NCBI GenBank assembly: GCA_964373795.1
Contig: CAYJVY010000002.1
Coordinates: forward strand, 54,207 to 86,206
Reading direction: 5' to 3'
DNA length: 32,000 bases
From: an uncultured archaeon
Lineage (GTDB): Archaea > Iainarchaeota > Iainarchaeia > Iainarchaeales > DATDZZ01
Shown here: positions 1 to 32,000 of the stretch, piece after piece
How positions within the stretch are numbered: the first letter of the stretch is position 1
Layout of the letters: each line of letters begins with the position of its first letter
Notes under the pieces: model-generated
Seen by the model: the letters and a program-made list of their open reading frames with translations, nothing else
Databases searched by the model: none
Told to the model about the DNA's origin: nothing
Translations under genes and position numbers: made by a program

Positions 1-1
1 A

Positions 2-1423
2 GCAGTAGATTTAACTATTTCTCCTTCACAGTTTGAATTACAACAAGGCTCTGAACGCGATTTAATGCTTAACTATTTTGTAAACTCTAATAAAGGCGTG
101 AAAACATTAACTCAAGTGAAAGAATTTGATAAAGTTAAGCTTGACTTTGGATTTAAAGGACATGAAAGCATGCTTTCTACGTCTTATTCCTTTCCTGGAA
201 GAGTAAAAGTAGAAAGGGATGTTCCCTCAGGCGAATATGAATTGAAATTAAGTGTTTTAAACCTTGAAACAAATAATGTTTTGGATTCTGAAACAATTAA
301 AGTAAAAGTAGTTGAAAAAGGAGAGAAAAATTATTTCACTTCTCCTGGAAAAACAATTGAACCAAGAATTGAAAATATTAAATTCAGTGAAAACAACGTA
401 TTGTTGAAAAGAAACGATTCAAAAGAGGTTAAAATTGATTTTGAAAACGCAGGTTCTTTAAGTAATTTTAGAGTGAAAATTGTGAACTCTTCAAAAGAGG
501 TTGAAGGAATTGCATCAAGCAATGAATTTGAAAACCTTTCAAAAGGAACTGCAAGTATTAAACTCGTGTCAAATCCTATTGCAAAAGAAGGAAGCCATGA
601 AGTAAAAGTTTTACTAGTTGACTTGGCTTCATATAAAGAACACTTACTTGGAACAATTAATGTAATAGTAAAACCTTTTTACAACCTTCAAACAAGCGTG
701 GAATTAAATTCAACAGAAGCCAAAATAGGTGAAACAGTTAAAGGAAAACTTGTAATTAAAAATCTTTCAGCATTTGATCAAACGCTTTCCTTAAATGGAA
801 CTCCTGAAATGGAATTTGAATCACAAAAAATTGAACTTGCAGGAAACCAATTGAAATCAATTGAATTCAAAGTCAAGCCATTCAAAGAAGGAGAAAACGG
901 TTTTACAATTAATTTAAACGGAGAAACTAATAGAATTGTATTCATTAAAGTAAAAGGATTAAAAGCAGGTATTTCAAGCACTGAAGACATTGTGAAGGCA
1001 TTTGAGGGAAGCAATATTGCTTTAATTGGATTAGTTGAACCTTCTTGGCCAATTGTTTTAGGAATACTAATTGCAATTCTATTGTATGCTTTATGGAAAA
1101 AAGAACAAGTAATTGAATTCATGCAAAGAATTCTTGGAAACTTGTTAGATGAATTTGTTTTATCTCCAGCTTTTTCAACTCAGTCTTTAAAACAAGAAAG
1201 CAAAGAAGTCAAAGAAGAAATTGAAGAAACTTCTGAAAAAGAAGTTGAAAAAGATTCTTCAGAAGAAAAAAAAACTGAAAACATTGAAGCTCGTGAAGAA
1301 AAAGAAAGTGAAAAAGAATTAGAAGAAATTGTTTCAAAAGAAATTGAAATAAAGCAATTAATTGAAGAATTAGAAGAAAAAATAACTGAAGAAAAACAAA
1401 AAAAATTAAACGAATTCAAATAA
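2..1423 (+). CDS. Cell-surface protein, 5'-truncated by the window edge: repeated beta-sandwich-like ectodomain modules, one C-terminal TM helix, Glu/Lys-rich cytoplasmic tail
   Basis: Frame 2 is open from nt 2 (AVDLTISPSQFELQQGSERDL precedes the first ATG at 65), so the true start lies upstream. Repeated ~100-aa strand-rich modules are present (YELKLSVLNLET..IKVKVVEKG; HEVKVLLVDL..INVIVKP; SIEFKVKPFKEGENGFTINLNG). There is a single hydrophobic helix (WPIVLGILIAILLYALW) followed by a ~100-aa E/K-rich tail and a TAA stop. Confidence 0.7.
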   Translation, partial: AVDLTISPSQFELQQGSERDLMLNYFVNSNKGVKTLTQVKEFDKVKLDFGFKGHESMLSTSYSFPGRVKVERDVPSGEYELKLSVLNLETNNVLDSETIKVKVVEKGEKNYFTSPGKTIEPRIENIKFSENNVLLKRNDSKEVKIDFENAGSLSNFRVKIVNSSKEVEGIASSNEFENLSKGTASIKLVSNPIAKEGSHEVKVLLVDLASYKEHLLGTINVIVKPFYNLQTSVELNSTEAKIGETVKGKLVIKNLSAFDQTLSLNGTPEMEFESQKIELAGNQLKSIEFKVKPFKEGENGFTINLNGETNRIVFIKVKGLKAGISSTEDIVKAFEGSNIALIGLVEPSWPIVLGILIAILLYALWKKEQVIEFMQRILGNLLDEFVLSPAFSTQSLKQESKEVKEEIEETSEKEVEKDSSEEKKTENIEAREEKESEKELEEIVSKEIEIKQLIEELEEKITEEKQKKLNEFK

Positions 1424-1430
1424 AAAAGGC

Positions 1431-1476
1431 CACATCATATAAAAAACAATCATTTTATATGACGTGTTTTCTTTTT
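1431..1476. terminator. Inverted repeat plus T-run between convergent genes (likely bidirectional terminator)
   Basis: CACATCATATAAAA (1431-1444) pairs with TTTTATATGACGTG (1453-1466), 14 bp with one G-U/mismatch. It is followed by TTTTCTTTTT and sits between the stop at 1423 (+) and the stop at 1486 (-). Confidence 0.5.
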
Positions 1477-1485
1477 GGGACAAAT

Positions 1486-4400
1486 TTAAGCAGGGCAAGA
1501 AGAAAGCTCTTCTTTTGAAGGATTATTAATAAGCAAATACCATTTATCTATTGAACCATCTTCATTTGATTTCTTTAAAGCAACAATGTAATCCTTTCCT
1601 TCCTCTAATTCACTGAATACAAGTTCATTTCCTAAAGGGAAATATTTTACATCCTTTAAAGGTTGAACTCCTTGAGTATTAATTGCTACATCAATTTTAT
1701 CCTTATAATCATATACTCCTTGAATTAATTCAGTAAACTCTCTCATTGAATTAAAAGGAATTTCTTTTTCGCCTCTAGCCTTTAAACTCTCTAAATCTTT
1801 ATCTAAAACAGTTCTATTATAAGTATAACAACCCTTTGCCAACACTTTTCCTGTTCCACTTGCAGGCTGACCAGGTTGCCCTCCACTTGGTTGTCCGGGT
1901 TGCCCTGGTTGAACAGCAATTGGCCCTGAAACAGTGAAAGCAAAAGATTTAATCAATCCATCTCCTCTAAAGCATTCATATTGAGGATTAGTTCTATAAT
2001 TAAATGCAGTTGGACAAAAACCAAGATTTTGTAATCCTCTAACATCAATTTTTGACGAATTTTTCTCCCAATAACCAAAGTCTTGCAATGCATCAGCTAT
2101 TGCTGGATTAAATTTTACTTTTACTACTCCAAAATAATCTGCTGCAGGAAAGCCTCTAACTAAATTAACTGGATTACTTAAGCCTTCTCCACAAGAAAAA
2201 GGTTTATCAATAAAATCTGCTGCATTTTTTTTATCAGTTGAATAAAAAGTTATTTGACAAGACTCAATTAAAGGTCCTGGGTCGCCTTTAATCCAATAAT
2301 ATCCTCCAATTCCAAGTGAAGCTAAATCAAATACATCAACTGCATTCTTTAAATTAAATACTCCATATCCCGCGCTTTCAAGATATGAAAGATATAACTG
2401 GCCTTCTTCAATACAGCTTTGCACTAAATTAATGTTTTTACTTGCATTTGGATCAATAGAGTAAAGCAAATTTTTTGGATCTGAAACTAATGTCAGCCAA
2501 TCAGTTCCACTTTTATTTACATATAAATCCAATTCAGATAATTCAGAATTACTTGACTGAAATTCTGCTGTATTACATTTATATAAAGAATAAGCTCTGT
2601 CAGGCAAAGCAGCAACTGTTGCAACAACTCCTGCAGCAGCTAAACCTTTTCCTGCAACCCTTAAAACAGGAGTAACTGCTTTAACTCCTGGAACCGCTGC
2701 AATTCCTGCTCCAACCGCTCCAACTCCTGCCGCAGTCCATCCAATAGGTTTTGCAGCCCATTTAACTACTTTAACTGCTTTTCCAACCCTTGAAGCCCTA
2801 GCAACTACAGCCGCTTCTTGAGCTGTTTCAACAACCCTTCCTGATCCAGCTACAGCAGCTACTGCTTCAGTTGAGTTAACTGCTTTTGCAGCAGCAGCTG
2901 TTTTTCCAGTAACTTCAGCAACAGTTTTTGCTCTAGCAGCTGCTTGAGCAGCAACATTAGCCAAACCAGTTTCAGCTTTAATAATGTCATCTAGTTGAGC
3001 AACATTTTGAACTAAAAGCCTTGTTCCAGACTCAGTTTTATAATATAATCCAACATCATCTCCAAGTGTTATAACTTCTAAAGAAGTAACTCCTGCAACT
3101 CTTGCTTCTTGAACTGCACTAGATAAACCTTTTAATAGTGCAGGAGAGGTTTTGTTTCTCTGATAAAAATCGAATATATTTCTAAGCCTATTCAATCTAT
3201 CTAATTTTATTTCTGGAACTAATTTTCCTACATCTGCAACTGCTTGCACTGAAGGAGTTGCATGCTCTAATGCTTTTCCAAGGCTCACTCCTTCTCTTGT
3301 AACATCATCAACTGAGGAAAGAAGTAAAGTTCCTTGCCCTTCAGCTAAAGGAACTCCTGCAACAGGAATATCTAATACATGTTGTCCTGCTCTAACATAT
3401 AATCCTTGAACTTGTCCAAGCCTTGCTTCAAATCCTGCTTCTTGTAAAACAGTTGCAAGTACTTCCATTCTTTGAGTTGCCTGAGCAACATTTCCAGAAA
3501 ACCTGGAAAGCATTACAGCACTTTCAAGAGATTCTTCTGCAGTAATAAATCCCCTAGTAATAAAGTAAGTTCTTGCTCCAGCCAATCCAGGAGCTCCGGC
3601 TCTTTCTGCATCAGCAATTGCTTGCAATAAAAGCTTTGCTTCTTCTTTAATGAATTTATCTGAATGTCCAAGCAATAAAGCAGCTGCTCTTCTATATTTC
3701 ATAACATCAGTTGACCCAACAGAATCTCCCAATAATTTAGTGAATTTATATCTTCCCAAATTATTTAATCTAGTCATTTCCAAATTAGTTAATTCAGCTA
3801 CCTCTGGCACTCCATAAAAAGCTTTTGAAAAACTTACAGCTGCTTGATTAACAGCAACAGCTGATTTTCCAACAAAAACAGATCCAACTGGTTTAGAAGA
3901 AAACTTACTAGTCGCATTCCAAGAATTAATTAAAGATTCTTTTCTTTTATTAGTTATTCTCCACTTACTAGGAGCTTTTTTAACAGCTGAAACTGCTTCA
4001 GGCACTGAATCCACAACAGGAGTACTAACACTAGCTCCATTTAATATAATTAAGCCTTTTACTTTTCCAACAGAAACATTAACTTTTTGAGAATTCAATG
4101 AATGAGCTAAATCATCCATTTTATCTCCAACTTCAATTAATCTTGAAGTTGTTGCCTCCTCAACTCTTTCAACAAATCTAGGAACAATTATCTCTCTGAC
4201 GCCACCAGGTTTTGGAATAGGAACACCAGTGCCAGTCCCTCTTGACACGCCTTCAGGTGGAAATTCAATAGTAGGCCTTGTAACAGCACTTCTTGGAACA
4301 AATCTTTCAACAGTAACATCACTGCCTTTAGGAAATTGAATTGATGGCTTTTTTTGAGGAAACTCAATAAAAGGCTTTTTTCTAACTGCCCCTGGAGGCA

Positions 4401-5229
4401 CATCTATATCAGGCCTAGGCGTTGCAATAGCAGGAGTTCCAGAGGATTTGGCAGGAATAATAATACTTGGCCCAGTTCTTGCTGCAGAAGTAGCTTTTCT
4501 TGGAAAATGCTTTAAAGAAATTTGTTTCCATCTAGGCCTACTAATTGGTTCTGCTGCACCTCTATTAAATCCCCCAGGAGAATTCAAAATATCTTGATTA
4601 AGTGCATAAGCTCTTGCACCTAATGGATGGCTTGTTCCATATTCTCGAATTAATTCTCCGTTTCGTGTAAAAAGAGCTTCAAGTTTATCTCCAAAAGAAT
4701 GCTGGAAAAAACGAGCAACAGTAAAATCTTTTTCTGAAAAATTTATTGAATTAAATTCATTAGAAAAATTTTTACCTGAAGCATTAATAGTTGTCTCTTC
4801 TAAAGATTCTTCAATTCCATCAATTGTTGAACCAACTTCTTCAATATATGCAAGATCATCTAACACATTTGTTCTTTCATATTCTGCTGCAATTAAAGCA
4901 ATTACTTCTGGATTGTTTTCTAAATCAGTTCCAGCTAAAGCTTCCTGCCATTCAGAGTCATTTCGAATAATTTTTCTCCAAGCAGCAGATTCATCTACTG
5001 CAGTTAAACCTCCTGCAACAAGAGCAGGGGTTTCAAGAATTGATTCACCTGTGTCCATTGAAACTAATCCAGAGTCTTGAACTTGAATTGCTTGCTCGTT
5101 TTCTAAATCAATTGTTTTCCATTTAGAAAAAGTCTTTCCTTGAATACTTATTTCATCCTTTGCAACTCCAGCAAAAATACTTGGAGTTAAAAACAGTAAA
5201 ACAACAAATAATGCAAAAAATTTATGCAT
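1486..5229 (-). CDS. Giant secreted protein (1247 aa), unknown family; mosaic composition
   Basis: N-terminal Sec-type signal peptide MHKFFALFVVLLFLTPSIFAG. Pro-rich short repeats (KPFIEFPQ / KPSIQFPK / RPTIEFPP). Long Ala/Gly/Val/Arg-rich central part with two Gly/Ala-rich hydrophobic segments (PIGWTAAGVGAVGAGIAAVPGV; GLAAAGVVATVAAL). Cys-rich C-terminal region, a PGQPGQPSGGQPGQP linker, then a terminal ~140-aa domain. The ATG overlaps the upstream gene's stop by 8 nt. Confidence 0.8.
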   Translation of the reverse strand: MHKFFALFVVLLFLTPSIFAGVAKDEISIQGKTFSKWKTIDLENEQAIQVQDSGLVSMDTGESILETPALVAGGLTAVDESAAWRKIIRNDSEWQEALAGTDLENNPEVIALIAAEYERTNVLDDLAYIEEVGSTIDGIEESLEETTINASGKNFSNEFNSINFSEKDFTVARFFQHSFGDKLEALFTRNGELIREYGTSHPLGARAYALNQDILNSPGGFNRGAAEPISRPRWKQISLKHFPRKATSAARTGPSIIIPAKSSGTPAIATPRPDIDVPPGAVRKKPFIEFPQKKPSIQFPKGSDVTVERFVPRSAVTRPTIEFPPEGVSRGTGTGVPIPKPGGVREIIVPRFVERVEEATTSRLIEVGDKMDDLAHSLNSQKVNVSVGKVKGLIILNGASVSTPVVDSVPEAVSAVKKAPSKWRITNKRKESLINSWNATSKFSSKPVGSVFVGKSAVAVNQAAVSFSKAFYGVPEVAELTNLEMTRLNNLGRYKFTKLLGDSVGSTDVMKYRRAAALLLGHSDKFIKEEAKLLLQAIADAERAGAPGLAGARTYFITRGFITAEESLESAVMLSRFSGNVAQATQRMEVLATVLQEAGFEARLGQVQGLYVRAGQHVLDIPVAGVPLAEGQGTLLLSSVDDVTREGVSLGKALEHATPSVQAVADVGKLVPEIKLDRLNRLRNIFDFYQRNKTSPALLKGLSSAVQEARVAGVTSLEVITLGDDVGLYYKTESGTRLLVQNVAQLDDIIKAETGLANVAAQAAARAKTVAEVTGKTAAAAKAVNSTEAVAAVAGSGRVVETAQEAAVVARASRVGKAVKVVKWAAKPIGWTAAGVGAVGAGIAAVPGVKAVTPVLRVAGKGLAAAGVVATVAALPDRAYSLYKCNTAEFQSSNSELSELDLYVNKSGTDWLTLVSDPKNLLYSIDPNASKNINLVQSCIEEGQLYLSYLESAGYGVFNLKNAVDVFDLASLGIGGYYWIKGDPGPLIESCQITFYSTDKKNAADFIDKPFSCGEGLSNPVNLVRGFPAADYFGVVKVKFNPAIADALQDFGYWEKNSSKIDVRGLQNLGFCPTAFNYRTNPQYECFRGDGLIKSFAFTVSGPIAVQPGQPGQPSGGQPGQPASGTGKVLAKGCYTYNRTVLDKDLESLKARGEKEIPFNSMREFTELIQGVYDYKDKIDVAINTQGVQPLKDVKYFPLGNELVFSELEEGKDYIVALKKSNEDGSIDKWYLLINNPSKEELSSCPA

Positions 5230-5866
5230 TTTTTTCCAACTCCAGTAAAGGATCTACTTCTTTTGAAACCATTAAACAAGAATCAAAAACTCTGTTAAAA
5301 GCATAAGAAAAATTAGCTGTTTCAGTTGCAAGAGAATCAACATTAATTAAAGGCTTTTGAATTTTTTCATTAATAAAAACCTTTCCAAGTTTTTCATTCA
5401 ATTCATCCGCAGTTAAAACAATTTGAAGAGCCTCTTCTTCCATTTTATTTGTTTCATTCAAATCTTGACAAGCATCAATCAATTTTTTGTTTACAAGAAT
5501 AGCTATTTTCTCAGATAAAACAGATTGTTTTTTTTCCAACTCAATTAATTCTTTATAGTTTTTCACTAAAGATTCAAGTCTTTCATCAGATTTAATTTCT
5601 TTATTTTTTTCCAATTCATTCAAACTTGATTCAAGTTTAACTAAAGTGTTTTCCTCAAACTCAAATGCAAAAGAACTTAAAGCAATATTAAATCCATTCA
5701 AATCAGTGCCAGAATCACTAAATAAAGAAGCAAGTTTTTCAACTGCTTTGCCTTCACCTGAAACCGGTTTTTGCAATAAAGGTAAAACAAAAAAATAAGA
5801 AACAGCTAATAAAATTACTACTAAAACTGCAATTCCAAGTTTAGTTACATCACTCATCACAATCAT
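5222..5866 (-). CDS. N-terminally membrane-anchored coiled-coil protein (module copy 2)
   Basis: One N-terminal TM helix (LGIAVLVVILLAVSYFFVLPLL), then a helical, heptad-like E/K/L/N-rich region with 2 Cys (IDACQD, FDSCLM). It is a paralogue of 8936-9553 and shares the YFFVLPL motif and overall layout. Confidence 0.7.
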   Translation of the reverse strand: MIVMSDVTKLGIAVLVVILLAVSYFFVLPLLQKPVSGEGKAVEKLASLFSDSGTDLNGFNIALSSFAFEFEENTLVKLESSLNELEKNKEIKSDERLESLVKNYKELIELEKKQSVLSEKIAILVNKKLIDACQDLNETNKMEEEALQIVLTADELNEKLGKVFINEKIQKPLINVDSLATETANFSYAFNRVFDSCLMVSKEVDPLLELEKNA

Positions 5867-5882
5867 TCAACGATTTTTTAAT

Positions 5883-6242
5883 TTAACTTGAAGGACTTAT
5901 TCTTGAATTCAATTCATTTGAAAACTTTTTCAACATTTTACTCCAACAAACTAAAACATTTTCACAAGGCAGTTTTGAAACAACTAATCCAGATCCAACT
6001 CCCCCCACAGTTTTTGCAGTAGCAATAGGTGCTCCAGGAGCAACTAAAGTAGAATGTCCTAAAATAACTGTTTTAGGCCCACTAGAAGTTGGTGCTCCGC
6101 TTACTCCTGTTGATCCAGGAGTTCCAGGAGTGGTTCCACCTGAAACAATTGCTGTTCCACTTCCAGTAACTGGAGGAGCAAACACTAAGTCAAGTAATAA
6201 AATTCCTAAAACCAAACTCAAAAAAACAAATTTTAAATTCAT
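5883..6242 (-). CDS. Small secreted Gly/Thr/Pro-rich protein (119 aa)
   Basis: Signal-like N-terminus MNLKFVFLSLVLGILLLDLVFA, low-complexity GTTPGTPGSTGVSGAPTSSGP stretch, two close Cys (LPCENVLVCW). It lies 15-16 nt from both neighbouring genes in the operon. Confidence 0.55.
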   Translation of the reverse strand: MNLKFVFLSLVLGILLLDLVFAPPVTGSGTAIVSGGTTPGTPGSTGVSGAPTSSGPKTVILGHSTLVAPGAPIATAKTVGGVGSGLVVSKLPCENVLVCWSKMLKKFSNELNSRISPSS

Positions 6243-6257
6243 TCAAATCACTCTTTT

Positions 6258-8930
6258 TTAAGGCTGATAAATTTTTTCTCCTTTTTCAAATGAAAAAATT
6301 AAATGCATTGGCTGCAAGTCAGGGAATCTCAAAACCGCAACGTAATAGAAAGGCCCTTCTCTTGCATACTTTGGATTGCTTTCATCGTTTCTTTCAATGT
6401 CTTGCAATTCAAATGCAGGCCCTGTAAATCCAGTAGGATAACTAGTTGGAACACTAAATTTTACTAGATTAGGATTATTTGGATCTGTTTCACTGCCAAT
6501 TAATTGTTCTAAAGGAATTTCCATTGCTGGCTCGCCTTGAGCAACAAGGAAAGCTTTTCTATCATTTCTAATTTGATCTTGAGAATCTACTCTATAATCT
6601 AAATAACTTGTTCTACCCTTTAACTGAGGTGGAACACTTAATTTGAAAACCTTTAAATTAGATTTTGTTTTAAGCTCAGAATAATCTGTTTTAACAGTTA
6701 CAGGTACTTGAGCAGAACTAGCTATAACTAAATCCAATAAATTTGGATCAATTACTAGCAAGCCTTTTCCTCTAGGGCGAATTTCATCAGTGAAAGAAAT
6801 TGTTTTAGAAGTATCGTGATTCAATTTCACTGTAAACCTTAATTCACTATTTGGGTTAATTAAGTTTGAAACAGCATTATAACTAAACAACCATATTTCA
6901 AATTCAGTTGCAGTAGTTATATCTCCCACATTGATTCCATTCAACTGAGAAACAGGAATTTCACATCTAACCAAGGTATCTGTTCCATCACTTAGAGGCG
7001 TACTAATACACTTATTTTCACTAGAGGGATTTGAAGATTCTATACTCCAAATAGCAGAGTTAACAGGAGTTAAATTAACTCCTCCTTTTTCAGGCAATGA
7101 AACAACAGCAGCAGTACTAATAATATTAGTTAAAGGAATACTTCCACTTGCATCTTTTCCTAAATTAAATCTAATAGAATGTCCTGTGGGATGCTTGCTT
7201 TGCAGGAAAGAAATAACTAAACTAAATGGAGGACTTTTTTTGAATGCAACTTCGCTTTCATTTAATACATCTGCAGGAAATTCTTCTCCTTCAACTGTTG
7301 CTTTTAATTGAACTTTGAAAAACTCTGAATCAGTTGCTCCTGGTTTTGAAGTATGAACAGCTGCAGGACCTTCAACTCTTTCAGTTAATTCAGGAGAAAC
7401 ACTTAAAACAACAGTAGAATAATTAGAAGTCCTAGCAGCATCGTCTGAAACCTTTAATTTAATCTTAATTCCAACTCCACTAAACTCAAATGGAACATTA
7501 TAATCAAATGAACTCCTAGCAGAAGGAGATTTACTTGTTAAACTTGCAGGCAATGCAATAGGGGTTTCAGAATTATCTGCATTAATTGAATAAAATTCCC
7601 AATCAAATCTATCAACCCTAGTTCCTTGCAGGCTTTGCTTTACTTCAACATTAAAAGTTAAAGGCTGGCCTTTTCCCACGCCAAATATTTTTCCTTGACC
7701 ATCTTCTACCTCCCCAATTCCAACAACAATAATTTTAGCAGTAGGATTTTCTTTAAGTGGAGGATTTAAACTTCCTCCTCTTGCCTCAACATCCGCTGCA
7801 TTTCCTGCAAGAGCGTCTCTTTGATCACCTGCAGCTCCGGCAAGATTTGAAACAACTACTTTAAAATCAGTAACTACATTTAAAGCTCTTCCTGCAACTC
7901 TGTCAATTGAAATAGTTAAAGTATATTCTCCTGGAGATTTCTTCCATTCAGCAAGTGCCTTTGCACTTAAAGTCTGTGGTTTAGTGAAATCACAATTATT
8001 CAAAAGTGATTGAAAATCAAGGCTTCCACTAAAATCTAAACCTAAAACACCAATTAAGTTATCGTCGGAGCCTTTTTTAGTAATTTGAATTGAACAAGTC
8101 GAAGAAATTGGGGGAACACTAAAACCATACTTTGTAAAAGTTGCATATTTTGAAGTATCAAGAATTTGTTTATTACTTAATTCAGTTAAATCTTTTAAAC
8201 CTATAATAAATGCATTGTGACTTGCCAAATTTATTATGTTTTCAGCCGAAAACTTAAATTCAGACGAGCCTGGAGCAACAGCTGAGTCAAAAGACAATAC
8301 TTCTAATTTAAAGCTATTAACAGGATGGGCGGCAGAAGGATCATGAACTAATCCAGGTTTGGATTCGGCATTTCTAATTAATTCTTCTAATTTTGCAGGA
8401 TTTGCCATGATTTTTGTAACCCTAATATCTGTTTCTCCAAGACCAATTATTCCAGTAGCAGTTTCATAGCCTGCAGCTACATCTAAAGATAATTCTTGTG
8501 CAATAGATGAAACACCAGATCCTTCCAAAATCCTTCGATATTTTTCTTCAGAATCAACTTTAACTTTTTCATGAAGTTTATACCAATAAACTCCATTCCA
8601 AGCATAAGTAGTAAAATAATAATCACTCAAAGTTGTATCAGGCACTATCTTCAAAATTTTTTGGCCATTATAAAAAAAATCAATACATTGGTACTCAGCA
8701 TCATCGTCATCAATATCTCTTTCCGCCAAAGTAAAATCTGTTTCTAGTAGGCCAACTAATAAATTAATATTAAGTTTATCAGGGCAATCAAACATGTCTA
8801 AATTGCCAGTGGTCCAAGTATCTCCTGAATTAATTGTTATAGGGTCAAGCCTATCCATTTTTGCACTGATAACTGTTTGACTCAAAAAAAGCAAGAAAAT
8901 TAATGCAAGAAATATTTTTGAAAAATTCAT
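6258..8930 (-). CDS. Large secreted protein (890 aa) with Ig/PKD-like beta-sandwich region, unknown family
   Basis: Signal peptide MNFSKIFLALIFLLFLSQTVISA. An acidic DIDDDDAEYQC patch. A PKD-like stretch (RVDRFDWEFYSINADN..IKIKLKVSDD). No C-terminal anchor. It starts 5 nt after the upstream gene. Confidence 0.8.
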   Translation of the reverse strand: MNFSKIFLALIFLLFLSQTVISAKMDRLDPITINSGDTWTTGNLDMFDCPDKLNINLLVGLLETDFTLAERDIDDDDAEYQCIDFFYNGQKILKIVPDTTLSDYYFTTYAWNGVYWYKLHEKVKVDSEEKYRRILEGSGVSSIAQELSLDVAAGYETATGIIGLGETDIRVTKIMANPAKLEELIRNAESKPGLVHDPSAAHPVNSFKLEVLSFDSAVAPGSSEFKFSAENIINLASHNAFIIGLKDLTELSNKQILDTSKYATFTKYGFSVPPISSTCSIQITKKGSDDNLIGVLGLDFSGSLDFQSLLNNCDFTKPQTLSAKALAEWKKSPGEYTLTISIDRVAGRALNVVTDFKVVVSNLAGAAGDQRDALAGNAADVEARGGSLNPPLKENPTAKIIVVGIGEVEDGQGKIFGVGKGQPLTFNVEVKQSLQGTRVDRFDWEFYSINADNSETPIALPASLTSKSPSARSSFDYNVPFEFSGVGIKIKLKVSDDAARTSNYSTVVLSVSPELTERVEGPAAVHTSKPGATDSEFFKVQLKATVEGEEFPADVLNESEVAFKKSPPFSLVISFLQSKHPTGHSIRFNLGKDASGSIPLTNIISTAAVVSLPEKGGVNLTPVNSAIWSIESSNPSSENKCISTPLSDGTDTLVRCEIPVSQLNGINVGDITTATEFEIWLFSYNAVSNLINPNSELRFTVKLNHDTSKTISFTDEIRPRGKGLLVIDPNLLDLVIASSAQVPVTVKTDYSELKTKSNLKVFKLSVPPQLKGRTSYLDYRVDSQDQIRNDRKAFLVAQGEPAMEIPLEQLIGSETDPNNPNLVKFSVPTSYPTGFTGPAFELQDIERNDESNPKYAREGPFYYVAVLRFPDLQPMHLIFSFEKGEKIYQP

Positions 8931-8935
8931 TTAAT

Positions 8936-9553
8936 TTACACCTTCAAGTTTTTGCATTCAGTTTTAAATGACTCAACTTGTTTTTTTGATTCAGAGTTTT
9001 TTGATTCAAGGTTAGCAATACTTAAAGTTGATTCAGATACATTTAGCTTGGAAAATTCTTGAGGATTAGAAGACTTTAATTCATTTAATTTTGCTTCAAA
9101 ACTTTTTTGCGCGAAAACAAGTTTTTCTTCTGCTTGAACTGCTTTTTCTAAAAATGAAAGCTTAGAGCAAACCTGTTCATCAGTTGAAAACTCTGTTACA
9201 TCAAATTTAGCAGTATTTTCTTTAACTGCATTTGATTGTTCTGCTACTTCAAGTTTTAATAAAACTACTTCAGTTGTTAAACTTAAAGCCTTTCCTTCAG
9301 CGCTGGAAAGATTTAAAGAATTCTTAAAAGAATTTAATTCATTTTTTAAAGCAGTTAAATCTTTTCCTTTCACATCAGCTGCAAGAGGAGAAAAATTTAA
9401 TCCATTTTTTTGAAGCAAAGAATTCAATTCAGAAAGCCCTTCATCAAATGAAACAGTTTTTTTAACCATTAAAGGTAATACAAAAAAATACCCTAAAACA
9501 AGTACAACAATCACAGCCAATAAAATTCCTAAATTTTTAAACCGCGAATCCAT
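8936..9553 (-). CDS. N-terminally membrane-anchored coiled-coil protein (module copy 1)
   Basis: N-terminal TM helix LGILLAVIVVLVLGYFFVLPLM, helical E/K/L/N/S-rich remainder, 2 Cys (EQVCSK, KTECKN). It is the first gene of the five-gene operon. AT-rich TATA-like boxes (TTTTATATAA, AATTATATAC on the minus strand) lie at about 9600-9631 upstream. Confidence 0.7.
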   Translation of the reverse strand: MDSRFKNLGILLAVIVVLVLGYFFVLPLMVKKTVSFDEGLSELNSLLQKNGLNFSPLAADVKGKDLTALKNELNSFKNSLNLSSAEGKALSLTTEVVLLKLEVAEQSNAVKENTAKFDVTEFSTDEQVCSKLSFLEKAVQAEEKLVFAQKSFEAKLNELKSSNPQEFSKLNVSESTLSIANLESKNSESKKQVESFKTECKNLKV

Positions 9554-9666
9554 TAATTCAACTCTTTAAAGCTTTAAACTTTCAAGCATTAATACAGTGT
9601 ATATAATTTGATTAGAATACTTATATAAAAACCTAACCTTTTAGCGTTTGTTTTTCATTTAAAGAC

Positions 9667-9930
9667 TTAAAATTCAGTTTCATACACGTTTTTTCTATGC
9701 TTTACAGTTGCAATAATTACTTCATTAGAATTTGTTTTAATTGAATAAATAACTCTAAATTTTTCTATATGCAGGCTTCTAAAATTCTTGAAAACATTGC
9801 TTAAAGGTTTTCCAAGTTCAAGGGTTTGTTTTAGCTCTTCAATCTTTTTAATTAATTGAATCTTTAAAGATTTATCAATTTTCTTTAACTCCTTTAAAGC
9901 TTTAACAGAGTAAAATATTTCAAAACTCAT
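9667..9930 (-). CDS. Type II toxin, RelE/ParE superfamily (87 aa)
   Basis: Size and pattern are typical of the family: KALKELKKIDKSLKIQLIKKIEEL..LGKPL..FRSLHIEKFRVIYSI..EVIIATVKHRKNVY. Its ATG overlaps the upstream small ORF's TGA as ATGA. Confidence 0.75.
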   Translation of the reverse strand: MSFEIFYSVKALKELKKIDKSLKIQLIKKIEELKQTLELGKPLSNVFKNFRSLHIEKFRVIYSIKTNSNEVIIATVKHRKNVYETEF

Positions 9931-10103
9931 TTCAAACCTAGTTCCTTTAATACTTTTTCATGGTTAATTGTTTTTCCTTCTCTATGCTCTTTTTCTGCTA
10001 AAGCTATTGCCTTTAAATCTTTTAATAGCTCTGCATCACTAATTTGCTTTTCAATAGCACTCCTAGCAACTTCACTCCACTTAAATTCAGGGTGAATCTT
10101 CAT
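9927..10103 (-). CDS. Cognate antitoxin candidate (58 aa as read; possibly N-terminally truncated by an in-frame TAG)
   Basis: My hand translation gives MKIHPEFKWSEVARSAIEKQISDAELLKDLKAIALAEKEHREGKTINHEKVLKELGLK. There is a 4-nt ATGA overlap with the toxin. An upstream in-frame ATG at 10148 reads MVNIT-TAG-SVSKDLYEK before this Met. Confidence 0.55.
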   Translation of the reverse strand: MKIHPEFKWSEVARSAIEKQISDAELLKDLKAIALAEKEHREGKTINHEKVLKELGLK

Positions 10104-10324
10104 TTTTTCATACAGGTCTTTAGAAACAGACTAAGTAATATTAACCATTAAATAAACTATTTGTAATATGTGCAAACAAATATTTAGATATATTGAAATA
10201 AATTCGTTTTTAGAAATTAATTTGGGTTTTAATAGAAAAAACAAAAAAATAATTTTAACCTACTCTTTACATGAAATTATCAAATAAAAAAAAAGAAAAA
10301 GAAAGGAGGAGAGGGTTAATGTAT

Positions 10325-11089
10325 TTAAGGTACTGTAACCAATGCATCTTCTATTACACCCATTGCTGCCATCTGTGATCGAACAGATAGAAGATCTGGA
10401 CGAGTTTTCTTTAACTCCGTACGCAAAGCATCAAATTGTGTGTGTAAGTCAAGAAAACCTGGTACATCCTTTGCTTTCGAAAGTGCATCAAATTTAGCTC
10501 CTAATTCAGCAAATGCTGCTGGATTAAGTGCCTTTTTTACCATAGCTCCACCTTCAAGAACTTGCTGAACTGTAAACTGGCGGTCTCGAAGTAAGGCGCT
10601 AGCAGTTGTATTAATATTTTTAGAATGCTCTGGAAGCGCGTTTTCAAGTACTGAAGTTACTTCTTTAAGATCCCTAGCAGATACTTCTTCAACTCTTTGT
10701 TGCTTCATTGCAGCATTACCGTATTTACCAACATAAAATTTGTTAACACTTGCAAGTGCATCTTTAAGATGAACTATTTGGGCTGCTAAAGCCTCTCTTC
10801 TTGTTTCCCATTTTCTAATTTTTTTCTCAAGTCTATTCATTCTCCACTTAGGGAAAAACCAACTAAACCTGCCAGCTTGAACACCTGCTTGTCTAGCTCT
10901 TAATCTAGCTATTTTTTCCTCCACTTTAGCAAGCCTTTCACCCTCTAATTTTCCAACTCTTTCCTCAGTTTTTAAAGATCTTTTCTCTAATTGAGGTGCT
11001 GCTCTTCTTAATTCAGCAGCAGCTCTAGCTTTTCCAGCTTCAGCTGCAGCCGCAGTCAACTTTTTATATCGTTCCATTGGACGTCTCAT
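10325..11089 (-). CDS. Hypothetical Ala/Arg-rich coiled-coil protein (254 aa), compositionally atypical
   Basis: Strong SD (GGAGGAGAG) upstream of the ATG. Local GC is about 42% against about 30% in neighbours. The Ala/Arg/Leu-rich protein (AAAAEAGKARAAAELRRAAPQLEKR...) is unlike the Lys/Glu/Asn/Ile-rich neighbours. It is flanked by ~220-250-nt AT-rich spacers. Confidence 0.6.
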   Translation of the reverse strand: MRRPMERYKKLTAAAAEAGKARAAAELRRAAPQLEKRSLKTEERVGKLEGERLAKVEEKIARLRARQAGVQAGRFSWFFPKWRMNRLEKKIRKWETRREALAAQIVHLKDALASVNKFYVGKYGNAAMKQQRVEEVSARDLKEVTSVLENALPEHSKNINTTASALLRDRQFTVQQVLEGGAMVKKALNPAAFAELGAKFDALSKAKDVPGFLDLHTQFDALRTELKKTRPDLLSVRSQMAAMGVIEDALVTVP

Positions 11090-11339
11090 TCATTCTCTCC
11101 TCCATAGAATACAAATTTATTGATAAAATTATAATTAATTTATAAGTTTTTGGATATTTAAAGGTTTGCAAGAAAGCTTTTAAATGAAACAAATTAACGT
11201 GAAAAAATTACTTCTCTTTGATTTTTTTTCTTTTATATTAGTTTTTATATCAATAAATTGTCATCGTAAATTGTCGAAAGAAGACAAAGATTATTAACTT
11301 CTTTTATGCAATTTTTTTACTGAAAAAAAGGTTGAAAAA

Positions 11340-12107
11340 ATGGTTAAAGCAATTGAGTCTGGAAAAGGAATTGCATTAATGTTTTCAGAAGAAGAAGTTA
11401 GAAAACTAGGATTAAAACTGGATGCAAAATATGAAGTGAATAAAGCAAAAGAAAACTTGTATGTGTTAACTGCAGTAGAGCCTTCAATGGATGAGCAAAT
11501 AATTTCTTTAGTGCATGAAACTCCTTTCAAGAACAGAGTTGAAGGAGTGTTTGAAAAAACTCTTGATAAAGATGCTTTGAAAAGATTTAAGGAAATGGTT
11601 GAAGAAGGAAAAATCATTAAATTCAAGTTATCAGAAAAATACAAAAAACCAATTTATAAAACACTTGAAGAAGTTAAAGGAAAACCAATAGAAAAAACTG
11701 AGAGTTTTCCGCCAAAAACAAGTTCAGTAAAAGAATTCGAAATGCCAAAATTAGAAGCAGAAGAAGATATGGAAAACTATTCCTTAGAAAAACACGGATT
11801 TATTGCTTCAAAAAACGGGGAAAGAATTAGACAATTAAGTCATGACTTGCGAACAGAATTTGAAGAAAGAGAATTAAAAGGAATTAAATCATTTGAAGGA
11901 ACTTACTATTTAATTAAAACTCAGTTATATAATTCAGTGAAAGAAAAAGTTTTGAAAGAATTAAAAGAAAAAAAAGAATCAAAACTGGAAAACTTAATTC
12001 AAAAACTTCAATTAAATCCTGAATTAATTAAAATGACTTGCGAGTTTTTAAAAGAAGAAGGAGAATTAATTGAAAAACAAAAAAATTTATTTAAATACGT
12101 GGATTAA
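11340..12107 (+). CDS. Hypothetical protein (255 aa), possibly winged-helix-like segments
   Basis: Long ORF with the window's typical K/E-rich composition and no motif I can name confidently. Confidence 0.55.
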   Translation: MVKAIESGKGIALMFSEEEVRKLGLKLDAKYEVNKAKENLYVLTAVEPSMDEQIISLVHETPFKNRVEGVFEKTLDKDALKRFKEMVEEGKIIKFKLSEKYKKPIYKTLEEVKGKPIEKTESFPPKTSSVKEFEMPKLEAEEDMENYSLEKHGFIASKNGERIRQLSHDLRTEFEERELKGIKSFEGTYYLIKTQLYNSVKEKVLKELKEKKESKLENLIQKLQLNPELIKMTCEFLKEEGELIEKQKNLFKYVD

Positions 12108-12119
12108 AGTGAAAACAAA

Positions 12120-12500
12120 ATGACTAGAATTTTATTGCCCTTAATTTCAAGGCATGAAAACAATGCTGCATTCATTGAAGAAGCAACAAAAAAAGTTAAA
12201 GAAGCAATAATTTTACTAATAGTTGACAGTTTTAATCCAGGATATGGATTTAATGCATCAGAATTAAGAGATGGAACAAAATTATTAGAAGAAGTTAAAA
12301 CCTTAATTGGCCTGAAAAGAAAAACAGCAATTGATTTAACTGTTTGGGGAGAAACAAAAGAAAAAATAATTAACACTGCAATAATTCGAGGAGTGGAAAG
12401 AATTGTTTTAATTCGCTCTCAAGAATCTTGGTTTAAAGAATTAGAAAAAGATTTAAGAAAAAAATTAAAAAAAGAAAAAATTACAGTTCATGTAATTTGA
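12120..12500 (+). CDS. Universal stress protein (UspA)-like alpha/beta protein
   Basis: 126 aa. ILLPL..(beta1), AIILLIVD (beta), GETKEKIINTAIIRGVERIVL resembling the USP C-terminal G-x2-G..(S/T) region. This is weak, pattern-level evidence only. Confidence 0.4.
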   Translation: MTRILLPLISRHENNAAFIEEATKKVKEAIILLIVDSFNPGYGFNASELRDGTKLLEEVKTLIGLKRKTAIDLTVWGETKEKIINTAIIRGVERIVLIRSQESWFKELEKDLRKKLKKEKITVHVI

Positions 12501-12542
12501 AACCAAATACGTTGAAATCATTTTTGATATAACTTTTTTACT

Positions 12543-13472
12543 TCACAGCAAAGGACCAATTAGTAATGGCAGAATAACTGTTGCATCTCCTTCAATTGTT
12601 ACAAATTTTGCGTCTTCTTTTACTTTGCCCCAAGAAATTCCTTCTTGTACTCTTGCTCCTGACAAGCTTCCATCCCATTCAGGAGCAGTAGTAATATAAA
12701 CTGCAAAATCTAATCCACCTTTGAATTGATTCCACCAAATTGTGTGATGCTTGCTTATTCCTCCTCCAATCATTAATGCTCCAGATTTTTTATCAGCAAA
12801 CATAATATCTGAAAGAAATTTTTCATCTTTGAATACATCTATTTTGAAGTCTTTGTGTTCTTCCATGAACATTAATAATTGTGTTCCAAATGCTCCGTCT
12901 GTTATGCCTGGAACGATCATTGGAATTTGATTTTTGTAACACCAATAAAGTATAGAGTTTTCATTTTTCACTCTTTTACCTATTTCCCAAACAAGTTCAA
13001 ATGTGGATAATTCTTTCTTGCCTGAAGTATAGATGTCTGTTAAAATTGGTTGAATGTTTTTTTCAATTGCTTCGCCATAGCTTTCGTTTGGCACAAAAAC
13101 ATTTCCAAGCCTATTAATTCCTTGTTTGAAGAGTTTTCTGTCATCTGCTTCAAATTCGCCATGATAATAGTTTTTATAAATTCTTGCAAAATCATGGTCA
13201 AGTGTTCCACAAGTAGTAATAATTATGTTGAATAACTTGTTTTTAATTAAGTCTTTAATAATTCCCCTGCAACCAGTGGCAATAATGCATGCAGGAAAAG
13301 ACAAAAAATTATTTGAATTCTTTTCTGCAAGCATTTGTTTTAAAATTTTCGAGCCTACTCCAATTTTTTTTGCAACAAAGCCACCACTCTTATAATACTC
13401 TTCAACAATTTCTTCTAATGTCAGGCTTTTGCTTACTTTAATGTCTTCTACTACTTTATTTAATTCTTTCAT
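12543..13472 (-). CDS. dys: Deoxyhypusine synthase
   Basis: MIGGGISKHHTIWWNQF, TAPEWDGSLSGARVQEGISWGKV and TTCGTLDHD motifs characteristic of DHS. SD GGAGAG lies upstream of the ATG. Confidence 0.9.
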   Translation of the reverse strand: MKELNKVVEDIKVSKSLTLEEIVEEYYKSGGFVAKKIGVGSKILKQMLAEKNSNNFLSFPACIIATGCRGIIKDLIKNKLFNIIITTCGTLDHDFARIYKNYYHGEFEADDRKLFKQGINRLGNVFVPNESYGEAIEKNIQPILTDIYTSGKKELSTFELVWEIGKRVKNENSILYWCYKNQIPMIVPGITDGAFGTQLLMFMEEHKDFKIDVFKDEKFLSDIMFADKKSGALMIGGGISKHHTIWWNQFKGGLDFAVYITTAPEWDGSLSGARVQEGISWGKVKEDAKFVTIEGDATVILPLLIGPLL

Positions 13473-14292
13473 TTTTTGCTCTCCAACCTAAAACTTTTTT
13501 GAAAACTTGTGCTGAAAGCATTGCAGTATTTGAATGCAATTTATCTGAAGCACATTCAACTATATCTAAACCAATTAATTTGTTTTTACAAGCTTTTTTT
13601 AGTAACTCAAAAACCTTAATTGGAGTTAAACCAAAAGGCTCTGGAGTTCCAACTTCAGAAGCATGAAATGGATCAAAGACATCCAAGTCAAAAGTTAAAT
13701 AAACAGGGTTTTCAGTTTTTTTAATGCTTTTTTTTATTGCTTGCTCAAATTCTTCTTTGTCTCCAGCTCTACAACCTACTTGGATTAATTCAAATTTTTT
13801 ATCCTTTATTAGTTGTTTAGCCCAAGAAATGTGTGAAAATTTTTCTCCAAGCCAGTCATCTTTTAAATCAAAATGCGCATCAAAATCTATAACTGTTATT
13901 TTTTCTTTAAAAAATTTTTTCAAAGAACTCAGTATACCTAAAGTAATTAAATGCTCTCCTCCAATGCATACTGGAAAAATTTTTTTGTTTTCATTAAACA
14001 GCCAATCAATTGTGTCTTGAATTCTGTCTTCGGTTAGTTTCCAGTTTCCTGGAACAACTTCAATATTTCCTAAATCAAAGAATTTGTATTTTTCAAATAT
14101 ATTTATTTTTAGTTCTTGATCCCAGCCAATCAAATTCTTTATTGCTTCTCTTACAAATAGCGGGCCATATCTTACTGGTCTTCCAAGTTCAGTTGAATCA
14201 AAAGGAATTCCAATTAATGCAATGTCTGCTTCCTGTGGTTGAGCATCGTAAACAAATGTTTTTTTAGTGTACAACATATCTTCTGATAACAA
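13456..14292 (-). CDS. speB: Agmatinase / ureohydrolase family
   Basis: Mn-binding motifs GGEHLIT, IDFDAHFDL, LTFDLDVFDP and GLDIVE. The 14292 start is TTG; the first ATG is at 14277, so the start is uncertain. It overlaps dys by 17 nt. Confidence 0.8.
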   Translation of the reverse strand: MLSEDMLYTKKTFVYDAQPQEADIALIGIPFDSTELGRPVRYGPLFVREAIKNLIGWDQELKINIFEKYKFFDLGNIEVVPGNWKLTEDRIQDTIDWLFNENKKIFPVCIGGEHLITLGILSSLKKFFKEKITVIDFDAHFDLKDDWLGEKFSHISWAKQLIKDKKFELIQVGCRAGDKEEFEQAIKKSIKKTENPVYLTFDLDVFDPFHASEVGTPEPFGLTPIKVFELLKKACKNKLIGLDIVECASDKLHSNTAMLSAQVFKKVLGWRAKNERIK

Positions 14293-14404
14293 ATATCTTG
14301 TTAAGAAAAATTTATTAATTCATAATTTTATTAATATAGTTGAAAAAAGGGTTTAAAATGAGTAAAAAAGAATTGATTTCTTACGCGTTGCATTAAAATG
14401 CATT

Positions 14405-15526
14405 TCACTCTTTTAATAAAAACTTGTGAAGCTTTTTTCTTGCAAGCTCTCGATTTTTTTGATGAGTTTTCAAAAAAGATGAAAGCTTGTTAATTAAAAT
14501 TGACTTTAATTCTCCTGAAAGCATTTTCCCAGACTTATATTCGTGATAAATTGATTCAAGTTTTTTATCGTTTTCTTCAAAGAATCGAAGCCATTGAAAA
14601 CTCATATCAATGTCTGGATTCCCGCCTAGTCTTCGATGCTCTGCAAGAGTTGGTTGTCCTCCAGAAAAAGCATATTTATTGATTTTATTTTTCATTTCAT
14701 CAATTGAATCAGTTGTAAAAATTGTTCCTTTTCCTCCTTCACTTGAAGACATTTTTCCTTCAAAGCCAAGCAAGGAAGGCAAAAAAATGCAATGCATTGC
14801 AGCAGTTTTAGGGTAACCAAGTTTTGGAGCAATGTCTCTAACAATTCTCCAATAAGGGTCTTGATCTATTGCAGAAGGAATTAAAGTGCGAATTTTTTTT
14901 CCTTTTAATTCGCTTGGCAAAAAACATGGAGCTGCTTGCATTGAAGGCCAAAAATACATTCCAATATTTGTTTCATTTGAAAAACCAAAAACAGCTTTAG
15001 CAGTTGAAGCAGTAACCTTTTTTGCAACCTGAATTGCAAGTTTATACAAGGTTTTAGAATATTCAGTGTCAATAATAATGTGCGTTTTTTTTGGATTAAA
15101 ACCTAAAGCAATTAAATCCAAAGCGTTTTCATGAGCCATGGAATTTGTTTGCTCTAAAGACAAATCTTGATTGTATAAAAATTTTTCATCATCAGTTATT
15201 TGAAAATACAAGTCAACTTTAAATGCTTCTTGCAAGTATTTAGTGAACATCCAAGGAATTAAATGCCCTAAATGAGTATGCCCTGAAGGCCCTCTGCCAG
15301 TGTATAAAGCAAATTCTTTTCCTTCAGAAAACTCTTTCAATAAAACATCTAATTCTCTGTGAGAAAAAAAAATTTTTCTCCGCAAAAAATGATGGCTTTT
15401 TCCAGCCAGTTTCTCGATTTGCCATACAAGCTCTGGAGTTAAATGAGTTGTACCAAATTCCTTGATTAGTTTATCGTAATCAACTAATCCTTCAACCTTC
15501 CAAGGAGTTACAACAAAGTCAGGCAT
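14405..15526 (-). CDS. trpS: Tryptophan--tRNA ligase, archaeal/eukaryotic type
   Basis: HIGH-type motif TGRGPSGHTHLGHLIP and KMSSS loop. The ~370-aa length is typical of archaeal TrpRS. Confidence 0.85.
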   Translation of the reverse strand: MPDFVVTPWKVEGLVDYDKLIKEFGTTHLTPELVWQIEKLAGKSHHFLRRKIFFSHRELDVLLKEFSEGKEFALYTGRGPSGHTHLGHLIPWMFTKYLQEAFKVDLYFQITDDEKFLYNQDLSLEQTNSMAHENALDLIALGFNPKKTHIIIDTEYSKTLYKLAIQVAKKVTASTAKAVFGFSNETNIGMYFWPSMQAAPCFLPSELKGKKIRTLIPSAIDQDPYWRIVRDIAPKLGYPKTAAMHCIFLPSLLGFEGKMSSSEGGKGTIFTTDSIDEMKNKINKYAFSGGQPTLAEHRRLGGNPDIDMSFQWLRFFEENDKKLESIYHEYKSGKMLSGELKSILINKLSSFLKTHQKNRELARKKLHKFLLKE

Positions 15527-15612
15527 TTAATCACACATTTTTAGGCAGAAAACTTAAAGAATTAATACAACAAAGAATTTATTAGTTTCTTTACATTAAA
15601 TGAAGTGAGAAA

Positions 15613-16122
15613 ATGAAGGAAAATATTTTAAGTGGAGAAAAAGTATTAGTTTTTGATAACACTGAAAAAAGCCAATTAATTCAACGCGGATTTGGAGAAA
15701 AAAAAGACAATTATTTAGTGTTAAGCTTGTTTGAAGTAATTTATTTAATGGAAAAAGGAAAATTTGAAGTACAAGATGAAAAAGGAAAAAACCTTTCATT
15801 AAAAGATTTATTCGAAATAGGGAAAGAAAAAAATTTTTTAAACAAATACACTGTATTCAAGGATTTAAGGGACAGAGGATTTGTAACTAAAACTGGTTTA
15901 AAATTCGGATTTGATTTCAGAGTATATCCTCGCGGAGCAAAACCAGGAGAAGAACACACTCAATGGGTTATACAAGTAAAAGGACAGGAAAACACTTGCT
16001 CTTGGACTGAATTCAGTAGAATGCTTCGCTTAAGCGGCAATTTGAAAACAACTTTTTTACAAGCAATAGTTGACTCAGAAAACGATGTAAACTATTACGA
16101 AATTAAAAGAATTACTCCTTAA
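15613..16122 (+). CDS. endA: tRNA-splicing endonuclease (short, homotetramer-type length)
   Basis: KTGLKFGFDFRVYPRGAKPGEEHTQWVIQV matches the EndA catalytic Y..H region. Length is 169 aa. Confidence 0.85.
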   Translation: MKENILSGEKVLVFDNTEKSQLIQRGFGEKKDNYLVLSLFEVIYLMEKGKFEVQDEKGKNLSLKDLFEIGKEKNFLNKYTVFKDLRDRGFVTKTGLKFGFDFRVYPRGAKPGEEHTQWVIQVKGQENTCSWTEFSRMLRLSGNLKTTFLQAIVDSENDVNYYEIKRITP

Positions 16123-16184
16123 GCTTGCTGCGAAATTTTCTTTTCAAACCAAACCTTTCTGCAAGTGAAAGCACTTCAAAATCT

Positions 16185-16358
16185 TTAGAAATCAAATCCT
16201 TGAACTGTTTTTCTTTTAGATCCATTGCATCTCTCGCAAGCTTTTTCCACTAATTCTTTTACAACTTTATCTAATCCATCTACTGCATCTCCAGCCATGT
16301 GCATTCCTTTGGATTTAACTAAATCAGCTACTTTAGATCTAACAACAAACTCAGCCAT
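16185..16358 (-). CDS. Short histone-fold protein (57 aa)
   Basis: I place the start at the ATG at 16358, preceded by GGGAGTGAT. The ORF-track N-terminus MMLFYQLFLSFVGVIE looks non-coding. MAEFVVRSKVADLVKSKGMHMAGDAVDGLDKVVKELVEKACERCNGSKRKTVQGFDF fits alpha1-L1-alpha2-L2 with an RKT-type L2 and a very short alpha3. Confidence 0.55.
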   Translation of the reverse strand: MAEFVVRSKVADLVKSKGMHMAGDAVDGLDKVVKELVEKACERCNGSKRKTVQGFDF

Positions 16359-16463
16359 TTCAATCACTCCCACAAAAGATAAAAATAATTGATAGAATAA
16401 CATCAAAGTGTTATTTAAAGCTAATCCTCAGTTTCTTAAACGGAGTGAAAGAAAATTCGAATT

Positions 16464-16524
16464 CCTGGTGCCTAAAAACAGTTAAAATTTTACCTCGTGG
16501 AATTAAATAACCTGGTGCCTAAAA
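16464..16524. repeat. Two perfect direct copies of CCTGGTGCCTAAAA
   Basis: The copies lie at 16464-16477 and 16511-16524, in the intergenic region between two minus-strand genes, and each is preceded by GAATT. The second copy abuts the stop codon at 16525. A 14-nt partial match (TGGTGCCTAAAATT) recurs at 26293-26306. Confidence 0.6.
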
Positions 16525-17685
16525 TTATTTTAATCTTCTAGCTACTCCAAGAGTAGCATCTACTTCAATTTTTTCTCCGTCCTTAAAAATTTTAGTTGCA
16601 AATTTTGCTCCAACAATGCAAGGCTTTCCTAACTCTCTTGAAACAATTGATGCATGACTTGTTATTCCTCCAACTTCGGTAACAATTGCAGCAGCTTTTT
16701 TAATTGCAGGCATTAAAGAAGGCGTTGTTTCAGTTGAAACAAGTATTTCGCCTTCCATCATTTCATTCATTTTTTCTATACAATCTTTTTGTCCAAAAAA
16801 AATTTTCCTAACTCTTCCAATTGCTTTTCCAAGATTAGCAATTTTTCCTTTAACTTCACTAATTTTTTTGAAATCAATTTTGGGAAAAAAATCTTCTTCA
16901 AATTGTTTTGCTTTTTCTCGTGTTAAAACTTTTTTTCCATTAATTGTTTGCACTGCAACAAAATAATTCAACCTTTTATTCACTTCAATAGAAAAATGGT
17001 TTCTAAGAATCAAATTATCTATTTCTTTAATCGTGCATGACTCGACTTGATTAATTGACTTGTTAAAGCGTTTAGCTATTTCTTTTAATAAAACATACCC
17101 ACTTGAAATCGACTTTTCCAATTTCATTCTTAATTTAAAATGAAATTTTCCAAGAACATTTAATGATTCAATTAACTCACAAGTTTTTTTACTTAAATGA
17201 AGTTGTTTTACTTTAGACGAATCTTTTAACAATGCAGTTAAATGAGTTTTCAAGCCTTTTTCTTTTAATCCTTGAACTATTTTTTCTTCAATTAATTCTG
17301 ACATCCAAGGCTCTGTTAAAGCATAAAAACTCAGCATTTTTTTGTAGACCTTAAAAGACTTGTTAAAAAATACATGCAATTTTTTGTTGTCAAGTTTTCC
17401 AATTTTTTCTTTCACCATATTTTTTTCAAAAAAATTTAATGCAAAGTCAAAAAACTTGTTTATTTTTTTAAAAAGAGTTTTATAACGATTTTTATTTGAA
17501 TAAATTTTCAAACCGTTTTCATAAGCTTTTTGAAGAGATTTCTTACTATAAAAAGTTGTGGTTATTCCATTTCGAAAAATAAATACACTACTTATCTCGG
17601 ATTTTGATGGCGCGAACTCAATTAAGTCAATCCAAATTAATGGAAAAAGTCCTTCTTCCCACATTAATTCATATTCTTGCTTCAT
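16525..17685 (-). CDS. PEP-utilising-enzyme mobile (phosphohistidine swivel) domain protein with an unknown N-terminal region
   Basis: The C-terminal ~80 aa (GEILVSTETTPSLMPAIKKAAAIVTEVGGITSHASIVSRELGKPCIVGA) is the swivel-domain signature with the phospho-His. The N-terminal ~300 aa are unassigned, and I recognise no ATP-grasp or TIM PEP-binding domain. Confidence 0.7.
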   Translation of the reverse strand: MKQEYELMWEEGLFPLIWIDLIEFAPSKSEISSVFIFRNGITTTFYSKKSLQKAYENGLKIYSNKNRYKTLFKKINKFFDFALNFFEKNMVKEKIGKLDNKKLHVFFNKSFKVYKKMLSFYALTEPWMSELIEEKIVQGLKEKGLKTHLTALLKDSSKVKQLHLSKKTCELIESLNVLGKFHFKLRMKLEKSISSGYVLLKEIAKRFNKSINQVESCTIKEIDNLILRNHFSIEVNKRLNYFVAVQTINGKKVLTREKAKQFEEDFFPKIDFKKISEVKGKIANLGKAIGRVRKIFFGQKDCIEKMNEMMEGEILVSTETTPSLMPAIKKAAAIVTEVGGITSHASIVSRELGKPCIVGAKFATKIFKDGEKIEVDATLGVARRLK

Positions 17686-17753
17686 TCAAATCAAACTAAT
17701 AATTAGATAACATAAATTTAAATTAAATGGATGCACAATTAGTTTGAAAACAA

Positions 17754-18491
17754 ATGTTTAAATCAAAACCATTAAAAAAAGGGCAAACCCCTGGACATGG
17801 AAGAAGTTATAGAATTGTTTTACCTAGAAATCCAGAAAAATATGTTGAGCCAAGAGAGAGAAAGATTAGGGAATTTTTTGCAAGGACTGACTTAATTGGA
17901 AGAATTCCTTCATATGCTTGGAGAAGAAGACTAGGAATTCCAAAAAAAATTGACAACATCGTATTTGTTTGCATAGGAAATACTGGAAGAAGTTTTGCAG
18001 CAGCAAAATTAATGCAACAAAAATTACGGCAACTAGGATTAAATGTAAAAGTAGAATCAATGGGTTTATCTGCTAAAATTGATAGTCCAGCAGAAAAAGG
18101 CGCAGCAGATTATTTAAGACAACAAGGAATTTCAGAAGAAGAAATTAGTGCTCATAAAGCAAAAAATTGGGTTTACAGCGAAGAAGCAAACCCTTTACTT
18201 GACAAGGTTGCAAGTTCAGGAATAATAATTACACTTGGAGCAGGAATAAAACATGGCTTGCTAGACGGATTACTACCAGGAGATAAAGAATTAAAGAAAA
18301 GAATTTATACTTTAAGAGGAATTGTCACAGGAAAAGAATCATGGGAATGGAGAAAAAGAAAAATGGCTAGGCTTCAAACCCCAGACCCATTTTTTGAAGC
18401 AGAAAAAAGAAAACAATTAGCGCCACAAGAAATTGATTTTTTAGTTCATGAATTAATTAATGTTCTTGGACCAACAATACAGAGAAAATAA
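17754..18491 (+). CDS. Low-molecular-weight protein-tyrosine phosphatase / ArsC-like family protein with N- and C-terminal extensions
   Basis: CX5R(S) P-loop IVFVCIGNTGRSFAA and a DP(F/Y) acid loop (TPDPFF). A ~65-aa basic N-terminal extension is not typical of ~150-aa LMW-PTPs. Confidence 0.7.
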   Translation: MFKSKPLKKGQTPGHGRSYRIVLPRNPEKYVEPRERKIREFFARTDLIGRIPSYAWRRRLGIPKKIDNIVFVCIGNTGRSFAAAKLMQQKLRQLGLNVKVESMGLSAKIDSPAEKGAADYLRQQGISEEEISAHKAKNWVYSEEANPLLDKVASSGIIITLGAGIKHGLLDGLLPGDKELKKRIYTLRGIVTGKESWEWRKRKMARLQTPDPFFEAEKRKQLAPQEIDFLVHELINVLGPTIQRK

Positions 18492-18509
18492 TCACTCTTT
18501 ATAAAGTAA

Positions 18510-18736
18510 GACTTTGGCAATTGTCGAATTCTGAAAAACTATTTTAAAATCGTTATCCAAAATTTACTTATGAAAAAGATTTTTATACAGTTCCTTACTA
18601 ATCTTACTTATAAGATTCAAATAAAATTTTCACTGCAGACAAATCAATAATTCAATACAAAATAGGTCCTTTAAAGCAAAATAAAATTAAAGAAGTCGAA
18701 GAACAACTAATAAAAATATTCACAATAACTAATTAA
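18510..18736 (+). pseudogene. Degraded MazF/PemK-type toxin remnant (C-terminal part, frameshifted)
   Basis: The frame from 18614 reads DSNKIFTADKSIIQYKIGPLKQNKIKEVEEQLIKIFTITN-stop. This resembles the family's C-terminal (I)RT(I)DKSR(L)..KIG.L....(M)..V..AL pattern. It has no start codon and is preceded by TAA. A different frame carries the upstream part. Only ~240 nt are available, against ~330 nt for a full gene. Confidence 0.45.
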
Positions 18737-19234
18737 CTAATTTTTTATTAATTTACTCAGCAAAGTTTTAATGCTTTTTTTTAAAATCGGATGAATAAAA
18801 TTTGGAGCAATTTCGTTCAAAGGTTGTAAAACAAATTCTCTTTGATTCATTTTAGGATGAGGTACCACAAGCGAACCACTATTAATTGCTTCATTGTTGA
18901 AAAAAAGAATGTCTAAATCAATTTCTCTTGGCCCGTATTTAAATCTCTTTTTTCTTCCAATCTTTTTTTCCAGGCCTTGCAAAAAAAAAAGCAACTCTTT
19001 TGCACCAAGACTTGTTTCGACTTGGATTACTGCATTCAAAAAATTTGGCTGTTTTTCAAAATACATTGGCTTTGATTCAATAAAAGAAGATGTTGAAACA
19101 ACTTTACATTTTTCTGAAATTAGTTTAATTGCTTTTTCCAGATTTTGTTTTTTGTTTCCAAGATTTGACCCTAAAGCAATGAAAACTTTATTTTTCTTTA
19201 TAAAACTCCACCCCAACTGCTTTAACTCTTCCAT
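18737..19234 (-). CDS. folK: 2-amino-4-hydroxy-6-hydroxymethyldihydropterin pyrophosphokinase (HPPK)
   Basis: VFIALGSNLGN, GPREIDLDILFF, LVVPHPKMNQREFVLQPL. It ends in a TAG stop. The annotated ATG overlaps folB by 47 nt, so the start is uncertain. Confidence 0.8.
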   Translation of the reverse strand: MEELKQLGWSFIKKNKVFIALGSNLGNKKQNLEKAIKLISEKCKVVSTSSFIESKPMYFEKQPNFLNAVIQVETSLGAKELLFFLQGLEKKIGRKKRFKYGPREIDLDILFFNNEAINSGSLVVPHPKMNQREFVLQPLNEIAPNFIHPILKKSIKTLLSKLIKN

Positions 19235-19547
19235 TCAACACTTCAGGTTTTGAAATTCTTAATCCTACTTTTTTTGCTAAAGAGAATTCTTGAAAAAGTT
19301 TTAGCAAAATTTCATTTCCAAGAGATTCAATTAATGAAAACTTTTTAGAAGAAACAATTTTTTCAATCAAATTATATACATCTGAATAACTTATTGTGTC
19401 TTCAAGCTTTTCAGAAGAAATTGCTTTGCACGAATCAAACTCTAATCTTAAATCAATTAAAATTTCTTGCGTTCTCTTTTTCTCTTTAGGATTCACTCCT
19501 AGGAAACCTTGAAATTTTGCCTTTTCTAAAAAAATTGTTGTTTTCAT
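19188..19547 (-). CDS. folB: Dihydroneopterin aldolase
   Basis: 119 aa. FLGVNPKEKKRTQEILIDLRLEFD and ISYSDVYNLIEKIV..FSLIESL fit the FolB pattern. It has an ATGA overlap with the folP stop. Confidence 0.7.
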   Translation of the reverse strand: MKTTIFLEKAKFQGFLGVNPKEKKRTQEILIDLRLEFDSCKAISSEKLEDTISYSDVYNLIEKIVSSKKFSLIESLGNEILLKLFQEFSLAKKVGLRISKPEVLNGRVKAVGVEFYKEK

Positions 19548-20371
19548 GCTTTCATCACTTCATCAACTATTTGCATTGATTTTTTTAATTCTTTTACGTC
19601 GTGCACACGAACAATATTTGCTCCATTTAATACAGCTAATACATTTGAAGCAATAGTTCCTTCCAAGCGTTCATTAACTGGTGCTCCAGTAATTAATCCA
19701 ATAAAAGATTTGCGAGAAGTGCCAATCAAAATAGGACAATCAAGTTTTTTAAATTCTTTTAGATGCTTAAGCAAAAGCAAGTTATGTTGCACAGTTTTTC
19801 CAAAGCCAATTCCAGGATCAATTATTGCCTGTTTTACGTCATGTTTTCTTGCAAGTGAAACTTGTTTTTTCAAAAAATTGAAAACTTCTTTTACAACATT
19901 TCTATAGCGAGGATTTTTCTGCATTGTTTTAGGAGAGCCTTTCATATGCATTATTATCACTGGAACTTGAAACTTTTTTGCAAGCATAAGAATTTTTTTA
20001 TTTCGCAAGCCAGTTACATCATTAATAATTGTTGCTCCGTTTAAAAGAGCTTGTTCAATTACTCTTGGTTGAAAAGAATCAATTGAAATTGGCACAGTTA
20101 ATTCTTTTGACAGTTCACGAATAACTGGAATTACTCTATTTAGTTCTTCTTGAATCGTAATTTGTTCTGCAAAAGGCCTAGTTGATTGCCCTCCAACATC
20201 AATTATGTCTGCTCCGTCTAAAACCATTTGCCTTGCATGAACAATTGCTTTTTGTTTTGAAAAAAATTTTCCGCCATCAGAAAAAGAATTAGGAGTAACA
20301 TTTAATACTCCCATAATTAATGTGCGATTTAAAGGCAAAACAAATTTTCCTGCTTTAATTTCTTTATTCAT
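19544..20371 (-). CDS. folP: Dihydropteroate synthase
   Basis: GVLNVTPNSFSDGG, DIIDVGGQSTRP, IIDPGIGFGK. Confidence 0.9.
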   Translation of the reverse strand: MNKEIKAGKFVLPLNRTLIMGVLNVTPNSFSDGGKFFSKQKAIVHARQMVLDGADIIDVGGQSTRPFAEQITIQEELNRVIPVIRELSKELTVPISIDSFQPRVIEQALLNGATIINDVTGLRNKKILMLAKKFQVPVIIMHMKGSPKTMQKNPRYRNVVKEVFNFLKKQVSLARKHDVKQAIIDPGIGFGKTVQHNLLLLKHLKEFKKLDCPILIGTSRKSFIGLITGAPVNERLEGTIASNVLAVLNGANIVRVHDVKELKKSMQIVDEVMKA

Positions 20372-20448
20372 AATTAGTTATTGAATTATTAAAACAAATA
20401 ATTAAATTCTTTTTCAACTAAAATTACAACAAATTAAGGAGAAAAAAA

Positions 20449-21402
20449 ATGGCTAAAGAATTTTTTGATGTTGCAATTGTAGGTGGAGGGTGTGTTGGGT
20501 TAGCTGCTGCAATGTATTCTGGGAGACTTGATTTAAAAACAATTATTTTTTCAGATATTCCAGGAGGATTAATTGTTTGGACAGACGTAGTTGAAAACTA
20601 TCCTGGGTTTAACAAGTTAACTGGTTTAGAGTTAATTGAAAAACTTAAAAACCATGCAATGGATTATAAAAAATTTATTACCTTTGAAGATGAAAAAGTA
20701 GAAGAAATTCAGAAAAAAAAAGATGGATATTTTTTACTAAAAGCAAGTGAAAAAGAATTTCAAGCTAAATCAGTAATTCTTGCAACTGGAACAAATGTAA
20801 AAGAATTAGAAGTTCCAGGGTATAAAGAATTCAAGCAAAGAGGAATTCAGTTCTGTGCCTTATGTGACGGAGCATTATTTAAAGGAAAAACAGTTGCAGT
20901 AATTGGGGGAAGTGATTCAGCTGCAAAAGAGGCGTTAGTGTTATCAAGATATGCAAAAAAAGTTTACATTATTTATAGAGGAAATCAAATCCATCCTGAG
21001 CCAATTAATGGACAAAGAGTTGCAGAAACTAAAAATATTGAGTTAATTATGAATTCAAATGTAACAGAGTTTGTTGGAGACAAAATGTTAAAAAAAATTA
21101 AATTAGACAAGCCATTCAATGGAAAAAATGAAATAGAATTAGAAGGAGTTTTCATTGCTATTGGACATATTCCTAGAAACGAATTAGCAAAACAGCTTGG
21201 CGTAAAATTAAATGAAAAAGAAGAAATAATTATTAATCGAAATTCTGAAACAAGTGTTCCAGGAGTTTTAGCAGCAGGAGACATTGTTGATACAAGATTT
21301 AAACAAGCAATTGTAGGAGTAGGAGAAGCAGTTTCAGCTGTTTACTCTGCATACAAATATATTTCAGAAAAAGAATCCATTAATTCAAGGAAAAAAAAAT
21401 GA
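20449..21402 (+). CDS. trxB: Thioredoxin-disulfide reductase
   Basis: FAD motif VAIVGGGCVGLAAA, redox CALCDG, NADPH motif VIGGSDSAAKEA, C-terminal AAGDI. SD AAGGAG lies upstream. Confidence 0.85.
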   Translation: MAKEFFDVAIVGGGCVGLAAAMYSGRLDLKTIIFSDIPGGLIVWTDVVENYPGFNKLTGLELIEKLKNHAMDYKKFITFEDEKVEEIQKKKDGYFLLKASEKEFQAKSVILATGTNVKELEVPGYKEFKQRGIQFCALCDGALFKGKTVAVIGGSDSAAKEALVLSRYAKKVYIIYRGNQIHPEPINGQRVAETKNIELIMNSNVTEFVGDKMLKKIKLDKPFNGKNEIELEGVFIAIGHIPRNELAKQLGVKLNEKEEIIINRNSETSVPGVLAAGDIVDTRFKQAIVGVGEAVSAVYSAYKYISEKESINSRKKK

Positions 21403-21971
21403 ATAGATTGGAAAAAATTCAATTAGAAGTAAAAAAATTGCATGAAGAAAGCAATGAAGGAGTAGCTAAATGGCTTTACAAAAGCCATGTATTAATTGTA
21501 GCCAATTATGCTAAACAAATTGCTGAAAAAAATAAAGCTAATTCAGAGCTATGCATTTTAGGAGCCTTATTTCATGACATTGCCAGATGTTGGGGAGTAT
21601 TTGACGAGCCACAATTAATGAATGAAAGCCTTGTCAAAGCAAAAGAATTAATGCAGGAAAATAATTATTCAGAAAAAGAAATTCAAACAGTAAAAGAAAT
21701 TATTTTAACACACAGCTGTAATGAAGAAATGCCTGAAACAGTTGAAGAAAAAGTTTTAGCTTCAGCTGATGCTTTAGCTCATTTCATGACTGATTTTTAT
21801 TTAGACTTAATTTTCTTTAAATGGATTGAACCAGCAGAAAAAATGGAAACTTTCAAGCCATGGGTTTTGAAAAAAATTGACAGAGACTTTAATAAAAAAA
21901 TCTTTTTTAAAGAATTCAAAGAACTTGCAAGAAAAAGATTTGAAGCACTGCAAACCCTTTTCTCAAACTAA
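21399..21971 (+). CDS. HD-domain metal-dependent phosphohydrolase
   Basis: H..(LGALF)HDIARC motif and a later D (ASADALAHF). It has an ATGA overlap with the trxB stop. Confidence 0.7.
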   Translation: MNRLEKIQLEVKKLHEESNEGVAKWLYKSHVLIVANYAKQIAEKNKANSELCILGALFHDIARCWGVFDEPQLMNESLVKAKELMQENNYSEKEIQTVKEIILTHSCNEEMPETVEEKVLASADALAHFMTDFYLDLIFFKWIEPAEKMETFKPWVLKKIDRDFNKKIFFKEFKELARKRFEALQTLFSN

Positions 21972-21979
21972 TTTTTAAG

Positions 21980-22363
21980 TCAAGCAATAAAAAGCTTCAA
22001 ATAAGAAATTTTCTTTATTTGCTGAAATTCCGAATACATTTTTTTTATTTGTTTTGACGAACCTTTCAACATGAAAATATCAATACAATCATTTTCGTCT
22101 AATTTGTTATGTAATTGAGACAAAATAATTTCATCAAATAAATGTTTAAGTTCGGTAAGTTTGTTTTCAATTAACTCACTGTGAATTACAATAATTACCG
22201 CAGAAATTTCGCCCGAAAGAACTGAAAGACTTTTGTTAGAAGTTAAAAGTTCTCTAATTGCAGCTTTAACAGTTTGGCTTCTTCCTTTAAAGCCAAAAAA
22301 GTTTTGAATTTTATCTAATTCATTCAAAGTTTCTTTATCCAAGGACAAGCTTACAATAGGCAT
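21980..22363 (-). CDS. NikR-like ribbon-helix-helix metal-responsive regulator
   Basis: N-terminal RHH (IVSLSLDKETLNELDKI..GFKGRSQTVKAAIRELL) plus a C-terminal ACT-like domain (VIIVIHSE...LHNKLDENDCIDIFMLKGSSKQIKK). The NikR His/Cys cluster is only partly retained. It is divergent from a ZIP transporter. Confidence 0.6.
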   Translation of the reverse strand: MPIVSLSLDKETLNELDKIQNFFGFKGRSQTVKAAIRELLTSNKSLSVLSGEISAVIIVIHSELIENKLTELKHLFDEIILSQLHNKLDENDCIDIFMLKGSSKQIKKMYSEFQQIKKISYLKLFIA

Positions 22364-22404
22364 CCGATCACTTTAATAAAACAGTTAAAAACAGTAAAAC
22401 AATA

Positions 22405-22433
22405 TTATTAACTTTCTATAAAAAAGTTAATAA
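22405..22433. promoter_or_regulatory. Perfect 11-bp inverted repeat (candidate operator) spanning a TATA-like box
   Basis: TTATTAACTTT (22405-22415), spacer CTATAAA, AAAGTTAATAA (22423-22433). It lies in the 100-nt divergent region between the NikR-like gene and the ZIP gene. Its centre is about 40 nt upstream of the ZIP ATG. Confidence 0.45.
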
Positions 22434-22463
22434 ACTGGTTGGTTCAAGATATCTTTGATTTGA

Positions 22464-23243
22464 ATGCCTGTAAACTATTTATTGCTTTTTGGAAGCATTT
22501 TAATTGTAAGTTTGATTTCCTTTATTGGAGCAATTACTTTAAGCATTAAAGAAAAATGGCTTGAAAAAATTCTTCCATTATTTGTTGCTTTTTCAGCCGG
22601 AGCATTATTTGGCGATGTGTTTATTCATTTATTGCCTGAAACATTTAAAGACTTTGGATTTGAAGTAAACATTTCATTATATATATTGCTTGGAATAGTT
22701 TTATTTTTTTTAATAGAAAAATTAATCCATTTTCAACATAAACATTCAATTCATTTTCAACATTACATTCACTCAACAGAATCTAAAAATGAAAAAATTC
22801 ATCCATTTAGTTATATGAATCTAGTTGGAGACGCAATTCACAACTTTGTTGATGGATTAGTAATTGCGGGAAGTTTTTTAGTTAGCCCAATTCAGGGAAT
22901 CACTACTTCAATTGCAGTAATATTGCACGAAGTTCCTCAAGAAATGGGCGATTTTGGAGTTTTATTAGCTGGCGGGTTTTCAAAAAAAAAAGCTTTAATG
23001 TTTAATTTTTTATCTGCATTAGCTGCTTTTCTTGGAGCAATAGTTGCATTAATTGCTTCAACTTACTTGGAAAACATTACAATGTTTTTCCTTCCATTCA
23101 CTGCAGGAGGATTTATTTACATTGCGGGATCAACTTTAATTCCTGAACTGCATAAAGAAACAAATCTTTTAAAATCATTTCTTCAATTAATTGCTTTTTT
23201 AATTGGAATAGCTTTAATGGCTTCACTGCTTTTAATTGAATAA
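22464..23243 (+). CDS. ZIP-family divalent metal transporter
   Basis: Multi-TM protein with the signature HEVPQEMGDFGVLL and a His-rich loop (HFQHKHSIHFQHYIH). Confidence 0.85.
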   Translation: MPVNYLLLFGSILIVSLISFIGAITLSIKEKWLEKILPLFVAFSAGALFGDVFIHLLPETFKDFGFEVNISLYILLGIVLFFLIEKLIHFQHKHSIHFQHYIHSTESKNEKIHPFSYMNLVGDAIHNFVDGLVIAGSFLVSPIQGITTSIAVILHEVPQEMGDFGVLLAGGFSKKKALMFNFLSALAAFLGAIVALIASTYLENITMFFLPFTAGGFIYIAGSTLIPELHKETNLLKSFLQLIAFLIGIALMASLLLIE

Positions 23244-23279
23244 AACAAAATTAAATAGTTTTTGCTTCTAAAGTTTTTA

Positions 23280-23345
23280 CCCAAATGATGAAATTGACGA
23301 TGACCCTGAAATGTTGATTTGATGAAAGATGGGCGAGCTGATGGG
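23280..23345 (+). ncRNA. C/D box sRNA (2'-O-methylation guide)
   Basis: C box ATGATGA (23285-23291), 14-nt guide AATTGACGATGACC, D' CTGA (23306-23309), 9-nt spacer, C' TTGATGA (23319-23325), 12-nt guide AAGATGGGCGAG, D box CTGA (23338-23341). A terminal stem is formed by CCCA (23280-23283) and TGGG (23342-23345). A TATA-like TTAAATAG sits at 23251-23258, about 25 nt upstream. The element is intergenic. Confidence 0.75.
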
Positions 23346-23349
23346 AAAA

Positions 23350-24003
23350 TTATTTCTTTAATGCATCAATTATTTTAATTAGTTCTCCAGGGGAATGAAT
23401 TACAAAATCAGCATCTAATTCCTCATGATTGTGTTGCCCCCAAGCAGTTGCAACAGTGGTTGCTTTAACTTGTTTTCCTGCAGCAATATCTTCTAGTCGA
23501 TCGCCAACAACCAAATGAATTTCTTTACAATCCTTTAACGCTTTTACAGCTAAATCTTTTTTAGAAAAAACTAATTCAGAAGAATTTCCATAAACATGAT
23601 CAAATAAATTTTTTATTTCTAAAACATTTAAGCATTCATCAATTAAGTCTTGAATTAAAAAAGTGAAAATCGAAAACTTTATTTCCGGATTTTCTTTCTT
23701 GATTTGCTTTAACACTTCTAACATGTTTTCCTGAAAAGCTTTTTCCTTTAATTCATTTACAATACTTAAATAGTGAAACAAAAAAAAGGTTGTCAAAATT
23801 CTGGTTTGCTTTTTTGAATCAGTTATTCCACAACGTTTTTTTATTTCATCTCTAATTGATTGAAAAATAATATGGCTTTTTTGTTGTTCTACAACCCATT
23901 CTCTAGAAAAATTCAATCCAAAAGATTTATTTCTTCTCACAGCTGCCTCTTCTGCAATAAATTTTTTAACAATAGTTCCATCCCAATCAAATACTATATG
24001 CAT
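23350..24003 (-). CDS. HAD-superfamily hydrolase
   Basis: Motif I FDWDGTIV and motif IV VVGDRLEDIAAG. Confidence 0.75.
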   Translation of the reverse strand: MHIVFDWDGTIVKKFIAEEAAVRRNKSFGLNFSREWVVEQQKSHIIFQSIRDEIKKRCGITDSKKQTRILTTFFLFHYLSIVNELKEKAFQENMLEVLKQIKKENPEIKFSIFTFLIQDLIDECLNVLEIKNLFDHVYGNSSELVFSKKDLAVKALKDCKEIHLVVGDRLEDIAAGKQVKATTVATAWGQHNHEELDADFVIHSPGELIKIIDALKK

Positions 24004-24065
24004 TCATCTCACAACAAAAAATACTGAAGAGCAATTTTAATTTGTTTCGCAAGAAAAATGCGTTA

Positions 24066-24608
24066 ATGAAAGTCATTGGTTTAACTGGATTAGCCAGAAG
24101 TGGAAAAGACACTGTTGCAAATTATTTAGTGGAAAAATATTCGTTCAAGCATTTCGATTTTTTCCGTGATACAATAATCCCTGAACTAGAAAAAAGAAAT
24201 TTAGAAATAACAAAACAAAATGGCTCTCAACTAGCTGGAAAATTAAGGCAAGAATTTGGATTAGGAGTTATTGCTGAAAAATTAATTGAAAGAATTGCAA
24301 AAGAAAATTTTAGTTCATTAAAAGGAGTAGTGATTACTGGATTTAGAGACACTAAAGAAGTCAAGTTATTGAAAAAAAAGTTTCCAAAATTAATGCTTAT
24401 TTTAATTGAAGCAGAAGCAGAGAAAAGATTTGACAGACGAGATGAAAAAACTCCTGCAAATAGAGAAATATTTTTTCAAAGAGATGAATTTGATTCAAAA
24501 ACATGGGGAATGCAAAAAGTTTTCAAGTTAGCAAAATTAAAAATAGAAAATAGTGGTTCTAAAGAAGATCTTTATAAGAAAATTGATTCAATATTGAAAA
24601 AAATTTGA
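24066..24608 (+). CDS. P-loop nucleotide kinase (dNMP-kinase / dephospho-CoA-kinase-like)
   Basis: Walker A VIGLTGLARSGKDTVANYL. I prefer the ATG at 24066 over the TTG at 24042 used by the ORF track. The subfamily is uncertain. Confidence 0.55.
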   Translation: MKVIGLTGLARSGKDTVANYLVEKYSFKHFDFFRDTIIPELEKRNLEITKQNGSQLAGKLRQEFGLGVIAEKLIERIAKENFSSLKGVVITGFRDTKEVKLLKKKFPKLMLILIEAEAEKRFDRRDEKTPANREIFFQRDEFDSKTWGMQKVFKLAKLKIENSGSKEDLYKKIDSILKKI

Positions 24609-24609
24609 G

Positions 24610-25197
24610 TTATTGGATTTTTTCAATTTCTTGAAAAACTAATTCTTTATAGTTTTTAGTAATTTCTGATTCTTTTTCAAAAAACGAAATAGTTTCCAAA
24701 ACTTGCTCTTTTAAGGCAAATAATTCATGGATTTGATTTGATTCAATTGCATTCAGTGAAGCTTTTTTTGAATTTAATTCATGCAGTCTTGTTTCAAGGT
24801 CTTGTAATGCAAATTTTGACTTCATTAATTTGTCCAACACTGAATTCAAGGCAAATTCTAAAGAAGATTGAATACTTGATTTAAGTAAAGAAAAATATTT
24901 TGATTTTTTGCCAAGTTTTTGCAGGCTCTCCAAATTCTTTTCCAAAGAACTAGTGTTAATTAATTTTTCTAATTTAATTGGTTTTGGAATAGAGTAAAGC
25001 TGCACCCAAAGCTTTGCTTCTTTTTCTTGTAATTTAGAAAAATCAATTGAATTTGATTTAACTCCAAGTCTAGTAATTAAAGAACTGGTTTTAGATAACC
25101 TTGAACGAATTTTTTCTAATTCATCAATTTTTTCTAAGTATTCTTTTGAATGAATTTTTTTATCAAAGCCGTAAACTAGTTGAGAAAAATTAGTCAT
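24610..25197 (-). CDS. Hypothetical coiled-coil protein (195 aa)
   Basis: Long ORF, heptad-like L/E/K/S-rich, with no recognisable motif. Confidence 0.5.
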   Translation of the reverse strand: MTNFSQLVYGFDKKIHSKEYLEKIDELEKIRSRLSKTSSLITRLGVKSNSIDFSKLQEKEAKLWVQLYSIPKPIKLEKLINTSSLEKNLESLQKLGKKSKYFSLLKSSIQSSLEFALNSVLDKLMKSKFALQDLETRLHELNSKKASLNAIESNQIHELFALKEQVLETISFFEKESEITKNYKELVFQEIEKIQ

Positions 25198-25341
25198 TAG
25201 CCTTTCACAAATATATTTATTTGAAGCGAAATATATTTAAGCAAATCCAATTGTTTTTCAAAGAATTTTGCAAGCGGGAATGCTTTAAAAGCATTTCATT
25301 AATTAAATTTTATTGAATTAGATAGTGGGGGAGTTACTAAA

Positions 25342-25743
25342 ATGAATGAGGAAGAAAAAACTGAAAACACAGCAAAAACTGAGAATTTAAACGATGAAGA
25401 ATTTGATGAAGGAGAAGAAGTAGATGAATCAAAGCTTCCTTTTCCTAGAGCTACAATTGTTAACATGCTTAGAAAACATTTAAGTAAAGGAAAACAAATT
25501 AAAGGACAAGTTAAAAGTGAAATGAATATTTGGCTTGGAAAAATGGTTGAAAGAATTGCAAAAAAATTAGATGACTTTCCTTATAGTTATGTTGACGGAG
25601 CAATGCTTAGACAAGCAATTGAACCATATGAAAACCTTCAAGACATTGAGCATGAAAAAGTTAGATTAATTAAACAATTAGAAAGCATTAAAGCTGCATG
25701 TGATGTATTAATCAGTGAAGTAGACAGGAAATTCATAAAGTAA
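25342..25743 (+). CDS. Histone-fold protein with an acidic N-terminal tail and a C-terminal helical extension (133 aa)
   Basis: LPFPRATIVNMLRKHL (alpha1), SKGKQIKG (L1), QVKSEMNIWLGKMVERIAKKLDDF (alpha2), PYSYVDG (L2), AMLRQAIEPY (alpha3). The N-terminal tail is NEEEKTENTAKTENLNDEEFDEGEEVDES. The C-terminal part HEKVRLIKQLESIKAACDVLISEVDRKF looks like an amphipathic helix. SD GGGGGAG lies upstream. Confidence 0.55.
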   Translation: MNEEEKTENTAKTENLNDEEFDEGEEVDESKLPFPRATIVNMLRKHLSKGKQIKGQVKSEMNIWLGKMVERIAKKLDDFPYSYVDGAMLRQAIEPYENLQDIEHEKVRLIKQLESIKAACDVLISEVDRKFIK

Positions 25744-25759
25744 ATTTAACAATTGAAAC

Positions 25760-26059
25760 TCACTGTTTTACTTCCAAAGTTCCTTTTTTTCCTGCTGCAA
25801 CCTGTTTTTCTCCTCTGTATTCACTGCACCAACCATTTTTGATTACAAATTTGTTTCCTTCTTCTACTTGTTCGCATTGCTCGTTCCACAAAGTAACCTT
25901 TATTTCTCCAGTAGCATCTTTTGCAGCTAAATTGCAAACCTTTCCACTTCCACGATCATTTGCATATTGCCTTATTTCTCCTTTTGAAACTACTTCCAAG
26001 TCAAGGGAATCAAAATTTTTATTCACTTGCAAATCTTTTACTTTAGTTATTTCAGTTAT
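25760..26059 (-). CDS. Single OB-fold ssDNA-binding (RPA/SSB-like) protein; non-ATG start likely
   Basis: TEITKVKDLQV..LDLEVVSKGEIRQYANDRGSGKVCNLAAKDATGEIKVTLWNEQCEQVEEGNKFVIKNGWCSEYRGEKQV is an OB-fold pattern. It is paralogous to 29578-29946 (GDATGSVLLTLWDE..VEVGKSY.VENAY). The first 39 codons of the ORF-track model look non-coding. SD AGAGGTGG sits just before an ATA at 26059, and the exact start is uncertain. Confidence 0.55.
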   Translation of the reverse strand: MTEITKVKDLQVNKNFDSLDLEVVSKGEIRQYANDRGSGKVCNLAAKDATGEIKVTLWNEQCEQVEEGNKFVIKNGWCSEYRGEKQVAAGKKGTLEVKQ

Positions 26060-26284
26060 AAAACCACCTCTAAAAAAATAATTAGGCAAAAAACTATTTA
26101 AAAGCTTTTTCAAAAAAAGCTTGCAAAAACAGCCCCGCCAACTGCTTGTTTCAGCCTTGCAGGCTACTCGACACATTTAAAAAATCTCACTTCTTTTTGA
26201 CTTGTTTGTTGAATTAACCAAAAACTGCAGGCAAGGTGAATACAAATCCAAATACAATAAAATTAGTATTTCACTTGTGTAAGT

Positions 26285-26863
26285 TTATTTCATGGTGCCT
26301 AAAATTTGTTTTACTTTTTTCACTATATCCGAAGTAGGATTTCTGAATAAAAATGCATCTAAGGAAGTTTTGTTATGGCATTTCCTACTTTGAGAGGCTT
26401 TTTCAAAATCAATTATTACTGGCAGGAAGTTTTCTTTGCGAATTAAAATATTGCTTCCACGGCCTGCGAGTTGCCCGTGATCTAAACCAATTTCATCCAA
26501 TTTTTTTGCTTGTTCATACAAGGAATCAATTGCTTTTTGCAAAACCTGTTTTGACGGAATTCTGTTAAGCCAATTAGAAAAACTAGTGCCTTCAATGAAT
26601 TCCAATAAAATTGTTTTCAATTCAGAATCAAATGAAATTAATTTAGGGCCAATGCCGTGCTTGTTTGCAAGTTGAAGATTTGCAACTTCTTTTTCAACCA
26701 TATTAATTCTACGAGACTTATCTCTTTCAATCTTTAATGCAAACTTTTTTCCTTCTGCATTGCAAACTAAGTATATTTCGCTTGAAAACCCTTTAGAAAT
26801 TTTATCAATTAATTGCAGCGAATTTTTTTCTAAAAACTTTTCAAGATTTTCCTGAGAAGACAT
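26285..26863 (-). CDS. Small RIO/Bud32-like protein kinase-fold protein with atypical catalytic motifs
   Basis: Gly-loop-like SKGFSSEIYL, VAIK-like FALKIE, LLEFIEG hinge, LDHGQLAGRGSNILI in place of HGDL..N, and IIDFEKAS in place of DFG. Confidence 0.55.
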   Translation of the reverse strand: MSSQENLEKFLEKNSLQLIDKISKGFSSEIYLVCNAEGKKFALKIERDKSRRINMVEKEVANLQLANKHGIGPKLISFDSELKTILLEFIEGTSFSNWLNRIPSKQVLQKAIDSLYEQAKKLDEIGLDHGQLAGRGSNILIRKENFLPVIIDFEKASQSRKCHNKTSLDAFLFRNPTSDIVKKVKQILGTMK

Positions 26864-26883
26864 AAGAATTGCATTAAAAAAAA

Positions 26884-27006
26884 TTATTGTTCAAAAAACT
26901 TTTGCATTGGCTGCCAATAATAAGTTTTCCAACAACCCAAAATTGAGTTCTTTCGACTAAGTATTGCTTTATCTCCAGTAAAAATTGAATGTTTTTTTGA
27001 ATTCAT
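26884..27006 (-). CDS. Possible small protein (40 aa)
   Basis: My hand translation gives MNSKKHSIFTGDKAILSRKNSILGCWKTYYWQPMQKFFEQ. It fills the gap between the YbaK-like stop (27021) and the kinase start (26863) with 14- and 20-nt spacers, and has a weak AAGG upstream. Geometry is the only support. Confidence 0.25.
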   Translation of the reverse strand: MNSKKHSIFTGDKAILSRKNSILGCWKTYYWQPMQKFFEQ

Positions 27007-27020
27007 TAAATTGCCTTAAA

Positions 27021-27488
27021 TTATTTTTTTCTAATATTAACTATTTCTCCTTTACTTGCTTTAAGTAATTCTTTTGAAGAAATCTTTATAAGTGAATTCT
27101 CTGACCCCCCTCCAGTGAAAACAAATTCTTTTTCTAAAACCTTTGAATCAATTAAAAACCTTGCTTGAAAACCAAAAGAAGGAGTTCCTCCACAAGGAAA
27201 CCCGGTTTTATCCAAAATTTCTTTTGGAGTTGCAAGCCTAGGCATTTCATTATTCAAAACTTTTCCAACCTTTGTTGCACTAGCTCTTTCATTTCCTCTA
27301 ACAATTGCAACAACTAAGTTTTCGTGAGAATCAATCATGCAAACATTTTTCACAAAGTCTTCAGGCAAAGCATTTACAACTCTTGCAGCTTCTTCAACTG
27401 AATGACAAGACTCCTGAAAACTTAAATGCTCTGCAACGATATTGTTTTCCTTCAAGAATCTCTTCATTTTTTCTTCAAAAACATTCAT
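27021..27488 (-). CDS. YbaK/ProX-type aminoacyl-tRNA deacylase domain protein
   Basis: 155 aa. KNVCMID...LVVAIVRGNERASATKV and FPCGGTPSFGF resemble the YbaK-family K..(G)G(V/T)SP(F/L)G pattern. Confidence 0.65.
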   Translation of the reverse strand: MNVFEEKMKRFLKENNIVAEHLSFQESCHSVEEAARVVNALPEDFVKNVCMIDSHENLVVAIVRGNERASATKVGKVLNNEMPRLATPKEILDKTGFPCGGTPSFGFQARFLIDSKVLEKEFVFTGGGSENSLIKISSKELLKASKGEIVNIRKK

Positions 27489-27536
27489 AACAAATTAGTA
27501 ATGCAAAACTCTTTTAATTCCCAAATTCATTAATTC

Positions 27537-27668
27537 GTGGTTGAACCGTTCGCGCGGTTGACGCAGGCTGTTTCGCCTGACAAGGGCAAGCTCTGCTTTA
27601 GGCGGTGCACAGCCTCGCCGGCTGCTCGGCGTAACATTCACATCCATCAAGGTACAAGCAAGCTTTTT
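27537..27668. ncRNA. Unclassified GC-rich structured element (candidate ncRNA or leader)
   Basis: ~130 nt at roughly 55-60% GC in an intergenic region that is otherwise very AT-rich. Hairpins: AACCG/CGGTT (27544-27559), CAGGC/GCCTG (27564-27579), AGGC/GCCT (27600-27615), CGCCG/CGGCG (27616-27631). An alternative nested fold pairs AGGCTG (27565-70) with CAGCCT (27610-15) and CGCCT (27574-78) with AGGCG (27600-04). The plus strand ends in GCTTTTT (27662-27668). The strand is not resolved. Confidence 0.45.
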
Positions 27669-27805
27669 AAACCTTTATATCCATCAAATTTAATATAAAT
27701 GATTTTATTAAATAAAATCTATTTTTTAGTGCAGAATTGTTTTTGGCTTAGTGTCAACTACAGTTTTGCAGCCATTAAATAAACTTTTAAGGAGGAATTA
27801 ATTAA

Positions 27806-29455
27806 ATGGCTCAAGCAGATAATGCAAATCAACAAGTTGTTTTTCTTACTGAGGGAAGTAAGAGAACTAAGGGCAGAGAAGCTCAAAGAATAAATATTTT
27901 AATTGCAAAAGCAGTTGCAAATGCAGTTAAATCAACTTTAGGACCTAAAGGAATGGATAAAATGATTGTAGACGAATTAGGAGATATTACTATTTCTAAC
28001 GATGGAGCTACAATTTTGGATCAAATGAGTATTGATCATCCAATAGGGAAAATGATGGTGGAAGTAGCTAAAACTCAGGAAAGCGAAGTAGGAGATGGAA
28101 CTACTACTGCAGTAATAATTGCTGGAACACTACTTCAAAAAGCTGAAAAATTAATTGATGACGAAATTCATCCAACAGTTTTAATTAATGGTTATAGAAT
28201 TGCTGCAAAAAAAGCTAGAGAAATTTTAAACAATACAGCTTCAAAGATCGACATTCAAGATAGTAAAATTCTTGGAAAAATTGCTTTAACTTCAATGACA
28301 GGAAAAAGCGCTGAATCCGCTTCAGAGTTAAGTCAATTAGTTGTAAAAGCAATTACTACTATTGCTGAAGAAAAAGAAGGAAAAATAGTTGTAGACAAAG
28401 ACTTAATTAAATTAGAGAAAAAGACAGGAGAATCTTTAGCTGATAGTATATTAATTAATGGAATAGTTGTAGACAAAGAAATAGTGCATAGTCAAATGCC
28501 TAAGAAATTAACTAATGCAAAAATTGCTTTAATTGATGCAGCTTTAGAAATTAAGAGTCCTGAAACAGACACTAAAGTTGAAATTAATTCTCCTGAACAA
28601 TTACAAGCATTTTTGGATGCAGAGGAAAACACTTTAAGAAAAATGGTTTCAAAAATAAAAGAATCAGGAGCAAACATAGTGTTTTGCCAAAAAGGAATAG
28701 ACGATTTAGCTCAACATTTTTTAGCAAAAGAAAATATTGCCGCAGTTAGAAGAGTTAAAAAATCTGACATGGATAAACTAGCAAAAGCAACTGGTGCACA
28801 AATCGTTGCAAGAATTAATGGATTAACTTCAACTGATTTAGGGCATGCTAAAAAAATTGAGGAAAAAAAAGTTGGCGATGAAAACATGGTTTTCGTTGAA
28901 GACACTAAAAACAATAAAGCTGTTACTTTGATTATTAGAGGAGGATCTGAACACGTAATAGATGAAGCTCAAAGAGCAATTGAAGACGCAATAGGATCTG
29001 TTTCAACTGCAATCAAAGACGGAAAAGTTGTTTTCGGTGGAGGAGCAATTGAAGTAGAAGTTGCAAATCAATTAAGAGAATTCGCTAAAACAATTGGCGG
29101 AAAAGAACAACTAGCAATAAACGAGTTTGCAGATACTTTGGAAGTAGTTCCTAGAACTTTAGCTGAAACAGCTGGAATGGATCCATTAGACACATTAGTT
29201 AACTTGAGATCAAGACATTCAGCTGGAAAAGGTAAAAACATTGGAATCAATGTATACAAAGGAGAATTAGCTGACATGGAAGAATTAAATGTTTTAGAGC
29301 CTTTATCAGTTAAAACTCAAGCAATTATTAGTGGAACTGAAGTAGCTGAAATGATTTTAAGAATTGATGATATCATTGCAGGACAAAGCAAGCCAGGAGC
29401 TAGAGGCGGAATGCCAGGAATGCCTCCAGGCATGCCACCAGGCGAAGACTACTAA
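27806..29455 (+). CDS. ths: Thermosome subunit (group II chaperonin)
   Basis: [26 protein letters not shown], and a C-terminal [13 protein letters not shown] tail. Strong SD AAGGAGGA upstream. Confidence 0.95.
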
Positions 29456-29462
29456 AATTCAA

Positions 29463-29496
29463 AAAAGGGTTTAAACCCTTTTCTTTTTTATTTTTT
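29463..29496 (+). terminator. Palindrome plus T-run downstream of the thermosome gene
   Basis: AAAAGGGTTTAAACCCTTTT (perfect 10-bp arms) followed by CTTTTTTATTTTTT. Confidence 0.55.
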
Positions 29497-29577
29497 AAAT
29501 GTTTTTGAACAAATGATTCTTTTTTAATGTTTTTGAATTAAAATAATTTAATAATTAATATATTAGGGGGAAATAAC

Positions 29578-29946
29578 TTGCAAGAAATAGCAAAACTAAG
29601 ACCTTTTCAAAAAAAAGTAGAAGTAGTTGGAAAAGTTTTAAGCAAAAACGAAGTAAGAGAAGTGACTTCAAAACTAGATAATTCTTCTCATCAAGTAACA
29701 GAAGCATTAATTGGAGATGCAACTGGAAGCGTGTTACTAACTTTATGGGATGAAACAATTGAACAAGTAGAAGTTGGAAAAAGCTATAAAGTTGAAAACG
29801 CTTACACTTCTTTATTCAAAAAATCAATTAGATTAAATATTGGGAGATTTGGAAAATTCACTGAAGCAGATAATTTAAGTGAAGTAAACGAGTCAAACAA
29901 TATTTCTGAAAAAGAATTTGATTTAGGCAGAAGAAGAGAATATTAA
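29578..29946 (+). CDS. Single OB-fold ssDNA-binding (RPA/SSB-like) protein, TTG start
   Basis: SD AGGGGGA lies 6 nt before a TTG. VEVVGKVLSKNEVREV...EALIGDATGSVLLTLWDETIEQVEVGKSYKVENAYTSLFKKSIRLNIG is an OB-fold pattern, paralogous to 25760-26059. Confidence 0.55.
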   Translation: MQEIAKLRPFQKKVEVVGKVLSKNEVREVTSKLDNSSHQVTEALIGDATGSVLLTLWDETIEQVEVGKSYKVENAYTSLFKKSIRLNIGRFGKFTEADNLSEVNESNNISEKEFDLGRRREY

Positions 29947-29947
29947 T

Positions 29948-32000
29948 TTATTTTTCTTCTGCATATAATTCTTTAACTGTTCCACCTAATCTAATCCAAG
30001 CTTCATGCAATAACTGTATTCCTTCATCGTATTTTCCTTGAGCTTCAAGTATTTCATACATATAAGCTCTAACTCCTATTTGTCTTTCATCTGTTTCTGG
30101 AAGCAAGCTTAAAGCTTCATTAAGGTAATCCATTGCTAAATTATTTTTCCAACCTTCTTTAGCAATAATTCCTGCTTCAATTAAATAATGCACTAATTGT
30201 TCTGGATTGCCTGAAAACCTTGCATGATGAAGCAAGTCTCCAATAACTTCTGCATAAACCTTGTCTTGTTCAAGGCCTGGTTCTACACTCATTACTTTGT
30301 TTTCAAATACTTGTAAAGCTTTTTCATGCAATGGAGTTCTTTTTTCACCTTCATACATCATTGAATAAGCAACTTCTTGAGTTAAGTCATGAGCAAAAAT
30401 GAAAGGCCTTTCACCGTTTTGAGAAGGCAATTGTTTAATTAATCCTAGTTCTTCAAGGAATACAAGGTTTCTATCCAAATAAGTTCTTTCACTTTCATCT
30501 AAAAGTTCTTTCAAAACATTTGCATCAAACTCTCTTCCTAATGCACTTGCAGTTTGAATAGTTTTTTTAGCAGTTGCAAGAAGTCCATCAATTCTTTGAG
30601 AAATTGTTGCTTGAATTGTTCCGGGAATTTTTTCCTCCATTTCTTTTAGTTTTACTAAATTAACCTTACACTCTTTTCCTTCTACTTGAATTATTTTTGT
30701 ATCTCTTAAAAATCCAAGCATTTGTTCAATGAAATAAGGAACTCCTTTTGCTTTAGAAATATGCGGCACTACTTTTTCAGGAATTTCTATTACTCCTAAA
30801 AACTTTTTAGATAAATCTAGTGAAGTTGCTTCATCTAAATTACTTAAATCTAATCTGTTTCCTTCATCTAAAAATCTATGAGTAATTCCAGGTCTTTGAT
30901 CTGCCCAAAAAATCACATTAAAGCCTTGCAATTCATCAACTATTTTGGATAAAAAGTTTTCAATTCTTTTATCCATTACATCTCTGTCTTTAACTGCTTC
31001 ATCTTTTGCATAATGCAAGTCCTCTAAACCCAAAACCAATGGAGTTTTCAAAGACCTTGCTTTAACTAAATCAATCAAAGTTGATTGAATTAATTCTACT
31101 CTGGCTTTTGGATCAATGTCTTTTACTTCTTCTAATTCAAATCCTAGTTCATCTAAAACTATTTTAGTTCTCAAGTCAACTAATTTTTCATCCGAATATT
31201 CAGGAGAAATTGGTTCAGTTAAAAGTTCTTTTACTTGTCTTGAAACCTCTGCAATAGCTTCTTCTCTTGATTCTCTACCAGTTAATTTAAAAATATCTCT
31301 TAACCATCCATGCAAAATAGCTGTATTCTTGTCTTTTCCATAAATTGGAATGCTTGAAGTAATTGCATCAAAACCTTGTTCGCGAAGCCTTTTAATTGCT
31401 TCAAATCTAATTCTAGATTTTCCTAGTCCAGCATCTCCCACTACATTGAAAAACCTGTTCTTTCCTGAAACAGGTTGAGCAGTTTTTGCATTAATTAAGT
31501 GTTCTAAAACATGTTTTTCTACTTCACTTAATTCTTCGCTTCTTCCAACAAATTCTGTTGCTTTTTCTCCAAACAAAATATCTAACTTGTTTCTGAGAAC
31601 TTCTCTTTTAACAGTAAAAATATTGATTGGCGCTGAAACTCCTTTATATTTTCTTTGCCCTAATGCTTCAACTTCAAATTCTCCTCCTTTAATTGATCTT
31701 CTAACTCTATCAGAAATAAGAATTTCTCCTTCTCCTGCGCCTTGCATGAAACGAGCAGCAACATTTACTCTGTCTCCGCCTAAATCAGGTTTATTTCCAA
31801 ACCAAGTAATTCCAACTCTTCCAAAATTGATTCCAGAACCTAAACGCAGGTTAACTGTTTCTCCAAATCTTTTTCCAATTGCATTAATTGCTTTATCCAT
31901 TTCCAAAGACAATTGAGTTGCAAAATAAATATCTCTTTCAGTTACTCTATCAGCTCCAAAAGTAATAAAGGCTCCAGTAGCCCCCATTTTTTTAACAAAA
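29948..32000 (-). CDS. Class III adenylate/guanylate cyclase domain + AAA (STAND-like) ATPase + TPR protein, 5'-truncated by the window edge
   Basis: The frame stays open to nt 32000 (..FVKK before the listed Met). Cyclase C-terminal half GDRVNVAARFMQ..GEILISD..KYKGVSAPINIFTV. Walker A VVGDAGLGKSR, Walker B-like LVLGLEDLHYA. C-terminal TPR-like helices (AMDYLNEALSLL..YMYEILEAQGKYDEGIQLLHEA). Confidence 0.75.
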   Translation of the reverse strand, partial: FVKKMGATGAFITFGADRVTERDIYFATQLSLEMDKAINAIGKRFGETVNLRLGSGINFGRVGITWFGNKPDLGGDRVNVAARFMQGAGEGEILISDRVRRSIKGGEFEVEALGQRKYKGVSAPINIFTVKREVLRNKLDILFGEKATEFVGRSEELSEVEKHVLEHLINAKTAQPVSGKNRFFNVVGDAGLGKSRIRFEAIKRLREQGFDAITSSIPIYGKDKNTAILHGWLRDIFKLTGRESREEAIAEVSRQVKELLTEPISPEYSDEKLVDLRTKIVLDELGFELEEVKDIDPKARVELIQSTLIDLVKARSLKTPLVLGLEDLHYAKDEAVKDRDVMDKRIENFLSKIVDELQGFNVIFWADQRPGITHRFLDEGNRLDLSNLDEATSLDLSKKFLGVIEIPEKVVPHISKAKGVPYFIEQMLGFLRDTKIIQVEGKECKVNLVKLKEMEEKIPGTIQATISQRIDGLLATAKKTIQTASALGREFDANVLKELLDESERTYLDRNLVFLEELGLIKQLPSQNGERPFIFAHDLTQEVAYSMMYEGEKRTPLHEKALQVFENKVMSVEPGLEQDKVYAEVIGDLLHHARFSGNPEQLVHYLIEAGIIAKEGWKNNLAMDYLNEALSLLPETDERQIGVRAYMYEILEAQGKYDEGIQLLHEAWIRLGGTVKELYAEEK

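Follow-up and report, generated by a model that had tools for sequence, protein, structure and literature searches.

Five minus-strand open reading frames (ORFs), encoding proteins of 205, 890, 119, 214, and 1247 aa, form a compact locus in the 32-kb stretch of DNA analyzed here (the window). We refer to the 205- and 214-aa proteins as anchors A and B and to the 890- and 1247-aa proteins as giants A and B (Table 1). The initial annotation had described a packed five-gene set, and its coordinates, gaps, and overlap all match what we find: the spacing is 5 nt between the 205- and 890-aa genes, 15 nt between the 890- and 119-aa genes, and 16 nt between the 119- and 214-aa genes, and the stop of the 214-aa ORF overlaps the start of the 1247-aa ORF by 8 nt. 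This tight spacing and overlap, the presence of SD-like motifs, the existence of only one gap in the locus large enough for a promoter, and a hairpin with a T-run 20 nt past the stop codon of giant B mark the genes as one co-directional, coupled set, and we infer that they are co-transcribed as one unit.

Table 1. Features of the five-gene locus (window positions)
Feature	Position	Strand	Description
Upstream intergenic region	9554..9666	-	113 nt; candidate operon promoter, read from sequence
TATA-like element	9622-9629		TTTATATA; with the next element, 47-76 nt ahead of the first ATG
TATA-like element	~9600-9607		ATTATATA
Anchor A, 205 aa	8936..9553	-	N-terminal transmembrane (TM) segment, residues 8-29, motif LGILLAVIVVLVLGYFFVLPL; Cys129, Cys200
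Giant A, 890 aa	6258..8930	-	Sec-type signal peptide MNFSKIFLALIFLLFLSQTVISA, then K; no further hydrophobic segment
119-aa protein	5883..6242	-	Gly/Ser/Thr/Pro-rich; N-terminal hydrophobic segment, residues 5-23; C-terminal Cys93/Cys99 pair
Anchor B, 214 aa	5222..5866	-	N-terminal TM segment, residues 10-31, LGIAVLVVILLAVSYFFVLPL; amphipathic helical domain; Cys133, Cys197
Giant B, 1247 aa	1486..5229	-	Signal peptide, N-terminal domain, Pro-rich spacer, Ala/Gly/Val-rich region, C-terminal part
Giant B, Pro-rich spacer	~4195-4542		aa ~230-345; three [KR][KR]P.I[EQ]FP-like motifs
Giant B, Ala/Gly/Val-rich region	~2590-2982		aa 750-880
Hairpin	1431..1466	-	14 pairs, then T-run; candidate transcript end by consensus match

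The remainder of the window agrees with the archaeal, DPANN-like host initially proposed. Pfam matches identify genes for deoxyhypusine synthase and for tRNA-splicing endonuclease, another gene encodes what we take, by eye from its sequence, to be a thermosome, and the closest deoxyhypusine synthases (67 to 72% identity) belong to an uncultured archaeon and to Aenigmatarchaeota, Nanobdellati, and Micrarchaeota MAGs. The reported flanking features are also present, with a RelE/ParE toxin gene upstream of the operon, beside an RHH antitoxin (precomputed Pfam annotation, same-population contig), and a further surface protein downstream. Three more envelope genes in the region are of a different type, their products having a TM segment at the C terminus.

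We considered whether a virus, a plasmid, or some other mobile element might have brought the operon in as cargo, encoding, for example, tail-like or entry proteins and integrated beside the adjoining toxin-antitoxin module. The C terminus of giant B (aa 1204 to 1244) gives a weak match to XkdW-like proteins, a prophage PBSX protein family (E = 6.6e-4, under the Pfam cutoff), and the large genes have a GC content of 34 to 36%, compared with ~30% in the flanks. However, the raised GC content stems from the first two codon positions and so reflects amino acid composition, while GC3 in the operon is native (13 to 16%, against 12 to 26% in the window's other genes); this and the housekeeping genes on both sides argue that the operon is no mobile element. 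A search for an integrase and long repeats found none, there was no match in phage records, IMG/VR, or plasmids, and PHROGs was blank for four of the five proteins, with only three weak matches for anchor B (best E = 0.0073), all to families without a known function. We regard a mobile origin as largely refuted and scarcely credible.

Anchor proteins

As first annotated, both anchors have a single N-terminal hydrophobic segment with a common motif, LGI...(G/S)YFFVLPL, and two cysteines at similar positions (100 and 171 residues from the TM end in one anchor and 102 and 166 in the other; chance ~0.007). The accompanying description of the two as clear paralogues was overstated. Their N-terminal 33 to 35 residues are indeed similar (z = 9.4; 0/1000 shuffles), but in a BLASTP comparison the alignment covered just 44 residues at the N terminus (39% identity, E = 3e-4), and the ectodomains (170 to 180 aa) were no more similar to each other than to shuffled sequence (z = -0.4). 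Since the ectodomains have no detectable relation, a duplicated module is only partly demonstrated, and the evidence for duplication appears to lie in the N-terminal 33 to 35 residues, the Cys positions, and the shared architecture rather than in overall similarity.

An AF2 model of anchor A (pLDDT 68, moderate) predicts an all-helical domain of ~175 aa after the TM segment, arranged as a bundle of six helices of 7 to 38 residues. The heptad-like coiled coil suggested previously was not borne out: a test for 3.5-residue periodicity in anchor A gave no significance, the periodicity of anchor B is of a general amphipathic-helix type, and the AF2 bundle is compact, with no long stalk. Flanking charges favor an N-in/C-out topology for anchor A and give no direction for anchor B. 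Anchor A had no match among known families and folds in Pfam, NCBIfam, PDB, and structure comparisons.

Conservation of the N-terminal ~30 residues with divergence of the remainder is typical of pilin sets, and in both anchors a Gly directly precedes the hydrophobic stretch (KNLG/ILL and TKLG/IAV). The small proteins might thus be type IV pilin-like subunits that prime or tip a filament displaying the giants, as bacterial minor pilins do with PilY1/PilC adhesins from their own operon. Large anchorless adhesins beside minor pilins are known (PMC13533445, PMC8833165); in those systems, a hydrophobic helix at the N terminus is all that the small proteins have in common, and they are encoded beside an anchorless secreted protein of ~1000 aa or more, the PilY1/PilC tip adhesin, which they present, and some genomes hold several such sets. 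However, the anchors lack the FlaFind-type class III signal-peptide motif, since position -2 is Leu, and the domain is predicted to be an all-helical bundle rather than a pilin fold. Searches of the operon and the 32-kb window matched no PilY1/PilC, pilin, prepilin peptidase, ATPase, or platform protein, and no type IV filament machinery was found in the window. We consider a pilin-like role highly unlikely.

Periplasmic YfgM/PpiD-type helpers resemble the anchors in having ~200 aa, one N-terminal TM segment, and a helical extracytoplasmic domain. With E. coli YfgM (N-anchored and helical) and its partner PpiD, or PrsA in Gram-positive bacteria, as models, the anchors could be membrane-tethered export or folding helpers of the Sec translocon, acting as transient extracytoplasmic chaperones for the downstream giants, which would then be released or otherwise attached. 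A constant TM motif with divergent ectodomains would fit proteins that dock to one shared machine while each binds its own substrate, and translational coupling would join the genes for helper and substrate. Yet no chaperone family in Pfam or NCBIfam was matched at E <= 1, comparison of sequences and folds gave no match to YfgM/PpiD, and structure comparison gave none otherwise. Helpers of this type are general factors, and their genes are not known to lie upstream of one for a giant substrate of their own. This explanation seems to us quite unlikely.

Large secreted proteins and extracytoplasmic location

Giants A and B and the 119-aa protein each have one signal-peptide-like N-terminal hydrophobic segment, and none of the three has a C-terminal hydrophobic segment. 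This agrees with the original description of the giants as signal-peptide proteins without a membrane anchor, although the second part is uncertain for giant B, in which two borderline-hydrophobic Ala/Gly/Val segments (residues 838 to 856 and 858 to 876; Kyte-Doolittle 1.54 and 1.56) may provide a membrane-interacting hairpin of its own. The C-terminal part of giant B contains eight cysteines and a QPGQPGQP linker. Giant A has six cysteines, in three close pairs (49/82, 279/313, and 641/656), and its AF2 single-sequence model was unusable (pLDDT 31). When compared, the two giants showed no similarity to each other; what is duplicated is the architecture alone. The small protein encoded between them is of the secreted type originally described; its N-terminal segment could be a signal peptide or could stay uncleaved as an anchor, an ambiguity that arises because the predicted +1 residue is Pro.

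Cysteine counts are even in all five proteins (2, 6, 2, 2, and 8), in contrast to the other Cys-containing proteins of the window, of which 5 have even and 14 odd counts (Fisher p = 0.006). Together, the signal peptides and the even counts support an extracellular or extracytoplasmic location for the five proteins. The density of N-glycosylation sequons (0.4 to 1.0 per 100 aa) is not raised, unlike that of typical archaeal S-layer proteins.

Orphan status and strain variation

Searches of Pfam, NCBIfam, PHROGs, PADLOC, and PDB found no well-characterized family for any of the five proteins, consistent with the earlier failure to place them in a named one. A word-seeded search of 5.8 billion proteins returned no match outside the same population. 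For the 1247-aa protein only, 1.84 billion representatives were scanned in full with HMMER, again with no match beyond that population; searches of metagenome, viral, phage, and plasmid data likewise matched the same population only, and the 119-aa protein is a singleton cluster. All five are thus complete orphans, with no detectable relative in public data. The initial annotation had named a lack of the anchor-giant pairing in related genomes as grounds for refuting its interpretation. Outside the same population, none of the five proteins gave a homologue, and so no other genome showed a conserved pairing, which formally counts against that interpretation; lack of homologues may mean very fast evolution rather than absent function.

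Complete orphan status would also suit a locus with no functional pairing, in which fast-evolving or decaying lineage-specific envelope genes occupy a surface-protein island, the TM motif is the remnant of an old duplication, and adjacency is incidental. The unrelated ectodomains, the unrelated giants, and the three envelope genes noted above fit such an explanation, as does strain variation. A 5.95-kb contig from the same population carries nine differences, every one of them in the genes for anchor A or giant A (p = 6e-5); once two more from a second contig are added, pN/pS is ~1.26, which rejects omega <= 0.2 and is compatible with neutrality. The differences, mostly amino-acid-changing, are concentrated in the first pair, giant A varying more among strains than any other gene of the locus, and a pN/pS near 1 is also expected from relaxed constraint or gene decay. 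Conversely, an independent assembly shows no difference in giant B or anchor B, Cys positions are conserved and their parity even, and ORFs as long as 890 and 1247 codons are intact although the DNA has ~30% GC, which indicates that the reading frames are kept up. The architecture is also rare: among 1.15 Mb of archaeal loci, a small N-anchored ORF (140 to 280 aa) with an ORF for a signal-peptide protein of 600 aa or more directly behind it is found twice here, in tandem and tightly coupled, and in one unrelated case elsewhere. The anchor-then-giant arrangement is no chance pattern. We find an absence of pairing unlikely; the five proteins probably form two pairs of membrane anchor and large secreted partner on the cell surface.

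A putative two-component surface structure

Our tentative best reading is that of a lineage-specific, fast-evolving two-component surface structure acting like Sulfolobus SlaB/SlaA. The locus would be a cell-envelope operon native to a DPANN-like archaeon and restricted to its lineage, with two tandem anchor-giant pairs, and the small Gly/Thr/Pro-rich protein would be encoded between them. In each pair, a ~200-aa protein would be held in the membrane by one N-terminal helix, with a disulfide-stabilized helical bundle facing outside, and the translationally coupled gene just downstream would supply a large Sec-secreted, anchorless, disulfide-bonded partner (890 or 1247 aa). Each anchor would bind its own giant non-covalently and so retain it at the cell surface, where a role in adhesion or host contact might follow. 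The conserved TM segment could serve a shared membrane role, such as oligomerization or docking, while the unrelated ectodomains may have co-diverged with their specific partners. Fast evolution of exposed proteins would explain their orphan status, and the strain differences gathered in pair A, with their pN/pS of ~1.26, also speak for this reading.

Genes of the slaA/slaB type are adjacent in Sulfolobales. In the Sulfolobales S-layer, the large, secreted, anchorless SlaA forms a canopy held by the smaller membrane-anchored helical SlaB, which is 475 aa long and comprises three beta-sandwich domains, a trimeric coiled coil of 132 residues, and a TM segment at its C terminus (PMC10903991). Both systems combine a large secreted protein with a separate membrane anchor (here by proposal), and sequence conservation between lineages is poor for both components. 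They differ in that the anchors here are N-terminally anchored, of 205 and 214 aa, and predicted to form a compact helical bundle, and in that two different tandem pairs replace a single one; moreover, no PDB chain or Pfam family is related in sequence to the proteins here, and their sequon density is not raised. For Nanobdella aerobiophila, a DPANN archaeon that has been grown in culture, homology-free, anchorless surface proteins of ~1000 aa with separate anchors have been proposed (bioRxiv 10.1101/2023.10.27.564410). Those anchors have a C-terminal rather than an N-terminal TM segment, and the proteins of our locus differ further in having no relatives whatever and few sequons. In general, the surface proteins of DPANN archaea are specific to their lineages (bioRxiv 10.1101/2023.10.27.564410).

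Operon layout, genomic setting and native origin

The five-gene minus-strand feature is real, and the initial annotation described it largely accurately: its ORFs match the proposed coordinates exactly, with the same gaps of 5, 15, and 16 nt between consecutive genes and the same 8-nt overlap of anchor B with giant B. Anchors A and B are small proteins with an N-terminal transmembrane (TM) helix, giants A and B are the large secreted proteins encoded next downstream of each (pair A and pair B), and a 119-aa protein lies between the pairs. At ~30% GC, ORFs of 890 and 1,247 codons are impossible by chance and are therefore genuine coding sequences. No gap between the five genes is big enough for a promoter, TATA-like elements lie in the 113-nt gap upstream of anchor A (47 to 76 nt before its ATG), the giant B stop codon is followed after 20 nt by a 14-bp hairpin and then a T-run, and purine-rich, SD-like motifs precede the gene starts. 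Together, the tight spacing and these signals make a single transcript for all five genes plausible.

Features of the operon and of the surrounding window
Feature	Window position	Strand	Description
Anchor A	8936-9553	-	205 aa ORF
Giant A	6258-8930	-	890 aa ORF
Gly/Ser/Thr/Pro-rich protein	5883-6242	-	119 aa ORF
Anchor B	5222-5866	-	214 aa ORF
Giant B	1486-5229	-	1247 aa ORF
Giant B Ala/Gly/Val-rich stretch	2590-2982	-	aa 750-880, ~130 residues, 60-65% A+G+V
RelE/ParE-family toxin and RHH-type antitoxin	9667-10103	-	Directly upstream of operon
Left-edge surface protein	2-1423	+	Partial ORF, 501 aa
Ala/Arg-rich protein	10325-11089	-	254 aa
folK-folB-folP cluster	18737-20371	-
First SSB-like protein	25760-26176	-
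Second SSB-like protein	29578-29946	+
Cyclase/AAA_16 protein	29948-31987	-	679 aa

A toxin-antitoxin module and a further surface protein had been reported as flanking the locus, and both are present; the toxin (87 aa; Pfam ParE_toxin, E = 6e-13) overlaps a 58-aa antitoxin. The remaining genes of the window are ordinary archaeal housekeeping genes. They include a thermosome subunit gene, recognized by eye from the sequence, as well as genes for deoxyhypusine synthase, agmatinase, Trp/Tyr-tRNA synthetase, tRNA-splicing endonuclease, folK/folB/folP, thioredoxin reductase, NikR, and a ZIP transporter. The nearest deoxyhypusine synthases among GTDB species representatives were only 67 to 72% identical and came from an uncultured archaeon and from Aenigmatarchaeota, Nanobdellati, and Micrarchaeota MAGs. 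These matches support a DPANN-like host, which may be related to Aenigmatarchaeota.

The two large genes have a GC content of 34 to 36%, against ~30% around them, while their GC3 (13 to 16%) is equal to or below that of flanking genes. The GC excess is thus confined to codon positions 1 and 2 and therefore reflects amino acid composition. No integrase was recognized among the window ORFs, and no tRNA or Rfam elements were found within the window. The locus is native and is not a recent import. Cargo of a mobile element, virus, or plasmid is essentially excluded by the native GC3, the lack of an integrase and of flanking repeats, tblastn searches against phage and plasmid records, which returned no match, and the absence of relatives from IMG/VR. 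A diversity-generating retroelement (DGR) target was likewise rejected, since no long DNA repeat involving the operon was found, DGR-like or other, no reverse transcriptase is encoded in the window, and the substitution types among strains are mixed.

Anchors, giants and their envelope location

A single N-terminal segment of each anchor is strongly hydrophobic (Kyte-Doolittle about 3.0), and the rest of the protein is not. BLASTP aligned only the first 44 residues of anchors A and B (17 identities, E = 3e-4). In shuffle tests, the N-terminal 33 to 35 residues gave z = 9.4, with 0 of 1,000 shuffles reaching the score, whereas the following 172- and 179-residue parts gave z = -0.4 in local and -0.9 in global alignment. 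The N termini of the operon's three signal-peptide proteins showed no resemblance to the anchor N terminus, and the similarity between the anchors is therefore more than hydrophobic composition. The Cys residues lie 100 and 171 residues past the TM end in anchor A versus 102 and 166 in anchor B (chance probability, ~0.007). Given the N-terminal similarity and these matching offsets, a common origin of the two anchors is likely. They had been called clear paralogues, which overstates the case: TM segment, size, composition, and Cys spacing are common to both, but their ectodomains are not detectably similar.

The anchors had also been described as helical coiled coils, of which the helical part stood and the coiled coil did not. 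An AF2 model of anchor A from a two-sequence alignment (pLDDT 68, pTM 0.58, moderate confidence) places six helices of 7 to 38 residues after the TM helix, in a bundle with neither beta structure nor a long stalk. Anchor B has the periodicity of amphipathic helices in general, but a hydrophobic periodicity of 3.5 residues was not significant in anchor A. The hits of a Foldseek search with the anchor A model were all generic helical bundles (best E = 2.6 in PDB and 1.3 in BFVD; TM-score at most 0.39). The charges flanking the TM segment of anchor A (+2 versus -1) favor an N-in/C-out orientation, while those of anchor B are neutral.

A conserved N-terminal helix followed by a divergent remainder (z = 9.4 versus z = -0.4) among small proteins, together with the precedent of minor pilins and PilY1 in passages of PMC13533445 and PMC8833165, makes it attractive to see the anchors as pilin-like proteins presenting a PilY1-like adhesin. 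However, fold support is absent, and neither the operon nor the other ORFs of the 32-kb window gave a match to a pilin, PilY1/PilC domain, prepilin peptidase, assembly ATPase, or platform protein. FlaFind-type class III (prepilin) signal peptides have a charged residue at -2 and Gly or Ala at -1, followed by a hydrophobic stretch; the pattern [KRDE][GA][ALIFQMVED][ILMVTAS]{3} had 0 matches in the first 40 aa of the five proteins, and the anchors have Leu at -2. We consider the pilin-like reading highly improbable, and canonical pilins are rejected on class III signal peptide, fold, family, and machinery alike.

Both giants begin with a typical n-h-c, signal-peptide-like N terminus, and neither resembles the other in sequence. 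Self-BLAST found no internal repeats in them, with a filter that was possibly too strict. By composition, giant B is a mosaic: its N-terminal domain is followed by a Pro-rich spacer, in which three short [KR][KR]P.I[EQ]FP-like motifs occur, then by a central region and the Ala/Gly/Val-rich stretch, and its C-terminal part has eight Cys together with a QPGQPGQP linker. The claim that the giants have no membrane anchor agrees with the absence of a C-terminal hydrophobic segment from both. It is less certain for giant B, because segments 838 to 856 and 858 to 876, which are separated by a short basic loop, have Kyte-Doolittle values of 1.54 and 1.56, just below the usual TM threshold. The composition of residues 750 to 880 resembles that of a viral fusion peptide or membrane-inserting hairpin. 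A Pfam match to XkdW, a small prophage PBSX protein family, at giant B residues 1204 to 1244 (window 1489-1620; E = 6.6e-4, 19.8 bits, cutoff 24.6) is probably noise. An AF2 model of giant A from its single sequence was unusable (pLDDT 31).

In the 119-aa protein, a hydrophobic N-terminal segment is directly followed by Pro-Pro. Such a Pro-Pro would disfavor cleavage by signal peptidase, so this may be a third N-anchored protein. The Cys counts of the operon proteins (2, 6, 2, 2, and 8) are all even and nonzero, while Cys-containing proteins in the rest of the window divide into 5 with even and 14 with odd counts (Fisher p = 0.006), and the Cys of giant A form three close pairs. This pattern is the signature of disulfide-bonded extracytoplasmic proteins and supports placing the anchors' helical domains outside the cell. 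The envelope location of the operon proteins is well supported.

Relatives and readings of the paired architecture

Pfam, NCBIfam, PHROGs, and PADLOC gave nothing significant for the five proteins and their neighbors. For the operon proteins, no Pfam or NCBIfam family reached E ≤ 1 beyond subthreshold noise, and PHROGs returned only weak matches to anchor B (best E = 0.0073). PDB sequence searches found nothing for giant A, one nonsignificant match for giant B (acetolactate synthase, E = 0.41), and two unrelated chains for the anchor profile (E = 0.024 to 0.031). Giant A, giant B, and a two-anchor profile, used in word-seeded HMMER searches against 5.8 billion proteins, gave self-hits only, and when giant B residues 48 to 1247 were run by full phmmer against 1.84 billion cluster representatives, giant B was the only hit. 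JGI metagenome contigs and IMG/VR were scanned by motif and by tblastn, with the anchor alignment and the giants as queries, and yielded no relatives. Among 80 loci around deoxyhypusine synthase genes in GTDB representatives (nearest, 72% identity), we found almost no synteny, no operon homologue, and no YFFVLP-type anchor. As far as these collections reach, the operon is a complete orphan, and the earlier statement that none of its proteins could be placed in a named family was borne out in Pfam, NCBIfam, PHROGs, PADLOC, and PDB. Since no component was found in any available genome, the pairing is not conserved in any of them, which, by the criterion that the initial annotation itself set, counts against its interpretation of an anchored coiled coil with a giant secreted partner in host contact. 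Very fast evolution of exposed proteins would likewise leave them without recognizable relatives.

We propose that each anchored protein would specifically bind the giant translated from the same mRNA and would keep it on the cell surface, where neither an outer membrane nor a wall is present to retain it. This putative mechanism is plausible and is the most economical reading, given that a rare architecture occurs in two adjacent pairs with translational coupling within each, and that a conserved TM segment carries unrelated ectodomains beside anchorless, disulfide-bonded giants. The same anatomy would be accounted for by a dedicated membrane-tethered helper of export or folding, following YfgM/PpiD-like logic, which differs from tethering only in that binding is transient; we regard such a helper as quite unlikely. 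That the genes have no functional pairing, or are decaying, also seems unlikely; long ORFs that are intact, an architecture that recurs in tandem, and the pattern of the Cys all weaken this reading.

A known counterpart of an anchor holding a secreted partner is the Sulfolobus S-layer, in which a soluble SlaA canopy is held by membrane-anchored SlaB (PMC10903991). As in SlaA/SlaB, a large secreted subunit without its own anchor is encoded beside an anchor gene, although for giant B this is less certain because of residues 838 to 876. In contrast, neither sequence nor profile comparison detected similarity between the operon and SlaA, SlaB, or other known S-layer domains. SlaB has a C-terminal TM segment, a long coiled-coil stalk, and beta-sandwich heads, whereas the anchors described here differ in size and have an N-terminal TM segment and a predicted helical bundle. 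Unlike the heavily N-glycosylated S-layers of the SlaA/SlaB type, the giants have an ordinary density of N-X-S/T sequons (4 in giant A, or 0.4 per 100 aa, and 12 in giant B, or 1.0 per 100 aa), which does not exceed that of cytoplasmic proteins encoded in the window. Anchor topology, size, fold, sequon density, and the lack of sequence relation thus rule out a SlaA/SlaB homologue. We class the operon as a variant of a design already known, that of two-component anchored surface proteins, outside any named family; its candidate roles are a general envelope layer and a host-contact adhesin.

Strain-level variation and surrounding envelope genes

Parts of the locus are present in four Logan contigs, which derive from three sequencing runs and match it at 99.85 to 100% identity. 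On a 5.95-kb contig (window 7526-13476), all nine differences fall in pair A (probability under uniformity, 6e-5): six in giant A (5 nonsynonymous) and three in anchor A (2 nonsynonymous). None occurs across the 3.9 kb in which deoxyhypusine synthase, the toxin-antitoxin pair, and three other ORFs are encoded. Two more giant A changes, both nonsynonymous, are found on a second contig. Only one other assembly covers giant B and anchor B, and its copies of both are identical to those of the window. The overall pN/pS of ~1.26, from the small numbers of 9 nonsynonymous and 2 synonymous changes, rejects omega ≤ 0.2 (p < 0.01) and is compatible with neutrality, relaxed constraint, or diversifying selection. 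All three independent assemblies break inside giant A, window 6004-7150 is absent from all these contigs, and run ERR3478686, the sole one with contigs on both sides, has a gap at 6004-7525. One contig ends in a 12-nt divergent tail at window ~7150. These breaks and the tail hint that the C-terminal half of giant A may be strain variable. An exposed surface prone to interactions would be expected to vary as pair A does, fast and mostly with amino acid changes.

A bolder reading joins this variation to the borderline-hydrophobic segments of giant B: in a lineage-specific DPANN host-engagement device, N-anchored helical bundles would present two different giant effectors, a fusion-peptide-like, Ala/Gly/Val-rich hairpin at giant B residues 838 to 876 would enter the host membrane, and giant A would be under diversifying selection tracking the host surface. 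We hold this to be very doubtful. If true, it would represent new archaeal machinery for cell-cell contact or bridging, unrelated to pili, S-layers, and known fusogens.

DPANN archaea need physical contact with host cells. To our knowledge, the DPANN proteins that mediate this contact are almost entirely unknown, and they evolve too fast for tracing by homology. Orphan surface-gene clusters are common in DPANN genomes, and on present evidence this locus is one of very many. It is a clean example, an intact, native, and tightly organized envelope operon without relatives among billions of proteins, whose architecture suggests a design of anchor plus partner and whose strain-level variation is concentrated in one exposed protein. 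Its duplicated architecture and localized strain variation make it a reasonable candidate for follow-up. If the pairing is confirmed, the combination of an N-anchored helical protein with a giant secreted ORF after it would offer an architecture-based search key, which could find surface or host-contact systems that sequence searches miss.

The operon belongs to a larger envelope-gene island, which includes the left-edge surface protein and continues left of the window (4581-9455 of L001, a database contig compared with it). The left-edge protein has a signal peptide, a C-terminal TM segment, and an acidic Glu/Lys-rich tail. Just past its TM segment, at window 1113-1123 (+), two substitutions and two 1-nt indels that compensate each other, relative to L001, change five residues from IEFMQ to MNLIQ. 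Beyond the left edge are an 877-aa protein with a weak NEW3/Ig-like signal and a 198-aa protein with Ig-like hints, each with a signal peptide and a C-terminal TM segment. This "small plus large" pair is of a different type, with C-terminal anchors, and is convergent with the operon.

Other genes of the window also merit mention. The Ala/Arg-rich protein is probably coiled-coil (pI 10.2, 15% Ala), has the region's highest GC (39%), and matched no family, with only weak SMC-like/FlaC-like noise. On either side of the thermosome gene region lies a small SSB-like OB-fold protein, the first of them with an odd Cys-rich, basic N-terminal extension. The 679-aa protein has both an adenylate/guanylate cyclase catalytic domain and an AAA_16 (STAND-like) ATPase region and is an unusual signaling protein for a small-genome archaeon. 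The compact folK-folB-folP cluster (HPPK, dihydroneopterin aldolase, and dihydropteroate synthase) represents a notable biosynthetic capacity for a DPANN-like genome.

Follow-up and report, generated by a model that had tools for sequence, protein, structure and literature searches.

A GC-rich, hairpin-forming island beside a conserved two-box thermosome promoter in Iainarchaeota, possibly a degenerate palindromic repeat

A genuine GC-rich, hairpin-forming, noncoding element lies between the genes for a YbaK/tRNA-editing-domain protein (positions 27021-27488, minus strand) and a thermosome subunit (27806-29455, plus strand), which flank it in the 32-kb stretch of Iainarchaeota DNA analyzed here (the window, to which all positions refer). 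Our preferred, still tentative explanation of this island (27537-27632; strand unassigned) is that it represents a degenerate member of a family of REP/MITE-like palindromic modules, sitting at a rearrangement junction and having no transcription unit of its own. The interval would then be a composite of a palindromic-repeat relic (27537-27632), the core of the thermosome promoter (27633-27687), and the TATA box of YbaK (27512-27519). The original prediction had instead seen an RNA candidate with a TATA-like box before it and GCTTTTT at its end. We reassign both signals to the promoters of the neighboring genes, and the reading as a new structured RNA that has a promoter and a terminator of its own is weakened. 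Of what is new in the interval, the conserved two-box promoter of the thermosome gene stands on the firmest ground.

RESULTS

A GC-rich island with an excess of short hairpins

The window as a whole has a GC content of 31.2%. In a composition scan of the 32 kb, the highest value for any 80-nt stretch (67.5%, more than 5 standard deviations above the window mean) was found at 27551, and all remaining peaks of at least 50% GC fell within long open reading frames (ORFs). The island has a GC content of 64.6%, compared with 31% in its left flank and 25% in its right flank, which agrees with the earlier description of a GC-rich stretch in AT-rich surroundings. Composition, an excess of hairpins, and absence from syntenic sites mark it as a candidate degenerate palindromic-repeat element, present as one copy in the 32-kb window.

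Within 96 nt, the island contains four perfect 5-bp hairpins of 15 to 16 nt each, whereas 0.74 ± 0.85 are expected from dinucleotide shuffles (P = 0.007); the four short GC hairpins first described are thus real. Hairpin 1 (AACCG-ttcgcg-CGGTT, 27544-27559), seen by reading the sequence and in the hairpin scan, and hairpin 2 (CAGGC-tgtttc-GCCTG, 27564-27579), seen in the scan, are not assigned to a strand. The other two are placed on the plus strand. Hairpin X (CAGCC-tcgcc-GGCTG, 27610-27624) was found in the scan and by comparison with the family described below, and it is overlapped by hairpin Y (CGCCG-N6-CGGCG, 27616-27631), with which it is mutually exclusive. A further, imperfect plus-strand hairpin, H3 (GCTCTGC-tttag-GCGGTGC, 27590-27608), has one U.U mismatch and one G.U pair.

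The minimum free energy (MFE) structure of the plus strand is an extended fold that reuses AGGCUGU:ACAGCCU and UCGCCUGA:UUAGGCGG and comprises 39 pairs (23 G-C, 8 G.U, and 8 A-U). The alternative extended fold of the original prediction therefore exists, but its advantage in stability over shuffled sequences is not convincing. For a 143-nt stretch, z was -1.72 on the plus strand (11 of 200 shuffles were equally good) and +0.42 on the minus strand; for the strict island, the values were -1.04 and -0.70, respectively. The plus strand folds better than the minus strand, for which the eight G.U pairs are responsible. These two properties count against a pure DNA element. At the DNA level, comparison of the left half of the island with the reverse complement of its right half showed no significant inverted repeat (score of 7, versus 6.5 ± 1.2 in shuffles), and no significant internal inverted or direct repeat was found between the halves.

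In 471 kb of related DPANN loci, a covariance model of the 39-bp long hairpin had no hit besides itself. Lack of conservation or covariation in relatives had been named at the outset as evidence against a structured RNA, and for the whole fold this is what we found: it is absent from syntenic sites and has no homolog in the 471 kb. Of the mutually exclusive structures proposed earlier, the overlapping hairpins X and Y stand, whereas the long, switch-like fold has neither a homolog nor significant stability.

These folds bear on the view that the island is an independent structured sRNA gene of the plus strand. Such a gene would run from TTTTAATT (27512-27519), with a start at ~27540 to 27547, to a T run at 27664-27668, and its product would fold into a single long hairpin or into short, alternative ones. 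GC islands reportedly served Klein, Misulovin, and Eddy in 2002 as a signature for finding noncoding RNAs in AT-rich archaea. The island is the strongest noncoding one in a genome of 31% GC, there is a TATA-like box ~25 nt upstream, and the better plus-strand fold with its eight G.U pairs points the same way. Nevertheless, we consider an sRNA gene unlikely, as the fold z score is only -1.0 to -1.7, no Rfam family matches, no homolog of the fold occurs in the 471 kb, and the island is missing at syntenic sites. The promoters of both neighboring genes, described below, also bear on it.

Searches for known RNA, protein, and mobile-element families

Rfam 15 gave no match at gathering scores when the whole window was scanned, the search that had been suggested for the island. 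On the local 451 nt, at E values of up to 10, Rfam returned three chance matches only (E = 4.7 to 7.7), and the covariance models of tRNA, 5S rRNA, signal recognition particle (SRP) RNA, and RNase P RNA returned no match. ARAGORN at default settings found no tRNA in runs with and without introns. The earlier statement that the element fits no tRNA, 5S, SRP, RNase P, or C/D model is borne out by these empty searches.

Several candidate identities were rejected individually. A tRNA-Val-like call, made by ARAGORN only when the threshold was lowered to 80%, lacks a T-loop and shows mismatches in its acceptor stem. As an H/ACA guide RNA, the island would need a hairpin with a K-turn or K-loop, an ACA ~14 to 16 nt from a pseudouridylation pocket, and the pocket itself, which could not be built originally either: the MFE structure contains no internal pocket, there is no tandem G.A motif, and no Rfam H/ACA family matched. 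Inspection by eye for a C/D box RNA, 5S rRNA, or a split or permuted tRNA revealed no K-turn, box motifs, or end pairing. A fragment of a protein-coding gene, which would have spoken against the original prediction, found no credible support: the 53-amino-acid ORF of the plus strand, compared with 1.84 billion representatives, hit one repeat-rich retroelement-like protein, a match that we judged spurious, and Pfam gave no match. A viral origin was rejected after four IMG/VR scans yielded nothing or chance matches. No transposase domain was present in any window ORF of at least 100 amino acids.

A conserved two-box promoter upstream of the thermosome gene

Upstream regions of thermosome genes from ~45 related loci were compared. 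The conserved promoter in these loci consists of (A/G)G(C/G)T-TTTTAAA, directly followed by C(A/C)TT(T/C)ATATCCATCAAT, and at least 10 related lineages carry a second box, (C)A(T/C)ATCCA(T/G)CAA, 32 to 37 bp upstream of the proximal one. In the window, the plus strand contains a BRE/TATA element, AAGC-TTTTTAAA (27660-27671), which shows the same (A/G)G(C/G)T-TTTTAAA as the related thermosome loci. The proximal box, CCTTTATATCCATCAA (27672-27687; core ATATCCATCAA at 27677-27687), lies between the TATA box and the predicted start site. The distal box, AACATTCACATCCATCAA (27633-27650; core ACATCCATCAA at 27640-27650), is a direct repeat of the proximal box and is kept in relatives. The element repeated in the window is A(T/C)ATCCATCAA, at a spacing of 37 bp.

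The core pattern of the boxes occurs only twice in the 32-kb window, and a proximal box right after the TATA box is found in ~16 to 20 related thermosome promoters. The composite of TATA and box was present in 16 related thermosome promoters in addition to the window and at one other place in 705 kb. We conclude that positions 27633-27687 very probably constitute a conserved thermosome promoter. At the distance that is usual in archaea between TATA and start, the thermosome start site would be near 27694. The predicted 5′ untranslated region (27694-27805, plus strand) would be ~110 nt long, with a Shine-Dalgarno sequence, AGGAGG, at 27790-27795; in related thermosome loci, the TATA-to-ATG distance is 74 to 160 nt, with 248 nt in L022.

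Two signals previously ascribed to the island fall within this promoter. GCTTTTT (27662-27668) had been taken as the end of a plus-strand element, and an ACA triplet had been noted after the last hairpin (ACA occurs at 27634-27636 and 27640-27642). Both are inside promoter elements that are kept in relatives without the island; therefore, GCTTTTT is the thermosome BRE/TATA, and ACA is part of the conserved distal box. The T run of the supposed sRNA gene is, in other words, the thermosome TATA box, and the transcript would have to cross the distal box into the core promoter.

As the island is located right upstream of the distal box and between divergent promoters, it could be regarded as additional upstream regulatory DNA of the thermosome promoter, either a GC clamp or insulator separating the divergent AT-rich promoters or a platform for a factor. 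However, ~25 related promoters of thermosome genes have these boxes and function in the absence of an island, and the island contains no box-like motif, which makes this role very unlikely.

By analogy with other archaeal chaperone promoters, the two boxes are candidate operators of a sequence-specific factor, a proposal for which we see the balance as even. Bound to the downstream box, between TATA and start, such a factor would block the recruitment of polymerase and might in this way act as a repressor. The chaperone/heat-shock operator of Phr in Pyrococcus is palindromic and acts between TATA and start (PMC10746257), and HSR1 of Archaeoglobus is associated with CTAAC-N5-GTTAG downstream of BRE/TATA (PMC2396416). 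In the cct1 promoter of Haloferax volcanii, which has a CGAA motif, elements on either side of the TATA box are required (PMC2396416). Likewise, the proximal box of the window lies between the TATA box and the start of a chaperone gene (PMC10746257, PMC2396416), and we found a conserved site at this place in orthologous chaperone promoters. The thermosome promoter also resembles that of cct1 in having elements on both sides of TATA (PMC2396416). Unlike the operators of Phr and HSR1, the boxes are direct repeats 32 to 37 bp apart and not palindromes, and they do not match the palindromic site of these published heat-shock regulators; their sequence is unrelated to both CTAAC-N5-GTTAG of HSR1 and CGAA of cct1 (PMC2396416).

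The sharply conserved two-box architecture around the thermosome TATA box across Iainarchaeota may be the more useful by-product of this analysis. The candidate operator sequence would provide a handle for finding the chaperone/heat-shock regulator of these uncultured archaea.

A probable promoter box of YbaK

The TATA-like box that had been placed at 27514-27521 and assigned to the plus-strand element does exist, but its true position is 27512-27519, and it is a better fit to a YbaK promoter. The box reads TTTTAATT (AATTAAAA on the minus strand), and its center is ~28 nt upstream of the YbaK ATG (27488). No Shine-Dalgarno sequence precedes this ATG, while many other genes in the window have one. 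In two relatives of YbaK (L247 and L248), TTTAATAAAA is found 22 to 31 nt before the ATG. Given the ~28-nt spacing, the missing Shine-Dalgarno sequence, and the like layout in the two relatives, TTTTAATT is most simply read as the minus-strand promoter of a leaderless or near-leaderless YbaK mRNA. The box may serve a plus-strand transcript; its fit to a leaderless YbaK promoter counts against the sRNA gene.

The original prediction had also considered the island, on the minus strand, as the 5′ leader of YbaK, that is, as a structured, cis-regulatory part of its mRNA. The island does lie upstream of YbaK on this strand, and the nearly symmetric thermosome TATA box could in principle fire backwards. 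Yet the fold statistics are worst on the minus strand, where neither the 143 nt (z = +0.42) nor the strict island (z = -0.70) folds better than shuffles, and YbaK has a TATA-like box of its own ~28 nt upstream of its ATG, with no Shine-Dalgarno sequence. YbaK relatives with the leaderless layout have no homologous leader. We regard a YbaK leader as extremely unlikely.

The island at a synteny break

The closest database relatives of the two flanking genes have only 69% (YbaK) and 72 to 73% (thermosome) identity and carry the names Iainarchaeum, Diapherotrites, and Woesearchaeota, among others. The window is therefore assigned to a DPANN archaeon that is nearest to Iainarchaeota and lacks a close sequenced relative. 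In four related loci (L087, L098, L099, and L100), a gene for a RIO-like kinase on the minus strand adjoins the thermosome gene on the plus strand, with spacers of 59 to 200 nt. The product of positions 26285-26863 in the window is the ortholog of this kinase (52 to 57% identity), but here the kinase is followed by a 40-amino-acid ORF, YbaK, and the island, and only then by the thermosome gene. The island is missing from the corresponding position in ~25 related thermosome loci and from the equivalent spacer of all relatives examined.

The surroundings of YbaK are not conserved either: homologs of YbaK have other neighbors and no adjoining island, and an Rfam scan of their loci found only tRNA, located elsewhere. 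With kinase and thermosome genes adjacent in relatives and YbaK and the island lying between them in the window, gene order puts the island at the thermosome-side junction of an apparent lineage-specific rearrangement. This event would have placed YbaK between the RIO-like kinase and thermosome genes, leaving the island at its right-hand junction.

Hairpin arrays in a related lineage

Screening of AT-rich related loci for noncoding GC islands led to an array in L007 (35% GC); within the genome collection, this locus is the closest thermosome relative. The L007 array starts directly after the thermosome stop codon, spans ~200 nt at 65 to 69% GC, and is a chain of perfect 5- to 7-bp hairpins, with z scores of -5.8 and -7.5 on the two strands. 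Among ten strain variants of L007, insertions or deletions of 17 and 23 nt correspond to entire hairpin modules. In L131, modules of the same type follow an ATPase gene and precede an Rpr2-like gene, in a partly permuted order; in L193, they adjoin yet other genes. In total, this second Iainarchaeota lineage carries them in three or more genomic contexts. They are found in 3′ regions of unrelated genes and not behind promoters, which is a further point against the sRNA gene.

In a pattern scan of metagenome contigs, which reported 95 stretches, at least 96 matches were seen among the 80 stretches listed. Nearly all of these were chance matches in DNA of 54 to 80% GC; at least three are real relatives in AT-rich DNA, namely, L131 and L193, both new, and L164 (L164 and L093 denote a single contig). 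Rfam had no family match in the L007-family loci, finding only tRNA elsewhere, and the translated pseudo-ORF of the L007 array had no match in the protein collection. Beyond a 12-nt duplication, the arrays have no tandem-repeat structure, and some units of the family contain CGTC...GACG. Taken together, L007-type arrays are a dispersed, modular, fast-changing intergenic element.

Similarity between the island and the L007 family

Part of the island resembles a module of this family (L007, L090, L131, and L193). In the alignment, positions 27586-27633 (plus strand) are identical to module GCACTGCTTCAGCAGTGCACCGTTTCGCCGACGGGACGGCG at 31 of 42 positions with 1 gap, a score reached by none of 3,000 dinucleotide shuffles; in an earlier shuffle test of the island against L007, 1 of 1,000 was as good. 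A hidden Markov model (HMM) of the module matched the window with an E value of 5.2e-4, for a profile region that was chosen after the match had been seen. The unbiased full-family HMM gave an E value of 0.011, and its only two hits in the window were both in the island. With single sequences, nhmmer comparison of the island with the L007 family gave E values of >1. The match is confined to the right half of the island, the left half being without a counterpart, and the similarity is short and borderline between two sequences that are both GC rich within AT-rich backgrounds. A homology search in relatives, as recommended with the original prediction, has thus turned up a weak match to an L007-type module but, in 471 kb, no homolog of the fold.

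The similarity extends to the hairpins. The loop of hairpin X, TCGCC, is identical to that in the family's CCGTT/CCGTC-tcgcc-GACGG, while two of its five stem pairs differ at both bases in a compensatory manner (A-U for C-G and C-G for U-A). The overlapping hairpin Y, CGCCG-N6-CGGCG, is kept in the L007 family, in the same X/Y arrangement. H3 corresponds to a perfect GCACTGC-ttca-GCAGTGC in the family and is decayed in the window by its one mismatch and one wobble. With H3, X, and Y in register, 97.7% of cells were paired, versus 22 to 54% in slid controls, in a comparison of effectively two lineages only. The idea of alternative folds therefore survives in part: the exclusive X/Y pair recurs with compensatory changes in the related element, but the long fold is absent there. 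The compensatory changes in X and the retained X/Y alternative would also suit an sRNA. Based on these sequence comparisons, the link between the island and the L007 family is suggestive.

The opposing view is that the island is a functionless relic unrelated to the L007 family, i.e., foreign or decayed DNA at the junction, and that both the hairpins and the likeness to the family are by-products of high GC content. Its position at the junction, the borderline family link, the lack of significant global structure, and the degenerate state of H3 all agree with such a relic. GC content alone, however, would not predict the hairpin excess (P = 0.007) or an alignment score that 0 of 3,000 shuffles reach, and in one stem the mismatches with the family are compensatory pairs around an unchanged loop. 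Nor did the plus-strand ORF tested have a protein homolog. We therefore do not think an unrelated relic likely.

DISCUSSION

Our preferred, tentative explanation remains that the island is a degenerate palindromic-module element at a rearrangement junction. It would be an array of 15- to 19-nt hairpins like those found in several intergenic places of another Iainarchaeota lineage; it would share common descent with that family of arrays, and the modules would have been mobile. The island probably has no dedicated promoter or terminator, and any transcription of it would be read-through. If this explanation is correct, small GC-rich palindromic modules give rise to structure between genes, and to rearrangement, in DPANN genomes. 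A GC island there should then not be taken as an RNA gene by default but checked for copy number and synteny.

Some observations count against a repeat. The survival of 65% GC in a genome of 31% GC implies either recent arrival or selection, and selection would favor a functional RNA. The single copy in 32 kb, the lack of a transposase in the window, and the lack of a terminal inverted repeat count against a repeat or MITE as well. Repeat and sRNA readings are nevertheless compatible, because REP-like elements are frequently transcribed.

A bolder, and in our view quite unlikely, possibility is that the island and the L007-type arrays together form a family, so far undescribed, of GC-rich hairpin modules in the Iainarchaeota (DPANN) that acts at the RNA level, spreads like REP elements, and has a functional copy in the window. 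The mutually exclusive hairpins X and Y could then, for instance, control RNA stability or termination as switches, or they could work as an sRNA. Such a family would amount to a REP-like system in archaea.

Comparison with known RNA and repeat systems

Among RNA systems, the GC-rich noncoding RNA islands of AT-rich archaea, reportedly described by Klein, Misulovin, and Eddy in 2002 and represented in Rfam by the Hgc and SscA RNAs, are the obvious comparison. The island is likewise a sharp GC island in noncoding DNA. It differs in having no Rfam match (Hgc and SscA included) and no conserved fold, and its promoter and terminator signals are better explained by the neighboring genes.

MITEs and the palindromes derived from IS200/IS605 are small, noncoding, and structured and occur as dispersed copies at synteny break points, as the island and its relatives appear to do. 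Unlike a MITE, the island has no significant terminal inverted repeat, and the only candidate for a target-site duplication is a weak one, a 4-nt ATTC on both sides, which is not convincing. No parent IS was seen in the window.

Bacterial REP elements and BIMEs are short, G+C-rich, imperfect palindromes in intergenic DNA that are often clustered and often follow directly after stop codons (PMC3733652). Strains differ in how many there are and how they are arranged, transcription into RNA hairpins is plausible, and REP families carry a GTAG or CGTC tetranucleotide tag at one end of the unit (PMC3733652). REP units measure 20 to 40 bp, exist in many copies dispersed through the intergenic DNA of a genome, and are associated with a RAYT or IS200-IS605 tyrosine transposase. 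The host of the island is a DPANN archaeon, the stems are only 5 to 7 bp long, no GTAG or CGTC is found at the foot of the window hairpins, and no RAYT or IS200-IS605 transposase is encoded near the island by window ORFs of at least 100 amino acids. With no GTAG/CGTC tag, no nearby RAYT, and no terminal inverted repeat or clear target duplication, we therefore place the island in no named family. Its manner would be that of a small palindromic repeat: its four 5-bp hairpins, like the 7-bp stems of the L007 family, are short, G+C-rich palindromes or stem-loops of the REP kind. The L007 family further shares with REP elements and BIMEs the clustering of GC-rich palindromes, the position after stop codons, and the variation between strains, a set of features that the window island shares in part.

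Thermosome promoter and leader

The thermosome gene is preceded by a conserved promoter at window positions 27633 to 27687, which reads TTTTTAAA followed immediately by CATTTATATCCATCAAT. The same layout lies upstream of the thermosome gene in the related loci L007 to L025, L028, L032, L046, L051, L097, and L098, and a comparison of thermosome upstream regions revealed an additional copy of the box 32 to 37 bp upstream in at least 10 lineages. The composite motif is nearly confined to thermosome promoters in the 705 kb scanned; it is a candidate operator for a regulator. The predicted 5′ untranslated region (positions 27694 to 27805) is long, at about 110 nt, and TATA-to-ATG distances are also long in relatives (74 to 160 nt, and 248 nt in L022).

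Gene order and edges of the GC island

Compared with window positions 26285 to 27632, the relatives L087, L098, L099, and L100 keep a RIO-like kinase gene (minus strand) adjacent to the thermosome gene (plus strand); in the window, this adjacency is interrupted by a 40-amino-acid ORF, the YbaK gene, and the GC island. In the relatives, the thermosome gene is followed by the AAA_17/18 kinase gene, which in the window lies at positions 24042 to 24608. The tetranucleotide ATTC flanks the island on both sides (27533 to 27536 and 27636 to 27639), and deleting positions 27537 to 27639 would restore ...ATTAATTC-ACATCCATCAA, near the distal-box consensus ACATTCACATCCATCAA. The ATTC pair might be a target-site duplication, but a match of only 4 nt counts for little.

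A noncoding, moderately GC-rich stretch of about 100 to 130 nt is conserved upstream of the YbaK promoter in two YbaK relatives (L247, 1160 to 1265; L248, 1370 to 1470). Its fold z-score is only −1.5, it has no match in Rfam, and no similarity to the GC island of the window was detectable.

At the other end of the window (65 to 12500), nine consecutive ORFs, with products of 1,247 and 890 amino acids among them, have no Pfam match at an E value of ≤1e-4. The large ORFs hold local GC peaks of 50 to 59% (1819 to 1952, 2645 to 2877, 4177 to 4462, 6063 to 6186, and 7756 to 7860). This block may comprise lineage-specific or surface proteins or may be a mobile region.

Hairpin arrays and palindromes

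GC-rich arrays of perfect hairpins occur at L007 (5624 to 5830), the closest thermosome relative in the genome collection, as well as in L087 to L096, L131 (1417 to 1632), and L193 (1 to 70). They span about 200 nt at 65 to 69% GC in an Iainarchaeota lineage of 35% GC, begin directly 3′ of stop codons, are present in at least three genomic contexts, and have no match in Rfam. Chains of perfect palindromes also follow the thermosome stop codon in L008, L009, L014, L015, L020, L022, and L028, but their sequences differ from the L007 type and are AT-richer (e.g., TTTTGCATGGCAAAA and CTTTTCTT...AAGAAAAG). Hairpin arrays downstream of the thermosome gene seem to be a recurrent trait.

In L020 (5310 to 5480), an apparent tRNA gene (GGGCGTGTAGCTCAGCCTGGTTAGAGC ... 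GGGTTCAAATCCCTCCATGCCCA) is split by about 95 nt of palindromes of the same kind as the 3′ chains, with GCAAGC and GCAATGC centers, and comparable palindromes lie immediately downstream of it. The palindromic repeats may invade tRNA introns. Separately, with introns allowed, ARAGORN called a tRNA-Trp across 340 nt just 3′ of the thermosome gene in L039 (5713 to 6052), a DPANN genome of 33% GC; a gene of that length would have to contain an intron of about 265 nt.

Between strains, the L007-type arrays differ by the gain or loss of entire modules, and the arrays resemble the REP/BIME elements (repetitive extragenic palindromes) of bacteria.
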